Below are positions 1 to 64,000 of a stretch of DNA of 64,000 nucleotides, piece by piece. The notes beneath the pieces are model-generated. The model saw nothing but the letters and a program-made list of their open reading frames with translations. It did not search any database and had not been told where the DNA came from. How positions within the stretch are numbered: the first letter of the stretch is position 1; the number at the start of each line of letters is the position of its first letter. This DNA comes from Psammoneis japonica (taxonomy: Eukaryota). The stretch is taken from positions 186,001 through 250,000 of the forward strand of contig QPGO01000042.1 in the NCBI GenBank assembly GCA_008632985.1, read 5' to 3'. The translations under genes were made by a program, and so were the position numbers.

Positions 1-1087
1 CATCCTATCGGCATTATTTCAGGCTACCATGGGGCAAACTCGCACTACTCTTCTCTCACCACGCTCCGAGATCTTTTGTGCTCTTATGCAGTCAGCCGTG
101 AGCAAGTCACGCGTATTGTCTCCTCCGTTGGCGTCTGCCTACATTGCTCGAGTGGCCGTTCCTGCATGCATGGAGTTCCTTGATGCCATACATACATCAT
201 CGAAAGATTTAAAGTCTCTACTGTGTCAGCGTGGTGCAGACTTGGAGAGTAACACCACTTGCTGGATGGAAATTATAAATGGAACGCACTTGGCATCGCT
301 CGTTTTGGTGTCGACGTCGTGGGCCGAGAGGCAGGAATCGAGAGAAGACTTGGCAAGAGTTGGTCGATCCATGGAGCGGCTTCGTGATGTGCTGGTGGAG
401 GAGTTCGCAACAACCTTTGTCGAAATAGTTTTGATGGAAAGGGCGAAACTGGCTTCCTATCTCATGAGATGTCCGCATTTGCTCTCGACTTCCAATGTCG
501 TGCTCGAGGACCCAAGTCTGTCGGAAGAGCTACACGATGTCATCGCTATGCTATCTAAAGTTGTTACTTGTTGCAACACCCATTTGCAGGCAATCAGTTC
601 ATCCGACATTGAATCCTATCGAATTTCGGAAAAACACCCAGATGCGTTGATTTTTGCCCCCAACGCTGTCATGGACAGTCTCGCCAACATGGTGCCCGAC
701 AAGTTCCTCGAGGTTGCCTTGGATGCTCATGGAATGACACCCGACATCGTACTCGGCGGCGCAACTCAGTTTCGTCGGGATGCGCTCCTCGTTGTCAAAA
801 TTTTTGAATCAGAGAAAAAAGTATCCTGTCGTCGCCTCCTGGATGTGACGAAGTTCATGTCAATGACGTGTGAGTGGCTGCATTCGTTGCGCGAGGCCTT
901 GTTGGGTTTGGTTCAATTCCAAGTCGGCTCCGCGGACAACCCAGGAATACTCTTGTATCAGCATTTTTCCTCGGACAGTACACTGTTCGAGGAAGCCAAG
1001 AGTATGATCGACGCAAAAGGCTTTACGAATCTAGAGTTGGAAGATGCTTTATCGATATTGAATCGTAGAAAAGATTCATTTCTCTAG
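1..1087 (+). CDS. 3' part of a gene for an alpha-helical protein, possibly RINT1/TIP20-like
   Basis: 352-codon open frame running from the window edge to TAG at 1085-1087. The family guess is weak and rests on general appearance only. Confidence 0.55.
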   Translation, partial: ILSALFQATMGQTRTTLLSPRSEIFCALMQSAVSKSRVLSPPLASAYIARVAVPACMEFLDAIHTSSKDLKSLLCQRGADLESNTTCWMEIINGTHLASLVLVSTSWAERQESREDLARVGRSMERLRDVLVEEFATTFVEIVLMERAKLASYLMRCPHLLSTSNVVLEDPSLSEELHDVIAMLSKVVTCCNTHLQAISSSDIESYRISEKHPDALIFAPNAVMDSLANMVPDKFLEVALDAHGMTPDIVLGGATQFRRDALLVVKIFESEKKVSCRRLLDVTKFMSMTCEWLHSLREALLGLVQFQVGSADNPGILLYQHFSSDSTLFEEAKSMIDAKGFTNLELEDALSILNRRKDSFL

Positions 1088-1302
1088 TTCAAGGATTGCT
1101 TCGATTGCTTTTGCTACGTATGATTAGCTATAAGGGATGAATCCGTAACCCTTTCGAAAAAGCGCTTGGGTGTTCGATGACGTCTGATATATGAGATGCC
1201 GTGAGAAAGTTGAAAACTTCCCTGAGTTCCTTCGCGAAGAACGCGTCACAATTCTCGATACACACAACGTCGTACTCGTACCTTCCCAAACATTAATGTA
1301 TC

Positions 1303-1988
1303 TTAAACCTCAAACTTGACTTCATTCTTAAATGAACTCCCACTCGCGTAAGCTGCGATATGAAGAAGGAGCAAGCGATTGATTAGAAAACATCTTGCCG
1401 ATGGTCTGCAGTAGGTTGGAAAGCTCTGGAGACGCATCATTACTTACCGTCCTTATGGGATTGATATTTAAGTGGAGTCTTGACAATATCAAGTGCACGC
1501 TTCCATCTTCCACCGACTTGAGTGCACGCCTCTTGATCACAGCTCTTCAGCCAGAGAGCAATTCGGTCCTGCGATTTTCGGATAGACACGACCGCTCCGC
1601 AGACTTGATCTCCGTTGAGATCTAACGTTTCTCCAATCACAGCCAAGACTGTGTATAACCACCACTCATCGCATCTCCCCGCCTTGGAATCTTTTTTAGG
1701 CATGGTCAAGACAAATTTTCCTCCATCCTTGTTGGCCGGGTCTTCCCACATGGGTTCCACACCCTCTCGAAACACGTGATAATTGGAATTGAGTGCCAAT
1801 TGTGACGCGGGTTTGACATTATTGAATACCCGCCAAAACGTCTCAACATCATCAAAAGTTCCGCAGTTCTTCAAATTGTCCTTCCAGTCACTGCCGGCAG
1901 GTGCTAATCGAGGGTTGTCGTACCATAATACCCATCTGCGATGCAGCGGAACAGCGGGGGGAACTTCGTCTTGTGATTCACTAGCCAT
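1303..1988 (-). CDS. eIF4E: Translation initiation factor eIF4E (2 exons; intron ~1353-1447)
   Basis: Motifs PLHRRWVLWYD, FDDVETFW, YHVFREGVEPMWEDPANKDGGKF, GAVVSIRK..DRIALW. A GT-AG intron restores the C-terminus SHKDAYASGSSFKNEVKFEV*. Confidence 0.95.
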
Positions 1989-2674
1989 TTTTTGCTAACG
2001 GAGACCTGGGATGAAATACCTTTCTGATAAGCTTGTAAGATCCAAAAGTATACTAGATGCAGGATTCCAAAAAGCGACAACAGCACGGATGCAAATGGAA
2101 AGGGATTGATCAATTGATATGTTGTTGGTTGTTGTTGATCATTGATCACGAGCGGAAGTGGCCTGATCGACGGCGAACCGAACAGGTTCTGAGGTGCTCG
2201 CTCTGAGTTCAACTTCACGGTCTGGCTGTCCATCAGTTGTCTGTCGTCTTGCCGCCAGGCGAAAAGAGGAAAATTGGAAAGATTTCGCCTGATTGATGCC
2301 AGATTGACGAAAAACGAAAACCGAGACATATTCGCCATTATTTCAATTTGCCACACTCCACTCTGGGGGCGTCTTTGGATGGAAGTGAGATCGTCGAAGG
2401 CGGTCTGATCGCCAGTGCGTTTGGGGTTTTCCCAGTACAATTTGTACGCAAAAAAAAAAACACGTACATAGGATCTGTCCAGAGGTCCCAAATACCCAAT
2501 CGCACTGATTGACAGACTGTTTTAGTACAAATTCTACGTAACTTTCTTCGACAGTCTCACTTCCGAAGACGTCCCCCAACTCGTGTTGCGACAAAAAACA
2601 AAAACAACGACAGCACCAAGGCAAACATCCCTACATGCAAACCGTACTTCTACCATCGGCAGCGACTTGAAAAA

Positions 2675-3631
2675 ATGAATTCGACGTCTGTTCCGTTGAG
2701 CCAAGAGCTGCCTTGGTCAATCAATCATTCCAGAGGACGTAATTTTGCGATATGTGATGCGTTGGAAACGGACGGGCGCTTTTTGCTGCATACGCTAGCA
2801 ACGCAGGTGTTGAATGAATCGTCGGCTAATGGTTTGCTATGGATCGCTGGTGGCACATGGACTGATCGTTTGATTGCTACGTCTCTCAAAAAGATGGGTT
2901 GCGACACTGCGGCGGCTCACCTAAGATCCATAACTGAAGATCGAGGAAAGGAAAGATCGGATCGTCCTCTGCACATTATTTCCGTGGGCACTGAAATTGC
3001 GGAACGATTGGAAGACACATCTCTTGGTACTCGTTTCGATTGTGAGTTTTATTTGAAAGAGCTGTACAAACGAATAGAGTCATGGGCTACGAAAAATTCA
3101 GAGAGCGATTCGGGTGTATTCTGGATTGTTTTGGATGAAGTTTCATCAATGGCCCTCTTGCTCGGCGAGCGGTTGGTTTACTGTTTCATAATGTCCCTCC
3201 GCGCACTGATAAAGCGATTGAATAGAAATGTGTCCCTTGTGTTTCGGTGTTCAAGCGACTTGGACCAGCAGGACTTTGCAAGAGGTGGCGAACAACTTTC
3301 CAGCGGTGTACATCCCAGTGGCAACACTGTCGATTGGATAGGAGTGAATGCTACACAAGATGATTTGTACAAGGTCGACAAAATACCGTGGGAAAGGCAC
3401 CTTGTCGAGCATGCAGATGGAATTATTGATGTCCTACCTTTATTATCTGGTTATTCACGTGAGGCACACGGGCGGCTTGTCTTCACAGCACCACCCGGTA
3501 ACCGTGGCTGGGGACAGCCAAACCCGACAAAAAAGACAGGAACGATTTCTCCCCTCTCAACCAATGTCATCAACTTTTGTCTCACTGACAATTTGGTCAC
3601 AGCGATTCGACTCCGAACCACAGGTGCATAG
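2675..3631 (+). CDS. ELP6: Elongator complex subunit 6-like protein
   Basis: 318 aa ORF with N-terminal D..ETDGRFLLH and C-terminal VLPLLSGYSREAHGRL, resembling the ELP6 PLxSGxSxDVxGxL motif. Confidence 0.7.
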   Translation: MNSTSVPLSQELPWSINHSRGRNFAICDALETDGRFLLHTLATQVLNESSANGLLWIAGGTWTDRLIATSLKKMGCDTAAAHLRSITEDRGKERSDRPLHIISVGTEIAERLEDTSLGTRFDCEFYLKELYKRIESWATKNSESDSGVFWIVLDEVSSMALLLGERLVYCFIMSLRALIKRLNRNVSLVFRCSSDLDQQDFARGGEQLSSGVHPSGNTVDWIGVNATQDDLYKVDKIPWERHLVEHADGIIDVLPLLSGYSREAHGRLVFTAPPGNRGWGQPNPTKKTGTISPLSTNVINFCLTDNLVTAIRLRTTGA

Positions 3632-3683
3632 CACTTTTATCCAAAAGGTTTATGTGTACGGGGGAACTCTAAAAATAATGCTT

Positions 3684-5194
3684 CTAATCTTTTTTCTTTC
3701 GACTTTTCTTTTCAACTACTATCGACTGACGATCTTGCGATAGTAGCAAAAAACTCATGACAATGGTTGCGAAGCACCAATGTAGCCCAGATGACATGAT
3801 CCATAATCTTGGATTTGGATCTCCACCTCGTGCTGCTTCGCCGCTTTCTGTCATGAATGAAAAAAGAAATGTTCGATAGAATGGCACAGTCACAGAAGCT
3901 GCGTTTTGTAAGACGTCAATGGCCGCAAACACTGATGCCAATGAGTCTTTCGGGACAACTTGCGTCATGAGTGCATGAAGAGAAAGGTCCATTATCGAAA
4001 CTGATATTGATATGATGGGAGCAAGTACCGTCAAGTAGTATGGCAGCGTTGCCTGAAGCTCCATCCAAGTTGCGACTGCCAGCATCATGGCCGAGAAAAC
4101 GGTTGCTCGGCGTTCACCCCCAACGAGCTTTAGAAAATGCCCGACGAGTAGCGACTGAGCGAAAAAACTGAGAAGTTTCTGATACGAAGCCAAATACCCA
4201 CGTTGGTGTAACTCAAGTCCGTAAAATTGTTCGTAGTAACTAGCAATGTTTGCATATGATGTAGCGCGAAGAAGCCACATGAACATAAGCAATGATAAAA
4301 TTAGTGATCCCACAGCCCTGGATTTGAAGCAGGTTTGAAGACTAGTCAGAAATTCATACACTTTCTTTCCTCGTGATCCCTCTTTCCGCATAAATTCTCC
4401 TTTTCTCGTGCCTTCGTCATTAGGAAGGATCGCCAAGCCAATCACAACGTTAGAGATAAACAATGCACATGCTAAAGCGGGGGGTGCCCGTCGATCGACA
4501 TTTTTGTAAAGAAACGCCCCTATCGATGGTCCAACAACCCATGCTATTGTAGAGCTTGCTCTAAGCCTGAGAAAAGGCGTGTAATGATAGGATATTTGAA
4601 CCTCGTGAGAAGAAAGACGTGAAAGTTTCGAATTCATGTTGAGATGATATAGAAGACAGACCTTCCAATGTGTCTGGCTCGTTCCTCTTTCCTTGTATAT
4701 TGGGCGAGCATTGTGGTCGTTACTGTCATTGTTTGTTTTACCAATCCAACCAAAATGCGACTACAAACAAATTCCCCGTAGAGTATCAAAGCGTAAGAGA
4801 GTGCCGAGCCTGCAAAAGATATAAGCAAGACTGTCCGGCGTCGCAAGAAACCCGAGTCAACCAGAGCGCCAAGTGCTAAACCACCAATGATTTGAGAAGC
4901 TGAAAACAGAGACGACAGTAGTTCTCTCTGACCAGCACTCTTTACTCCTGCAGATTCAAAGTACGAAAACAACAGTGGCACCACCAAAGATACTGAAAAC
5001 ATATCAATGATCACAAGGATAGGCAATGATATTGTTGGTGGGATTAAAGGTCGGTGTCGAATCGAAACATCGCCCGATGTTTGGGTCATTCTTTTCTTGC
5101 CCAGGTGTGACTTGGAAGGTTCCGATTCCTTTGGTTTGTCTCCCGACTCTCTTCGAGAGGATGAGGATTCAAGTGATTGTGCTCGAGGAGCCAT
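3684..5194 (-). CDS. Major facilitator superfamily transporter (intron ~4567-4661)
   Basis: Two hydrophobic ORFs joined by a GT-AG intron. MFS-like motifs GALVDSGFLRRR, SRILVGL, EERARHIG, WVVGPSIGAFL. Confidence 0.85.
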
Positions 5195-6313
5195 CAGCCG
5201 TTGGAAATAGATAAAGAGACTTGAATAGAGCTACGTATAATAGCTGATCGCTCGCAGCAAGGTGCTCTGAACCTTTGATATCGCCTACCTTCAAGGCCCA
5301 GCTTCCGCCAGCTCGGAGCTTTGCACCCCTGTGGTAGGGGAGCTGTGTGTGTGCGTGGTTGTGCGCGCACGGCTTCGCCGTGCGTTGAGTTTTAATGTTA
5401 ATATCCACACGAATGTGTATATTCCATAAGTAAAAATTCCTATTCGGTTCAGGATTTTTCCTGCTACTATTAGCATTTGTGTACAAATGCATAAATAAAT
5501 GTGAGGACATTTATATAAAAATATAATGAATAAGATATAAACTGCCACGTAACCATGACATCACCATATTCTCCCCTACCACAGGGGTGGGAGCTTTGTT
5601 CCATCCGGCTCGAGCGAGCGGCGAGCAGCGGCGCCAGACGTCAGTCGTGTGTGACACGTCATCCATGACCATGACACGATTCAGTTTATTTATCTGCATT
5701 GGCGATTTGGATTCAGTAGACTCTAGAGAGTAGTCTCTAGAGTAGGGCCCCTACTAGAGACCTGTCAGACCAAGCTGATGGGAGTGGGCCCCTATGGTGG
5801 GCAGACACCACTCTCTAGCTAGAGAGAGGGCACAAGCTAGCAAGCTGAGGCACTTACTCTGGAGAGGGAAGATAGGTGTGGATGAAGCCAGGAAAAATTT
5901 TCGAGGTGGCCACTCTGCACATGTTTTCCACAGAAGCCTACGACAGTCAACTCTGTGCACGTTCTCTTCATGACTAACGATAGTTTCGTCTCTTCCTGAA
6001 TATTTTTTTACCTGCCGTATCGACAGAGCACAGCCGCGGGTGCCCATAGCTCCCAGCAGCAGGCGTGAAATCTACGAGGCTACACACCGTGTTCATGCTG
6101 AATGCAGTAGTCACTCCTCTCCCTCAAGGCTATTCGACCACAGTGACCCACATTCCAGGGGAAACTTTGAGCCTAACAGAAAGTTAATACACTACAGTAG
6201 ACTAGTGCCTTTGTTTGCCGTATAGTAATTATGTAGATGAGTGTATCTTGGGTGTCAGATTGCGACTAAAAATATTACTCGTACTCTTCAATGACGAGAA
6301 TAGATAGTCATGC

Positions 6314-9147
6314 TCAAACGGCGGGCGTTGGACACGAATTACGTAACGTACGCCTCTGTAGCCTTGCCAGCAAAGCAGCTCTACTTCCTGGCCTAGCGGA
6401 ACTCCTACTGGGCTTTGGATAATGAGGAGAGGCAAAAGGTGGAGTGTTTTCTTTGTCGGGGCCCGGCATCGACTTGGTCTGGTCACCGATGAGTTGTGAG
6501 CTGTGTGCATATGAACTCGTTTTATCGTTCTTGGCAGTAATGTCTGGCGATACCTTTCTCATGGCGGCGCTGTTTCGTTGAGATCGCAATGCATCTAGTA
6601 CATGGTGGCTCGGCAAAAATGACGAAGTCACGGAGTCTTTCGTGGAAGGGTTTCTCTCAGTAGCAGCATAAGGATTTCCTTCTCCTTGCTTCCTGGGGAG
6701 TATACACGCTCCTGTCTCACGACTCTCTCGAACGTAGCCCTGAGCCTTTGATAGAGCGACACGCGCTTGCTCTTTCTCAGGCGCAACCTGAAGGGCGTGC
6801 GATGAAACGTAAGCATTTTTCCGCAACTGCTCCTCCAGTTTCCGAGCTTTCGCCTTGAGATTAAACATTATGCGACGGTTTTCTTCGCATTCGGTTGACC
6901 GCTCTTGCGCTTCATCCACAGCCTTACGATAAAGAGCGACCGACACAGTATTTTCGCTATTGCGAATTTGTGACTTCAGCTTTTGGAGCTCTTTCTTGTA
7001 CTCCTTTTCGCTGTTGCGCTCCTTCTTCAAGAGACCGCCAACGCGTGCTTGGCTACTTTTCAGTTGCTCCAGCAATATGTCAATCTTCTCCCGCAGTGCC
7101 GTGTTTTCAAGCTCAAGATCACGTTTCTGATGGTTGCAGTTCCGCAGTCGCTTCATCATACGATCCCTGTCCTATAATACCAGAGATTTATCAACGTTAG
7201 CAAGAAAATAATGAACAAACGTTAGACGCTTCCCAGACTCCACGATCACTCACCTTAATCGCAGCCGCAAGTTCCTTTTCGGAAGTTGCGAGTGATTCAG
7301 CTAAGGCCTTGCTAGCTGCTCTCGACGAAGCTATCTTTCGCGACAAGTCATCGATCAAAGCCTGATTGGAGAAGGGAGAAATCTAAGAGCAATTTGGTTG
7401 TGAGACTTTGTGGTTCGTCAATGTCGTGTCAACTCATTGAAAAAATACTCACTTGAGATGGGCTACACCGCATACCCATTGCATTCTGAACAGAGTGTAT
7501 CATCCTGTCCCTATCCAGTTGAACCTCTCTGACCTTTTCTTCAACTTCACGGAGCGACTTCACAAGAGAAGCCCTCTCCACAGATGACTTTCTCTCGGAT
7601 TGCTGCTGCAACATCATTTTTTCTTGCTGGCTTTTAAATTCTGTCAGCTGGCACGTTAAAGTTGCGACCTCCTGTTTCAACTGTTGCTCAATTTCTTGAG
7701 CTCTGCAAAGTTTCCGAGTCATAGAATCTCTGTCACGTTCAAGTTCAGCCCGTACTTGTTCCACCTTTTCATTTCTTTCCGCAAGCAATGTTGGGTTCTT
7801 TTTGTTTTCCTCCTCTGGCAGACGATCGGTAACTTGCTTGACCTCATCCTTACCGCTATCCGGCGTTTCGGCTCTTGTCGTCGTGATCAACCTGTTGTTG
7901 AGGTTCTGGTCAACTCCTGCCTGGCTCCACTGATGCACGATTGGTTCATCGTCGTTGGGTAGCTGTTTGTTTGACGAAACTTCTTCGTTGGCTATACGAT
8001 CAAAACCTTGAAAAACAGTAGCAGAAGCTCTTCCTGCAGGATGCCCGCTCGACGACCTCTTTTGGATCTCTCCAGCATCAATCGCTTTTGACCGGCCTTT
8101 GTTGAGATGGGGGCTGGACAATGCCGCGCTGACTATTTTGCTTAAATTTTCGTGGGCTGTCTCGACATGTTCAAAAATTGACGACGACAGCGACATCGCA
8201 AGGGTGCTCTCTTCATGTGCATCAGACCCCGGCATCGTATCAGTTTCAGTGATGACATTGGATGGTCCTTGTGCTTGATCGTGAAAGATTTCGTCGTTGG
8301 TATGGTCCACAGCCGTAGGACTATGGAAGTGAATGCGTGAAGGCTGTAATGCTGACAATGAATGTAATACATTGAGGGTTCGAAAAGCGAAACGGGGAAA
8401 GTGAGAAGCGATCCGTATGCACACTTGCGGAAACAATACCTGAACAAAGTAAAAGGAGATAAACACCTTACCCTGAGCGTCTGCTGCGGAAATTTCATCA
8501 GTTTGACAATCTTTTGGTCGGTCTTTATGGAGCCGTGATCTGCTTAACGATTCGAGCTGCTTCTTCGCAGAGATAGCAAGAGCCGGATAGTGTTCTGGGC
8601 TAAGGATCTTCACAATCTGTTTCAGCTCATCCTCGGACTGGCAATTTTTGACGGAATTGTATCCGAGGGATACAATGGGAATAGAATTGAATGAGTCGCA
8701 GGTAACGAACGACAAGGGCGAGATATTATCGAACGGCTTCGGAGAAAAGAATTCGTCGTTGCTGCGGTCCGATGGTGTTGCCAAAATCGTTTGCTGTCGA
8801 GGTTCGTTGGCACCCCCCTGAGTTTTGAGTGAACAAGGCTTTGGACTGAGAAAGCGAACTCGGGGTTTGACGTCTAATGGAGAGTCTGATTGCTTTCCTG
8901 CAGATGCGTCAACGCCGTCTTTGTCCGTAGAAGAACCCGGGCGTTCACTGTCCTTACGCAACCGAGCCGGAGTCTTGTTCTGAGAAGGAGGCGGGAGCCG
9001 TTCGACATTGAATTTACAGAGCCCATTCGGAGCGGTTGGCGAAAAGATTGACTGTAGGAATTTTTCTTTAGAAGGCACTTGCGATGGGGAGAAGAGAGGA
9101 ACACTCGATTCGTCCCAGCCGCCTGCGACGACGGTTTTTTTCGACAT
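6314..9147 (-). CDS. Large low-complexity/coiled-coil protein, multi-exon
   Basis: ORFs 7429-9201 and 6314-7159 with heptad-rich E/K/Q/L segments. Splice-like signals lie between them. Exon boundaries are approximate. Confidence 0.7.
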
Positions 9148-9734
9148 GATCGACCTCTCGACTTCGAGAGTTTTCAATTCTGCACGAGTAATCAATTTCA
9201 CAGTCTAGAGTTTTCGGCACATGAACTGAAGGCGAAGGAGAACGGTGCTTTGTGAATGATGTTGTGTGATGACTGTCGGCGGCCCCTGCATGCTCGTGAA
9301 TTCAAATTCTTCGTAATAAAATCACGTAGAGGCTACGTGGTCCAAAATGCGGCTTTTGGACATGTTTAGACATCTCAATTACTCCCCTTTTCTTTAGTTT
9401 CTGAACAAAACATCTAATATGATCATTTTGCTTCTGAGATCGCCAAAAACTCGAGGCCGTCATTGCGATAACCAAATTTTTGTATTCAAATTCTTCATGA
9501 TGAAGATTTATATAAACGTGCTGTGTTGGTCCGCACTTGCACTTGCGCTTATCCACACTTTGCCCATGGTGAATTGTGAAGCGGTCTCGGTCGAGTTCCA
9601 TCATAGCATTCGTCGCATAATTCATTCTCGGTGGTATTTTTAGATTGATTCTTCGGAACGCAAGAGTGTTGGTACCGATATTCCGTTTCTCCCCGCGCAT
9701 CCGGAAGCTTGAAGATCGATCGAAGACCAGTAGA

Positions 9735-10680
9735 ATGGGAGATGCCATAAGTTCTCTCCTTTTTCAACCCCCTCCGCCGACCTATCTTCACCCCTCTCGG
9801 CATTTCTGGCTCAGCAATTCAGAAGGTGGCCGTATTCCTGCTTTCTTTATTGAACGGGCGAATGCGCAAGTAACGATCTTGTTTTCCCATGGCAATGCAG
9901 AAGACTTGGGCATGATTTATGATTGGTTCAATGATCTTGCACGAGTGTTAAAGGTTAATATCATGGCATACGATTACACCGGTTATGGCAAGTCGAATGG
10001 CACTCCTTGCGAGGATTCATGTTACGCCGATATTGAGGCAGCCTTTGACTATCTGCTAAAGGTTCGGCATATTCAACCCGAGCAGATCGTTCTGTATGGA
10101 CGCTCGCTGGGGAGTGGTCCGTCATGCTATCTTGCTGCAAAAACAGCGCGGGAAGGTCGAAGTGTCGGCGGTGTGATTTTGCAAAGCCCGCTTCTCAGTG
10201 CCTATCGTGTAGCTTTCAATTTTAGATTTACAATGTGTGGAGATCGCGTAAGTTTGTTTTTGTGAAGAGTAGCGACGATTGCGTTGTTTTCGTCAATCCT
10301 CACTTTTTGTTTTGCTGTTTCAGTTTCCAAACATTGATTATGCGCCTTTCATAAAGTGTCCAGTTTTCATTGTTCATGGGACTCAAGACGAGGTGGTTCC
10401 CTTTTGGCATGGCGAGAACTTGTTCCTAGCGCTTCCTCAGCCGTGGCGTGCCAAGCCCTTTTGGGTAGATGGTGCGGGGCACAACAACATTGAGGCGCTC
10501 CTTCGACCAACGGGTGCTTTTGTTGACAAGTTGACGGAGTTCCTTGACTTGCATATTCCTTCTAGACGAGGGAAGATAATGCCACCGACAATAGTACCCG
10601 AGTGCGTTCCAGCTGCATTGCGTCAATTTGGAGAGGCTGAGTTGAGAGGCAACAGCCACGCTCAGAAGCTTCGAGCATAG
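9735..10680 (+). CDS. ABHD17: ABHD17-family alpha/beta hydrolase (protein depalmitoylase-like; intron 10248-10323)
   Basis: Motifs LFSHGNAEDLG, YDYTGYGKS, LYGRSLGSGP (nucleophile), HGTQDEVV, GAGHNNIE. Confidence 0.9.
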
Positions 10681-11019
10681 TGGTTCGACCAGTCTGTTAA
10701 TTGATCCATCATAATGATAAGGGTAGGATCGATTCGACCTTTTAGCCTCGCCATCGAACCGTAATCAAGGTCTCATACTTTAGGGAATACTGTAGCATTC
10801 ATAACATAAGTCTGCTGTCACCTAAAGAATGTGGCTAGTCCGCTCATGGCCATAAAGATTGCCGGAAATGCATGTAAAGCAAAAGTCTAATCAAAGAAGA
10901 GTTCGAACTTTGCTTTACTGTACCATAGACCGAAACGATCAAAAATGTTGGGCTATCCCTTCAAAATATACAACTACAAGTATCCCGAAACAGTTAAAGA
11001 CGTTTCTTCTTGACGCTCT

Positions 11020-11667
11020 TTAGAGAATAGTACACCCCGCACAAAAACAATCCTTTTGTTCTTCTCCAGTATTATCATCTTCGTAAATGTCGGCCAATTG
11101 CTTTGTTTCGGCAGTGACCTGTTCGACCGGTGGCACTTCCGTTACTTCCGGTTCCGTTTTCTCCGGTGTAATTCTACCTGTAGGCTGTTCTGCGTCTTCT
11201 TTGGAAAGCTCGCTATCAATAGGAGTAAGAACGGTCGACTTGGAATCGGGAGATGAGACAACCTCTGATCCGTTAGTCGTGTCGTCGCTTTTCTTTGTGC
11301 GAAACGTAAACACTTTGGTTTTGGATGTTCTGCTGCCGACAGTCGATTTCGGCGTCAGAGCGCCTTTGACCGACTTTGTCTTTGACCTTATTGCTGAGCC
11401 CGTATTAACAAGAAGCCTCCGGGTCCGGGACGCATTACTGGTGGTACTTCCTTCCTCTCCACTCTGAGTCGTTGACTCCAGCTTTCGTTGCGCCTTTAAA
11501 AGCTTCTTTTGTTTCTTCACGAACTTGGCAACTCTTCTTTCCTGAAGTTTCCATGTTGGATTCTGCTTTGCCACGATCTGGTGTATTTGTTTAGAGGATG
11601 GCTGAATTGGAGATTCATTCTGAAAAGCGTGCAACAATGAGTCCAATTTGAAGAGCGAGTGAGTCAT
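11020..11667 (-). CDS. Hypothetical protein with C-terminal CaaX-like motif (CFCAGCTIL)
   Basis: 215 aa ATG-initiated ORF with ordinary gene-like composition. Confidence 0.65.
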   Translation of the reverse strand: MTHSLFKLDSLLHAFQNESPIQPSSKQIHQIVAKQNPTWKLQERRVAKFVKKQKKLLKAQRKLESTTQSGEEGSTTSNASRTRRLLVNTGSAIRSKTKSVKGALTPKSTVGSRTSKTKVFTFRTKKSDDTTNGSEVVSSPDSKSTVLTPIDSELSKEDAEQPTGRITPEKTEPEVTEVPPVEQVTAETKQLADIYEDDNTGEEQKDCFCAGCTIL

Positions 11668-12319
11668 TATCTTGTGTGACTGTTGTGGTTGCGGTAATTC
11701 CGTGAAGGAATTCTTCGTTCTTTACCAGCGTGGAAAGCGAAACTATACAGACAAAAATGTATCTATCTCATACATCTCACCTCTTTCAAAATTGCCAGGA
11801 TCGACGCGTTCAGCTCATCTGCAGTCGGGTTGTATTGTTGAATTGGTCTTTCCGACGGGTTGAGGCTGCTTGATGCCATGATGGTTGCCTAGTGGAATGA
11901 CTAGCTAGAGCTAGAGAGGAATCCTACTCTGCGGGACGGTAGGGACGACGCACGACACACGATATCGACACACGACCAGTTCTTTTTTCTTTGTTTCTTG
12001 CCGATTTTGTGCGGTTGTCGCGCTTATAAAATTGTTACTGTATGCATACTTTATAGATATATGTATATCTATGTTTATTATTCATACAATTTTCGTTATA
12101 TAAGATTTTTATAACCATTAAATTAGAATCGTCAAGTCTACCTGCCGCCACAAAACACGAAACACGAACCAATGAAGTATGAAGCGCAGCGCATCGGCAT
12201 TCGGCATCGACCATAAGTTTCGAAGAGATTCGTGCCTTGTTCGCTACTTTTAGAGAGCACTCCTTAAAAAAGGAATCAAGTACTGAAGGGCTTCAAAATT
12301 TTTGGAAGCAAACGTGGTC

Positions 12320-13027
12320 ATGACTGATGAAATTGACGCGATCCTTTCTGCGCCTGACCACTATGCGGTTTTGGGTGTGAGCGACGACTGCCAGGAATCT
12401 GACCTTAGGCGAGCCTATCTTACCAAAAGTGTCAAGGTACACCCCGACAAGAATAGCGATCCTCGTGCGACCACCGCATTTCAACGTGTTGCTGAAGCTT
12501 GGGGTGTGCTGTCTGACAGCTCAACCAGGAAAGAGTACGACCGAAGCCTTCGAGCCCCTGCTGGCGATGATACCTTTCACTATGTGCCTCCTCCTCCTCC
12601 ATCATTCAAGGATGCTTTGTTTGTATTTGCAGCCGCAACCACAATGATGGGAGGACATTCGTGGGCGGGAGATGTCGGTCAAACGCTTTATTGGGCGCAA
12701 CAATTAGTTGAAGGCCGAGAAACACGTAGTACCACAGAAAATACCGCACACGCTGCCATGGCTGTTGGCTCGGGACTTAGAGCAGTTGGAGCGGCTGCCA
12801 AGATGTTGGGCTTCAAGAATGCTGGGGCCTTGGCTGATAGAACCGCTGGTCTTGCTCAGGTAGTGGGTGTTGGTGCAGTCGTTGCAAACGTTGCAAAGGA
12901 CAATCCATCCGTTCGAAAGGCATTTGAGACCGGCGGAGAGAAAGCAAAGTCCTTGCAAGGCACGTGGAAAGAGGCGGTGGAAAGAATAAATCGAGAAAAA
13001 CTCAAGAATCCGAACAGAACAGGTTGA
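12320..13027 (+). CDS. DnaJ (J-domain) protein
   Basis: DHYAVLGV...LRRAY...VHPDKN...AFQRVAEAWGVLSD...RKEYD J-domain with HPD motif. Confidence 0.92.
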   Translation: MTDEIDAILSAPDHYAVLGVSDDCQESDLRRAYLTKSVKVHPDKNSDPRATTAFQRVAEAWGVLSDSSTRKEYDRSLRAPAGDDTFHYVPPPPPSFKDALFVFAAATTMMGGHSWAGDVGQTLYWAQQLVEGRETRSTTENTAHAAMAVGSGLRAVGAAAKMLGFKNAGALADRTAGLAQVVGVGAVVANVAKDNPSVRKAFETGGEKAKSLQGTWKEAVERINREKLKNPNRTG

Positions 13028-13267
13028 GGACCGCCAGGTTAATCTGAATGTACTACGGTATTCCCTGTCGGTTGATGCGCAAAACAGGTCGAATCAAATT
13101 TCCAAGTCCTTGGCGGGCTACCCACCATTGCGTCACTCAATCACATGCTCAGTACGATGCCGTCCTGAAGAAAGCTATATACTATGTCATGCTTTTGTAT
13201 TTCAATAGGCAACAAACGGACTGTTATGCAAATAATGATAAAGTGCGAAGTCGTTATTTTCTTTGCT

Positions 13268-13950
13268 CTATGGAATAAGCGTGTCGAGAAAGGCGAGCGC
13301 GGGCTTTTTTGTTCTTGCCTCTGCCACATCTTCGTATCTGCGTTGCGCACAATCAATGAACAGCAGAGTGTGACATGAGCAAACTATCCATTCAAAGCAA
13401 CCAGACATAAATCCAAAACGATAGCTTACCGGATTGTATTCCTTCCATGAGACTGGGCGGTGCTGTGGCTCTCCTTCGCTAGACTTTTGAGGAAAAGCTC
13501 GGCAGCAAAAGTCGCTGCAATAGCCGCCTCGTTCTGAACTGTTGCAATGTCTTTATCAAGTTTCATTGTGCGCTTTACTGATCGAAATGGAATAGTGAGT
13601 CCCTTGACAGCTGGTGCTCTGCCTCTACGAGCACTTCCACCTCCGACCGATCCGTGGCTTCTCGGTCTCTTCTTGGAGGTTGATTTGGGAGTCGCTGCTA
13701 CCTCCTCGTCTTCAGTAGTTTTCACATTCATCTCTTCGTGTTCTTCCTCGTCCTCTACACCTTCATGTACTGTCGTTTCTTCCTCGGACACTTCGGGCTC
13801 GTCGCCCTCTTCTCGCTCGTGGCTACTACTCAAATCGTCGCCGGCCGCCGCATGTTCGTCCTCAACGTTGCTTTCATCAGCTGAACCAATCGTCTCGTCC
13901 GGAGCTGGCAGATCGTAGGACATTATATCATCCTCTTCTGAAGAGCTCAT
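13268..13950 (-). CDS. H2A-like histone-fold protein (CHRAC1/POLE4/NF-YC family) with acidic N-terminus; intron 13338-13429
   Basis: IPFRSVKRTMKLDKD...EAAIAATFAAELFLKSLA...RNTIR joined by splicing to YEDVAEA...LAFLDTLIP*. Confidence 0.85.
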
Positions 13951-14748
13951 CGTTCGAATAGACGCAATTTAAGCTCCCTCGTTAGATAATCGTGGTTGAA
14001 TAAAACGTTGGCGTAGTAGGCGTTATGGTACACAAGAGTGGCACGATGCACGATGCAAGAGAAGAGCGATGAGCGAAAAATGCCGGTACCAGTAAAAAAC
14101 CGAATTGAGTCCTTATTTTTGCCATATGTTGAATGGCCATTTTTTGCCCATCATTGGCCTAAAACTGACCATTTCTTCGCATTTCCTAGCTTTTCATCAT
14201 CTCTTAAACAGTTCTTTGATGATAGTTGGTTGTGAAATGGGCTTGGGATTAGCTTAATCTAGCTGCAAAAGTTGCACCTTTTTCGCGTAATGACTCAATT
14301 CGGTCCCCCCTGTACATTTCTACGTGTCAATTACCAGCAAAAATATAACATAGGGCCCTCCCTCCAAATCAGCAAGAGCACGGAGAAGTGATGATATATG
14401 ATGTACGTGTCTTTATAAAAAAAACTACATGAGAATTGTTGAATCTCGTTTTCGCTTCAAAAAATACAAACGACCATGTTCGACGGCAACGGGCAGCCGG
14501 AGAAAACTGAAACACCCAAATCCAAACACATGGTCAGAAGCAGCAGCAATTGAAGATTATCACAGCAACAAAAACAGTTTGATTACTTGGTTTTTTTATC
14601 ATTTTATCGATCGATTCAACACATGGGTCGGACAAGGACTCAGTTCAGTCCTAAGGACTCAATTCGGTTTTTTACTGGCATTAGAGTACCGGTAGTACTT
14701 GTATGTCTAGTTAGCGAGAATGTGATGTGTTGAGGGACAGACCAGAGT

Positions 14749-17700
14749 TCAGAACCGGCGCGCCACGCGCAAGCGTGCGCTGCGCGCCGCTCTTGTTGTC
14801 CTGGTGCAGGGGATGCTCTTGTTGATCAGATGTCCCTGGTGATCCATGAACAGCTTCATCAACAGCATCACGGGCATGGCATTGTTAACTCCAACAAGTT
14901 CAGCTTCTGCACTGCTTTGAGTGTTGAGCTTCTGGCACTTCGAAATGGCCTGCAGCACTGCTGGCTGCAAGATTCCCTTCAGCCGCTGTTGACACGTCGG
15001 TTCAACACCCGCTGCTTGCACACAGTGACAACTCCTCTGGTGTGCCTCTTGAAATCAGGATGTGCTGCAAAGATGCGCCCACGTGTCACTTGACAACTCC
15101 AAGGTCCTTCACGCTCAATGCAGTCACTTCATTTCTCACATCTGGTCCATGTGCTTGAGAAAATGGACTGGCTTCCCCCAGTCCTTGTTGGCAGGTGCTG
15201 CTCTCACTTGCATGCACAATGAAGCAACAGTGGGGCACACATCCATTTGGCCTCTCTTGGACAGGAGTGGCCCCTTGGCCACCCACGTGTGGAAGGTCTG
15301 AGCCTTCACATCTGACAATTTTGTGCCACTGGTGTCAAATGTTTTTTCTCTGGCTGGTGTCACAGCAAAATCTGCACTCTTCTTTGACTTTTCTGAGAAA
15401 CTGATCAATCATCTTGCAATTGCAGCTGTCCATGTCAACTTTCACTTTGCCCTTCTGGCTGAAGTCCAAGGTCACACCAAGATGGTCATGCCACATGGTC
15501 ATGACTTCACAATGGCTTCCACACAGCTTGTTTGGCCAGCTTGGAAATGTGTTGTTTGCTTTTGCACTCCTGTGGTTCAACAATGGGACATTCAAATGGA
15601 ATCAAATTGTGCACTGCTTGCCACTGGCCATTTGATTGGCAATGCATGGATTGTGTGGGTCAAACTCAAGCCCCATCTTTTCCAAGTCTTTGCAAAATTG
15701 ATTGCAATGTGGCAGAGCTGTGACTGGCACACCGCAGATGGCTCTGATGTGAGTTGGACACACAAAGAGCTCTCTTGCCTTTTTCCATGACCAATGTGGT
15801 CTGTGTGGGTTGGGATCAATGCTTGCCAGCATGTCAACCAACACTCCTGCAATCTTCATCACAATCTGATCTTTGCCTTTTCCAGGCTCTGGCATCATTG
15901 TCTGCGTGAATGCATTTGGTCCATTGGCACTCATTTCATGGCATCCTTTGTGAGCATCAATGTCCCTTCAAGGGATGCAGAGTGGGGCTGGTTGACTCAT
16001 CCTTGTCCAGCCACTCTTGGGTCAGCTTGCCATCACAGACCATTTGACCTTTTGTGCAACTGTCTTGTTTCTCAGTTGGGAACATCAAGGCTGCCATTGC
16101 CTTGGTCCTTTCAGTCAGAGTCACATCCTTGAATGACACTGCTGGTGCAAAGCACACTTGGTCATGTGGCTGTCTGATTTCTTTCTCTGAGACATTGTGC
16201 CCCTTCTGACTGAATGTTTTGAGGCCTTTGTGGAGCAAATGATGTTGCTGGGCACAATGTGCACCCCCTCTCTGCTTTTGAGTCAGTTGTTGATGTCATG
16301 CATGAAGCATGCAAGCACCATTTCTGTCTCCCCTTTGTGTTTGGCATCATCCTCTGGATTGGGTTTTACATCAGTGTGCAGATGGTGATGGCAGTGCTCA
16401 AGCTTGCACTGCTCTTTTGCTGCACTGCTGGCACCTGCCACTCCTGCAAATCAACCTTTCTTGTCCCTGTGTTGTTCATGTTAAAAGATGTGCTGAGCCC
16501 TTTTCCACCTCCTGCAGTTCTGCTTGGTGTGGCTCTTGCTTCTTCCTCCAATTGCTCACCTTCCCATCTGGCGTCTTCTGGGAATCTTTGTCCTCTTTGG
16601 ACTTTTCACTGTCACAGTGCTCATTGTTTTCTGGGTCTTCCTTGACCTCTTGCTCTTCTTGAGCTTTGGGCTGTCAGTCAGGGCTGGACCTTTTGTCAGC
16701 CAGTGTGTCATTTGCTTTGTTGCAATCACCACCTGAGTCAGGAGGTTTGTTTTCACAGTGTGCCATGTGGAGGGAGGGACAGACCATTGCAGAGTGAACC
16801 AGATGGATGGACGGGTCCGTGGACAGACAGATTGGACAATGATGATGACCATGTTGCAGTGTTCCTCTCTGTTGGTGCCTTGAGAAACGTTCCCACCCTG
16901 ACAATTTTGGCCGCAAAACACAACAATTTAGACAAATTTGTGCATTTACATGCTCCAGGCTGGGGTCAAATTTGAACAGCAAAAAAAGATCAAAATCACA
17001 TGTCAGGCTTGGTGAGGATGCCACACTGTGCAGCACTGTTGTTTGCAATGCTCTCTAGACAGTCCAGTGGAGAGACACCACAACCTTGTCAGCAACAATT
17101 GTTGTCCATTTTGCAATTGCTCTGCAGTGACTTGAGACTCATGATGATGCCAGTGAAGGACAGAAGAAAAACATCTGATGTCCAATCCACTGGCAAGGGA
17201 GGTGCAGAGAGAGCAGAAAGATGCATGAAACAATGGCACCCCAGCAAGAATGCAGCAGGTGAAACTGCCAAATGAAATTTCCACAGCATGTGAGGTGCCA
17301 AAAGGCACTGGACTTAAAAACTCTTGCTGCCCAGCAATGGCCCAAATCCATTTCAAAGAGTGAGAAACACAGAGCAAGTTGCAGAGAAGGGCTGCACACA
17401 ATGGAGCAAGGCACTGCAAGGCACATTGCCCATGCTGTTGTGCAAAACATTGAACCCCACCAGCGTTGTTGTCCTGGCTTGCAAAAAGGTCAATGAAATG
17501 AGTGCACACAGCCTTGTTCATCATCACATTCCATCACAATGGAGCACAAGCCTTGTTGTTCTTGTGCACCAAAAATCTCATTTTCTTGACTTTTGACTGT
17601 CAATCAAAAAGAACCTGCAGCACGCAACAAAGAACCACCTCAATGTGACATCAGATCATGCAGTCCTGTGATGATTTGGCGCCAAGTCTGCAGATGCACA
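14749..17700 (-). mobile_element. Decayed Ty1/Copia (CoDi-like) retrotransposon pol (RT, RNase H; probable integrase remnant)
   Basis: RNase H remnant QKLNTQSSAEAELVGVN. RT remnants KGLKTFSQKG...AMAALMFPTEKQD...GQMVCDGK and PNAFTQT...IVMKIAGVLVDML. Many stops and frameshifts. Confidence 0.85.
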
Positions 17701-17899
17701 GTTTGTGAAAAATCCCAATGCAGAATCTGAAGAAGAGAAAAAAAGACATCAAAACTGCAATTGGTCAACATGGTCATCATGAGCCACAACAACAACAACA
17801 AATAAAAATTCTGACAACTTGATCACATCAAGCAAAGTCTCATTGACCTGTCTCTTGTGCACTCTAACCTTCGCAACAGTCATTTGTGGTGCATGAATG

Positions 17900-20800
17900 G
17901 ATGTGTTCATGGAAGTGCAGCCATTGTGATGTTGCACAGATTGGAGAAAAAAAAGTGGGAGAGCTTGTGATGAAACTGCATTTGTGTTGCATCCAAACCT
18001 TCGGGGGGGGGGGGGGGGGGGGCTCAGCAGTTGGCCACCCACACAAGCAGGGTGACATCATGTGCACAACATTCCTGGCTGCGGCAATCCTGGCACTGAT
18101 TCTGCGAGACATCACATGAAACATTGCATTTTGCATGTGAAAAACACATGCCAGCAATTGATTCCTGGCCCCCAACTGCGACAAACTCATGTGCATGTGT
18201 TCAGAGGAAGCCTTCAAATGCCACCATGTGTGCAAATTTTTCTCACCTGATTGATGCAGGTCACACACACACACATGATGGTTGACCCCATCGATTGCAG
18301 TTGTGGGTCAGATGAGCTGTCATCAATGCAAGATCTTGTTTGAGATGACTTGGTAAAAAGGGAAAAATTGTGAGGGAACCAAGAAGAAACCCCCATGAGC
18401 TCATCACTGGTCAGAGGCCTTCTGATGGTGCCTTGAACATCCAATGCATTGGTTGGCATGCATGCATCAGAGAGGGTGCACTCAGTCACAGAGCACATGT
18501 CCCCAATTTGTTCACTCTTCCCGCCCTCCACAGTGCACTTGACTCAAACTCAAAACTGGACACATGCCAAGAAGGGAACCCAAGATGTTGGCAAGAAACC
18601 CTCAACTCTGACATGGCACCACACAATGAACATCAATTCCCTCAATGACATGCGGTGCTTGCAGCACCAAAACAGTCCTGTGGGCATGGACTTGCACAAT
18701 TTGAAATGGACCATGAGCTTGAGCATTCAGCTTTGATGGATTCACAGACTTGATCAATGCATCTTTTCCAACCAGACAATCACAGGAGCAATGCTTTGTG
18801 TGTCCCATCTTCACAGATTCTTGTCAATTGGCACTTGATGGTTGGCTTGAATCACAGCAAGATTGGAGACAACAGGTGGATCCAAATTCACATTGCATTG
18901 AAAAACCAGTGCTCCACTTGAAATGCCCACAGACCTTGAGTGGGAGCATTGCAATGCATGAGATGCTGTGTGGCAAGGGCATTGTCCACTGTCCCTTCAG
19001 CCTGCTGAACATTCAAAGGAGGGTTGGCAACAACCACAGTGCACAAAATGTCAGCTGCCATCTGGTGCACAATTTGTTCACAGACAGCATTGGCTGTTTG
19101 ACCATGAGCCATCATTGGAGCATCAGCAACATCCGCTTGATTCAGTGACATTTGAAATTCCCAACCAATGAACTTGCCACCCATGTCATGGATGCATCAA
19201 TTTGGTCTGGGACAAGGAGCCAACCAGAGGTTGTGAAAAAGTTGTTGGCAATGTGCTGAGAAATTTTGATGTCAATGCAAATGAGCTCAGTCAATCCAGC
19301 AACAGCATCAACGCAGGTGAGAGCACTGAACTTAATCTCTTGACCTTAAATTGGAATCTTCCAAGGCCCAACAAGGTCAACTGCAACTTCCAACCACGGA
19401 GCTGAAGGCGCTTGACGCTGTGGCAATTCTCCACATCCAGGACCACCAAGCTGTTTAAGACGTGGACACACATCACAAACAAATTCATTGCAACATCAAT
19501 GCAATGCAGGATGACACAAGTGAGTGTGGATGCTCTCATGCAGGTGGACGACTCCACAGTGGCCCAACACCCTGTGACAACAAGTGAGAACTTCAGGCAA
19601 CAATGCCGCAGGAGTGCAAATCTTGCAAGCTCCAGGCAGGTCATTCAATTGAAGATGACAACAATGAGAGGGGGCTGGCTTGCAATCTTGACCAGAAATT
19701 GCTGAGGATTCTGATGTCATTGCTGATCCAATTGATTGTCTTTGAACTGAAACTGCTGTGCACCCACAATGTTTTGGTGGGACTTGGCATCTCATCCAAT
19801 GTTGGGCAGTTCAAAAAGCATTCAAACAATTCTGGCTCATCAAGAAAAGAAGAAAAGGCATGCAATTCATCAGAATGATCAACAGGATCATGGAAACACT
19901 TGAACCTGCAAGTGCCTGACTCCAAATCTTCCTCTGCCTTGCTCACTTTGCTGCTGTCAAACTTTTCAAAATGAACAATTCTGCCTTTGCTCTCACTGAT
20001 CAGACCAAGGCTCTTCCCCTCTAAAGGCAGATCCATGCACGGAAGACAAAAAAAGCAATTGGCAAGCACACTGTCCTTGCCTTCAACATGCTCAAACGCA
20101 GGCACAAAATCTTCAAGGTGCAGGTGCCACTGGAGGATGTGCTGTGCATTCAAAGTGCAAAAGGTGAGATTTCTGTGGTCAGTGTGAGTGGAAATGTCAG
20201 TGCCAAACAACATGGTGCAGGATTGTTTGAAGCACACAACAACTGCAAGAAGCTCTTTTTCCATTGTTGAACAATTGCGCTGAGCAGCTGAGAGCTTCTT
20301 TTGGACCAATGTGCAAAAACATGGAACAGCAGGTCATGGTTTGGACAAGCAGAGAGCACTTCTGAAGCAATGACGGCCTTCATTTCTTCAAATGCCTTTT
20401 GACAAGTGCCCAGCCAGTGGAGCTGGCTCTTGTCTGTCAACTCTGTCAAAGGTGCACAAGCAAGTGAGAATGACAAGGCCATGCATTGCAACAGTGGGTC
20501 ACAGCACCCAAGAACAAACACAGTTGTGTGGCATTCTCTGGAGGTTGCATGCAAAGGATGGCTTTGACTTTCTTCTTCCACAACTTGCCTTTGTTTGGCG
20601 TGAGCTGATGCTGAAAAAAAAATCCACGTCTGCACACACCACTTGCATTCCAACGGGTTCACTTTCAAACTGTTCTCCTTGAGACAATGTGGCACTTCAT
20701 TGAGACAAGAGAGATGGGAGCATGAGTCAGCATCAAAAAGCACCAACATCATCAATGTGCACTTCAATGTCCAAACCATGTGAGATCATTCTGATGACAA

Positions 20801-22429
20801 ACTGCACAACATCCGGAGCCGGTTTCAGTCCTGCTGCCATCCAACAACACTGGAACTTGCAGTGGAGCACTGCAATCATTGCTGGCTCCTTGCTCTCTTT
20901 GTCTCAAATTCTAAATTGCAATGGAGCATTGTGAGATCAATCTTGGTGAAGAACTTGCATGCTGCTCTCTGCTGTAATGCATCTTGAATCACTGGCAGCA
21001 GACAGACCTTTTGCTTGAGCACTTTGTTCAATTTGCCAGAATCAGATGCCCAGAGCACTCTGCCATCTTTCTCTGGAATGACAAAAGCCCACACTGCCCA
21101 TTCTGCAGATCCACTTGGTTGTTGCACTCCCAGCTCCACCAAATGCTGCAGCTCCTTCTCCTTGAGTGCTTTTTCATTGGCAACTCAGCAAATGGTTTTG
21201 AGTGACAGGGCATGGCATTTTCATCTGCTTCAAGGTGTGCCTTTTCATGAGGATGATGGTCTGAAGTTCCATCAAACAACATGGAACACTTCTCCAATGC
21301 TGCTGGCAGCTTTGTCTTCTTTTCTTCATTCAAATGATCCAAACCTCAAATGACCTCTAAAGGATCCGCGTCACTTGGCACTTGGCATCCAAAACACAGC
21401 TGTCATGTCCATCTTCACAGCCACAAAATTTGACTTGTCCACGTGGTTGTCATCAACTTGTCCATTTGACAAAGGGCTGCATGCCAGTTGCAGGTCTTGG
21501 AGCAATGATGAGGCTCCTTCCTGCCTGGGGGTCACATGGTCTGGCCAGCACAGGCTTCTTGCATTGCAGTTCAAATGGATGAGTCCAATCTTGTCTAAGA
21601 AATCTCAGCCCAAAATGACATCACACGCACACAGAGCATCAAACACGTGAGCCACACAGTCATCTGCTCTTCTTGTCTTGTTGAATTCTGGCAGCGCAAT
21701 GTTGCTTGGAACTGCCCATCAACCTGACTGAAAAGGACCTGCTGCCATTTGAAATTTTCAAACTCCATGCACGTTGATGGAAGGTGCTGCTCCATGAGGA
21801 GGCAAAACTCAAGATGAAACCACAGTGTGAGAACCACCTGAGTCAAACACAACTTGCATCATGCAATTTGATTCTTGTGACTGAATTGATCTTGAACAAG
21901 CAGAGTGGATGGCACCAATGCAGCTTGCAAAACTTTTGCAAACTCATTTTGGGGAGAGAAGTGCTGCACTCAAACACGTCTTGACCATCTTGATCAAACA
22001 CATCCCTCTTTTCATTCATGTGATTTTCTGCAGCATCTTCAAATTCAACAGGCAACAATTTGTTGGGGTCTTCACAACAACCAAAAGCAAAACATTGATC
22101 ATTCTTGATTTCAGGTCAAACAGACTCATTTGCACTCACAAATGCTTCACATGTGGGCTCACATTTCACACACAGGCAATTGGGGGCATTCAGCTCCTTC
22201 TTCTCAGAACTGCCAAGGAAACTGCCCATCTGGCTGAAACCTCACCACTCCTTCTTGATGTGGAGGGCCTCATCAGATCACATCAAAATGGTGTGCATCA
22301 CCACGAGGAGCTTCTTGAGCCTGGTTGTCATTCACATCTGCTTGAGCAGCATGGCCATTGGTCTGTCCTTGACCACCACAGTTGTTGCAATCACTTGCCT
22401 GCAACAATGCTGGCCACTGCCTTGGTTCC

Positions 22430-22466
<37 letters not shown>

Positions 22467-23150
22467 CCCATTGTGGTTGTTGTTGCAATTGTTGTGACAG
22501 GGGCCACGACCTTGTTGGTTCTGGCTTCTGTGACCACCACAGCATCCACCACCATGTTGGCCATGACCACTGCAGTCTCCTTGAGAGTGACTTCTGCCTC
22601 AGCCTCCTCCACCATGGCCACCACCACAACCGCCACACAGCTCTGACGTCCACAACAATTGGGGTCATTCAGGTTGTCACAACACCAGCCCCAGGCATGC
22701 CTTCCTTGATGCCATGGGACCAACACACATCACTGGCCTTTGGCTTGCTCTTTCTGCTTCACTTGTCATGATTGACCTGCTTGTCACTGGAGTTTCTGCC
22801 ATTGCTGTCATCAGACTTGCATTTCTCATCATCCTGACCATTGACAAACACTTTCTCATTGCTTGTGCAGGTGTGAACATCCACCATGGAGTCTGCAACA
22901 AAATTCTTGCCCACATGAATGTGGGGCTGCTGCCATGCCAGCAGCAGAAAAGTGTGGAAAACTGCACTCTTCTGCTCCTGCTCTGTCAGCTCTGGAACAG
23001 CTCCAGGCAAATGGCTGGCACAATGGAAAAGAGTTTGAACAACTGCTGCCATGACAGCTGGGAATTGGGTGTGTGACAAGACAGAGTGTTGAACAGCATC
23101 AACAGGTTCTAGAATTGTGAGGTGTTGCACTGCTGGGACCACTGATTGAG
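17900..23150 (-). mobile_element. Decayed Ty3/Gypsy (GyDi-like) retrotransposon: gag-pol plus probable 3' LTR
   Basis: RNase H KLSAAQRNCSTMEKELLAVV...HTDHRNLTF. RT FVIPEKDGRV...LPVIQD...FFTKIDLTM. Gag H-x3-H-x-W-x2-C knuckle-like motif (~22670-22720). Polypurine tract GGAGGGCGGGAAGAG followed by TG at ~18514. Confidence 0.85.
22432..22466. repeat. (TTG)n microsatellite within the Gypsy gag region
   Basis: Directly visible TTG run. Confidence 0.9.
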
Positions 23151-23199
23151 CAACAGTTGTCTAATTGCCAACAACACATAAACTGCCTGTGTTTGTGAC

Positions 23200-25445
23200 A
23201 GTGTGTCAGCATTTATTTAGTCCCCTTGAACTGACACCAGCTTGGCTCAAGTCAGATCGACAGACAAATGCAGCCTGATGCTGCCCCATTCCAGGGCAGC
23301 ATTTTAGATTTTGGGGGTGGGAAAAGCTGCACCTGCACGGCAAACCCATTGGGTTTGTCCCCTTTTGGGACTCACCATAAAGTGTGACTTACAATTTCCC
23401 GGAGATTTGGTCCAGGCAACAACCCAGTCAGCACGTCCGTCAGATTTGTGTGTCCGTCTTCCCAAGCAATGCGCACTGTTCCAGTGGCTTGGGCCTCACG
23501 AGTCCTGTGATGGGCAAATGCATTGTGTTTCTTCTTCAATGTAAACTCTGGTCTAGTTGAGTTCTTGAAGACAGCTTCATTGTCGCAAAAGATGTTGGTG
23601 GCCCCATCCATGGGCATTTCAAGCATCCGAAGCTTGCAGCGCAATGCTTTGATCTCCTCCACTGCAGTCTTCATCCCAACAAACTCTGACCCAAAAGCAG
23701 AGGACTCTATGGCATTCTGCTCTTTAGAGCAGCATGATGTGGCTGGGTGCTTGATGGATGAATGTCTGCATCACACGGCATCCAGTGTGATCAGCATCAA
23801 CAAAGCAAGCACTGGTCACTCTGTTCCCATGTGTCTCTGGCATTTTTGGTGGCATTGGCTCAGCTGCGCCAGGGCAACATTCTTCCCAGTCGCACTTTGC
23901 AAATCAGCTCTCAAAAAGGCAGGCTCAGTGTTGTTGAACACCAGCACAGACTTGGGATGAGCCTTCAAGTGTGCAAAGACATGGAGCACCTCATCCAGGT
24001 GTCCAACTTGTGGTGCTGCCAGGTGGGAGGACATGAGCGAGACAGTGACAAAAATGTCCACACACCCCAGTTCAACTGCCCAATGGAGCACACCGACAAG
24101 GCCTTGGCAGCAGTTGGCCGTTTTGGCATTCAACTCAGGTGAACCGTCCAGTTCAGGCCTGCATCCCAAGCTCAAGGGTGTCAACACCTTCGTCAGAAGA
24201 CGTCTGTCAGTTTTCTCAACCTCCAGTTCAACATCAGCTAATGCCCTTTTGACATGAAAGTCAGAGGACACAGCCCAGCGTGTCTTGCCATCCGCGTCAG
24301 ACAACTGGCACTTTCTGATTTGGGCACCTGAGTGCTCTTCCGGCTTGCAGACACTTCCATGCTTGAGCGTGCACCTGGAGCTCACACAGTCCATGACCTT
24401 TTGGGGCTCATGGGAGACGCACAACAGGTTGTCTACAACACAGACAAGTGCATGTTCCCAGTGCTCAAAGCCATCTGGCTTTACGGCAGGGCACATCCAG
24501 ACGTCTGGGTTGGCCTTGCAAGACTCGAAACCAGCGTCACGCAAGGTCACTGCCATGTGTTCTCCAAATCATGCACCTGGCGACTTGAGACCACACAAGG
24601 CTCGGACAACAATGACCGGCCTTCCCACATTGTGCTTCCCAAATTCCAGGCCAGCCACAGCACATAACTTCTCCTCAGTGTGTGCGTTCAGGTGGGGGGC
24701 ATTCTGCACATTGGCGCTCAAGACCTCCAGATCATTGAGAGCGGCAATGGCGAACACTGTCCTGACACTGTCAAGCGACACCATGCTAGAATGTGTCAGT
24801 TCTTTGGGCAGATTGGTTTGGTGGCCTCTGGCCATGAACCTTGCTTTGCATTGGAGGGTGCTCTTAATGTCAAAGACCACGTGACAGTCAATGTGCTTGT
24901 GCCCGACTGGTGCAGCGTCGTTGTCTCGGAACTTGAACGCAGGCATGACGTTGCACATTTCCTTTTCTACAGCCTTGAACCAGAAGTCAGTCCCCATTCT
25001 GTTGTCTGTCTCTAGAGCTTCCTCAACAGATTTCAGGAGTTAAATTCCAAACTTGTGCGTGCCTTTCCAGCAACGCGAAGACTTGACCTTCTCTTCAAGA
25101 CCCCAGTCCTGCGACGCAGCACGTCTCTGACCCACCAGCCAAATGTCAAATGCTGGCTCACTGGCTGCCTTGTTCACCACAGCATGCTTGGCAACCTCAA
25201 CTGGGTTTGATTCCTTCAAATCCTTGAGAGGAATCCAGGACGCAGTCCTGTCCTTCCATTTGACTTGCACATCCTGGCCTGCAGTCGTCATCCCAGGTGC
25301 ACGCCTGCCATTCTCAGTTGTCATGTGCACCCGTCGTCAGCCTTTACGGCATGAGCATCACTTTGGTGATCAACTGTCTCCTTCAGGATTTGGTGGGCAT
25401 TGCCTTTGGAGTCCACTTGTGAGAATGGATTCTCTGCAATTACGT
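23200..25445 (-). mobile_element. Decayed Ty1/Copia (CoDi-like) pol: RT + RNase H, 5'-truncated
   Basis: WKDRTASWIPLKDLKESNPVEVA; HIDCHVVFDIK..CKARFMARGH; VVRALCGLKS; CKANPDVW...VCVVDNLL; FCDNEAVFKNS...LKKKHNAFAHH...NLTDVLT. Confidence 0.92.
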
Positions 25446-25465
25446 TAGCAGCACAAGAGTCCACA

Positions 25466-26165
25466 TCCGATCTTTTCCGATCTTGAACGCATTTTTCCTA
25501 CAGTGCCTGATCGACGTAGGTCACACCACCTAACGGTCGAGCGTTGAATTTGTCTTGCTGTCCGATGCTTTCCGATGTTGAACGCATTTTTCCTACCTGA
25601 CCGACGTAGGTCACATATATTTAACGGTGGACCGTTGATTTTAGTCGTGGATCACACGAACTGTCGCCAATCCCTAAGTGATCTGACATCTTGCAGTCAT
25701 CTTGTTTGAAAGTATCCGATCTTTTCCGATCTTGAACGCATTTTTCCTACCTGATCGACGTAGGTCACACCACCTAACGGTCGAGCGTTGAATTTGTCTT
25801 GCTGTCCGATGCTTTCCGATGTTGAACGCATTTTTCCTACCTGACGGACGTAGGTCACATATATTTAACGGTGGACCGTTGATTTTAGTCGTGGATCACA
25901 CGAACCTTGCAGTCATCTTGTTTGAAAGTATCCGATCTTTTCCGATCTTGAACGCATTTTTCCTACCTGATCGACCTACCATAGGTCACACCACCTAACG
26001 GTCGAGCGTTGAATTTGTCTTGCTGTCCGATGTTTTCCGATGTTGAACGCATTTTTCCTACGTACCTGATCGACGTACTGTAGGTCGTACCGGTAGGTCA
26101 CACATACACACCTACCGGTAACGTTCGAGCGTTGAGGAGTACTCGTATCCGATCTTTTCCGATGC
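25466..26165. repeat. Tandem array of ~90-155 bp units with alternating A/B higher-order structure
   Basis: Core TCCGAT..TTTCCGAT.TTGAACGCATTTTTCCTACCTGA.CGACGTAGGTCACA starts at ~25466, 25561, 25715, 25805, 25931 and 26026, with a partial unit at 26148. Confidence 0.95.
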
Positions 26166-26209
26166 TGGTGAGCCCCGCACTTCAGTTGTGACTATGAATA
26201 GGGCAATGA

Positions 26210-27132
26210 ATGACTGAAGAAGATAAACAACAAGAATCATCATCGTCGTCGGCAACCACCACCACTATCCACACACCATCGACCTCAACCGTACGCGTCA
26301 AGACGCGCCGGGTCGTCTGCGCCATACCATGGGTCCACAGTTTCAATCCAATCGCATTCCCGGAAGAAGATTTGCGCGAACGTTTGCGTTTGGATGCATG
26401 TCAGCAGCAGAGTAGCAGAAGTATTACCCTTCGGGTGCGATTCTCCGTGCACAAGAAATTGTGTCATGGCTGCTGCAACGACAGCAGCAGCAACAACAGG
26501 ACGACGAGCGTAGTGCTAATACCACGGAAACCATCAAGTCGTCGGTGGCGGTCTGACGAGTGCACACGTTGCCATGTTGTTGGCATCATCATCACCTCAG
26601 TGAAATTAAAAAAATACGAAGTCCAATCGCTGCAACGTTCCAAATTACTCCAACGCGTCGCAAGTGTCTCGAGAAGTTTTGTAAACATTAGTCGTCCAAC
26701 CAGCGACTAGCATTTGTCAAGCAAGCTCACAAGGGTAGAAGTATCCCGCCCGAAATGGTGCAGACCTTGTACGACAAGTCATCCATTTCGATTTTGGATG
26801 AAACCAGTATCGAACAGGTGGACTGGTGTCCGACGGATGGTCAATTTCATGTCACATTTGAAACCAATCATCTGTATGGGGGATGTAGTAGTGTATGCAC
26901 CGCGCATGACGATGAACCGCCTTTGAGTGGTACCTTTCATCGGTTTATACTGCAGACCGGAGTCCAAAATACTCTTGACAAATATCCAGCATTGATGGCA
27001 CTCCAACAAGAGTTGCCCGTTGACGTAGCGGAAGGCTTGCCGGTATTGAACGACAACGACTTGTCGTGGTGTACAGCAAAATATGATAGGGACAAGGACA
27101 ATGATACTCGTGCGTGGCAACAAACTTTGTGA
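26210..27132 (+). CDS. Hypothetical protein or pseudogene in two ORFs (26210-26710, 26755-27132)
   Basis: ATG-initiated ORFs with normal TA/CG content, unlike the surrounding repeats. The join (intron or frameshift) is unresolved. Confidence 0.4.
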
Positions 27133-27999
27133 CAACGATGCTTTGTTTTGGGATCCCTTGCCGCCCATGCCCTGGATCCGATGCCCTCAACTTGTTGGTC
27201 ACACGTCATAGAGCCGTCCAAGTGGCACGAGCCCTTCGAAAAGATATGATAGAGTAAACGATTTGTGGATACTACTCGAACTCAATTCTGATTGATCGCT
27301 GACTTCAATTACGAGCTTTTCGTTGTAGTTTGCATGTTGCATAGCAGAATTTTGGCAACACCCTTTCATTTACTGAGGCAGTGATATTCCGAGTATCGAG
27401 ACGTATAAACATCGTTCGCCAGCTTCTTGGTCGATACCCTTACCATTTCCTTGGCAAAAGTATCACTAAGATTTGTGGAGGTTGTTGCGGTGCACTTCAG
27501 TCAAGACTGCCATTTTACATTGCTCATCTCCTGTGCCAGAGCCCCGGTTGATTGTTGTTTCCCGTGTCAGCTCTGTGGAGTCACTAAGGTCATTTAAGCT
27601 GCACCGCATCCCAAACTCAAATCATCTCCACCGTCGACGTATGTAGACCTGTTTCGCCTTGAGCATTGAAGCCCTTTGAGTTGTCAATGGTCTCGCAAGA
27701 CTGTGTCATGGACTGCTTCACATTGTTTGTGGCATCTTCCATGCTTGATGAATGCACTTGATGCTGTTGACTGCCAAATGCCAGGGCCATTGCCTGACAT
27801 GTTGAACGACATTTAACAATTCTCTCAACATGCACTGCACAATGGAATCTGTTGTCTCTTCACAAAATCATGAATGGATGTCTGAACCTTCATTCAAAAT
27901 TCAGTTGCTGCTGACGTGTGCAGTCCCTGGTTTTGACAGGTTCACTCCAGTTTTCTGCACAACGTCCCCTGCCAGATCATTCAATCTCATGTGCAATTT

Positions 28000-30900
28000 T
28001 GCAGCATGCATGTGCTGGCGTTGGCCAGCCTTTCATTTGGGGATCCCTTTCTTGCTCGAGTCACAAACATTCCTGATGAAGTTTTTATTTGTTGCAACAT
28101 TGTTCTTGACTGTGGCATCATTGCAGTGCTTTCCGACAAAATGCGTGGACATCAATGCCAAGCAATTTGTTGGACACCAGACAGTCCTTTCCTGGTGGTG
28201 CCACTTTGGAAATGCAGCAGGATTTGCAGCACTCTGCTGACAAGTTTCCTGAAGTCCTTGTTTCAGTCAGTGGTTTGTCCAGCTTGTTTTGCTGCAAAGA
28301 CTTTCAGAGTTCTTGCACTTCTCTCTGTTCAGAAGCCTCCCATCATGCTCTGTCAAGCACTTCTTCAGCACACAAGTTTTATTTTGTGCTTGTTTGATCT
28401 GCACTCTGGATTCCAGCATCTTGTTTGGGTTTCTTGCTTGCAATGACAGCAAGAGCAACATCTCAGCAACATCTTGGCAACAGCTTGCCTTTGCTCAGGG
28501 TCACATTCGCAGCACAGTTGCCAATCTCAGAGAACTGTGGCAAGAGGTGCAAGCATGGACAAGGCACAAAACAGAAACGTTTTTTTTAATCTGATGTCAA
28601 GGGGGCAAGAGGCAAGCACTTCTCGCAGCAGGAAAAAGAAGGCATGAAACAAAGTCGGCAAGTGTGCAACATGCAGCTGCAATCATTTTAAAATTTTCCT
28701 GCATTCTCTCGCGGTTTGAGGGACTTCAAAATTTTGTCATCAAATTTTTCAATTTGACTTGTGATGCTGTGTTGCAACTTTCCCCACACAGACACCAAAG
28801 GACCCCGATCCAATCGACCCCCACCCTTCCAGACAGTGTGCCAACCGACCATCCACAGACACTGCTGACATCATGCCCAGCTAGAAGATGACAAAAACCT
28901 GCCACCAGGTGGCCTGTTCCAATTCTACAGGCCGAATGTCACACGAAGTCCCACCTGGGATTGAAGCCCGTCCCACACAAATGTCGCGCGCAATGATGAC
29001 AGCCATGGCCTTGCCGTGGTTCATCACAGAATGCCAACACTTCCAAGAATGACAAAACACATTTGCATTTTTGATGTGATGATCAAATGAATCAATTTGT
29101 GAGCAAGATGAGAGATGCAGATCACGGGCTTCATTCATCTTGATTGCCCAGCGTCGCTTGCTCTCATTTCTGCCTCTTTCTTGACGCCTCACACATTTGT
29201 CACACTTGTTGAGGGCATTCACAGTGGCAATGTTGCACAACGACAAAGTTGATTGAAATGAGCAAAGCACATGTTGGCAGCCCTCAGTGTTGCACGTGGG
29301 CGCCGCAGTCTTGACAGCAACAATCAGATGATTGAACCCAGCGGCTTTCGATCTTGCATCGGATGGTGTTTGTTTTTTCTGGAAGTGCTTCCCTGGGACA
29401 CCCGAAGGCAGCCGATCCCTCCAATGTGCAAATGCAGCTGAATGGCCATTTTCCCCAATCGAGTCTGAATTGCAGTCAGCGTCAAAGCAGTTGTCACATG
29501 CTGAGTGTGGCTTTCCTGGGAATGTCTTCTTGGGTCCGGCATCATCGCCCACACTGCTGCAATCAACCATTTTGCCTGGTTGTTCCAAGATCACACAAAT
29601 TTCCGTCAGGCCCATGGCACCCCATCCATCTGTTCGTGGGTGCAATTTGTGTTGGTGAATGCAAGCCTGAGGTCGGATCCGGTGCACATCCGACATGATC
29701 ACTGTCTGACTGCCCTTGGTGATGCCGGGCTTTCCAACCATGCAACTGGTGATCCCGCGCCACCAGCTTCACCATGGCCCACATGGCCCCAGGTGGTTTC
29801 ATCACCACATTGATCCATTTCTGCGTGCAGCATCATTGCGTTGAAATTGTGCACTGTTGTCATGCAAAGCATGTCACACTTGTGTGCCGGGTTGTGCCCG
29901 GCTTCACCTCTTCTGGGGGATGTCATGTTGTTGCATGGCTTCAGCACTTGCTTCATTTGAAGCCAACGTGAGCAGCAAATTGACAAGGATGTGCTCAAGT
30001 TGCAGTTGGATCCATCAGCCATCCACCTGTGGTGAATGGCTCCATCACTGCCACCCTTGACGCCGTCTCGAACAATCACTCCATCAAATCTGACAAGCTC
30101 CTGGACATTCACAAGTTTAAAATTGTGTCCATGCAATGAGCACAACTTCAACTCTGCCATGGCATGCAAGTTGGAAAATGTTTCTGCTTTGCTGTGGAAC
30201 AACTTTCTGGGGTCTGAGTTGACACCCGACCATGCAGTGTCACACATTGGGAGAATCAATTGACAGAAAAACAAAGCATCCCGATTTTTCATCTGCCCAG
30301 TGTTCATTCCCAACAATCGCAATGCACCCGCATCCAAAGATCCTTTCCTCAGTGCTGGAAATGGGTTGTCTTTTGATGCGCCCGATCTGTTGGGCATTGA
30401 CAGCATCAAATCCTTCTCAGCAACATCATGACTGGACATTGACCTCTCCCATCCCTGACAAAAGAACTTCCATCCATGGCAAATTCTCTTCCCTTCCAAA
30501 TTCTCTGGCACCAGCGCAGCACCAGTTGGCAAGCCATGCTGAATGCACTTCTTCTCCCCTCTTGCTTCAAACTGAGGGCGGAAAGCATGTCCACTCCACA
30601 CTCCTGGATTGTCCACATCAGCAAATGGTGGCTCCCCCTTGTTTGCTTTTATCTCAGATGGCTGCCACCCTTCAGGAGCACCCAGAATGTTCAACTGCAC
30701 CAACGGGTCATGCTTGCCAAGGTGCAGTGGCAAGGCAGTGTGGTTGTTGTCAGCCACAGTCTGCTCATTGTTCATCACTGTCTTGGTCTGCAACACGCGA
30801 TCTCAACCTTTCCAAGCAGGCATCAGCACAAGCTCCATCAATGTCATTGACATTCTCATGCTCTTCATTGCCATCACCACCATCTCCCATCTCTGTCTCA

Positions 30901-31100
30901 TCCGCAAGGATGTGCTCGGGGTCCACTGGTTGGTCCTCCGCAGTTGCGGGACCAAAGTCTGTGGCCATCATGTGCAGTGGGCCCAGCCCTGGTTGTTGTG
31001 CCGCCATTCCACCAAACACTTCATTGGCACTTGCAGAAGTGGCCATCTTTGTTGCAACGTTGACACTCCGATTCACTGTGCATGTTGTTTTGACAACAAT
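28000..31100 (-). mobile_element. Decayed piggyBac-like DDD transposase
   Basis: Catalytic-region remnants DQCGDETTWGH, HSACDNCF and LHLSSCSQIDSFDHHIKN...HSWKCWH resemble piggyBac D-E / DNYF / Y..ID..D...KYW motifs. Limits approximate. Confidence 0.75.
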
Positions 31101-31120
31101 GGGGTGGCTGCGGTTGCTTG

Positions 31121-31121
<1 letters not shown>

Positions 31122-31181
<60 letters not shown>

Positions 31182-31464
31182 NNNNNNNNNNNNNNNNNNN
31201 NNNNNNNNNNNNNNNNNNNNNNNNNNNNNNNNNNNNNNNNNNNNNNNNNNNNNNNNNNNNNNNNNNNNNNNNNNNNNNNNNNNNNNNNNNNNNNNNNNNN
31301 NNNNNNNNNNNNNNNNNNNNNNNNNNNNNNNNNNNNNNNNNNNNNNNNNNNNNNNNNNNNNNNNNNNNNNNNNNNNNNNNNNNNNNNNNNNNNNNNNNNN
31401 NNNNNNNNNNNNNNNNNNNNNNNNNNNNNNNNNNNNNNNNNNNNNNNNNNNTGTGTGTGTGTGT
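31122..31464. repeat. (TG)n microsatellite interrupted by a 270-N assembly gap (31182-31451)
   Basis: TG runs on both sides of the N stretch. Confidence 0.95.
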
Positions 31465-33069
31465 TTTCATTCATCGGCTTTCAAGGCAGACTCGGGTGAC
31501 ATTTCTGCGGTGATGCATCACTCAAAAAAACCCAGGTTTCAGTCCCCAAACACCCCGGGTTTCAAGCCCACTCCAATGACGACCACAAAATGCCAATGCA
31601 ACTCCAACCATCAGACATGTCATTTCAAGGGCAAACAGTGACAGACATGGGGTGAAAACCCGCGGACTGCCAATCAATGGTCATTTGATCTTTCCATTCA
31701 ACGGCCAACAGGTTCCAGTCCTGGGTGGGAAATTTGGCCCGCAGAATTCTACATGCAAGCTCTGCAGCATGAGAATTTAATTAATGTGTGTTTTCATCTT
31801 CAACATCAAATGCAACGGCCAAGTTCACAGCACATTCATGCCTGTCCACACTCAAAGTTTTTGGTGATCCACCTGCCCTGCGCCATTCCCAAGACATTTG
31901 CAAATGGCACAGAAGAAAAAAATGTTAAAAGTTGTTGAATGGATCACTCAACAATTGCACTACAAAATGACACAAAATTCCACCAAAGTCACGTAGAAAT
32001 GCACACGCGCGACATGCGGCGCTATCCAAAAAACTGTCGATGTCACAGGTCAGCAGAACGAGGTCCCACCCAGAGCTGGAACTCGTCGGCCAACAGCTGG
32101 TGAAAAACCTGGGACTGAATCCCAGGTTTTTTGGGACACCCTGACCAAATGACACAACATCCACTTTTTCATTTATGACAGTTCCTCATTGCTGCACTGT
32201 CTTTCCTGCGCCGATCAAATTTGCGGAGGGCAATGTGAAAACATGAACACAAGCAAGTCATCGCAACAAAAAACTCTGCAGTGTCACCATGTGTGTTTTG
32301 CTTCATGTGATGACGTGGCGTGGCATCTGATCAAGTGTTGAGTCGTGGCCATTAAAAATGATGCTGTCATCCGCCCACAGGCTCCTCCGTTGCAGCAGTC
32401 GTTCCACTGCACCGTCACACCCAAAATTCCGCCCAAGCAGTGTTTTTCTGCTGGAAAGTGGAGTTCTCACATGTGGAAATGTTGACACTCAGTCAGTGTC
32501 TTCTAAAAATTTCTGCCGCACATCCACTGTCACTCCACTCAGGCAGAAGGCACAGCAGAATTTTCGGAGCCAAAAATTCCACCCTGCACGCCGCTTTCGC
32601 GCGATCTAAACCATCTGTCCTTGGTGAGGTCGGGTGCGACGGTATGAACAAAAAAATGCTGAAGTTCCACTCGTCTCAATGCGGCACCTCAACCATGAGC
32701 ATCGCCGAGTGCAACCCCAGCAAATGTGCCAATGCCAACCACATACATTTTGGCATGGAAAGCAGCACTCACAGGTGTCCTGAGTACATTCGTGCTGCTT
32801 GTGGTGAAAACAGACGGATGACTTGCACCACTTTCAACTTTGACAAGCTCTGAAGCACCTGTTTGAGATCATTGTTGTGAGTTCTATGTTTGAACAGTGC
32901 CAAACAATTGCACCAGACAAAGAATTGTCAGCATCTCATCGAACTTCTGCCAGCTTGACAAGAAAACAAGCTGCTCCCCAGCGCTGAATGCATTGCCAAA
33001 GGTTGCAACCATTGACACCTCTAGATTGTTCCACATCCTCAGCTTGAGATGCATTTTTCAATGACTGTT

Positions 33070-33840
33070 TGGTCCGCAATGACCTTGGTGCTTTTGCTGC
33101 AATGGGTGCTGAGTGGACCTGTGAGCGACAACGAGACCGGAGAAACAGTGAGGAGCAAACTCCGCCACACTTAAAAATCATCAAACGCCCAAAACATGAG
33201 ATGTGCACAACAAACAAACATTGCCACCACATTTTTGACTCTGTCATCAGCAAATTTTGTTGTCCTCACCTTTGCAGCCCAAGCCGAGCTTGATCAGGAA
33301 TGCAACTGTGTCTGACGCGGTGGTGCTGATTGTGCCCTCTCTCACAGCAAAAGTCGCCAAACATCCAAGAGGTGAGAAGTGCCAAGAAATCCAATGCACG
33401 CATCATTTTTTTAAACAATCACAGTGGTCCACAACTGTGTTCATGCCGTCGCTGCAATGGGTGCCAGGCAGACCTGTGAGCGATCACAAAACAAGAGCAA
33501 CAGTGAGAGAAAAACTGTGCAACAGAAAAAAACATCAAACGCCCAAAAGACGGGCTTTGCAATGAATGCAAACACAACCATGAGATTTTTAAAGTTCACT
33601 TTAGCAAGTGTTGGCATCTCACCTTTGTCCTCAAATCACCGAGTGGAAATGTCAACACCACTGTTGCCGACGCGGTGGTGCCGCGTGTTTCCTCTCTTGC
33701 AGCAAAAGTCACCAAACACCCAAAAGGCAAGGGCAAGCAAAAAATCCAACAAAAGCATCATTTTTTTCACAGTCGCATTAGTCAATGTTGGCGTTCACAC
33801 CTTTGCTGTAATGGGTGCCGAGTGGAACTGCGGGCATTCA
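33070..33840. repeat. Degenerate ~355 bp tandem repeat (about 2.2 units)
   Basis: GCTG(C/T)AATGGGTGC recurs at ~33096, 33451 and 33805. GACGCGGTGGTGC...CAGCAAAAGTC.CCAAACA recurs at ~33314 and 33669. Confidence 0.75.
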
Positions 33841-34599
33841 AAGGCCATGGTCCAGGTGACGGCGCGGTGTTTTTTTGGCGTCGCTCTTTGCTCTAGCTTG
33901 GAGTTTTTTTTCTGCTTCAACTCCTCGCGTGGGTTTGCGTAGGTTGATTGCTAGCACGCAGCTTCTGTGCTGATGGCCACGGCTTGGTCTTCTTCCCCGT
34001 AGGATGATCAATGCTCTCTACAGAGTGGAACTGAAGGGTGGATTTTTGCGGATGTGTCCCACTGTTTCATGAGCCATGTGCACTGGCACAAAAATCACGT
34101 GGAATTTTTACGTAGAAAAAATCATAAAAATCAGGGTTTGGGCCGATTTTTTTCTCGTGCTTCTACCGTGCTTCTCGGCTCCACCGACGCCTCAAGGAAT
34201 CGTTTTCCCCTGAAACCATTGACACTTTACATGATGACTTTTGCACAAGTGACACGATTCTGTGCATGAACACTTCAAAGTTCCATTTTCAGAAATTCGA
34301 TCAACACTTCACTGCGGTCCCACTACGGCGAACATTTTCCAACGCAAAGTGTCAACCATCATGACTGAAATCGATTCCTTGAGGTCGTGGCCTATTTTTC
34401 GCAAAGCACGTGGGAAAAGCACACGAACAAGATGTTCTACGTGAATTTTCTACGTGAGTTTTGCACCAGAAATCGGCCCAAACCCATTTTTCGGGACTCA
34501 TGACCCCTGCACATGGCTGATGTTGCACTCCAGCAGTAGAGAGTAGAATGAATCATCAACCATGGAGTCACTTGGATCGAGCAGGGCACGTGCAGCTGA

Positions 34600-37500
34600 G
34601 GCGGACGACACATGTTGAACGACACTGTGCATTTTAACAATGGTGGCTGACATTTGCGTTTTTGATTTTGGAGCAGTTTCAAAATGATGGGCATGAGGTG
34701 GCCGGGACTGAAAACTGAAACCATGTCAAACGTTTCTTTTTTTCGAAAGTTTGAAAACCTCTCAACGATGTCGATCGCCAGTGCAAGAACAACAAAAACT
34801 TTGACACAACTGAGAAAGCATCGCGGCGGGCAAGAAGATTGGAGCAAAGTTCTCTGTTGGAAAGAGCGCGATTGCCTCGCGTGTGCACCACTGCAAGAAA
34901 CGACTGACCGAAGGAAACTCGAAACGAAACGCGGCCAATCGTCGAAAGGCAGCGCAAAGGAAGCAGGACAGAGAAAAAGCTCAAAAGGAGAAGGAGACCA
35001 ACCTCCAGGAGAGGAAGCTCCAGCTCGTTTCTCAGTCATTGGCGACTCAAAAGGACCGTGGACCTGCCTGTGCGGAGCAAGCAGCGGCCTTTAAGAATGA
35101 TGCAATGACTCAGAGCCTTTTAGCAAAAGCCATTCTCACTGATGTTGCTTTCAACTCTCACCCCAGCACGGTTGCGGGCGCTTCAGTGTGAGAGCTGTCT
35201 GACGGGGAGATCGTTGAAGAAGAAGACGACAAGACCGAAGACGTTGCGAACGACAACGATGCGGTGCTGGAGCCAGCAATTCCTCGCAAGCCCGAGTTGC
35301 CACCCACGACGATGCGCACGGAGCGATTTGAGCCGCGATCTCTCCAGGACATTCTGATGGATGCTGTTCACCATCCAGAAAACCTGGCAGGAGTGGCGCT
35401 CACCGATTGCAGTGTGAGAGACATTTTCTCTTGTTTTGGGGTCGGGTGCCAGCATGTGAGGACTGGGCTGATGGAGTGCGCGGGTGTGGCATTTGACCAA
35501 GCCATTTTATGCCTCTTGCGCAATGGCACTGTGCAATGTAATCCAAACTGTGATGGACAAAACAGCGCGTTGGCTGTCACCTTCAAGGACCAGCAGGGTG
35601 TGATCCACTGGTTCCCGTTCGACATTCTTCATGGCTCAGCATCCATTCGTACATGCTTCGCACACTCTCCCTTGCGATGTGCGCAAAACAGTCAGCGATG
35701 CCAGTTTGTGCTCAAGGGCATCCACTGGTTGGGCAAAGCGCTGCACCTGAAATTCGATGAGGTGATTGCTCACGTCGTGTCGGCAATTTCCAGCATCGCG
35801 CTTCACAAGCTGTGCTGCTGTGCTTCGTCGCCCAGCATCAAGGACGTTATAGTTTGTCGTGTCATTGCTCAAATCCAGCCAACAGAAAATGAATTTGCAA
35901 GCTTGAGCAACATTCCGCATGCCAGTGCCATGGGCGACTGCGAATCCTGGATTGTTCGATTCAGTGAGATCCATTTTGTCCACCGAAAGCTTGGCCTTTT
36001 GCACTTCTTTGCGGAGGAGCGGGCCAAACTGTCAGTGCAAAAAAATCTGAACCCCCATCCAGATTGGATTGAGAAACATGTGGCCCATGAGTTGTGCAGG
36101 ATCTTCTCTAAGCCAAGCCGCATTTAAATGCAATTCGACTGAGTGGTGCACTAAATTGTGAAACAGATCGCTCATTGTCCATTTTAAATTTTGCCGCAAG
36201 AAGTCTCTGCACGCTTCCACTGGATGTAGATTTGCTTTGAAACAGTGTCGACACCTCCAGCCTTGGTGGGAGCAAGACAGGGCCAATCAATCACTGTGGG
36301 CTCAAATGATGTGTGGAAACCATGTTCGACGCAATCGCTCCACAGGGGCTTGCATCTTGTGAGTGGTGTGCTTTGACAGCAATTGTGAAGGTGCGCATTC
36401 TCGTGCAGCAGTTTCTGACTTGTTGATGTCATCTTTGACCACTTGTGAAGGCGGCGCCATTGGGAAGGATGAAACTGCTGAGACGCTGTGGGGCGACAGT
36501 CCAAGTGAGATTGCCTGCTACGAACGGGACCCAGAGGGACGAACAAAGATGATGCTGCTTTTAGAATTGCTCACCAATGCGGTGATTTGCATTTCTCGAT
36601 GGGTCTTGGCGATTGCAGTGCGTTCCAGCCAATCAGTCTTCTGTTCTTGCATGAACTTGCGCTTTTGTTCCTTCAATTCGATTTCCCGCTTTGCAGGAGT
36701 GCCGCCTTTTGCACTCATGCCTTGATTAAAACTCTCAACATCTTCCTCCAAGTGGCCCTCCTCTGGTTCGGTGGCGCGTCAATGAGCTCAAGTAGAGCTT
36801 CCAAAAGAATGCCGCACTGCGTGCCTGGTCAGCTTGAGTGGGTTGCTCATGCAGTCAAATGCGATTTCGGCAGAGCGTCTCTTTCCTTTCACAGAGCCCG
36901 CATGCCCTCTGGAGTCGATTTAGGAACACCTTTGTCATGTTTTTCTCATGCATTGTTTCTTTGTTGACTTGAGGTTCTTCAACGCTTCTCCATCTTCTCT
37001 GTGCCACACGTCGGCGGCAGCTTCGGCGACAAATCCCATGCCATGCCAACCAATTCCGTGTTCGTCACCGGGGCGTTGCACAAATCCTGGTCGACATCAC
37101 TTCTGTCAATCAAGTCATTTGAATGAGTCCACAGTGGCAGATGGCACATGGCAGCAGCGTTTCTGTCAATGTCAGCTCAAGCTCCGGAGACTTGCTCGAA
37201 TCCGAGAAAGAGCATTGCGTTTCCATCAGTCAATTCTTCAAATGGCCACATCCAAAGAAAGAAAATGTTGTGCTGGTCCAACAAATGGCTGCACCCAAAG
37301 AAAGAAAATGTTGCGTCAGTTTGAAAAGATGTTTTTGCACTTGCACTGTGCTGCTTGGTGGCGTCACCAGAAAGTGCAGCATTGGCATGTCCAAAAGTGG
37401 CCCAGAAAGGCCAGCCAACCCCACTCACAGGAAAATCTTGAAAACACATTGTTGCTCAGCTTTCACCATCATTGGCTTTGGCTTTCAGCCCATTGTCTCA

Positions 37501-37700
37501 CTTCTTGGGACTGCCGCAGTGCAGACAAAGAAGGCCCACTTTGGTGGAGAAATTCATTGAAAACTGGGGAGTGCAGTGCAAGACTGACAGCAATGTCAGT
37601 GCAGCATGCTCCTCCAAAGCTTGAAAAACCTTCAAGGTTGGAAAGTGCCATTGCAAGACAGAGCAGGCTGGCTTCCAGCATTTGAAAATGCAAAGCCAAG
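34600..37700. mobile_element. Unclassified decayed element(s), probably DNA-transposon derived
   Basis: Broken ORFs on both strands, strong TA depletion and repeated subterminal-like motifs just upstream. No diagnostic catalytic motif recognised. Confidence 0.35.
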
Positions 37701-37790
37701 CAGCACTGAAGGAAAAAGGGATGTTTTGCACTCATTGACAATCCCAGGTTGTCAGGTGTGTGGCAATGTTGCTCCTGCATCATGCAATGT

Positions 37791-40700
37791 CAAGTGGGAA
37801 AAAAATGCACACATTCACAAGTGTGTTGTTGCGTGTGTCAATCACACCACAATCATGGATGTGCATGAAGGACAGATCAATCACACAGACTTGGTTGGAC
37901 ATCTAAAATTGCAAATGTGATTGACCAAAAATGTTGACAAATGAGACATCAATGTTGGTTGCATTCAGACATTCTGTTGTCATGATTAGATTCTCTGAAT
38001 CGCCTTTGGTTTGCAGAAGCAGCGCAAGTGCATTGGGCTTTTGCGAGCTCTTTCAGAGAAATCCAAAGTTGCAGCACAAAATCCAATCTCACAATTTTGC
38101 TCCATTCATGACTTGATTTGCTTTTGAATTTGCACTCAGCATGGTGCATTGTGTGCACAAACCACAAAATGCAAAAACACAAAAACAAAGCTTTCACCTC
38201 ATGCAGCTGATGCCAAGCCTTCCATCAAGCAGGGGAGAATTGTTCCAGCACCTCTGGATTTAATCTGTGAGCCAAAGTCGCTCAAACTGATGAGTCAGTG
38301 CCTCAATGTGAAGCAATGTTTTTTCCCAAAGACAAGAAGAGTTGCACTCACACAATGATTGCAGAGTGTCACAACAAACAAAGAGTTCTCAAGTGCATCA
38401 AATTTCTCAAGACCTGTCGTCAAATCTTCGTTGGTCAGAACATGATCTGGAAGCAGGCCAGCAGGTGTTCTGTTTGATGCACATGTTGTTGCAGAGAGAT
38501 GCCCTTTGAGTTTTGAGGACAAGGCTGCACAAATGTTGAATCCAAAAAAGACAAAAAAGCCTTCAAAAAATGCCTGAGTTCTTTCTCAAGCCAAGTTGTC
38601 CTAAGGAACTCACTTTGGAGTTGGAAGCAGCATCTGTGAAGTGATCTCAAAAAGCCAAAGACCATGCACAGATCCACAAAATTGCCACTTGGGCTCACTG
38701 GGTGAACAAAGACTTCAAGCATTGTCCTTGCTTTGAGTCGAAGCAGAGTCTGGATGAAGATGAGCTCAAGGACATCATCCTGCAACTTTGTGCCTTGTCA
38801 ATGAAGGAACCAGTCATCCCCACAAGATTTTGAAATCTTGGGCCAAAACTTTGACAAGTTGGTTGATTTTTTGGAATGTCTGGAGGTTGCTGAAGACACA
38901 CTTGACCATGCTTGTGTCAAGTCTGATCCTGGCAGCAAGTCTGGGTCGAAACCAAAAAGTGGGCCCCGCTGTGATTCCAAAAATGGTGACCAATCTAGTG
39001 CCAAGTGTTCTGATTCTAAAAAGTGGGGCAGTTGTTGCAGCAAAAAAAGCCACTCATGACACGGGGTTCAATGCTGGGTTGTTAAAAGACTGGCAAAAAA
39101 ACACTGAGAAAACTTTGAACAAAACCCCAAATGGCAATGTCAAAATTGCACCAATCACATGTGGTCTCATTGCGACACTAAAAATGCCTCTCAAAAAGAA
39201 GAGTGGAGTGTCATGATCACCCAGGATGTCAACAAAACTCCAAAACCAAGTTTCTTGCTGACAAATGACTAAAAGTGCAAGGGCAAAATTCTGATGCTGA
39301 TGTGCTCTCAGCAAAGAAAACGTCAGTTTCAGCAAATGACATGCAGTGATTCTGAAGAGATGCTGGCTCCTGTTGAGGAGTCTTGCACATTGTTGAACAT
39401 CAGAAAGCCTGTGGAAAAAGGCCAAAGCATTTCACACTGGTCCAGTGGTCATTGCTCACATGAACAATGCCTCTTTGAGAAAAGAGAAAAATGAGACTCT
39501 GCACAATCTCTGCACAATCTTCTTGCTTCATGTGGAAATTGAGTGCTTGGAAATCTGCTGCCAAAACTTGAGAAACAAAGGGTGTGCTCTTTGCAGCTGA
39601 CAGTCAATTCAATGTGCAGCTCTTGTCACCTGAATTTGACAAGCACAAGTTGATTGAGAAGATGGTGCATGTGCAAACAGCACCCCTTCTTCTTCATGTC
39701 ATTGTGACGCAAATGTGGGATGCAACCTGGCAAGCAGTCTTGGAATCACACGCAACTTCACATGTGATGAAGTTGAACAGGAAGATGCATCATCCTGCAA
39801 CTTTGTGCCTTGTCAATGAAGGAACCAGTCATCCCCACAAGATTTTGAAATCTTGGGCCAAAACTTTGACAAGTTGGTTGATTTTTTGGAATGTCTGGAG
39901 GTTGCTGAAGACACACTTGACCATGCTTGTGTCAAGTCTGATCCTGGCAGCAAGTCTGGGTTGAAACCAAAAAGTGGGCCCCGCTGTGATTCCAAAAATG
40001 GTGACCAATCTAGTGCCAAGTGTTCTGATTCTAAAAAGTGGGGCAGTTGTTGCAGCAAAAAAAGCCACTCATGACACAGGGTTCAATGCTGGGTTGTTGA
40101 AAGACTGGCAAAAAAACACTGAGAAAACTTTGAACAAAACCCCAAATGGCAATGTTCAAATTGCACCAATCACATGTGGTCTCATTGCGACACTAAAAAT
40201 GCCTCTCAAAAAGAAGAATGGAGTGTCATGATCACCCAGGATGTCAACAAAACTCCAAAACCAAGTTTCTTGCTGACAAATGACTAAAAGCACAAGGGCA
40301 AAATTCTGATGCTGATGTGCTCTCAGCAAAGAAAATGTCAGTTTCAGCAAATGACATGCAAAGATTCTAAAGAGATGCTGGCTCCTGTTGAGGAGTCTTG
40401 CACATTGTTGGACATCAGAAAGCCTGGAAAAAGGCCAAAGCATTTCACACTGGTCCAGTGGTCATTGCTCACATGAATGATGCCTCTTTGGGAAAAGAGA
40501 AAAATGAGACTCTGCACAATCTTCTTGCTTCACGTAGAAATTGAGTGCTCAGAAATCTGCTGCCAAAACTTGGGAAACAAAGGGTGGGCTCTTTGCAGCT
40601 GACAGTCAATTCAATTTGCAGCTCTTGTCACCTGAATTTGCACAAGTTGATTGAGAAGATGGTGCATGTGCAAACAGCACCCCTTCTTCTTCATGTCATT

Positions 40701-42884
40701 GTGACGCAAATGTGGGATGCAACCTGGCAAGCAGTCTTGGAATCACACGCAACTTCACATGTGATGAAGTTGAACAGGAAGATGCTGCTGTGACAATGAA
40801 GAATGTTGATGAGTTCTTTGATGCTGTGCAGATGTCTTTGAGCTGGTTGCCAATCACATTGAAGAGGTTCACACCATCAACAGCTTCAATGACACAGGTT
40901 CAGCAGGATCCTTGGTGCCAACTGTCATGCTGCTGACCTCAATGATGTGACTGCTGCAGCAACACATCTCACCCCAGGAGAACAAAAGCAACTGAACCTT
41001 CTTTTAAAAAGACAAAAAATCTCTTTGATGGTTCCTTGTGCATGTGGAAAGGAAAACTGGTCAATCTTGCATTGAAGTCGGGCACAACTCTGCATCATGC
41101 AAAACAGTTTCCTGCACCACACAAGCCTCTGGTCAACTGCTTGAAAAGAAGTGAAAAGACTCTGCAAGAGAGGAGTCTCAAGAAAAACAAACCACTCTGC
41201 ATGGGCAGCTCTGGCCTTCATTGGCTGAACAGGAGACTGGCATGCTGCACTCCACACCCTTTGCCCAATGTCAAGGATGTGCTGCAGAAACCAGATGGTT
41301 TCATGCACGCAACCTTGCTTGATTTGAACATGGGATGCTCCTGCCATGTTTTGAATTGATGCCGCACGCACACCATTTGTGCTTGATTGTGATGCCATGG
41401 GGCAAACATGAGTGCCACAGACTCCCCATTAGAATGCAGATCCCTGGTTGTTTTTCAAGAAAACACAAACAAACTCATGGCAGGTTTGGAGTTTGTCAAA
41501 ACCTGTGTTGACAATGTGCTGTGCCTGAACAAAAGGTGACTTCAAAGATCATCTCTAAAAACTTGAGGAGACATTCACATGACTTGAATGAGCCAGTCTA
41601 AAGGCCAATGCCAAGAAGTCCTTTTTTGTGCCAAGCCTGATGCAGGCTGTCTGGACTTTCATGTCACCCAGAATGGCATTGCACCAATCCCCCAAGAAAG
41701 TGCAGGAATTTGAAGCAATTGCAGCTCCCAAAATGCACAAAGAACTGCAATGTTTTGTTGGTGTGACAAATTGTTGCTGAGACACGTGGCCTTTGTGATC
41801 TCGTGCACTTTCTCCTCTGGCAAAACTCACCTCAACTGAGGTTGAGTGGCAATGGACAAGCACAGAACAAAAAGCTTTAGAAATGTGAAGTGAGCCACAT
41901 CAAAGGATGTGTTGTTGTCATGCCCAAATTTTAACACACCCTTTGAGATGTGGGCCGATGCAAGCAATTCTCAATTGGAGGCAGTCATGTCACACAACAA
42001 CTGGCCTGTTGCATTCTGCACCTGCAAGCTGAGTGGAGTGCAGATGCAATGCACCACAATGGAAAAAGAACTTCTGCCCACTGTCACAGAAACACGCAAG
42101 AAGTGCTGCAACATCATGCTGTTTGGCCAACAGACAAAAATGTTTGCAGATCACAAATGCCCCACTCATGAGAATTTTGCTGTGGACAGAGTCATGCATT
42201 GGCATCTGACAGTTGAAGAGTGCATTCCTGAAACAGCTCATTTCAAGGGCAAGGCCAATGCCATTGCAAGTGTAATCAGCTGATTTGCAGTGAAAAATGC
42301 TGAACCTGTGAAAAAATGCTCAAGCAAAGAATGCTTGATGCACTCCACACACCTGCAGGGCAGGAGAACAGACATTGCTCAAGAAAGACTCTCAAAGATT
42401 GGAGCAGCCCTGTGCTGAGCCTTGGGCAATGACAATGGTGCACACCAATGGCACAGCACAGATCAAATGCTGTGATGTCTTTGATGCAGTCAACATCCAT
42501 CATCAAATGACGCCATTTGATGAGCAACCCCAACATGCAACCAGGGAGGCAAATGCAGCATGCACAAGCAACAAGTGGAAAGAAATGCACATGTTCACAA
42601 TTGCACGTCATTGCACATGTCAATTGCACCACAATTGTGGAAGCCTGTGAAGGACAGGTTGATCACACAGACTTGATTGGATGCATGAAATTGCAAACAT
42701 GATTGACCAAACATGTTGACAAATGAGATGTCAATGTTGATTGCATCCAGACAATCTGTTGGCTTTCAGTCTGCATGAGCAGTGCAAATGATTTGGGTCT
42801 TTGAGAACTCTTTTGGAGAAACCCAAAATCACAGCACAAACTGATCTCACAATTTTGCACTTTTTGTGATTTGCTCCACTCATG
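37791..42884 (+). mobile_element. Decayed Ty3/Gypsy element bounded by a diverged LTR pair (~37791-38111 and ~42572-42884); integrase apparently deleted
   Basis: RT PLPNVKDVLQKPDGFMHATLLDLNMG and TCVDNVL (from YIDD). RNase H PFEMWADASN..L.AVMS...VAFCTCKL...CTTMEKELL. The flanking direct repeats share e.g. GAAGGACAG...ATCACACAGACTTG.TTGGA and TGATTGACCAAA.ATGTTGACAAATGAGA. Confidence 0.85.
38773..40785. repeat. Near-identical ~1.0 kb direct tandem duplication (38773-39787 / 39788-40785)
   Basis: CATCATCCTGCAACTTTGTGCC starts both copies (offset 1015). Both end GTTGAACAGGAAGATG(C). Duplicated ORF translations appear in the track. Confidence 0.97.
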
Positions 42885-44799
42885 TTTGCACTTGTTCTTC
42901 AAGCATGGTGCACTCCCACAAGTGGGTGTGCAGCAAAACCTGTCAAAGCCAACAGTGATGCTCAGCAGTGCTTGTCAAGAAACCAGCTGCAGCTGCAAAG
43001 AAGAGGACAACACCCCCCTTCCCCCCCACATCTCTTCTTGTTGATCCTGCAACCCTGCCAGTGTCTGTTGTGCACAAGGGCAACATTGCTTGTCTCAAGT
43101 TTGCCTGCATGCTAAAGCTCACTCCACAAACCACAATCACACTGGTGTTCTGCATCACTGTTTTTGTGCCAAAGTGGAGAATTTGCACCACTGGGCAACC
43201 AGCTGACCAGCTCATGCAAAGGGGCTTCCTGTGGTGAAGCTGCTCAGAATGGCCAGAAGGGCTCTCTCATGCATGGGCTGGCAAGCCTCTTTCTTGGTTG
43301 AGAGAGAGCCATGACTTGCTCATCCAGTTTTTTCTTTCAAAACTGGGTCATTGTCTTTTGCATTGTCATCACAGAACTCATTGTGCCATGACCAAACCCT
43401 GTTTTGAAATTTGAACCTCATTTTTGTTCATTTGAAACACAATGATCTCAACAGCTCTTGCAGTTGTCAGACCTCTGTCATTGACAATGCTCATCTTTTG
43501 CTCTCAGTGCTGTTGCCATTGTCCAGCCACTGCTTGAGGTGCAGACTCCAGCCCATTGCAAGAGGGAGCAGCATTGTTGTTGCCAACACATGAGGTGTGC
43601 TCATCTGCAGAAAATCTCTTGGCATTGTCTGGGGAATGTGATGCTGGAGCTGTGCTCTTTTGTGCCCACAACACTGTGCAGCATGCCATGGTCCATGGAG
43701 TTGCCTCTTCCCACACCTCAGCAGCTGACACAATGCTGCTGCTTTTGCTCTGTTTTGGCCATTGCCCTGCTGCTCCAAAATGTCAACAACCCTGTTGTTT
43801 TTCTGCAAGTGTTCCCATCATCAATGCTGCACCAGCATCCTTGCCCTGTGCATCTGCCCCTTTGCGATGGCTGCAACAACAAAGATGCCACACATGGTCA
43901 ACACTGGCCAAACATTCTCTGCAATGTGCTCATCATTCCCTGACCTGGACTCACCCCAAGGCAAGTGGACTTCCATCTCACCTGCCAAGTCTGTCACTGC
44001 AAGAAGTTCAAGAAGGTGAAATCTCCCTCCAACCAATCGGAAAGCACCTTTTCTGTGCACACCTTCTTTGCTCATTCTCTCAAAGAACAAAGCAACAACA
44101 GCCATGCAGACAGATTGAGAGCTCCCACTTCTGTCAACCCCTCTGGCCCAGCCATCCAGCTTTTGAGACAGGGGAATGAGGCTTCACACCCCCCAACCCA
44201 CCCAGTTTCCCAGCACACAAGAGGAATCAAGACCAGGGACATGACAACTTGAATGTTGTTGTGCATCACACAACACAACCACAATGGAGGTCTTTTGTCC
44301 CTGCTGCACATGCCTCAAAGAGTGGCCACATTCTCCTCAACACTTTCTCAGTTTTCAGCTGCCACAAGGAAGAGCGGAGCTCATTGACAAGGTCAAAAGA
44401 TGCGCATCCGATGCTGACGCACAAGGATCATCTCTCTGCTATTTTTTGCCAAAGACTGCCCAAAGATAGCCATTCATACCCTGTAGGAATGCTCGAGGAG
44501 GAGTCTCTACTCACTGTTGTCCTGTCTCTCATGATAAGATGAAAAGAAATCATCTCCAGCAATGGTAAGATTGGTGAAGTGTTGTTTTTCTGGGCACGCC
44601 ACACTAATGTTGATTCTATTCGATTTCGCACCCTCGCATTTAACTAACAATTTATCACATTACGGCCCGCCGAAAAGGAAAGACTAGACTAAAGAATCAT
44701 CTTGTTGTATATATAGACAAATACTAACTACAAATTCTTACCATATAAAATTGGCACAGGTCGCCTAAGATAGGTGCTCTCTAATGCAAAGAACTGTCT

Positions 44800-47279
44800 A
44801 ACCCCGATCCGAACCCCCTTGCTAATCGAAACCAAAAGCCCCTGCCGCAAATGGAGAAACGACAATTTCGTCCCACCACCACTGGTATCCCCGTCCAGTG
44901 GCATCCATTGGATAATGACGAACAGGTGATATGCCCACTGCCTACATGCCCATGTGGTGCTGATCTATAGTAACCTGATTCCAATTAACAATATTTGGAA
45001 ATGCTTCATTGTAAAGCCTGACCAAAGCGTAAAAATCAGCAAATTGCTCCGCGAAATCTTGTCTGCTCACGAGTGTCTGGGCGAAAGCAACAGTTCCACC
45101 ATGTTCAAACACCTTCTTTACCAAAAATACTTGAAACGAGTAACGAGTAGGCGTTGACCACGACATGCTGCCCAATTCCGGCAGCCGGATTGCCAATCAT
45201 TGACTGCAGCAGCAAGAGAAGATGCTTCGGACCATCCTTATAGTCCACTAGCACTAGCCACTCGCGAAAGATCTCCGCAAGGCCCGTTTTCCGTCGCCGA
45301 AAGTTTTTAGAGTTTTCGCCCCAGCAATGAAGAATATCCTCCTGACTATAGTTCTAGTCACGTTCCATGTCAGTCTCACAGGGCCACACGGCAGGAAGAG
45401 ACCTGGAGAATAAGCCAAAGAACGAAGAGATCAGTTCCAGAAGCCGAGTACCTTGGGGTCGAACTTCATGGACACGGCCTAGAATCCCGTTGTTGAGAAG
45501 CATGAGCGCAATATTCGAACACTCGTTTCTGTCTGAGTCTTCGTCAATAGCCCCAATTGGCCAGGTGCATAGCAACACTGTCAATGTCGTATTGAAAGAA
45601 CTCCTAAAACCGAGCACAAAGCTCTTCTTCGTCCGACTGAAGAATGTCATCAATCTCAAATAAAAGAGAGATTCGCACTGACACCAAGAGAGGAGTTTAT
45701 ATGAGGACCCGACAGGCCGGACCGTCACTTCTAGTCTCATATCATGTTCCTTCGTACCGCCGTTGCTCAATGCCTTCACAATGGTATTGCGGGATTGGAG
45801 TAACCTAGTTCGAACATGAGGCCGAGCCAGCAGAGCACGTCGTCATGGTCGACGGGGAAGAGACGGAGGACTGAACTTTGCAAGTCACGAAGCGCACGTC
45901 CAATTGTTCATAGCAATATGCATGGATATGCTTTTCCAGTTCGTCGGAAGGGAGATTCAGCAGAGGACTCGACAAAGCCAACCGGCGAAGTTGTTCGCGC
46001 TCTGCTGCAAAACCCTTGCACGTCTGCTCCAGTCGAGACACATCTTTTCTCGTCAGTAATGTCGACATGATACTAAAGACGCTGCCTTAATCAAACAAGT
46101 AAGAGAGCGAGCCCACAGTTGGAGCATCTCCACAAATTCTGGGCAGGTTCAATAAACTCCAACTCGACGCTCTTCTGTGTAGCCCAAACGCTCTTCCATG
46201 CGTTGATGATCTCCCGGTACTCCTGCAGAGTTTTCTCAGGGGCACTTCCTTCGCCAATCTCAACGTCAAAATAGTGCATGGCTTTCTCCATTGCCATTGT
46301 CGCCTCCTCCATGCGATCAAGTGCTTCTAGAGCATGCGCCCGACGACAAAAAGATTTCGAGCAATTGGGATTGGCACCCAAGGCCTTGTTAGCTTGACGC
46401 AAAGCATTCTCCAACAACCCTTATTTCAAATAAACCATGGAAAGATTGGACTCGATTTTCGCTATTTCATCGGCAAGTTTCGACACAAAATCTTTCCTCC
46501 CACCATTCATCTGCTTGTCCGTCACATCTTCCACCAGCTCAAGGGCTTCTTGATAGAACCTGACCGAATCCTTGAGTCGCTTTGAGCGAAGAGAGTTGGC
46601 AGCCTTCGTTTTGAGCGAAAAAAGTCTCGAGTTTGGCTGCAACAAAGGGGGAAGATCTTGGAGTTCCTTCTACTTTTTTGCAGCTTTTCGAGCAGCGGAG
46701 GCGCGGGTGCCATTCATCTCCTCTTGGACTTCAAACAAACCTTCGACAATCTCGACACACTGACATGATCCAGTCGTGATGGTCTTGAGCCTGCTCTCAA
46801 GCGATTCTCCTTGTTCCAAGGTAATTTCTCGCAGCACCTGGAGCAAAGGAGGACGGCGGTCACCAGCGTTTCGCTCAGGGTTGCCGTAATCCCAATAGAA
46901 CTGGTTCTTTCCCATATCATTGAAGGTTTTCAACGAGGTACCGCTTGCGCAAAAAGATTTTCACCGCTGGTACATCGCGGTTGGCAAATGCATCGACAGC
47001 CAGAGCTCTCAGGTACTTGACGCTTTTTGGATTTGTTCGGACCATATTTAAACGCAGATCCTCTCCCATCATGTTGATGGTATCAATTGCAGCAGCCGCA
47101 ATCTCTTGAATGTTGCTAGACTGGCTAAGCGCATCCATGGGTGCTTTCCAAGCAACGAAGCTGATCGTGCACTGAAACCAAAGCTCATCCTGGTCTTCTT
47201 GTGCTGGACCTCCGTGTCGACAGCCTCGCACCAAAGCTTCGAGTTTCTGAATCAAGTCCTTTTCCTTTTGTTCGGTCAT
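44800..47279 (-). pseudogene. TPR-repeat protein pseudogene with a possible F-box-like segment
   Basis: TPR-like LKTKAANSLRSKRLKDSVRFYQEAL, SNLSMVYLK*G, SKSFCRRAHALEALDRMEEA. In-frame stops AKK*KELQ (~46670), YLK*GLL (~46421) and LFD*GSV (~46087), plus a frameshift at ~46925. Confidence 0.7.
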
Positions 47280-47812
47280 GGTTGGGCAAATTTGTTAGGA
47301 GTTGTCAGATATGATAGCGGTATGCAACGTTGGAGAAGGGGGAGATGTACCGTAAGTAAGAAGTACGGCACTTCTTTGATCCCAGATCGGATGTCATAGA
47401 AAATAATGATGCGATCGATGCGATGAAAAGGCTCACAGCTCACAGACCGTCCGTCCGCCAATAGGGCAATAGTACGCAAAACTGATGAGACGCTGATGAG
47501 AAGAAGACGACGATTAGGTAGGGTAACGATTAGAGATTAACTCCCGTCGCTATCCCGTGCAAAAAGTTCGTCCTTTATAGGCAGTAGAGTAACAGCGAGT
47601 AAGAACAACAACACAGACGTTGAAGATGTCAAAGATACTACAGTAAATTCCTAAAGGTCCATGTTTCATCTCCTACATACAGTATATCAAGCTGTCGACA
47701 ACGCCAAGTGTATCGAGCGAGAGCAAGAAAGGTATGATACACGATGCACAGGTTGGAACACCCTGTGTATAGACCCTCCCTAAAGAGCCTTCGTATGACC
47801 CCACTCGACAGT

Positions 47813-48508
47813 CTAGCACATTTCTTGGCTTTTGCGCACCACCTGTCGGACCTTCTTCTTGAATGCCTCTCGATCGTTTCGCCACATGACAGCTGCGTCC
47901 AAGTTGGCGGGGCTCTCATCATTGGGGTCGCTCAAGATGGAAATAACCGACATGAGAATCTGCTCTACCCCGAGAATCGGCCTCCACCGCTCGTCCGCGC
48001 TCTCCTGTGAATTCATCTCATCCTCGCCCGGTGGATGCAGGATTGAAATGCACACTCTGCCGTCCTCGTAGACATTCGGGTGCCACATCTCCGAAGTAAA
48101 AGTCATCGTTGGAGGCATGTTTGGGAAGTCTGGCGGGAAGACGAGGCGAGCTTTGAAGAAGCCTCCCTCGTAGAGCGTCCCATCTGGCCCCATGACGAGG
48201 ATCTCCCACTCGTAAATGTTGCTGTCATCCGGGAGACCCACAGAAACCAGGTCGATCGGGTTCTTGGCAAGGTCTTTTATCAGAAGAGCACGTGAAATGA
48301 GGCAAGCGCAAAGTAAGCCATACAGTACGTTCGATACAGCGGCAACAAGACGCAAACGTCAATGTGTTGACCGCCAGAGACAAAACATACTCCTCCGTAG
48401 AAATAGTACGAAGTCCTACGTGACTAGAGGGGAATTCAAAGCACCGTCGCATTGGTCAAACTCACCGTTCAGTTGTCGCTTGAGAAGCTCGGTTCCGTAG
48501 TCAGTCAT
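47813..48508 (-). CDS. UBE2G: Ubiquitin-conjugating enzyme E2, UBE2G1/Ubc7/Cdc34 class (intron 48274-48465)
   Basis: Exon 1 MTDYGTELLKRQLN. WHPNVYEDGRVCISILHPPGED...ERWRP carries the acidic-loop insertion. DPNDESPANLDAA. Confidence 0.93.
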
Positions 48509-49274
48509 TGTCTACTTATTATGCGTTAGCAATGCACTCTCGAACAACAGGACAGCAATCGGAGGGATACAACAAGGCAACGAGAAAGACCGCTGTTTCT
48601 CAGCTCTTTCGCCTGTTGAAATGGCGTCCTTCACAAAATTCGATGTCTGTCGAAATCACGTTGCGCGTTTTCGCGCGATATCATTATATGCTCTTCATAT
48701 TTGTACAAAGTAAATGACTGCCCTCGCCTTAAATGAGCTTCTACGCAGCTTGTGGTACAGATTGTACGTGCGTTCAATCGTTCGCAATGTTCTTCATGAT
48801 GTGCGTGTTGAAGGCACGAGTGGTCCCGAGCCGCGGCGTCCACGACCGTCCAAACGTAAAACGTAAACACACGACACGACACAAAAAGCAACAAAAACAA
48901 CAACAACAACAAAACATACCGCAGCATTGCATCCTTACCAAGGAAGCAACTAGACCACAAACTACCTTACTTGCACATTCCGTTGCAACTACAAGTATTC
49001 TTATAAGGTTCCAGTAGAGCTGTGAACCTTCTTACAGCACACCACAGTCAAAGCACCATTCTCGTGTTTTCCAGAACGCCCGCTGCAGCCACGGATTCGT
49101 CCAGTTGCTGTACCATAACCATTCGAGAACCAAATCGTATAAAACCTCTTTCACCGACGCAGCAGTGTCGGAATTTGGCATCATTCTGTCTCCAGCAGCA
49201 CTTCCCCATATTTGGAACAACTGGCGAGTTGCCTACGAGATAAAAAGTAAGTAGCATAAGAAGAATCAGAAACC

Positions 49275-50615
49275 ATGGCGCGTCCTGGAGGAACCATTGT
49301 CAACATTTCCGGATTGAATCCGGTGGATGACCCGGAGTATCGATACAAAATGCCCTGCGTTTATGGAAAGATTGAGGGCCGCGGAAACGGGATCAAGACG
49401 GTCATCCCAAACATTTCGGAAGTGGCTCTCAGTCTTCATCGTCAGCCCGGTGAAGTCAACAAGTTCTTTGGATGCGAACTCGGAGCTCAAACGACCTACA
49501 ACGCTGACACGGATCGTGCGGTCGTCAACGGGGCGCACACGGATGCTGTGCTGCAGAACTTGATTCACCGATACGTGGAAGTCTTTGTGCTCTGCCCCAA
49601 CTGTGGTCTCCCGGAAACGGACTACAAGATCAAGAGCGAGATTATCTACCACAAGTGTGCTGCTTGTGGATCAAAGGAGATGGTAGATATGCGCCACAAA
49701 CTCTGTACCTACATTCTCGCTCAGCATAAAAAGGCAAAGAAAGAGGCCAAGTCGAGTGACAAGAAGGGAAAGAAGGACAAGGACGACAAGAAGAAGAAGA
49801 AAAAGGAGGGAAGCGACGACGAGAAAAAGGACAAGAAAAAGAAAGACAAGAAGAAGGACAAGAAGAAAAAGGAAAAGAAGGACAAGTCGAAAGATGATTA
49901 TTTAGAGGACGCTGTGTCTGAAAAGAAGTCTGAAGAATTCGATGACGCAGACGACGTGTCGGTTGGATCGCATGTGGATGATGCGGATGCCTTGGGTACG
50001 TTTTGTATAGTGCAGAGAAACGCATTCAATTGAGTCCATTCATGTTGCCAATAAGAGCATTGGTACTCTTTCCCGTTTTGGTTTCATCTTTGCTGTTTCT
50101 CACCTGCTTGCTCCTTTCCATACTCAGCTCTTGCTGTTGAAGCCACACGCAAGTATCTTCAGGATCATCCTGATGCCGGCGCTGAAGAAATTGCTGAACT
50201 TGTTACGAACCAACAGCATGCCTCAGCTCTTAAATCCCATGATAAGGTTCACATTATCACGCAGGCCGCTATTACTTCCAACTTCTTCAAGGAGAAGGAA
50301 ATCGAAAAGTATGCTCCGGCCATTTCAGAAGTGACGAATGGCAACTGCATCATGGAAAGGCATCTTATTGCTGCGCTTGAGGGGCTGTGCGTCTCGAAAC
50401 CCAAGAACTTCCCTGTCATGCTCAAGCAGATGTATGACGAGGATGCATTGGAGGAGGACAATATCCTTGAATGGGCTGGAGAGGGAAGGAGTGCATACAC
50501 GTTGGACGCCGTCGATGAGGAGACCAGAGCTGTTCTCCGCGGCGAGGCTGAGCCGGTGGTGGTCTGGCTACAGGAGGCGGACAGTGACGACGACGATGAT
50601 GATTCTTCAGAGTAA
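49275..50615 (+). CDS. eIF5: Translation initiation factor eIF5 (intron 49996-50127)
   Basis: DPEYRYKMP...KIEGRGNGIKTVIPN, KFFGCELGAQT, CPNCGLPET..CAACG zinc finger, K/D-rich linker, W2 domain ending WLQEADSDDDD. Confidence 0.96.
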
Positions 50616-50935
50616 AGTGGCATTTGGGAATGTGGCTGGGAAATCTTTGTTGAAGAGGGTTTAGACCAGGCATTCAATACACAAATTATATATTGTAAAG
50701 TAGGACGCTCTCCGAGAAACTGATGTGACAGCCTTTGTCCTCTGGTAGGAAACTGTATCCGCTGCGACGTTGTAGTACATTTTAAGATTTACTCTATTCG
50801 TTAGAGATTGCAGAGGACTACAATGAGTGGCTGTACGTGGCTGTTAGTTTGCTCTATTGAATTCATTATACAGTACTATCAAAATCATGACAGGAACAAG
50901 ATTCCCCGGTATCTACGATCCTTGCTAAGATCCAA

Positions 50936-51791
50936 CTAATAAACGTCCGGAGGGCGAGGAGGAAATCCCATGAAATCATGTCCAGCGGAATTGGCATTTT
51001 GGGCCTGGAAGTGATACTGGAGCGTAAGAACCATTTGCTCCAAACGCTTTATCTTGTCCTCGGCGTCAACCTTGAAACGTCTGGCGCCTTCAATCTCCGA
51101 CGCTGCCTGGTTCTGACGTTCCTGTTGAATCGTTACAGCCTTTTTCAATATTTTGTTTTCATTGACAGCCTTGTCATGAGCCGCTTGAACGTCACCCAGA
51201 GAACGCTCCAGCGATGCTTTCTCCCCCTTGAGGGATTCAATCTCCGCTGCTTGAGTGTCGACTACACGCTTCAGATCGTTTACCTCGTCATTTCCCTCTG
51301 TCGAATCGGGACGAGTACGTTTCAATGACGCAACTACGCAAAAGCATCAAAGTAAACAAAGACGGTTAGAATGAAAGAGACATCCATCCCTGCTTGCCCA
51401 GTCAAAACAAACACGAGCACACAACACACAACGTGGTCTCGAAAAATCTCCAATACCCGAATTATTCAATGTACAGACGTGAATAAACATAAATATGTGA
51501 TGTCATTGTGACGTGCACGGTGATTGTTCTCTTACCGGTGGAGGAATTGAAGGGAGCCCGTGCCATGGACGTCGTCGCCGCCAAGAACGGATGAGACGGC
51601 GGCTGTGAAGACGACGCTGCATCCATGTTCTCATTCGAATTGAATCGTCGTCGCTTGAACGTTTGTTGGCCGTATTCGAAATCGTCCGTCGTCGCGTCCA
51701 TCCCGTGAATCGGACTGTGACCCGGAGAGCATGCGAACGGGCGTTTCGTCCCCGCCTGACCAGGAAAAGGGAGAGGTGAGGCAACTTCCAT
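50936..51791 (-). CDS. Conserved coiled-coil protein ending PPDVY (intron 51334-51535)
   Basis: Spliced ORF MEVASP...KRRRF...ENKILKKAVTIQQERQ...LQYH...PPRPPDVY. Resembles the C-terminus of plant CUE-type proteins (from memory). Confidence 0.8.
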
Positions 51792-52148
51792 GGCTATTCT
51801 ATGAATCCGTGCAGAGCAATACGGTTCCAGAAGCGGGACAACGTCGCTTTGAACGCTCTGATTGCTGTCGTTGTTGTGATCGTGGCGAACTCGACAGGCG
51901 ATCGATTTTGCTGTTCCAACGTTGCGCACTTTCCCGTGAAGCAACTGTACGTTGCCACCCGTACTAATTCTACATAGACTCATTTCTATCTATCATACAG
52001 GATCGTATACTAATTCCTACGTACCACATCCTCTATTCATCTTACTGGATTCTACGTACGTTAAAAATGACGTCAATTCTCAGTATGTAATATTTCTGGC
52101 CCAACCGGGCAATAGACGCCGTCGACGTCGTCGACCAAGATTGATCTC

Positions 52149-52181
52149 TTCAATTCAATTCAATTCAATTCAATTCAATTG
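52149..52181. repeat. (TTCAA)n pentanucleotide repeat, about 6 units
   Basis: Directly visible. Confidence 0.9.
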
Positions 52182-52483
52182 TTGATAGCTACGTACTGTA
52201 CTCTACTCTCTAGAGAGAGTAGAGCTACTACTAGGGTCCTAGTGTAGAGAGTAGCGTATGCTACTAGCTCAATGATAGAGTAGAGTAGCTACATCTACTC
52301 TAGAGAGGCGAGGTTCCTATCGCCATGACGAAAACTTGGTGCCGCACTTGTTGGATCATGTTTTCAATCAACGCTACGCTGTTTTTCATGCGGAAAGTTT
52401 CAACACCGCCAGGAGATTTGTTAAAGTAAGAGAAAACAAGCTTCTAGAGTACGGTAGATATTTTTAAATTAAAATCTCCTGAG

Positions 52484-54575
52484 CTAGATGCTTATGTTGG
52501 CTACTTCCATGAGCGCGCCCCACAACCCTTCGCCAGACGACACATAATCATTATCAATGATAGCAACAAGGAAGTACGAGTCACGAATGTTCTCGATAAG
52601 TTCATAGCTGTCACTATCGATCTCGTATAGATTGAGCCACATTGTTGTCCACAGTGAAAATGCTTCCTCCACCCACACGAGAAAGGTGCTAGGATCAAAA
52701 ATTGTAGGCTGGAGGATCTCCCTATTTGGAAATACACCCCAGGTCAACGCAGTTACACCGCCTTCCTCTACTCCCACTCGCAATTCTTGCCCTGAATTGT
52801 TCACTGCGTACAAATTCATTGCCGGGTGATTGGAGACCATCGCGACCAATTTGTTAGCGTTCTCAGGACTGACAAAGCATTCGCAGTATGCCTTTTGGTA
52901 TACGTAGCCTCCCGGACCTCCCCAACCAAAGGTTTTGTGCGAGCTTGGAACACCATTTACCGGTGGCTGGCTGTTGATGGACAAAAACCCTTTCCGGTTT
53001 AACTCCGCGAGCTGGCGTTGGATGAGAAATGATTCTGGTTGGAGCGGTGTCTCGCACCAAGCTGCGAAAATACACATGGCGGCAAGATTCATAAAGTGAG
53101 ACAATCAAAAAAGAACATGATAAAACCGTAACAATCTGAAACTTACGAATATGTGGGACGTCGCCCTCCACGTACTGGGCGAAAACTTCGTATACATCTC
53201 GTTCTTTCTTTGGGTTGTGTCCAAGCATAGCACGGCGGTCGTCGTCGCTACCAAGAGTAAAGGAGTAGAAATGGGAAACTTCCGACAGCTCTCCAAATGC
53301 CGGCGACGTTGAATCACCCCATCTGCCATTAGGAAACTCGTCCCAATCTTCTGTCCGCATAACATATGACTTTGGTCGGTTCGCCCAATTTATAGGTCGT
53401 ACTTCTTCCTTTGACCGGGACTCCATGGTCGACGGTCTCCAAGGAAATGGTCGCTCCGACGATGACCGAACACGAACTGTACCCGTCACAGTAGGCGATG
53501 ATGAAAGCTTGTCAATGCTATCTTGCAGTTTAGATTCGGCTGCAGTTGTGGACGTTGAAGATTCGATCGCGGGAGAGGGAGTGATCAAATCTACGGCTCC
53601 TACATCCATCAGTATCCTTGTGACACTTCGTTCCAGGTTCAAAGTGTAGAAGTGAACACCGTCTACGCCACCATCCTCGGGATCCGCAGACAGGATTGTC
53701 CGGCACATGTCTGCTGCAATTTCACAGCCAATGTCTTTGACTGCCTCGTCATCGTCTTTCACAGGCTCCAAACGCTTCATCACTGCATCAGGAACCGATA
53801 TTCCGCAATACGTAGTCATTCGGACAAAACTAGAGAAGCTTTGGATAGGCATGATACCAGGTAAAATCGGACAGTCGATTCCATATTGTCTGCATTGCTT
53901 GACATAGTTCAGGAACACCTGAGCATCGTAGAAGAACTGTGTGATAATGAAGTCGGCCCCTGCGTCCATTTTTTCCTTTAGATGTTTCATTTCTTCTTCG
54001 ACACTGATTGACGACGGATGTCCCTCCGGATGTCCAGCAACAGCTATTCCAAAGTAGTCTCCATGAAGCTGTCGAATAAGTTTTACCAAATCAATTGCAC
54101 GATTACATTCTCCGCCGCTCGTGTCGTTTCGATTCCACGAGCGTTTCCCCCGGGGCGGGTCACCTCGCAGTGCGAGTATGTTGTGAACTCCACAAGACTT
54201 TGCCTGGCGTAGAGCATTTGCGATTTGTTCACGAGTCATACCCGTGCAAGTCAAATGCATCAATACGTCTACCCCGCAATACCTCTGGGCATGCGAAGCC
54301 ACCGCCAGCGTCCTTGCAGATGTAGATCCAGCGGAGCCCCACGTTATATCAATGAACATAGGTTCAAGTCGACGGGCCATGCGATCTATTCTTGTTAACA
54401 AATTGTCCAGACCGGCTTCTGTTTTTGGAGGGAAAAATTCAAACGAGTAGTACCAACCTGGCTTTAACTCCGATCCAAAACGTGAATCACCAGCATCCGC
54501 AGATAACGATTGCAGGCTACGATGATTCTCATTCTTCTTCCTACGTTTTTGAATTTTCTCGATGATGCGCGTCAT
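52484..54575 (-). CDS. MTHFR: Methylenetetrahydrofolate reductase, eukaryotic type with regulatory domain (intron 53062-53146)
   Basis: YSFEFFPPKT, HLTCT, NILALRGDPP, GADFIITQFFYD, HFYTLNLE, WDEFPNGRWGDSTSPAFG, INSQPPVNG, GWGGPGGYVYQKAY. Confidence 0.97.
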
Positions 54576-55159
54576 GGTTACAACAATATGTTCATCAGAG
54601 GAGGAAGCGTCGCATCTAAACTCTCGTAGTATAAATAGCAACAACAACTGTGGGCTTTGGCTCGAGGTGAATGAGAGCCGGTGTGTGGTGTGCCCGGTGT
54701 CATCGTGTGGTCGTTCGCGAAGTGAGTTGAAGCATGGTCTGACGTCATGACATCTCAGATATTTGCATCTTAAAATATCTGATGAAAATTAATGATGCAA
54801 CTGGCCGTTACTTGTATGTTTATCTTCAAAGACTTAGGAATGAAAATGAAAAGAGATATAAATGATGTATTCAGTCACATAATTTGTCCAACTTGCTCCA
54901 ACGACAAAAATTCAAACAAGAGAGGCAACACATCAAGGAGCTTTTGCCATTGCCGGAACTTTCAAAACTCAAAACACTCAAAACCACACAAAAGAAAGCT
55001 TCAAAGCTTGTTCAAAGACAACGAACAGGACCGGTCAAAGCCCGAATTTGTGGTTCATAGGCTGTTTCGACTTAAGGTACCGAGCCACTGCAACACCAAG
55101 TTAAATTGCGTCTGTTGTTCAGTGAGAAGTGAGGCACGACAAAGCATACCCTGTCAGCA

Positions 55160-58100
55160 ATGAGTCTTCGGAATCTTAGCGGATTCACCAACGGCCCTCC
55201 CAAGTTGGGTACTTCCGGAAAGCCCTTAGCAAAGGCTTGTGTACGTCTAGAGAAAGCTGGACACAGCGTTATATGCGAAAGCATGGCTATGGATGACGAG
55301 AACGAAGAAGAATCAGCTCGACAGTATCCAGACCAGTCTCGTCCAAAGGCGAATGAGGCGATTGCCGAGGAGACTCCTACTCCTGACGAAGCTTCGGAGG
55401 AGGAGGAGTTGAGGAAAACGAAGGGCCTCCTCGCACGCGCTCGTGATATTGTAGCCAAGTCCCGGAGAGGCGAACTATCAGCTACTGAAGGTGTAGAGCA
55501 GTTGTGGGAGCTCTTAGGAGTATGTCCTGATACGAATGAAAGCACCGCAGAAGACGATATCGTTCCTTTCAGGACCTCTTTCACCGGGACCCCTTGTGCC
55601 GAACAAGAGCAAGATACAAGCACGCTTTTTGCAGCAAAGAAGAAGGAGAAATTTGAGAATTTTGATATCACAAGTCCTGAAGATTCGCCCGAGAAACCGG
55701 CTCAGAGCAGGAAGACGTCTCAAAGGAGACGTACATTTGCGTTTCATGGAGGAGAAAACCTCCTTGCCAGGAGAGATTCTGCGTCTCCAAAGTTCTCTCT
55801 GGCTTCCTCGCCTACCGATGAAAGTTACGAACTATCGAGTCATTCAAGCTCGGAGTCGCCCAATTGTACAAACTCAAGGTCTGTCGAGGACGTCGATAGT
55901 AACCCGAAAGGAGCGTCAGATGACGAACTCGAAGATATTGGTGAAAACAAGCACCCAGATGAAAGTGCTACCTCACTTCATCTGTCCCACAATGAGGAAA
56001 CAGATGAAGTCGGCGAGTTGAAAGCTGCACAATCCCAGTCGGAGGTTGCAATCGATCCCGAAAACAATGATAAACGGATTGTTTACAGCAGCGATCGCAG
56101 TGTCGTAAATTCGGCTCGTCGACCGCCTCGATCGAGACGGCGTACAATGGCTGTTGTAAAGGGAAACTTGCTGCTACGTGATTCCACTCCCTCCTCTTCA
56201 ACCTCGAAGACACCTCCATCCCAAGGTTCATCGTCGGCAAACGCCTCTGCAGAAAGTACTCCGCAAAACAACAACGCTTCCACCTCTATCCACCCTCAAC
56301 GGCAGCTACGTCAAACTCCCCAACGCAAAGCAGCCACATTGTCAGAAATGAAGAGAGACACCGACAGAAAATCTCAACAAGGAGAAACTGCGGCAGCGAC
56401 GTCATCAAAGTCACAGCCAGTTCGGCGTTCGCGACGCGTAAGTGTCCTACCAGAAAAGTTCAGCGAGAAAGAAGTAGTGTTGGGATACAAACCGAGGGCA
56501 ATCCCGCCCGAGCAAACTCGCGGAAAGGTTGTTTTGTCTACCTACCGTCTTCCTAAAGAAAGTGTGGATTCAAGACAAGTAACTCTGACTCCAAACCTTG
56601 ACGGCAAGTCAGATATTGTTCCTAGCCCGTCAGAACCTGCACTCACAGCAATGCCTGAATCTGCGGACAGTGACGCGGCCGGTTCAATTGATAGCAAAGT
56701 CGCATTCAAAGATGAAAGAACTTCACATTTTTTTTGCAGACCAAACAAGCTTGTCGTACAGCAAGAGAAGCCTTCAAAGTTGAAATCTGCACCAACCGAC
56801 ACCCCACCAGTCGCGTCTGCAGAAAAAGTCGATACAAGATTGCACGTCATAGAGTCGACTCAGCATACAAACCCCCGAAACCGAAAAAAGAGGCGCAGTA
56901 GCGTAGGTTTGCACATATCAGGAGGTCTGTTAACACCTCAAGAAGTCGAGCGAGTCATGCAGGAGTCAAGGAAACGGAGTCGTCGTCATCCGCGGGGAGT
57001 GCAGAATGCGACACCCGCGCAGCCAGTATCCCACAGCAGTGAAGCCAAGCCTTCTATTACGTCTTGTACTTCTGAAAGCAACGTTTCAGAATACGAGGGG
57101 AAGATGCCTTCTCTAAAGGAAGACACCTCGGTTGAGAATGCCGTAGGGACCTTGGATACAACACACGGCCTTGATACAACCAGAATGACCAAAAATCTTG
57201 ACTCAGTGAACGAGGACGAAACGAAAATGGATAATTTGCCGGTCACTGACCAGGGACATACACCGATGTGTTTTGAAACAGCCGTATCGGAAGATTCCAG
57301 GCAGAATTCGAACACATCGAAACCACCAGACGTTGCACCGGAGACCAGAGAAGAGTTGGTAGGAAAGTCGATCCATGTATCCGACGTTGGTGATCGGATC
57401 CGTTTACTTTTCCACGGAGACGACGCAATCAACGTGGTGAGCCATTTGTAGTCGTCTATCTTTTTTACGTTGTTCGATTAAAAGCATGATCTAACAAAAT
57501 TTGCCCTCTTCCGTTGCGATACTACAGCCTTGCGTTTCGTCTCGGCTCTTTGCTTGTTTCACACTTGTTTCTGAGCATTCACTAATACCTGGGAATGAGA
57601 ACAGACGTACTCGACGGAACATGTTTTCAGAGCAATCGCAACCGCTGTTGCTTATCCTACAACTCATGGTCCGTGCTGAGATGGCTTCCTTACATACCGC
57701 GTCTGAGGGTTATGGCCTGGAGACACACCTGAAGACAGTTCAATTCTGTAATATTGGTTGTTCTTCTACAGCCCCTCCTGTGGACTCTGTACCAGGATCC
57801 CATGCTGCCTTGGAGGCAGATATTGAGAATCTGCACAGTATTCTTCGGATTATTCATGATATGTGTCTGAAATGTCACACCGGAAACAACTCCACGAAAT
57901 ACGCGAAGGATATCAAGGGATGCTTTGAAGCCCTTATTCGATTCCTCAAGGAACGCGAAGAACGTTCGGGGGATATGATTCGGGAGGTGTGCTCAAAGGT
58001 GAGACCGTCTCTGACATGCTTTGTTGACAACCGAGTTACCTATGTCTCGTATTTCTCATGCACATCGTTGCGTTCTCTCTCAGTCAATGCCTTGCGAGTG

Positions 58101-59111
58101 GGAGGAGCAACGTTTCAGAAAGGCAGCATCCGCTTACCGAAGAGATTTTGAGATCATTGTCTCCGCACTGGAAGGCGAGTACGCTTCTGGTATCACCCAT
58201 CTTAACCTGGGCATTGAAGAACGTCTCGCGGACTATTTGGGTCGGGCAATTCGGTTCTACCTGCGACGGTTCTTTAACCCCGTTCCGTTGGCGCTGACTA
58301 CTAACCAGCCAGTCGACTCGTCCGTTCGCTCACGTATTCATGCAATGGTAGAGATATCAGATGACGGCGGTAGCCAGAATACTGCGGTGGCTGATGGATC
58401 AATCTCTTCGGTGTTCAGCATAGCCCTGCGCCGAATATACAATCGGTTTGGTGCGCTGTTTTTCCTATCTGGAAATGCCAACACGGAGGTGGCTACGACG
58501 TTCTTTTCTAGTGAAGTGTCTAAACGAGGGTTAGGGAACAAGAAGGCTTCACTCAAGATCAGCGATGAGGACCTGGTGCAAGTTTTGTCGGAAATCAACG
58601 ATGCTGTCTCATTTCTTGGTTTCACAAAAGCGTGTAAGTTTTTGCGTGACCTCTTGAATTGGCCCGGGGTAAGGGAAGAGTTGGCTGCAATGGGCGGATG
58701 GGATCAAGTACAGAAGTATGCAGCTATGATTTCGGACCTGGATTTGGAAAAAGCTTATCCAGATGACGCATACTTTGTCCTACTGCGGGATGTAGACCTT
58801 TTCACAAGACGAGCGGAACTCTTTTGGAATGAACTGGAACCGGCGACTTCAATTTGTGAGAAAGAACTAGGTCGTATGTGGAAGAGGTTTCGTTGCGGTA
58901 AGTGTATGGAAGGCTTGTATTCTATAACATGTACTGTCTTTTTCACTCAACATCTGAAAAACTATTGCTTCCATAATTTGTCCCTTACGCAGGTACCAAG
59001 AGCTCCTCGGTGCTAGCTAGAAATCCACACATCAAGGTCATTGCTGCGGCTCTTCGGGAGGCTAAAGAGAATTACGCTCTCCCTTCTCTTTCGGATAGCA
59101 GTGGTGCTTAA
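55160..59111 (+). CDS. Large hypothetical protein (introns 57437-57527, 57999-58083, 58898-58992)
   Basis: A long S/T/E-rich ORF and three downstream exons are joined in frame by GT-AG introns. Confidence 0.8.
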
Positions 59112-59826
59112 TAAGCTCCTGAGACACAATACGGTAGAGTTAGTGTGCGTCATTGCTCCAGCCATTGTTCCTTTTAGTGAGGATCTTCTAGCTTTTATAC
59201 CGTTATTTTGGCGTTTTGTCACGACTGCCTTTTCATTTCCGGGTGATTTTGGGAAATCTTGTACTTAGTTTTCATGTATTATTCTACATACGTTCTTTCA
59301 TATGGTATTCTACCGTACGAAACATCCCGCTGATAACCTGCACTTTCAGGATGCACCGCACAGAAACGCAACACTGCAAGGGCAGGAAAGAAGCCCACCA
59401 TCATACGTACCTGTTCAATTTACATCCTTTGTCGGCCTGACCAAATTGTTCCTGTCCTCTGAAGACTAGAAGCTTTACAAATACGAATAGATCGTCCTAC
59501 AATTTTTTTGTTTGGAAGGAAACAGAACGCGTAAACGTAGGGCATCTGAATACCTTGGCGTGTAACCGGTTACGCTCGGTATCTTTCATCGGCGCTTCGC
59601 TGCACCGCATTGTCGAGTCTTGGAAAGCACCTCGACCTCGCCGTTTTCAGTTAAAACGCTCATTCCAGACTATTCAGAAGCCTTTATACCTTAACTACAC
59701 CTCAACATACACCACGGGGAGGAGTCGCTGTACATCAGGAATCGGGATTGGCGATTTTGAATTTCTGTTTCTTTCCCATTCGCCTCTCGTTCAATTTATT
59801 TTCGCAGCGGATAGAGATTTTCGACA

Positions 59827-61254
59827 ATGCAGGAACTTATGCATGAACCGGGACCGCATTCCAGACATCTGTTCGAAGAGGTTGAGGCCGCCGGTGAAGC
59901 AACTCGTCCGCTCGACTTTCCCTCACCAGAAGTGGCTAGAGGCGTTCGAGTAACCGCCTTTGTCGTACATCCTCGGTCAGGCAAGCGACAGGTTTGTCAA
60001 GGGGTGATTCATCGGGAGGACTTGGCTACTGACGAAGGAGAAAGCGAAGCATTAGCCTATTGGCCGCAGCGGCGATTGCAAGATGCCATTTATGGGAGTG
60101 TGTGGGCGTGTCTTGTTTTTAAGAGGCACCACGGTAAAGCCGCACTGGATGCTGCTCATGCCGCGGGCGTTGAGCCTGGCGATCCCAGTGCCCCGAATGT
60201 ATGGGAGATAACGTCAGAACATGTGGCCATCAAAATGGTAGAGTGGGCGAAGGTATATCACCACAGAGGAAGACTGCTAGAGGATCCCGTCAAGGAAGTT
60301 GCAGCAATGCAGTTGCTGGGAACATCGAGTCCCCATGTTCTAGGAAGCACTGAAGTTCTTCAAGATACTGACTTTTTATATTCCATCATGCCTTTTTGTC
60401 GAGGTGGCGACCTATTTGGGCATGTTGTGGAATACGCCGAGCAATCTGGTGGAGAATGCGGCATGCCAGAGCCGGTGGCAAGATATTGGTTTCGACAGAT
60501 TCTTTGGGTAAGTCGCCGCTGGTTGACGTGTCGTTGGTAGCACGATCCTTCATTTTTGACCTCTTGGCTAATATATATTCTCTCTATCAATTCCTTGCAG
60601 GGTCTCCACCATCTTCAAGAGCGTGGTGTTTGCCATCGAGATTTGTCACTTGAGAATGTTCTAGTCGACGAAGAGAATTGCCTAGTAATTGACATGGGAA
60701 TGTGTCTGCGCGTGCCATACAATGACACGAGAAAGGACGGAGCAATTACTGATGTCACCAATGGTAGTATACGCCGACTAATGACGCCACAGGGAGTTTG
60801 CGGCAAGCACAACTACATGTCGCCGGAAGTTTTCGCAAACACCGACAACTTTGACGGGTTTGCCATTGATCTCTGGGCTGGTGAGTAGAGAACACGATGT
60901 ACGCGAATACCAGTAAGATACCGCCATCCTCTTTCTCACATACTTCGTGTTTCCGTGAAATGATAAATCACAGCTGGAGTCATTCTTTACATTATGCTTA
61001 CTGGTTTCCCCCCGTATGACCAGGCAAGCACAACCGACCAGCGGTTTGAGCTCATTGTAACTGGACGGCTCATGGAGCAACTCCGAAATTGGGATATCTT
61101 CTTGAGCGAGTCCTCTGGAGATTTGATGCAGAAAATGTTGAGACTGGACCCAAGAGAGAGATTGACGCTAGGACAGGTAATGTCTCATCCTTGGGTGAGA
61201 GACGGCCCTGTTGAACCCCCGCCGCCAAGTGAGCCCTCTCCCTTTCAACATTGA
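59827..61254 (+). CDS. Ser/Thr protein kinase, CAMK-like (introns 60508-60600, 60881-60973)
   Basis: VAIK, HRDLSLEN, DMG, GKHNYMSPE, DLWAAGVILYIMLTGFPPY. Confidence 0.93.
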
Positions 61255-62834
61255 GCCCCCCCCCTTTCAAGATCGGACACGACGTGCCAAAGGATTTACA
61301 GGGAAATTGCTTCTTGGAGTCATACCGGTAGTTGTGCATGTGGATATTCAGTCGCGATCGAGCATCATCAATACGAGCGTTCCGTTTCGCTGTTTATGGA
61401 AACGAAAATGCGTGGCAGTGGATGCTAGCTCCAGTGTCCCAAATCTTTGTACCGAATTTAAAGTTCCACGATAACTTTTCTAGAAGGCATAATAGACTAG
61501 AATCATACATAGCATTCAGTAAACAACGTCGCGTCCAGTTCCGCTTGCTTCACAGCACATTTGACATTTTCTGAGCTATGTATAGGAGGTTGAGGAGTCT
61601 CTACTAGATGTATTTGTGTAGCAACAGCATGATAAGTCTCTGCACAAAAAGATCTAAGTACTCTCCACTGTTGGGGACTTGTTTTCGTTTCGCTTATCTA
61701 CTAGTACTCTTCGCGCCGCCGGGAAACGCTTTCAACATGCGACACATTCCGAGAGTCAAACACTCTCTTTAGAATCTGTGTGCGCGATCTTGTGCAGCTT
61801 GCTGAGCATCTCCCCATACAGCGGTCGCGTAAACAATGACAGCAGCGCTTAACCAGTAAGCTCCTGACTCAGTGAACTTATCGTAACCCTGTTGATCCGA
61901 TAAAGAAACAATGAGCAATGCGATTACGAGAAAAGGCAAGAGAATGAAGAAACGGCAAGTAGAAGTACCCGTCTCTTACCTTTTGCGGAAACGTTCGCAG
62001 CCACGGCACAATGGCCTGTTGTTCATATGGAGAAAGGTGACGAGTAACCTAGAAACGACAAGGAAAACATTGACGTTTGTTAGAGGAGGAGTCGAAGTCA
62101 AAACGGTACAGGGAGACCTCAAATTCGGCCAGTACCAGCAGACACGTAGAAAAGAACGCGCGGAGGACTCGGTGCCGTGCTGTCTCTTACCATTCCGTTA
62201 TCACCTCTGACATGCTTCCACCACTTCACCATATGGGGGGAGACATCATAACGTGCCATTACGACACGGGAACGGGAAAACGCGGAAGGGACCATTGTCA
62301 AGAGCGTATCGAACACAACATCCAAAAATATTGAGTATTGCTTCGCTTTTCGTCATGACGCGATGCTCATCGAAGGAAGGTCGGATCAAGGCGGATGACC
62401 AGCAGACGTTAGCGAGCATCATTGATCGATTACTTCGACCAATCCATCTTCACAGGTACGTACAGTAATAACATATTAAAACATAAAGCAACCGTTCATT
62501 TAACGACTTCTCATTATTTGATATTCAAATGTTAGAATGCAATATAAAGTGCATATATATTGATTTATGTTGGCTGTTTGAAAATCGAATCATTATTCTT
62601 AAAGTCTAAGAAAAACATACGAATGACATCCTTCGTTGACACATGTATTGAAAACCGAAAAGCGTTGAGTTCTTCGACGCGATTCACATGCATCGGGTCA
62701 AAACTTCGCGGGTCGCGGGCAACAACATGGACGTTGAACGACGGGATTGCTGAAGTAGCTTTGCCCCGTCTTGCCCGGTCTTACATTCAAACAGCAGAGT
62801 GACAGGTATCGAGATAGAAACGAAGATAAGAATA

Positions 62835-64000
62835 ATGGTGATTGCCTGGGAAGAGCAGGTTGCATCAAACTGTCAGACTGGATTTCATGCCGCTCTTTCC
62901 TACGACAACGTGGTCGCGGCGGGACCGCCAGCACGTCCTCTCGACTTCATAACGCCGACGGTGTCGAGAGCAGTGATAGTTTCAGTTCCTGTATACGATC
63001 ATCGCTCGGGTCTACTTCATAATTCCAAAAACGTGCTCATGAGAGTTGGGCGGTCTCGGGGCGGTGCTTTCATACCTCCGGATCGTGCCTTTTTGGTGCG
63101 AAAGCAGGTCGCTCGATCTATCTACGGCGTTGTGTATCAGTGTGTAGTACTGAAGAGAAGAGCTCGGACTCCTACAGAAGAGGGACGGCAAGAGAAAACT
63201 AGAATCCATCGAGCAAGTCGTTTTGACGCACCGATACGAGATGAGGACGTCGAGTGGGAATCAACAGAACAATTGGTAGCTGCAAAGGTGCGCACAGAGA
63301 ATCTTTCACGCGTCACAGCTTTTTCTTTGTTCGCTTTGTTTTCAATGATATCCTGGTGTCTCATCACTCTCATGTGTTTGCACTATTAGGTATCAAAGTG
63401 GTCCAAGATACGACATTTGCGGGGACAGCACCTGGAAGATCCAATCAAAGAGATCGCGGCATTGCAACTGGTAGGCGATTATCATCCCAACATCAGTGGC
63501 TCTATCGAAGCACTCCAAGACGAGGCGAATCTTTATGCGATACTACCCTACTGCTCGGGGGGTGATTTGTATGGCAGAATCTTTGGCACTACAGATCGAA
63601 AGAAGTCGCGGTCAGATCGCACATGCACGACATCCGGGACCGATCGAACTCTGGAACCGGGTAATCGAATAGACGAGGATCGTGCCCGCATTTGGTTTAG
63701 GCAACTGCTTCAAGTAAGAATCAATCAAGGCATATTCTCATTCGTTTTATTGCTTGAAATCGCTCTCGTTCTTAACTCTTTTTTTCCTTTTTCATCGTCG
63801 GATTCTTGGTCAGGGCCTATTTCACCTTCAGAAGAAGGGGGTTTGTCACCGGGACCTTTCGCTTGAAAACATTGTTGTAGACGATAACGACCGATTGAAA
63901 ATCATTGATTTCGGCATGAGCTTGAGAGTTCCATACACAGATTTGAGTAACGTGGGGTGCGTAACAGATGTATCGGCAGGCACTGTGCGGAGGCTTATGG
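62835..64000 (+). CDS. Paralogous Ser/Thr kinase, runs off the window (introns 63288-63389, 63714-63813)
   Basis: VAAK, EDPIKEIAALQ, HRDLSLEN, DFG. Collinear with the upstream kinase. Confidence 0.92.

Follow-up and report, generated by a model that had tools for sequence, protein, structure and literature searches.

The closest system described so far is that of the chlorarachniophyte Bigelowiella natans, in which integrated giant-virus and virophage DNA undergoes hypermutation of TpA to CpA and TpG (Mettrop et al., bioRxiv 10.64898/2026.01.13.699255). According to the available part of that preprint, the B. natans genome holds 124 clusters that are poor in TpA and rich in CpA and TpG, and transposon-type Pfam domains are enriched in TpA-poor genes (bioRxiv 10.64898/2026.01.13.699255). 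Fungal RIP is a second point of comparison. It is likewise a dinucleotide-targeted transition hypermutation of duplicated or mobile DNA that ruins reading frames, and the blocks it leaves are skewed in composition and have sharp edges. However, RIP converts CpA/TpG into TpA, with TpA going up and GC going down, whereas at the locus presented here TpA is lost, CpA and TpG go up and GC is unchanged. In the literature searched, neither TpA depletion nor TpA hypermutation has been described for diatoms. So far in that literature, the pattern had been reported only in the unrelated alga B. natans, and a diatom would be its second, distant host.

The window analyzed here is a stretch of 64,000 nucleotides of the diatom Psammoneis japonica (contig QPGO01000042.1, positions 186,001 to 250,000). 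Two blocks of it are nearly devoid of TpA (Table 1). Pooled over 26,882 bp, the blocks have observed/expected (o/e) ratios of 0.07 for TA, 0.32 for CG, 1.73 for CA and 1.81 for TG, compared to 0.61, 1.02, 1.10 and 1.10 in the flanks (33,801 bp); for the remaining twelve dinucleotides the difference is 0.22 or less. The shortfall of TA plus CG in the blocks (77.0 per kb) is close to the surplus of CA plus TG (83.9 per kb), and the GC content is the same (0.477 versus 0.473). AA is not lowered (o/e 1.26 in the blocks versus 1.13 in the flanks). GC-biased gene conversion was set aside, as AA, TT and AT are undepleted and CpG is lowered. Deamination of 6mA was also set aside, because 6mA is found at ApT and the AT ratio is 0.87 versus 0.93; in the part of the literature available on eukaryotic 6mA, the modification lies at ApT in active chromatin, without ApT depletion (PMC12695648).

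Table 1. Features of the window (positions count from its first letter; o/e, observed/expected).
Feature	Position	Strand	Basis or remark
Left TpA-depleted block	14713..25440	.	TA density and 500-bp window composition
Gypsy-type pol, copy 1	18605..21895	-	Several frameshifts; Pfam RT_RNaseH E 3.2e-11
Copia-type pol fragment	23372..25461	-	tblastn with P0122-P0126, 51-54% identity
Copia motif AHHR	23504-23515	-	
Copia motif LRCKL	23630-23644	-	
Copia motif VCVVD	24431-24445	-	
Copia motif RALCGLKS	24581-24604	-	
Copia motif QNAPHL	24689-24706	-	
Copia motif VAKHAV	25178-25195	-	
Normal-composition island between blocks	25441..27644	.	TA o/e 0.66, CpG 1.22
Three-copy direct repeat in island	25465-26126		Copies 221-249 bp apart
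Right TpA-depleted block	27645..44439	.	TA o/e 0-0.26 over full length
Putative piggyBac-like transposase gene (DNA transposon)	28920..30796	-	One frameshift
Scaffold gap (N run) in right block	31182-31451		
Paralogous pair, first copy	37791..38100	+	Partner 42572-42858
Tandem duplication	38753..40785	+	About 1 kb, 95% identical
Gypsy-type pol, copy 2	40961..42527	+	More decayed; Pfam RT_RNaseH E 2.4e-9
Paralogous pair, second copy	42572..42858	+	Partner 37791..38100

The depletion spans about 27 kb in full, between the identified genes as well as in them, and so extends well beyond coding motifs. In the left block the TA ratio is 0-0.25 in all 500-bp windows from 15001 to 25001, with CpG at 0-0.54 and CpA and TpG at 1.4-2.3. 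CpG in the right block varies from 0.00 to 1.01, differing between elements. The TpA borders (14712, 25441, ~27644 and 44440) are sharp, with normal sequence outside. Dense TA ends at 14712, with a single further TA at 14886 and then none until 15300; at the other end, 43900-44439 contains no TA at all. The border at 25441, where the island starts, is 20 bp at most from the end of Copia homology (25461). Depletion is thus confined to mobile DNA, as the flanks and the island keep normal TA ratios (0.61 and 0.66) and the flanking host gene MTHFR, used as control, retains 7 of 10 conserved Tyr. By its homologues, this MTHFR gene belongs to a diatom, although an Atlas search with it left the taxon undecided. 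The ORFs of the island could not be assigned to a family by Pfam, and an Atlas search with ORF 26692-27129 gave weak, mixed leads only. Pfam searches of 108 ORFs from the block returned the two RT_RNaseH matches only, and relaxed thresholds added nothing reliable.

The Copia-type fragment is the C-terminal half of a polyprotein of about 1250-1415 amino acids and comprises the reverse transcriptase and the C-terminal part downstream of it. The family is a high-copy one, as its word depth sums to as much as about 3800, compared to about 60 for single-copy DNA. Its own score against Pfam RVT_2 is E 7.9e-5 with 22.8 bits, under the 31.6 cut-off, and Ty1/Copia membership (RVT_2, PF07727) of 23372-25461 was established through its homologues, 112 of the 113 found having a precomputed PF07727 assignment (best identity 58% over 92% of the query). 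The single frame that runs from 25336 to 23372 has 5 in-frame stops and not one Tyr in 655 residues, versus 3.5% Tyr in the homologues. A preliminary description of this DNA had proposed that conserved Tyr was systematically recoded to His or Cys in Copia, Gypsy and piggyBac elements, and the six Copia motifs it quoted are all on the minus strand where it put them. We tabulated conserved columns against 42 homologues (P0122-P0163) at consensus cut-offs of 90%, 80% and 60%. At 90% or more, Tyr had changed in 11/11 columns (6 His, 4 Cys, 1 Val) compared to 33/164 of the others (Fisher p 9e-8). At 80% or more it had changed in 16/16 (8 His, 7 Cys, 1 Val), and at 60% or more in 20/20 (10 His, 8 Cys, 1 Val, 1 Leu) compared to 112/410 non-Tyr columns (p 2e-11). 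As proposed, Tyr is replaced more often than other residues and mainly by His or Cys (18/20), with CAY and TGY codons, respectively. Changes in control columns were few (Phe 0/13, Lys 3/29). The lone Tyr-to-Val change falls in the YVDD motif, which carries a one-codon insertion in the window and reads (C)V(V)DN; the adjacent Cys may be the former Tyr, which makes this part of the alignment ambiguous. The predicted side effect on Ile (ATA to Met or Thr) is present: Ile columns were changed in 12/15 cases, the products being Val, Thr and others.

The remaining elements behave in the same way. With only 4 homologues of 23-53% identity for comparison, conserved Tyr columns are changed in 26/26 cases in Gypsy copy 1 (13 to His or Cys) and in 19/19 in copy 2 (8 to His or Cys). 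The Gypsy strings cited earlier are present, RNCSTMEKE at 20253-20279(-), QCTTMEKE at 42047-42070(+) and TCVDN at 41501-41515(+). NCSTMEKE, QCTTMEKE and TCVDN of the window correspond to NYSTMEKE and YIDD in homologues, so that YIDD of copy 2 has become CVDN. The altered YVDD and YIDD motifs, together with the 5 stops of the Copia frame, make inactivation of the elements plausible. In the piggyBac-like gene Tyr is lost from 19/19 conserved columns (11 are now Cys, 7 His and 1 Arg), and its 1727 bp contain 2 TA, 45 CG, 204 CA and 184 TG. SWKCWH was confirmed at 29031-29048(-), as was the loss of Tyr, but the piggyBac label first given to this gene found no Pfam match on its own ORFs, which did not hit DDE_Tnp_1_7 (PF13843) even at E 1. 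Among 11 homologues, 5 matched DDE_Tnp_1_7 at E 0.001 or better and 3 were over the 22.4-bit cut-off, which points to a divergent piggyBac-like family. Pooling the four elements, none of 87 conserved Tyr was kept and 61 are now His (25) or Cys (36), the two outcomes being about equally frequent (binomial p 0.20). The base before the site had no significant effect (16 His to 15 Cys after a purine, 9 His to 21 Cys after a pyrimidine; Fisher p 0.12).

The direction of change, TA to CA or TG, had been deduced from protein conservation and is now shown directly by DNA. In a codon alignment of the Copia copy with 62 intact relatives, TA conserved in at least 80% of them was kept at 0/14 sites (9 CA, 4 TG, 1 GT), while in the same alignment AA was kept at 22/23, CA at 8/9 and TG at 11/14. 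The target is therefore TpA, and both CpA and TpG are products. Among 44 Copia replacements at columns of 90% or higher consensus, 16 revert by changing CA/TG to TA and 14 by changing CA/TG to CG, 14 being unconnected with TA or CG; control contexts explain 6, 1, 0, 1 and 0 of the 44, and a RIP-like rule 0/44. All 11 replacements of the piggyBac-like gene are accounted for (7 by TA, 4 by CG; 0/11 by the RIP-like rule). Fungal RIP was rejected as an explanation on these counts and on its opposite skew.

Some viruses and mobile elements mimic the dinucleotide biases of their hosts, and it could be argued that these families avoid TA and CG adaptively, the copies in the window being just divergent. 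This we regard as next to impossible. In 79 metagenomic relatives, the TA ratio of pol is 0.46-0.90 (median 0.69), compared to 0.13 in the Copia copy of the window, so that poverty in TA is not native to the family. In addition, invariant Tyr and catalytic Asp have given way to other residues, frames are broken, and non-coding or family-less sequence is depleted equally, with sharp borders. No TA-poor stretch was found in the 79 metagenomic loci (0/1292 600-bp windows under 0.2), which comprise intact-Tyr relatives only: they were retrieved with the patterns ALYGL[KR]SSG and [YF]SKRQNTV, and because these contain Tyr, mutated relatives elsewhere would have escaped.

Copies within the window show where the changes were made. 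The paralogous pair differs by 14-15 adjacent CA-versus-TG double mismatches, with 14 doubles in 59 mismatch positions; where 15 were observed, column shuffles gave 1.11 on average, and 0/5000 came up to the observed number. The copies of the tandem duplication differ by 3 such doubles (mean 0.05; 0/5000 shuffles). Paired CA-versus-TG mismatches between copies mean that the changes were made in place and on both strands. This bears on the possibility that double-stranded RNA of transposons was edited from A to I beside U, and was then reverse-transcribed and re-inserted. Retrotransposons make up three quarters of the identified elements and ADAR-type editing typically favors a 5' U, a point also made in the available text of the B. 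natans preprint (bioRxiv 10.64898/2026.01.13.699255). Nevertheless, no RNA intermediate is needed, as the cleanest case is a DNA transposon, the piggyBac-like one, and the intergenic sequence of the blocks is depleted to an equal degree. Both strands are affected equally, and the CA-versus-TG doubles arose after duplication. Fixation of ADAR-type edits by retrotransposition requires an RNA intermediate and edits made before integration, which these observations contradict. ADARs are known from animals only, and we give this route very little chance. More generally, ADAR hyper-editing and APOBEC3 G-to-A mutation in animals resemble the present case in that enzyme-made clusters of transitions inactivate mobile elements, ADAR also favoring a 5' U. 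However, their substrate is RNA or single-stranded cDNA, a single strand that is altered prior to integration, whereas here a DNA transposon and resident duplicates were hit on both.

The first reading of this DNA overlooked a parallel arm, CpG to CpA/TpG, seen as changes of Arg, of Asp to Asn and of Glu to Lys. It is similar in size to the TpA arm (14 versus 16 of the 44 Copia replacements) and overlays a G:C to A:T spectrum on the A:T to G:C one. CpG decay through 5-methylcytosine deamination would account for this arm and for the Arg, Asp-to-Asn and Glu-to-Lys replacements, but it cannot act on TpA, and the TpA arm is the stronger and faster of the two here. According to the available part of the literature, diatom transposons need DNMT5a for their CG methylation (PMC9998398). 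Since diatom transposons are CG-methylated, the CpG arm is most simply viewed as a second, slower process of this kind. A single process acting on both palindromic YpR steps, TpA and CpG, is conceivable as the two arms occur in the same elements. However, between 34 and 36 kb CG is at 0.8-1.0 while TA is at 0.08-0.26, and nearly intact CpG next to lost TA, with the CpG arm varying independently of the TA arm, argues for two processes.

The same region weighs against error-prone repair, in which T:G mismatches from 5-methylcytosine deamination would, in methylated transposons, recruit mismatch or long-patch repair with a polymerase eta-like enzyme, making A-to-G changes at WA and giving both arms a single trigger. 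Polymerase eta does err from A:T to G:C at WA motifs, and CpG and TpA losses share elements. However, WA includes ApA, and the AA ratio and the conserved AA sites given above show no loss; TA has almost vanished from a region in which CpG is hardly touched (34-36 kb); and one metagenomic relative, L023, has CG at 0.03 with TA still at 0.46. Error-prone repair is accordingly an unlikely source of the pattern.

The depleted sequence might also be an artifact, with DNA modified at TpA and CpG in silent chromatin being systematically miscalled and the true sequence keeping its TA and CG. Some base callers are indeed misled by methylated motifs. However, k-mer contigs derived from reads of run X1 (~60-75 word depth) agree with depleted stretches over 0.9-1.9 kb, apart from 0-3 differences, although X1 may be the sample of the window's own assembly and is then not independent; one of its contigs (27094-29027) spans a junction of normal and depleted DNA. 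Neither frameshifts, in-frame TGA stops nor the 14/44 Copia replacements unconnected with TA or CG are what miscalls would produce, and paralogues carry either product at one site, which fits random fixation rather than deterministic miscalling. We consider an artifact highly improbable. In run X2, from the sample of X1, contigs were obtained at the flank (13000-14650) and the island (26157-27281) only, and none over the depleted blocks; X3 gave no contigs on the window, and neither run is counted as evidence.

Taken together, we assign a probability of about 0.72 to a DNA-level hypermutation of TpA to CpA/TpG that acts on resident mobile elements, similar to that of B. natans, with CpG decay alongside. 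The setting would be diatom nuclear DNA in which dead mobile elements (one Copia-type, two Gypsy-type and one piggyBac-like, plus sequence without family) are clustered between ordinary genes. The elements would already have been resident in the genome when the process struck both strands, turning nearly all TpA into CpA or TpG through an A:T to G:C transition at either base and ending abruptly where mobile DNA ends. Since Tyr codons are TAY, conserved Tyr would become mainly His (CAY) or Cys (TGY). A slower second process would remove CpG from the same elements, again with CpA/TpG as products. Catalytic motifs would be ruined, TAA and TAG stops gone and the elements dead, as expected of a RIP-type genome defense with reversed polarity, in which TpA is removed instead of created. 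In the piggyBac-like gene, 2 TA are left in 1727 bp while changes explained by neither arm are found at just 5/143 well-conserved columns, which suggests that the TpA rate was around 100-fold or more over background.

As for the agent, the odds are about even that it would be an adenine deaminase of the TadA/ADAT2 kind acting on DNA. The natural tRNA target of these enzymes, A34, is always preceded by U33. Mobile DNA might be singled out through a chromatin mark, small RNAs or the sensing of repeats. Residual TAs in the blocks have a flanking-base skew, although some of them could be new mutations. Alternatively, the T of TpA might be modified enzymatically in silent chromatin, for instance by hydroxylation to 5-hydroxymethyluracil, and mispair with G, giving T-to-C changes. 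In sequence these look the same as A-to-G changes on the opposite strand, and the products are about equal. However, no evidence of such a modification in diatoms was found in the literature searched, and the residual-TA skew fits the tRNA-type sequence context of A-deaminases at least as well, so thymine modification has a small chance of being correct. It is tempting, but still tentative, to extend the deaminase model to an active diatom defense that erases TpA on both strands in a T-A-pyrimidine context, homologous to that of Bigelowiella and old in, or spread within, SAR.

As far as the accessible text of the preprint goes, the B. natans system and this locus share their target (TpA), their products (CpA and TpG) and action on both strands, and in both cases the changes are restricted to foreign or mobile DNA with normal adjoining sequence. 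They differ in host, a rhizarian there and a diatom (Stramenopila) here, and in the DNA affected, viral insertions there and LTR retrotransposons plus a DNA transposon here. The NCLDV region of B. natans has a Rho of 0.45, whereas this locus is near saturation (o/e 0.07). The strong CpG arm of this locus has no counterpart in the available main text, which does not mention CpG. Finally, new mutations were measured directly in B. natans, whereas here the process is deduced from its end state.

If it holds in both diatoms and a chlorarachniophyte, this process would not be one alga's curiosity, but would join fungal RIP as a second major type of mutational genome defense, and would do so in a group that ranks among the most important primary producers of the sea. 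The enzyme question also becomes testable with two distant hosts, by intersecting both gene sets and assaying the candidates. A SAR-wide defense, if real, would leave its mark on the transposons of diatom genomes and on their dark matter. Hypermutated elements slip past profile-based annotation, as seen here in the lack of a Pfam match for most ORFs and the sub-threshold RVT_2 score. The predicted loss of stop codons was observed, TAA and TAG falling from 9.3 per kb to 2.3 and 1.3 per kb; this leaves long spurious ORFs in all six frames that can be mistaken for genes. In diatom assemblies, silenced DNA could be mapped and dated by its combined TA and CpG depletion. TA loss by itself is not a simple clock, as more TA is left in the older-looking Copia copy (15 in 1965 bp) than in the younger-looking piggyBac-like gene, and at all 15 of those Copia sites the relatives are variable.

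The replacement of conserved Tyr residues by His or Cys is real and highly non-random, and the preliminary description, which drew it from Copia, Gypsy and piggyBac motifs, correctly read it as TA to CA/TG. All ten motif strings quoted there are present at the positions given. Here, we show that Tyr loss reflects, in the proteins, a block-wide, two-strand erasure of TpA acting at the DNA level on diatom mobile DNA, superposed on CpG decay.

The Copia-type fragment belongs to a polyprotein of about 1250–1415 aa and has 113 homologues (identity up to 58%), 112 of which carry PF07727; RVT_2 matched the fragment itself below threshold (E 7.9e-5). Its frame (25336-23372) contains five stops (TAA 25042; TGA 24571, 23818, 23773 and 23374). 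When this frame was aligned with 42 of the 113 homologues, all Tyr columns with a consensus of at least 90% were changed (11/11: 6 His, 4 Cys, 1 Val) vs 33/164 other columns (Fisher p 9e-8). The same was true at 80% or more (16/16: 8 His, 7 Cys, 1 Val; others 62/281; p 1.5e-10) and at 60% or more (20/20: 10 His, 8 Cys, 1 Val, 1 Leu; others 112/410; p 2e-11), which bears out the claim that conserved Tyr is altered preferentially, and to His or Cys. Phe and Lys columns, used as controls, were changed in 0/13 and 3/29 cases. The His and Cys codons at former Tyr columns are CAY and TGY. Tyr is absent from the 655 residues of the frame (3.5% in homologues), with His at 5.0% vs 2.5% and Cys at 3.8% vs 1.3%. 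The lone Tyr-to-Val change concerns the YVDD motif. Here the window has LVCVVDN, longer by one inserted codon; the original Tyr possibly corresponds to its Cys, and Asn stands in place of the second catalytic Asp. Summed depth of read contigs from sequencing run X1 was about 950–3860 over 22600-25000, vs about 60 for single-copy sequence, and 966 of 1512 contigs over 13000-31000 were only 90–95% alike. With depth reaching about 3800 in the interval 22.6–25 kb, the family is multicopy; its copies in the genome are numerous and diverged, with a similarity of 90% or more.

Tyr loss extended to the Gypsy and piggyBac motifs, as had also been claimed. No Pfam family matched the piggyBac-like ORFs in the window. 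There were 626 homologues at E<=0.001, and five of the 11 tested matched DDE_Tnp_1_7, three of them exceeding the cut-off. Compared with 18 homologues, Tyr was changed at 6/6, 13/13 and 19/19 columns (90, 80 and 60% consensus), all but one to Cys or His, and other columns at 19/130 (80% level). Gypsy homologues read NYSTMEKE and YIDD, vs NCSTMEKE, QCTTMEKE and TCVDN in the window, and every conserved Tyr column was changed in both Gypsy-type copies. With all elements pooled by tblastn-based mapping, 0 of 87 conserved Tyr were kept, 25 becoming His and 36 Cys. The host MTHFR gene, taken as control, retained 7 of 10.

Coordinates of the features (window positions)
Feature	Position	Strand	Remarks
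Copia-type pol piece	25461-23375	minus	C-terminal half: reverse transcriptase and following C-terminal part
piggyBac-like gene	28920-30796	minus	assigned via homologues, none by Pfam on own ORFs
Gypsy-type copy 1	21895-18605	minus	Tyr changed 26/26, His/Cys 13 (vs four homologues only)
Gypsy-type copy 2	40961-42527	plus	Tyr changed 19/19, His/Cys 8 (vs four homologues only)
Paralogous pair	37791-38100 and 42572-42858		59 mismatch positions; 14–15 adjacent doubles CA vs TG
Tandem duplication, 1 kb	38753-40785		3 CA/TG doubles; shuffle mean 0.05, 0/5000
X1 contigs within depleted DNA	16086-17124, 18080-18940, 18988-20170, 20144-21156		

The direction of change was confirmed in DNA. Among metagenome contigs, 79 loci carry Copia polyprotein relatives, whose pol genes have a TA o/e of 0.46–0.90 (median 0.69) and a median CG of 0.90, vs 0.13 and 0.42 in the window copy. 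TA o/e was below 0.2 in none of the 1292 600-bp windows of these loci, a set that favours intact copies, having been retrieved with Tyr-containing patterns. Codons were also aligned with those of the 62 loci whose ORF reaches 600 aa or more: the window kept 0 of 14 TA common to at least 80% of relatives (9 CA, 4 TG, 1 GT), and retained AA at 22/23, CA at 8/9 and TG at 11/14. Polymerase-eta type repair, whose signature is the WA motif, is contradicted as the source of the TpA changes, because ApA is intact although it is part of that motif.

Each replacement at well-conserved protein columns was then sorted by the single-context reversion that restores the consensus. For the 44 Copia replacements (at least 90%), CA/TG to TA restored 16 and CA/TG to CG restored 14, vs 6, 1, 0, 1 and 0 for five control contexts; the AT control is not independent of the TA rule, since a change of TAT to TGT satisfies both. 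A RIP-like rule restored 0, and fungal RIP has a polarity opposite to that of the window. Fourteen replacements were unexplained, several grouped near the stops at 23.77–23.82 kb. In the piggyBac-like gene, 11/11 were explained at 90% (7 TA, 4 CG) and 27/32 at 80%. There are therefore two arms, TpA and CpG, each ending in CpA/TpG. The Arg, Asp-to-Asn and Glu-to-Lys replacements are explained by the CpG arm; the preliminary description had seen the TpA arm only.

By dinucleotide counts, the whole 64 kb has o/e values of 0.38 for TpA, 1.39 for CpA and 1.40 for TpG. A 500-bp profile resolved two blocks (about 14.7–25.4 and 27.6–44.4 kb) with TA o/e of 0–0.26 in every window. Between them lies an island of 2.2 kb whose composition is normal, as it is in the sequence flanking the blocks. 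Summed blocks (26,882 bp) have o/e of 0.07 for TA (4.8 per kb), 0.32 for CG, 1.73 for CA and 1.81 for TG, compared to 0.61 (42.4 per kb), 1.02, 1.10 and 1.10 in the flanks (33,801 bp). The remaining twelve dinucleotides differ by 0.22 at most, and GC is 0.477 vs 0.473. The CA+TG excess in the blocks (83.9 per kb) is close to the TA+CG deficit (77.0 per kb). The borders are sharp. At the left, TA is dense to 14712 and next occurs only at 14886; TA returns at 25441, 20 bp from the Copia homology end at 25461, and is absent from 43900-44439 at the right end. The predicted loss of stop codons was also found, TAA and TAG falling from 9.3 per kb in the flanks to 2.3 and 1.3. Their scarcity explains why long ORFs abound in each of the six frames of the blocks. 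Overlapping stop-to-stop ORFs of 90–370 codons fill 15000-44000, where TAA/TAG are nearly absent, and spurious gene calls are likely there. The right block includes a scaffold gap (31182-31451, 270 N). Trinucleotide-type low-complexity runs occur at 22300-22770 and 17992-18031; depending on the frame, they translate into poly-Val, poly-Asn, poly-Gln, poly-Leu and poly-Cys.

Copies within the right block differ by adjacent CA/TG doubles far more often than column shuffles predict (15 in the paralogous pair; mean 1.11, reached in 0/5000). These doubles are explained if each copy independently resolved an ancestral palindrome (TA or CG) to CA or TG, which implies that the process acted on DNA already in residence and could hit either strand. 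The near-equal His and Cys outcomes (binomial p 0.20) agree with either-strand action. RNA editing followed by reverse transcription is largely ruled out by the doubles, the near-equal outcomes and the cleanly hit piggyBac-like DNA transposon.

The TpA and CpG arms are separable. At 34–36 kb, CG o/e is 0.8–1.0 and TA 0.08–0.26, and both are near zero at 37.5–44.3 kb. CpG o/e is 0.4–1.0 over 28501-37500 vs 0.0–0.25 over 37501-44300, with uniform TpA depletion. Uneven CpG loss with uniform TpA loss implies that the arms differ in rate or time. One metagenomic Copia relative (L023:3-2069) has CpG o/e 0.03, CpA/TpG 1.45/1.58 and TpA 0.46; its organism shows CpG decay without the TpA arm. In the piggyBac-like gene, 2 TA and 45 CG are left in 1727 bp, and changes outside both arms affect 5 of 143 well-conserved columns. 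From these counts, we infer that the mutation rate at TpA sites was, roughly, of the order of a hundredfold that at other sites, and that it also exceeded the rate at CpG.

Residual TA sites (n=129 in 14900-25400, 27600-31181 and 31452-44250) were pyrimidine-TA-purine in 73 cases (57%; flanks 240/1433, 17%) and purine-TA-pyrimidine in 5 (4%; flanks 440/1433, 31%), which suggests that the preferred target on a strand is T-A-pyrimidine. Tyr codons followed the same trend, which was not significant (p 0.12; 16 His/15 Cys after purine, 9 His/21 Cys after pyrimidine). By tetranucleotide, CTAA/TTAG accounted for 35, TTAA for 27 and CTAG for 11; ATAT for none, vs 8% of flank TAs. Part of the residual sites may be new mutations.

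It could be thought that base calling created the depletion. Against such an artefact, X1 contigs match depleted stretches with 0–3 differences at a word depth of about 60–75 (flank 58), and one (27094-29027) spans from the island into the right block, although X1 is possibly the sample behind the assembly and hence not independent. Repeats at 22424-22474 and 17992-18031 were skipped.

The closest known system is that of the chlorarachniophyte Bigelowiella natans, in whose mutation-accumulation lines two integrated viral regions are described as mutating about 1000-fold above the rest of the genome, almost only by TpA to TpG or CpA (Mettrop et al., bioRxiv 10.64898/2026.01.13.699255). The preprint also reports 124 TpA-poor, CpA+TpG-rich clusters, with transposon-type domains enriched in TpA-poor genes, and its authors propose an ADAT2-like adenine deaminase. 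As far as its main text on B. natans goes, CpG is not mentioned, whereas a CpG arm is present in the window. Full-text literature searches found this preprint as sole precedent and none for diatoms. By its sequence pattern, the diatom case would be best filed with B. natans-type hypermutation, in a second, distant lineage. The CpG arm appears ordinary, since diatom transposons are reported to be CG-methylated by DNMT5a (PMC9998398). Eukaryotic 6mA is described at ApT, in active chromatin and with ApT not depleted (PMC12695648), which argues against a 6mA route.

The flanks carry ordinary eukaryotic host genes (eIF4E, MFS transporter, DnaJ, ubiquitin-conjugating enzyme, eIF5 and MTHFR). The named best relatives of the MTHFR ORF are diatoms only (Seminavis robusta 68%, Nitzschia, Cylindrotheca, Cyclotella, Thalassiosira, Mayamaea and others), and top identity among all homologues is 74%. 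The host is accordingly a diatom and not Bigelowiella. The island starts with a direct repeat adjoining the truncated Copia end (25465-26126; three copies 221–249 bp apart, the first two 88–99% identical, the third about 65%); for the ORFs that follow (26210-26707 and 26692-27129), no family could be recognised. Four differences between X1 and the window are CA/TG doubles (28293/4, 30235/6, 30817/8 and 30927/8), and the contig that holds the first spans 1934 bp and has only three differences in total. Such doubles may stem from alleles or copies in which one ancestral site was resolved differently.

Follow-up and report, generated by a model that had tools for sequence, protein, structure and literature searches.

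A dead Ty3/gypsy LTR retrotransposon at 37,776–42,912 of the window (the 64,000-nucleotide stretch of Psammoneis japonica contig QPGO01000042.1 analysed here) has lost almost all of its TA and CG dinucleotides to TG and CA, a conversion that probably acted after integration and ran on after a 1-kb segment of the element had been duplicated in tandem. Observed/expected (O/E) ratios in the element are 0.06 for TA and 0.12 for CG, an 8- to 17-fold depletion, and 2.07 for TG and 1.68 for CA, compared with 0.59–0.62 (TA) and 1.02–1.03 (CG) in flanking genes. To our knowledge, the sole demonstration of targeted TpA hypermutation so far comes from a chlorarachniophyte, described in a 2026 preprint. 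The present locus indicates the same TpA signature at work in diatoms, a major phytoplankton group, here with LTR retrotransposons as targets and with saturating TA loss.

Paired LTRs with TG...CA ends, a target-site duplication and the order protease, reverse transcriptase, RNase H, integrase identify the element, all of whose features lie on the forward strand, as Ty3/gypsy. The 5′ LTR (37,776–38,148) was delimited by local and global alignment to the 3′ LTR (42,554–42,912) and by its placement relative to pol, and the 3′ LTR by its alignment to the 5′ LTR; the sequence just outside them holds the two copies of a 4-bp target-site duplication, CTCC (37,772–37,775 and 42,913–42,916). Pfam, translation, homologues and tblastn place the protease C-terminus, reverse transcriptase and RNase H in a pol relic (40,550–42,280) that has 1,953 homologues and an RT_RNaseH Pfam match (E = 2.4 × 10−9), and whose frame at 40,970–42,280 contains ten TGA stops and no tyrosine. 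With the RNase H open reading frame (ORF) as query, no homologous proteins of longer lengths were found. An integrase C-terminal remnant (42,312–42,524) was recognized by alignment with homologue P0122, which aligns over residues 2–577 and 933–1,004; the integrase core is missing, with ~355 amino acids of P0122 deleted, and the copy is therefore dead. Pol ends at 42,524, just 5′ of the 3′ LTR, and a purine-rich, polypurine-tract-like sequence (42,543–42,553) directly precedes that LTR.

The LTRs of one insertion are identical at integration. Those of this element now align over 384 columns with 272 matches and 76 substitutions (76/348 aligned bases), and TG↔CA double differences are in large excess (16 versus 2.2 expected, P = 2 × 10−9). 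From sixteen such doubles, the ancestral number of CG/TA sites in the 348 bp works out at ~36 (~103 per kb), compared with ~100 per kb in the normal flanks. Because the LTRs differ in this way and their ancestral CG plus TA density is about normal, the change from TA/CG to TG/CA is, as read from the sequence, one that took place in the chromosome, after integration. Conserved residues were compared between the relic and 40 intact homologues. None of 16 conserved tyrosines is kept (now Cys 7, His 3, Trp 2, Phe 3 and Ser 1; 10/16 Cys or His) and only one of 14 conserved arginines (Cys 4, His 4, Gln 1, Lys 2, Ala 1, Asp 1; 9/14 Cys, His or Gln); other conserved residues are retained more often (Leu 19/35, Pro 11/17, Lys 6/9, Thr 6/8). 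A single strand carries both kinds of product, TG as well as CA (Cys as well as His in the protein). A preliminary description of this DNA had inferred the direction TA/CG to TG/CA, and for the element as a whole the LTR pair and the lost tyrosines and arginines bear this out.

These observations bear on the idea that the element itself avoided TA and CG, or was edited as RNA or cDNA by ADAR/APOBEC-like enzymes before it integrated. RNA viruses do suppress UpA and CpG, with an excess of UpG and CpA, and retroelements pass through RNA; yet the LTRs have diverged by exactly these changes from a normal CG/TA density, which already contradicts such an origin, and the presence of both products on one strand, the destruction of catalytic and conserved Tyr and Arg residues and the ten in-frame TGA stops leave it scarcely any probability.

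The depletion is confined to blocks (14.9–25.4 and 27.6–44.4 kb) with borders sharp within tens of bp, whereas flanks with MTHFR, DnaJ, eIF-5/eIF-2B-type domain and MFS genes have normal composition. Across the blocks, TpA is depleted up to ~25-fold relative to base-composition expectation (O/E 0.04–0.10), TG and CA stand at 1.6–2.1 and GC content is unchanged at ~0.46. The element lies in the most depleted block (37,401–44,420; O/E TA 0.04, CG 0.10), whose right border falls at ~44,400–44,440. Block 1 (14,890–25,440; O/E TA 0.06, CG 0.19, TG 1.84, CA 1.85) consists of transposable element (TE) relics, including a gypsy pol relic on the reverse strand (18,605–21,925) and a weak copia RVT_2 relic (24,572–25,039). 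A further block (27,650–37,400) has no recognizable TE protein and no repeat partner detectable within the window; it is low in TA (O/E 0.10) yet largely retains CG (0.59), showing that loss of TA can proceed separately from loss of CG. In line with the window being diatom nuclear DNA, the named protein matches of the MTHFR ORF are all from diatoms; the top matches, at up to 74% identity, are not among the named ones.

Survival of TA depends on its neighbours, with RTAY lost fastest (1.4% surviving), followed by RTAR (7.0%), YTAY (9.9%) and YTAR (38%), a context rule that constrains any candidate enzyme. The same ranking was seen elsewhere: of 50 metagenome loci retrieved with a single protein as query, two (L024 and L025) contain a gypsy relic in which TA O/E falls as low as 0.03 and which borders sharply on normal DNA, and among their 68 residual TA sites RTAY accounts for 1 and YTAR for 32. 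The two loci are 98.8% identical, and the transition differences between them fall preferentially in YpR steps (27/37, P = 0.0012); CG is largely kept while TA is lost, and the gene flanking L025 has its closest counterparts among raphid pennate diatoms. Neither an LTR pair nor DNA similarity to the element in the window was found in L024 and L025. The fates of Tyr codons according to the preceding base conflict between the window's relics (preceding Y, Cys 11 and His 2; preceding R, Cys 4 and His 4) and L024/L025 (preceding Y, Cys 2 and His 5; preceding R, Cys 6 and His 1), and the relation is not significant. A relic without TA can contain neither TAA nor TAG stops and so yields long spurious ORFs; Tyr-free ‘proteins’ of this type are already in public protein libraries, with 11 Tyr-free ORFs among the best 150 library matches.

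The gag–protease part of the element carries the tandem duplication that the preliminary description had placed at 38,773–40,785, and global alignment and read depth confirm it. Copy A (38,773–39,787) is 1,015 bp and copy B (39,788–40,784) 997 bp, both on the forward strand; base 40,785, included in B if the terminal base is counted, is likewise identical to the unit's first base. The alignment comprises 974 matches, 23 substitution columns (19 transitions and 4 transversions) and 18 gap columns from three internal indels (2, 11 and 5 bp long), which all fall inside 39,410–39,642 of copy A, with terminal base 40,785 as the 19th gap column. Copy A has its own 11-bp micro-duplication (39,497–39,518), and a 5-bp deletion in copy B relative to A breaks a PEFDKHK motif that is intact in A. 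Sequence comparison revealed an imperfect ~20-bp similarity on the same strand between 38,753–38,772 and the unit end (39,766–39,787), a likely site of the slippage or unequal exchange that gave the duplication.

Could the two copies instead be an assembly artefact, either a pair of haplotypes or a repeat that was collapsed or expanded and placed in tandem? The window comes from a scaffolded draft with an N run at 31,182–31,451, and none of the contigs listed from one run bridges the junction at 39,787/39,788. Depth in the Logan contigs of that run, possibly the same data behind the window's assembly, nevertheless makes an artefact very improbable. It is 125–127 on the parts common to both copies (38,773–39,140 and 39,615–39,788) and 68–77 in the flanks, a ratio of 1.73×, with a flank-like depth of 61 on a piece specific to copy A. 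Alleles would give 1× and 0.5×, so the haplotype alternative raised in the preliminary description is contradicted and the duplication is real in the reads. Contigs also break exactly k−1 bases into the unit (38,802) and before the unit exit (40,756), the pattern that a tandem junction in the graph would give, and the junction is free of any sequence gap.

Many differences between the copies had been proposed to fall in the predicted classes. The eight site pairs named there are all correct, each position marking the first base of the dinucleotide or 10-mer; the changed bases are 38,947, 39,063, 39,084, 39,321, 39,354, 39,276–7, 39,465–6, 39,531 and 39,534, and a third, overlooked TG/CA pair lies at 39,548–9 versus 40,550–1. 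Among unchanged sites, four TA and four CG are common to both copies, with 108 TG/TG and 97 CA/CA; the differing sites, in either order of the copies, are TA/TG 3, CG/TG 3, CG/CA 1 and TG/CA 3. Beside the three internal indels there are, as had been remarked, other substitutions, 8 of 18 events being outside the classes (39,141–2, 39,203, 39,346–7, 39,396, 39,478, 39,571, 39,585 and 39,614). Bases inside such steps make up 46% of the duplicated sequence, and ordinary neutral substitution could thus appear class-specific merely from the abundance of TG and CA. Consistent with neutrality, 7 of 11 single transitions lie in YpR steps, no significant excess over an exposure of 0.459 (P = 0.19), and the out-of-class events point the same way. 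However, transitions within a YpR step occupy 13 of 23 substitution columns (8.7 expected, P = 0.042), TG↔CA doubles number three against 0.077 expected (0/20,000 simulations; Poisson P = 7 × 10−5), and the same doubles dominate the LTR pair, which together make a neutral origin improbable. The remaining two of the five adjacent double differences (39,141–2 and 39,346–7) are of other types, indicating that multi-base events of another kind also occur.

A TG↔CA double can hardly arise except via a short-lived CG or TA, and the three doubles are firm evidence that conversion was still running after the copying. The proposal that both copies lost sites independently after duplication is supported in part, by the doubles; the seven single-site differences (CG/TG, CG/CA and TA/TG) show neither significant enrichment nor polarity, and were the direction reversed, ordinary transitions from TG/CA to CG/TA would account for them. 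The double at 40,550–1 reads TGG/CAG in the pol frame, and its ancestor was CGG because TAG there would be a stop. Because a frameshift separates the DTG-like motif from the TW..KGG motif, neither the frame at 40,531–40,537 nor the polarity there can be fixed; the TAG of copy B at 40,535–7 would be a derived stop if the downstream pol frame reaches that far. Among family contigs from one run, the only one listed as containing this DNA (no RNA run was among those listed), the sole site usable for third-copy polarization was 39,396, outside the classes, where the others have G, as in copy B; at the variant sites of copy B, the alternative letters listed were just those of copy A. The element's two LTRs are a better record of the process than the duplication.

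Together, the LTR pair and the tandem duplication provide two natural clocks at one locus, for in-situ action and for relative rates. By a clock of non-class substitutions, the duplication is ~9% as old as the integration (10/997 versus 40/348 columns), yet the two copies together account for no fewer than 13 resolutions, compared with ~5.8 expected at a constant rate (P = 0.007, or P = 0.06 if the duplication age is underestimated by a third), a 2–3-fold excess on small counts. Such an excess, in a family abundant enough to match 458 contigs at ≥80%, might suggest that conversion is triggered by duplication, as in fungal RIP, and that the tandem copy re-exposed a decayed element to a new round. 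We consider this unlikely: the counts are small and the clock crude, a ~250-bp tandem repeat (25,465–26,086) is not depleted, the 27.6–37.4 kb block lacks a detectable repeat partner in the window, and uneven rates are also expected from the available text on Bigelowiella natans, in which the main target is single-copy and activity episodic (10.64898/2026.01.13.699255). Equally doubtful is the wider speculation that a duplication-sensitive, deaminase-type defence of diatoms strips both self-complementary YpR dinucleotides from transposons (TpA by deaminating adenine, CpG by deaminating cytosine), was re-triggered here by the 1-kb duplication, with residual sites lost 2–3 times faster than the element's earlier average, and possibly forms one dual A/C deaminase system; if such a defence existed, it would correspond in stramenopiles to RIP, but with the base bias reversed.

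The reading we favour as probable, post-integration conversion continuing after duplication, runs as follows. The element would have integrated with ordinary dinucleotide content, after which a chromosomal process acting on both strands, and in transposon-derived blocks only, would have turned almost all TpA into TpG or CpA (A:T to G:C), with almost all CpG of the element likewise becoming TpG or CpA. When about four-fifths of the sites had been lost, the 1,015-bp gag–protease segment would have been duplicated, probably by slippage between the two imperfect ~20-bp repeats. Each copy would then have been converted independently, seven sites being resolved in one copy only and three in both with opposite products, while ordinary decay (Trp to stop, G to T, the micro-duplication in A and the 5-bp deletion in B) would have proceeded in parallel. 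Within this sequence of events, the data directly demonstrate the duplication, the LTR structure, the direction of the change, its occurrence in the chromosome, its limitation to TE blocks and its context preference. Three other candidates were rejected: GC-biased gene conversion, because the change is restricted to particular dinucleotides and its CG to TG/CA part goes the opposite way; an artefact of sequencing chemistry, which cannot yield the LTR doubles or the protein-outgroup pattern; and UV or alkylation damage, which gives no reason for dinucleotide specificity or TE-limited borders.

Among known systems, pre-integration editing of retroelements by APOBEC or ADAR enzymes, reportedly described by Knisbacher and Levanon in 2016, resembles the present case in its deaminase-type transition clusters in LTR elements. 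Such edits are strand-asymmetric and common to both LTRs, whereas this element carries changes on both strands and its LTRs disagree at the edited sites. Fungal RIP changes C:G to T:A, mostly at CpA, and creates TpA. The locus shares with it a genome-defence-like, transition-only, dinucleotide-specific in-situ decay of repeats, with sharp borders and destroyed coding capacity; unlike in RIP, TpA is destroyed rather than enriched, the main change is A:T to G:C and GC content is unchanged.

Diatom TEs are CpG-methylated, according to the available text of two studies (Hoguin et al. 2023, PMC9998398; Maumus et al. 2009, PMC2806351), and decay by 5-methylcytosine deamination may account for the CG to TG/CA change, its restriction to TE blocks and its variation between blocks (CG O/E 0.10–0.59 versus 1.02–1.03 in flanks). 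By analogy, we infer that the CpG part reflects deamination of 5-methylcytosine in methylated transposons. Such decay would explain the CG part only, as TA is lost more heavily and more evenly, and also where CG is largely retained (27.6–37.4 kb; L024/L025). The available text of the literature, including PMC9998398, PMC2806351 and 10.1101/2025.10.24.684338, contained no report of TA or TA plus CG hypermutation of diatom transposons.

The closest system is that of the chlorarachniophyte B. natans, in which integrated viral DNA is hypermutated specifically at TpA (Mettrop et al., April 2026, bioRxiv 10.64898/2026.01.13.699255). As given in the available text, A:T to G:C transitions occur there only at TpA, yielding TpG and CpA on either strand; reverse-transcriptase and DDE domains are over-represented in TpA-poor, CpA- and TpG-rich clusters; and the process, measured de novo in mutation-accumulation lines, has a per-generation rate ~1,000 times background, is episodic between lines and leaves a modest long-term depletion (Rho TpA 0.45 in an NCLDV insert), with an ADAT2-like nuclear adenine deaminase proposed as the still unproven agent (10.64898/2026.01.13.699255). 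In contrast, the process here is read from fixed differences near saturation (O/E 0.04–0.10), the host is a diatom (stramenopile) and the identifiable targets are LTR retrotransposons. Some blocks also show a CpG to TpG/CpA component, and a four-nucleotide context preference (RTAY over YTAR) is evident; that text makes no mention of diatoms, CpG or flanking context (10.64898/2026.01.13.699255). In both systems, A to G and T to C changes at TpA give TpG and CpA, integrated chromosomal DNA is acted on (here as recorded by the LTR pair), and foreign or selfish DNA is hit while host genes are spared, as in the gypsy- and copia-bearing blocks between normal gene flanks. By this analogy, we infer that the TpA part may be the same kind of targeted hypermutation as in B. 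natans, most simply the work of a putative nuclear deaminase that would convert adenine to inosine, read as G.

Two blocks of the window, at ~14.9-25.4 kb and ~27.6-44.4 kb, had lost TA and, to a varying degree, CG, and had gained TG and CA, with GC content unaltered. In an LTR element at 37776-42912, observed/expected (O/E) frequencies were 0.06 for TA, 0.12 for CG, 2.07 for TG and 1.68 for CA, as against 0.10, 0.59, 1.64 and 1.66 at 27.6-37.4 kb and 0.59-0.62, 1.02-1.03, 1.07-1.13 and 1.09-1.11 in flanking genes. Since CG O/E was 0.12 in the element and 0.59 in the 27.6-37.4 kb block, both of them TA-poor, the TA and CG losses are separable. Block borders were sharp to tens of bases (for example, a TA at 43113, with TA next dense from 44440 onward), and CG density fell ~260-400 bp before the start of the element.

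Besides the LTR element, the depleted blocks contained a second gypsy pol relic (18605-21925, minus strand), which kept integrase homology, and a weak copia reverse-transcriptase relic (RVT_2; 24572-25039, minus strand), both in the first block; no LTR pair for either was found within the window. The ~10 kb at 27650-37400, where TA was lost (O/E 0.10) and much CG kept (0.59), carried many long ORFs, none with a Pfam match. Could it be another class of transposable element (TE), or an integrated virus as in Bigelowiella natans? A perfect (TG)30 microsatellite from 31122 abuts the window's only assembly gap (270 N, 31182-31451). Between the two blocks, 25441-27649 formed a normal-composition island (TA O/E 0.65, CG 1.17); a tandem repeat of ~250 bp within it (25465-26086, 88% identity) was not depleted.

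The window is diatom nuclear DNA: an MTHFR ORF (52863-54788, minus strand, 641 aa) had top matches of up to 74% identity, and all of its matches bearing species names were diatoms (Seminavis, Nitzschia, Cylindrotheca, Thalassiosira and others). By its gene and repeat structure, the 37776-42912 element is a dead Ty3/gypsy LTR retrotransposon. A pol-relic reading frame (40970-42280) with 10 TGA stops in one frame ends in an RT_RNaseH domain (41894-42280; Pfam, E = 2.4e-9), and the relic had 1953 homologues in the representative protein library. One intact homologue (P0122, 1004 aa) aligned through residues 2-577 to 40550-42280 and through residues 933-1004 to 42312-42524; the alignment skips the residues between, so the integrase core is deleted and pol ends at 42524. 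The two LTRs, 37776-38148 and 42554-42912, each begin with TG and end with CA (384 alignment columns, 272 matches); the second starts directly 3' of a purine-rich tract, and CTCC on both sides of the pair is the target-site duplication.

Reverse transcription makes both LTRs of one insertion identical at integration. Here, of 348 aligned bases, 76 differed between the two. Sixteen TG/CA doubles, in which TG in one copy stands opposite CA in the other, accounted for 32 of the differing columns, when 2.2 doubles were expected from independent transitions (P = 2e-9). Such a pairing arises when a CG or TA of the ancestor is resolved on opposite strands in two independent events. Counting the 16 doubles twice, to include sites resolved the same way in both LTRs, and adding 4 half-resolved sites gave ~36 ancestral CG and TA sites per 348 bp, or ~103 per kb. 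Normal flanks have ~100 per kb, and thus the element was of ordinary composition when it integrated, and its conversion took place in the chromosome.

Proteins told the same direction. Compared with 40 intact homologues, the relic kept none of 16 conserved Tyr columns (now Cys 7, His 3, Trp 2, Phe 3, Ser 1) and 1 of 14 conserved Arg columns (Cys 4, His 4, Gln 1, Lys 2, Ala 1, Asp 1), while it kept Leu in 19 of 35, Pro in 11 of 17, Lys in 6 of 9 and Thr in 6 of 8. These losses match the predicted TAY to TGY/CAY and CGN to TGN/CAN changes, with both products on the same strand. Intrinsic dinucleotide avoidance by the element is ruled out by the LTR pair and by the Tyr and Arg losses with both products on one strand; editing of a single strand of RNA or cDNA before integration is ruled out because both products lie on the same strand and the LTRs differ. 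The two independent outgroups, LTR pair and proteins, settle the direction as TA/CG to TG/CA for the element as a whole, as the preliminary description had proposed. Conversion of TA (and CG) to TG/CA was chromosomal, acted on both strands and was limited to TEs.

The gag-protease region of this retrotransposon is duplicated in tandem, as previously described. Global alignment placed copy A at 38773-39787 (1015 bp) and copy B at 39788-40784 (997 bp), base 40785 also matching the unit's first base; the end of copy B has protease motifs shared with homologues (TW.TKGG, PEF..H and an IIGRD-like motif). In the alignment, 974 columns matched and 23 were substitutions (19 transitions and 4 transversions); the copies also differed by internal indels of 2, 11 and 5 bp, one of each. 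In a per-step matrix of dinucleotide states, the copies shared 4 TA, 4 CG, 108 TG and 97 CA, and differed as TA/TG at 3 steps, CG/TG at 3, CG/CA at 1 and TG/CA at 3; eight other difference events fell outside these classes. Site pairs listed in the preliminary description, by the first base of the dinucleotide or 10-mer, were all correct, and the list lacked one additional TG/CA pair (39548-9 versus 40550-1). The ~20 bp just 5' of copy A (38753-38772) resemble the unit's end (39766-39787), so that slippage between these short, imperfect repeats, or unequal exchange between them, is the probable origin of the duplication.

Read support came from one public run (X1) as Logan contigs, which covered 0.82 of the window's sampled words and may be the source data of the window's own assembly. 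Within 37500-42500, run contigs matched the flanks without a difference, at depth 68-77, the portions common to both copies (38773-39140 and 39615-39788) had depth 125-127, a ratio of 1.73, and a copy-A-specific piece had depth 61. Two haplotypes mis-joined in tandem, which the preliminary description had raised as an alternative, would yield 1x and 0.5x depth and are contradicted by the 1.73x on shared parts. Contigs broke exactly 30 bases inside the unit (38802) and 30 bases ahead of its exit (40756), which is the graph branching expected if unit end joins unit start; none of the run contigs listed crossed the 39787/39788 junction. The tandem duplication is real. In the source genome, the element's family is abundant, with 458 contigs of the run matching 37500-42500 at ≥80% identity (23 at ≥99%, 29 at 95-99%, 114 at 90-95% and 292 below 90%). 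Normal CG, and some TA, is seen at some loose contig ends of the family, which makes it probable that the genome has less decayed members.

At copying, the unit had ~18-21 CG/TA sites, of which 8 are still shared, 7 were resolved in one copy, 3 visibly in both and ~3 invisibly; given ~100 sites in an ordinary kb, about four fifths of conversion preceded the duplication. Conversion continued afterwards, as had been claimed, and statistical support for this comes from the three TG/CA doubles between the copies, when 0.077 were expected (none of 20000 simulations; Poisson P = 7e-5). The proposed test for enrichment at TA/CG sites found 13 of the 23 substitution columns to be transitions inside YpR steps (8.7 expected, P = 0.042), but the seven single differences in class (7 of 11 transitions, exposure 0.459), all unpolarised in direction, were not enriched (P = 0.19).

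In the pol frame, the codon at the 40550-1 double is TGG in copy A and CAG in copy B; since a TA ancestor would have put a TAG stop there, the original codon was CGG. For copy B at 40535-7, polarity depends on the frame, with a frameshift lying somewhere upstream: one frame gives TAG, which would make it derived, and another gives CGT AGA, a plausible ancestral state. Protein outgroups marked as derived a TGA in copy A at 39570-2 (from Trp), a G-to-T change in copy A at 39585 and the 5-bp deletion in copy B. The 11-bp micro-duplication in copy A (39497-39518) is also likely derived, given its tandem structure and absence from copy B. With derived changes outside the classes in both, the copies have decayed independently since the duplication.

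By a clock of out-of-class substitutions, the duplication (10/997) has ~9% of the age of the integration (40/348). At least 13 resolutions were seen in the two copies since, against ~5.8 at a constant decay rate (P = 0.007, rising to 0.06 were the duplication a third older). This apparently faster conversion, drawn from small counts, could mean that conversion comes in bursts, as it does in B. natans, or that the duplicated DNA was targeted anew. The preliminary interpretation is partly supported. As a record of the process, the duplication offers a genuine, though modest, view of its last stretch, and the LTR pair is the stronger witness.

Conversion had a flanking-base preference. Relative to normal sequence, TA survival was 1.4% in RTAY, 7.0% in RTAR, 9.9% in YTAY and 38% in YTAR, a ranking that fits two independent per-strand events, each ~4.4-fold faster with favourable neighbours; in the most depleted block, a purine followed all 23 of 23 residual TA.

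TA loss is not peculiar to the window's assembly. Public protein libraries hold Tyr-free gypsy pol relics (<0.5% Tyr, rich in Cys and His, up to 699 aa), and 11 of the relic's best 150 library matches were Tyr-free ORFs with excess Cys and His (P0131, P0136, P0137, P0150, P0152, P0168, P0169, P0176, P0193, P0238 and P0260); because TAA and TAG stops are missing from TA-free DNA, dead elements get annotated as genes. Of the 50 loci returned when metagenomes were scanned with one of these Tyr-free ORFs as query, two (L024 and L025) contained a gypsy relic whose TA O/E fell as low as 0.03, with CG at ~0.5. Their residual TA was biased as in the window (of 68, RTAY 1 and YTAR 32). In L025, the relic has a sharp border to normal DNA at ~9500 and is flanked on either side by normal diatom genes (to its right, PMSR and RUS1-like ones), a flanking gene being nearest to raphid pennate diatoms. 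L024:2-4533 and L025:4622-9153, from different metagenome records, are the same TA-depleted relic at 98.8% identity without gaps; their 55 differences included 8 of TA type, 15 of CG type and 2 TG/CA doubles, and 27 of 37 transitions lay inside YpR steps (P = 0.0012).

Fungal RIP changes C:G to T:A and creates TpA. It resembles the process at the diatom locus in being repeat-limited transition decay but runs in the opposite direction, and the diatom process is therefore not of the same family. CpG loss would most simply be ordinary, methylation-driven deamination of 5-methylcytosine; diatom transposons are reported to be CpG-methylated (PMC9998398, PMC2806351). For TA, the closest precedent is a preprint on B. 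natans mutation-accumulation lines (bioRxiv 10.64898/2026.01.13.699255, April 2026), which reports that two integrated viral regions mutate ~1000x faster than the rest of the genome, in some lines only, and that 230 of 231 mutations there were A to G or T to C, all 230 at TpA and giving TpG or CpA. The same report finds reverse-transcriptase and DDE domains over-represented among TpA-poor coding sequences and proposes an ADAT2-like adenine deaminase as the agent. Enzymatic adenine deamination of this kind (A to inosine to G) might account for the TA part, a tentative reading to which we give a little less than even weight, with thymine modification or biased repair as alternatives.

Our full-text literature search found no report of such hypermutation in diatoms; this locus is evidence that TpA-targeted hypermutation of selfish DNA, described only very recently, exists in them. 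The diatom locus adds CpG loss and the flanking-base preference, and the B. natans main text, as far as accessible, mentions neither, nor diatoms (10.64898/2026.01.13.699255). Its host lineage, its near-complete depletion and the LTR retrotransposons that are its identifiable targets set it further apart from the B. natans case, whereas the two share their chemistry, restriction to foreign DNA and action on the chromosome.
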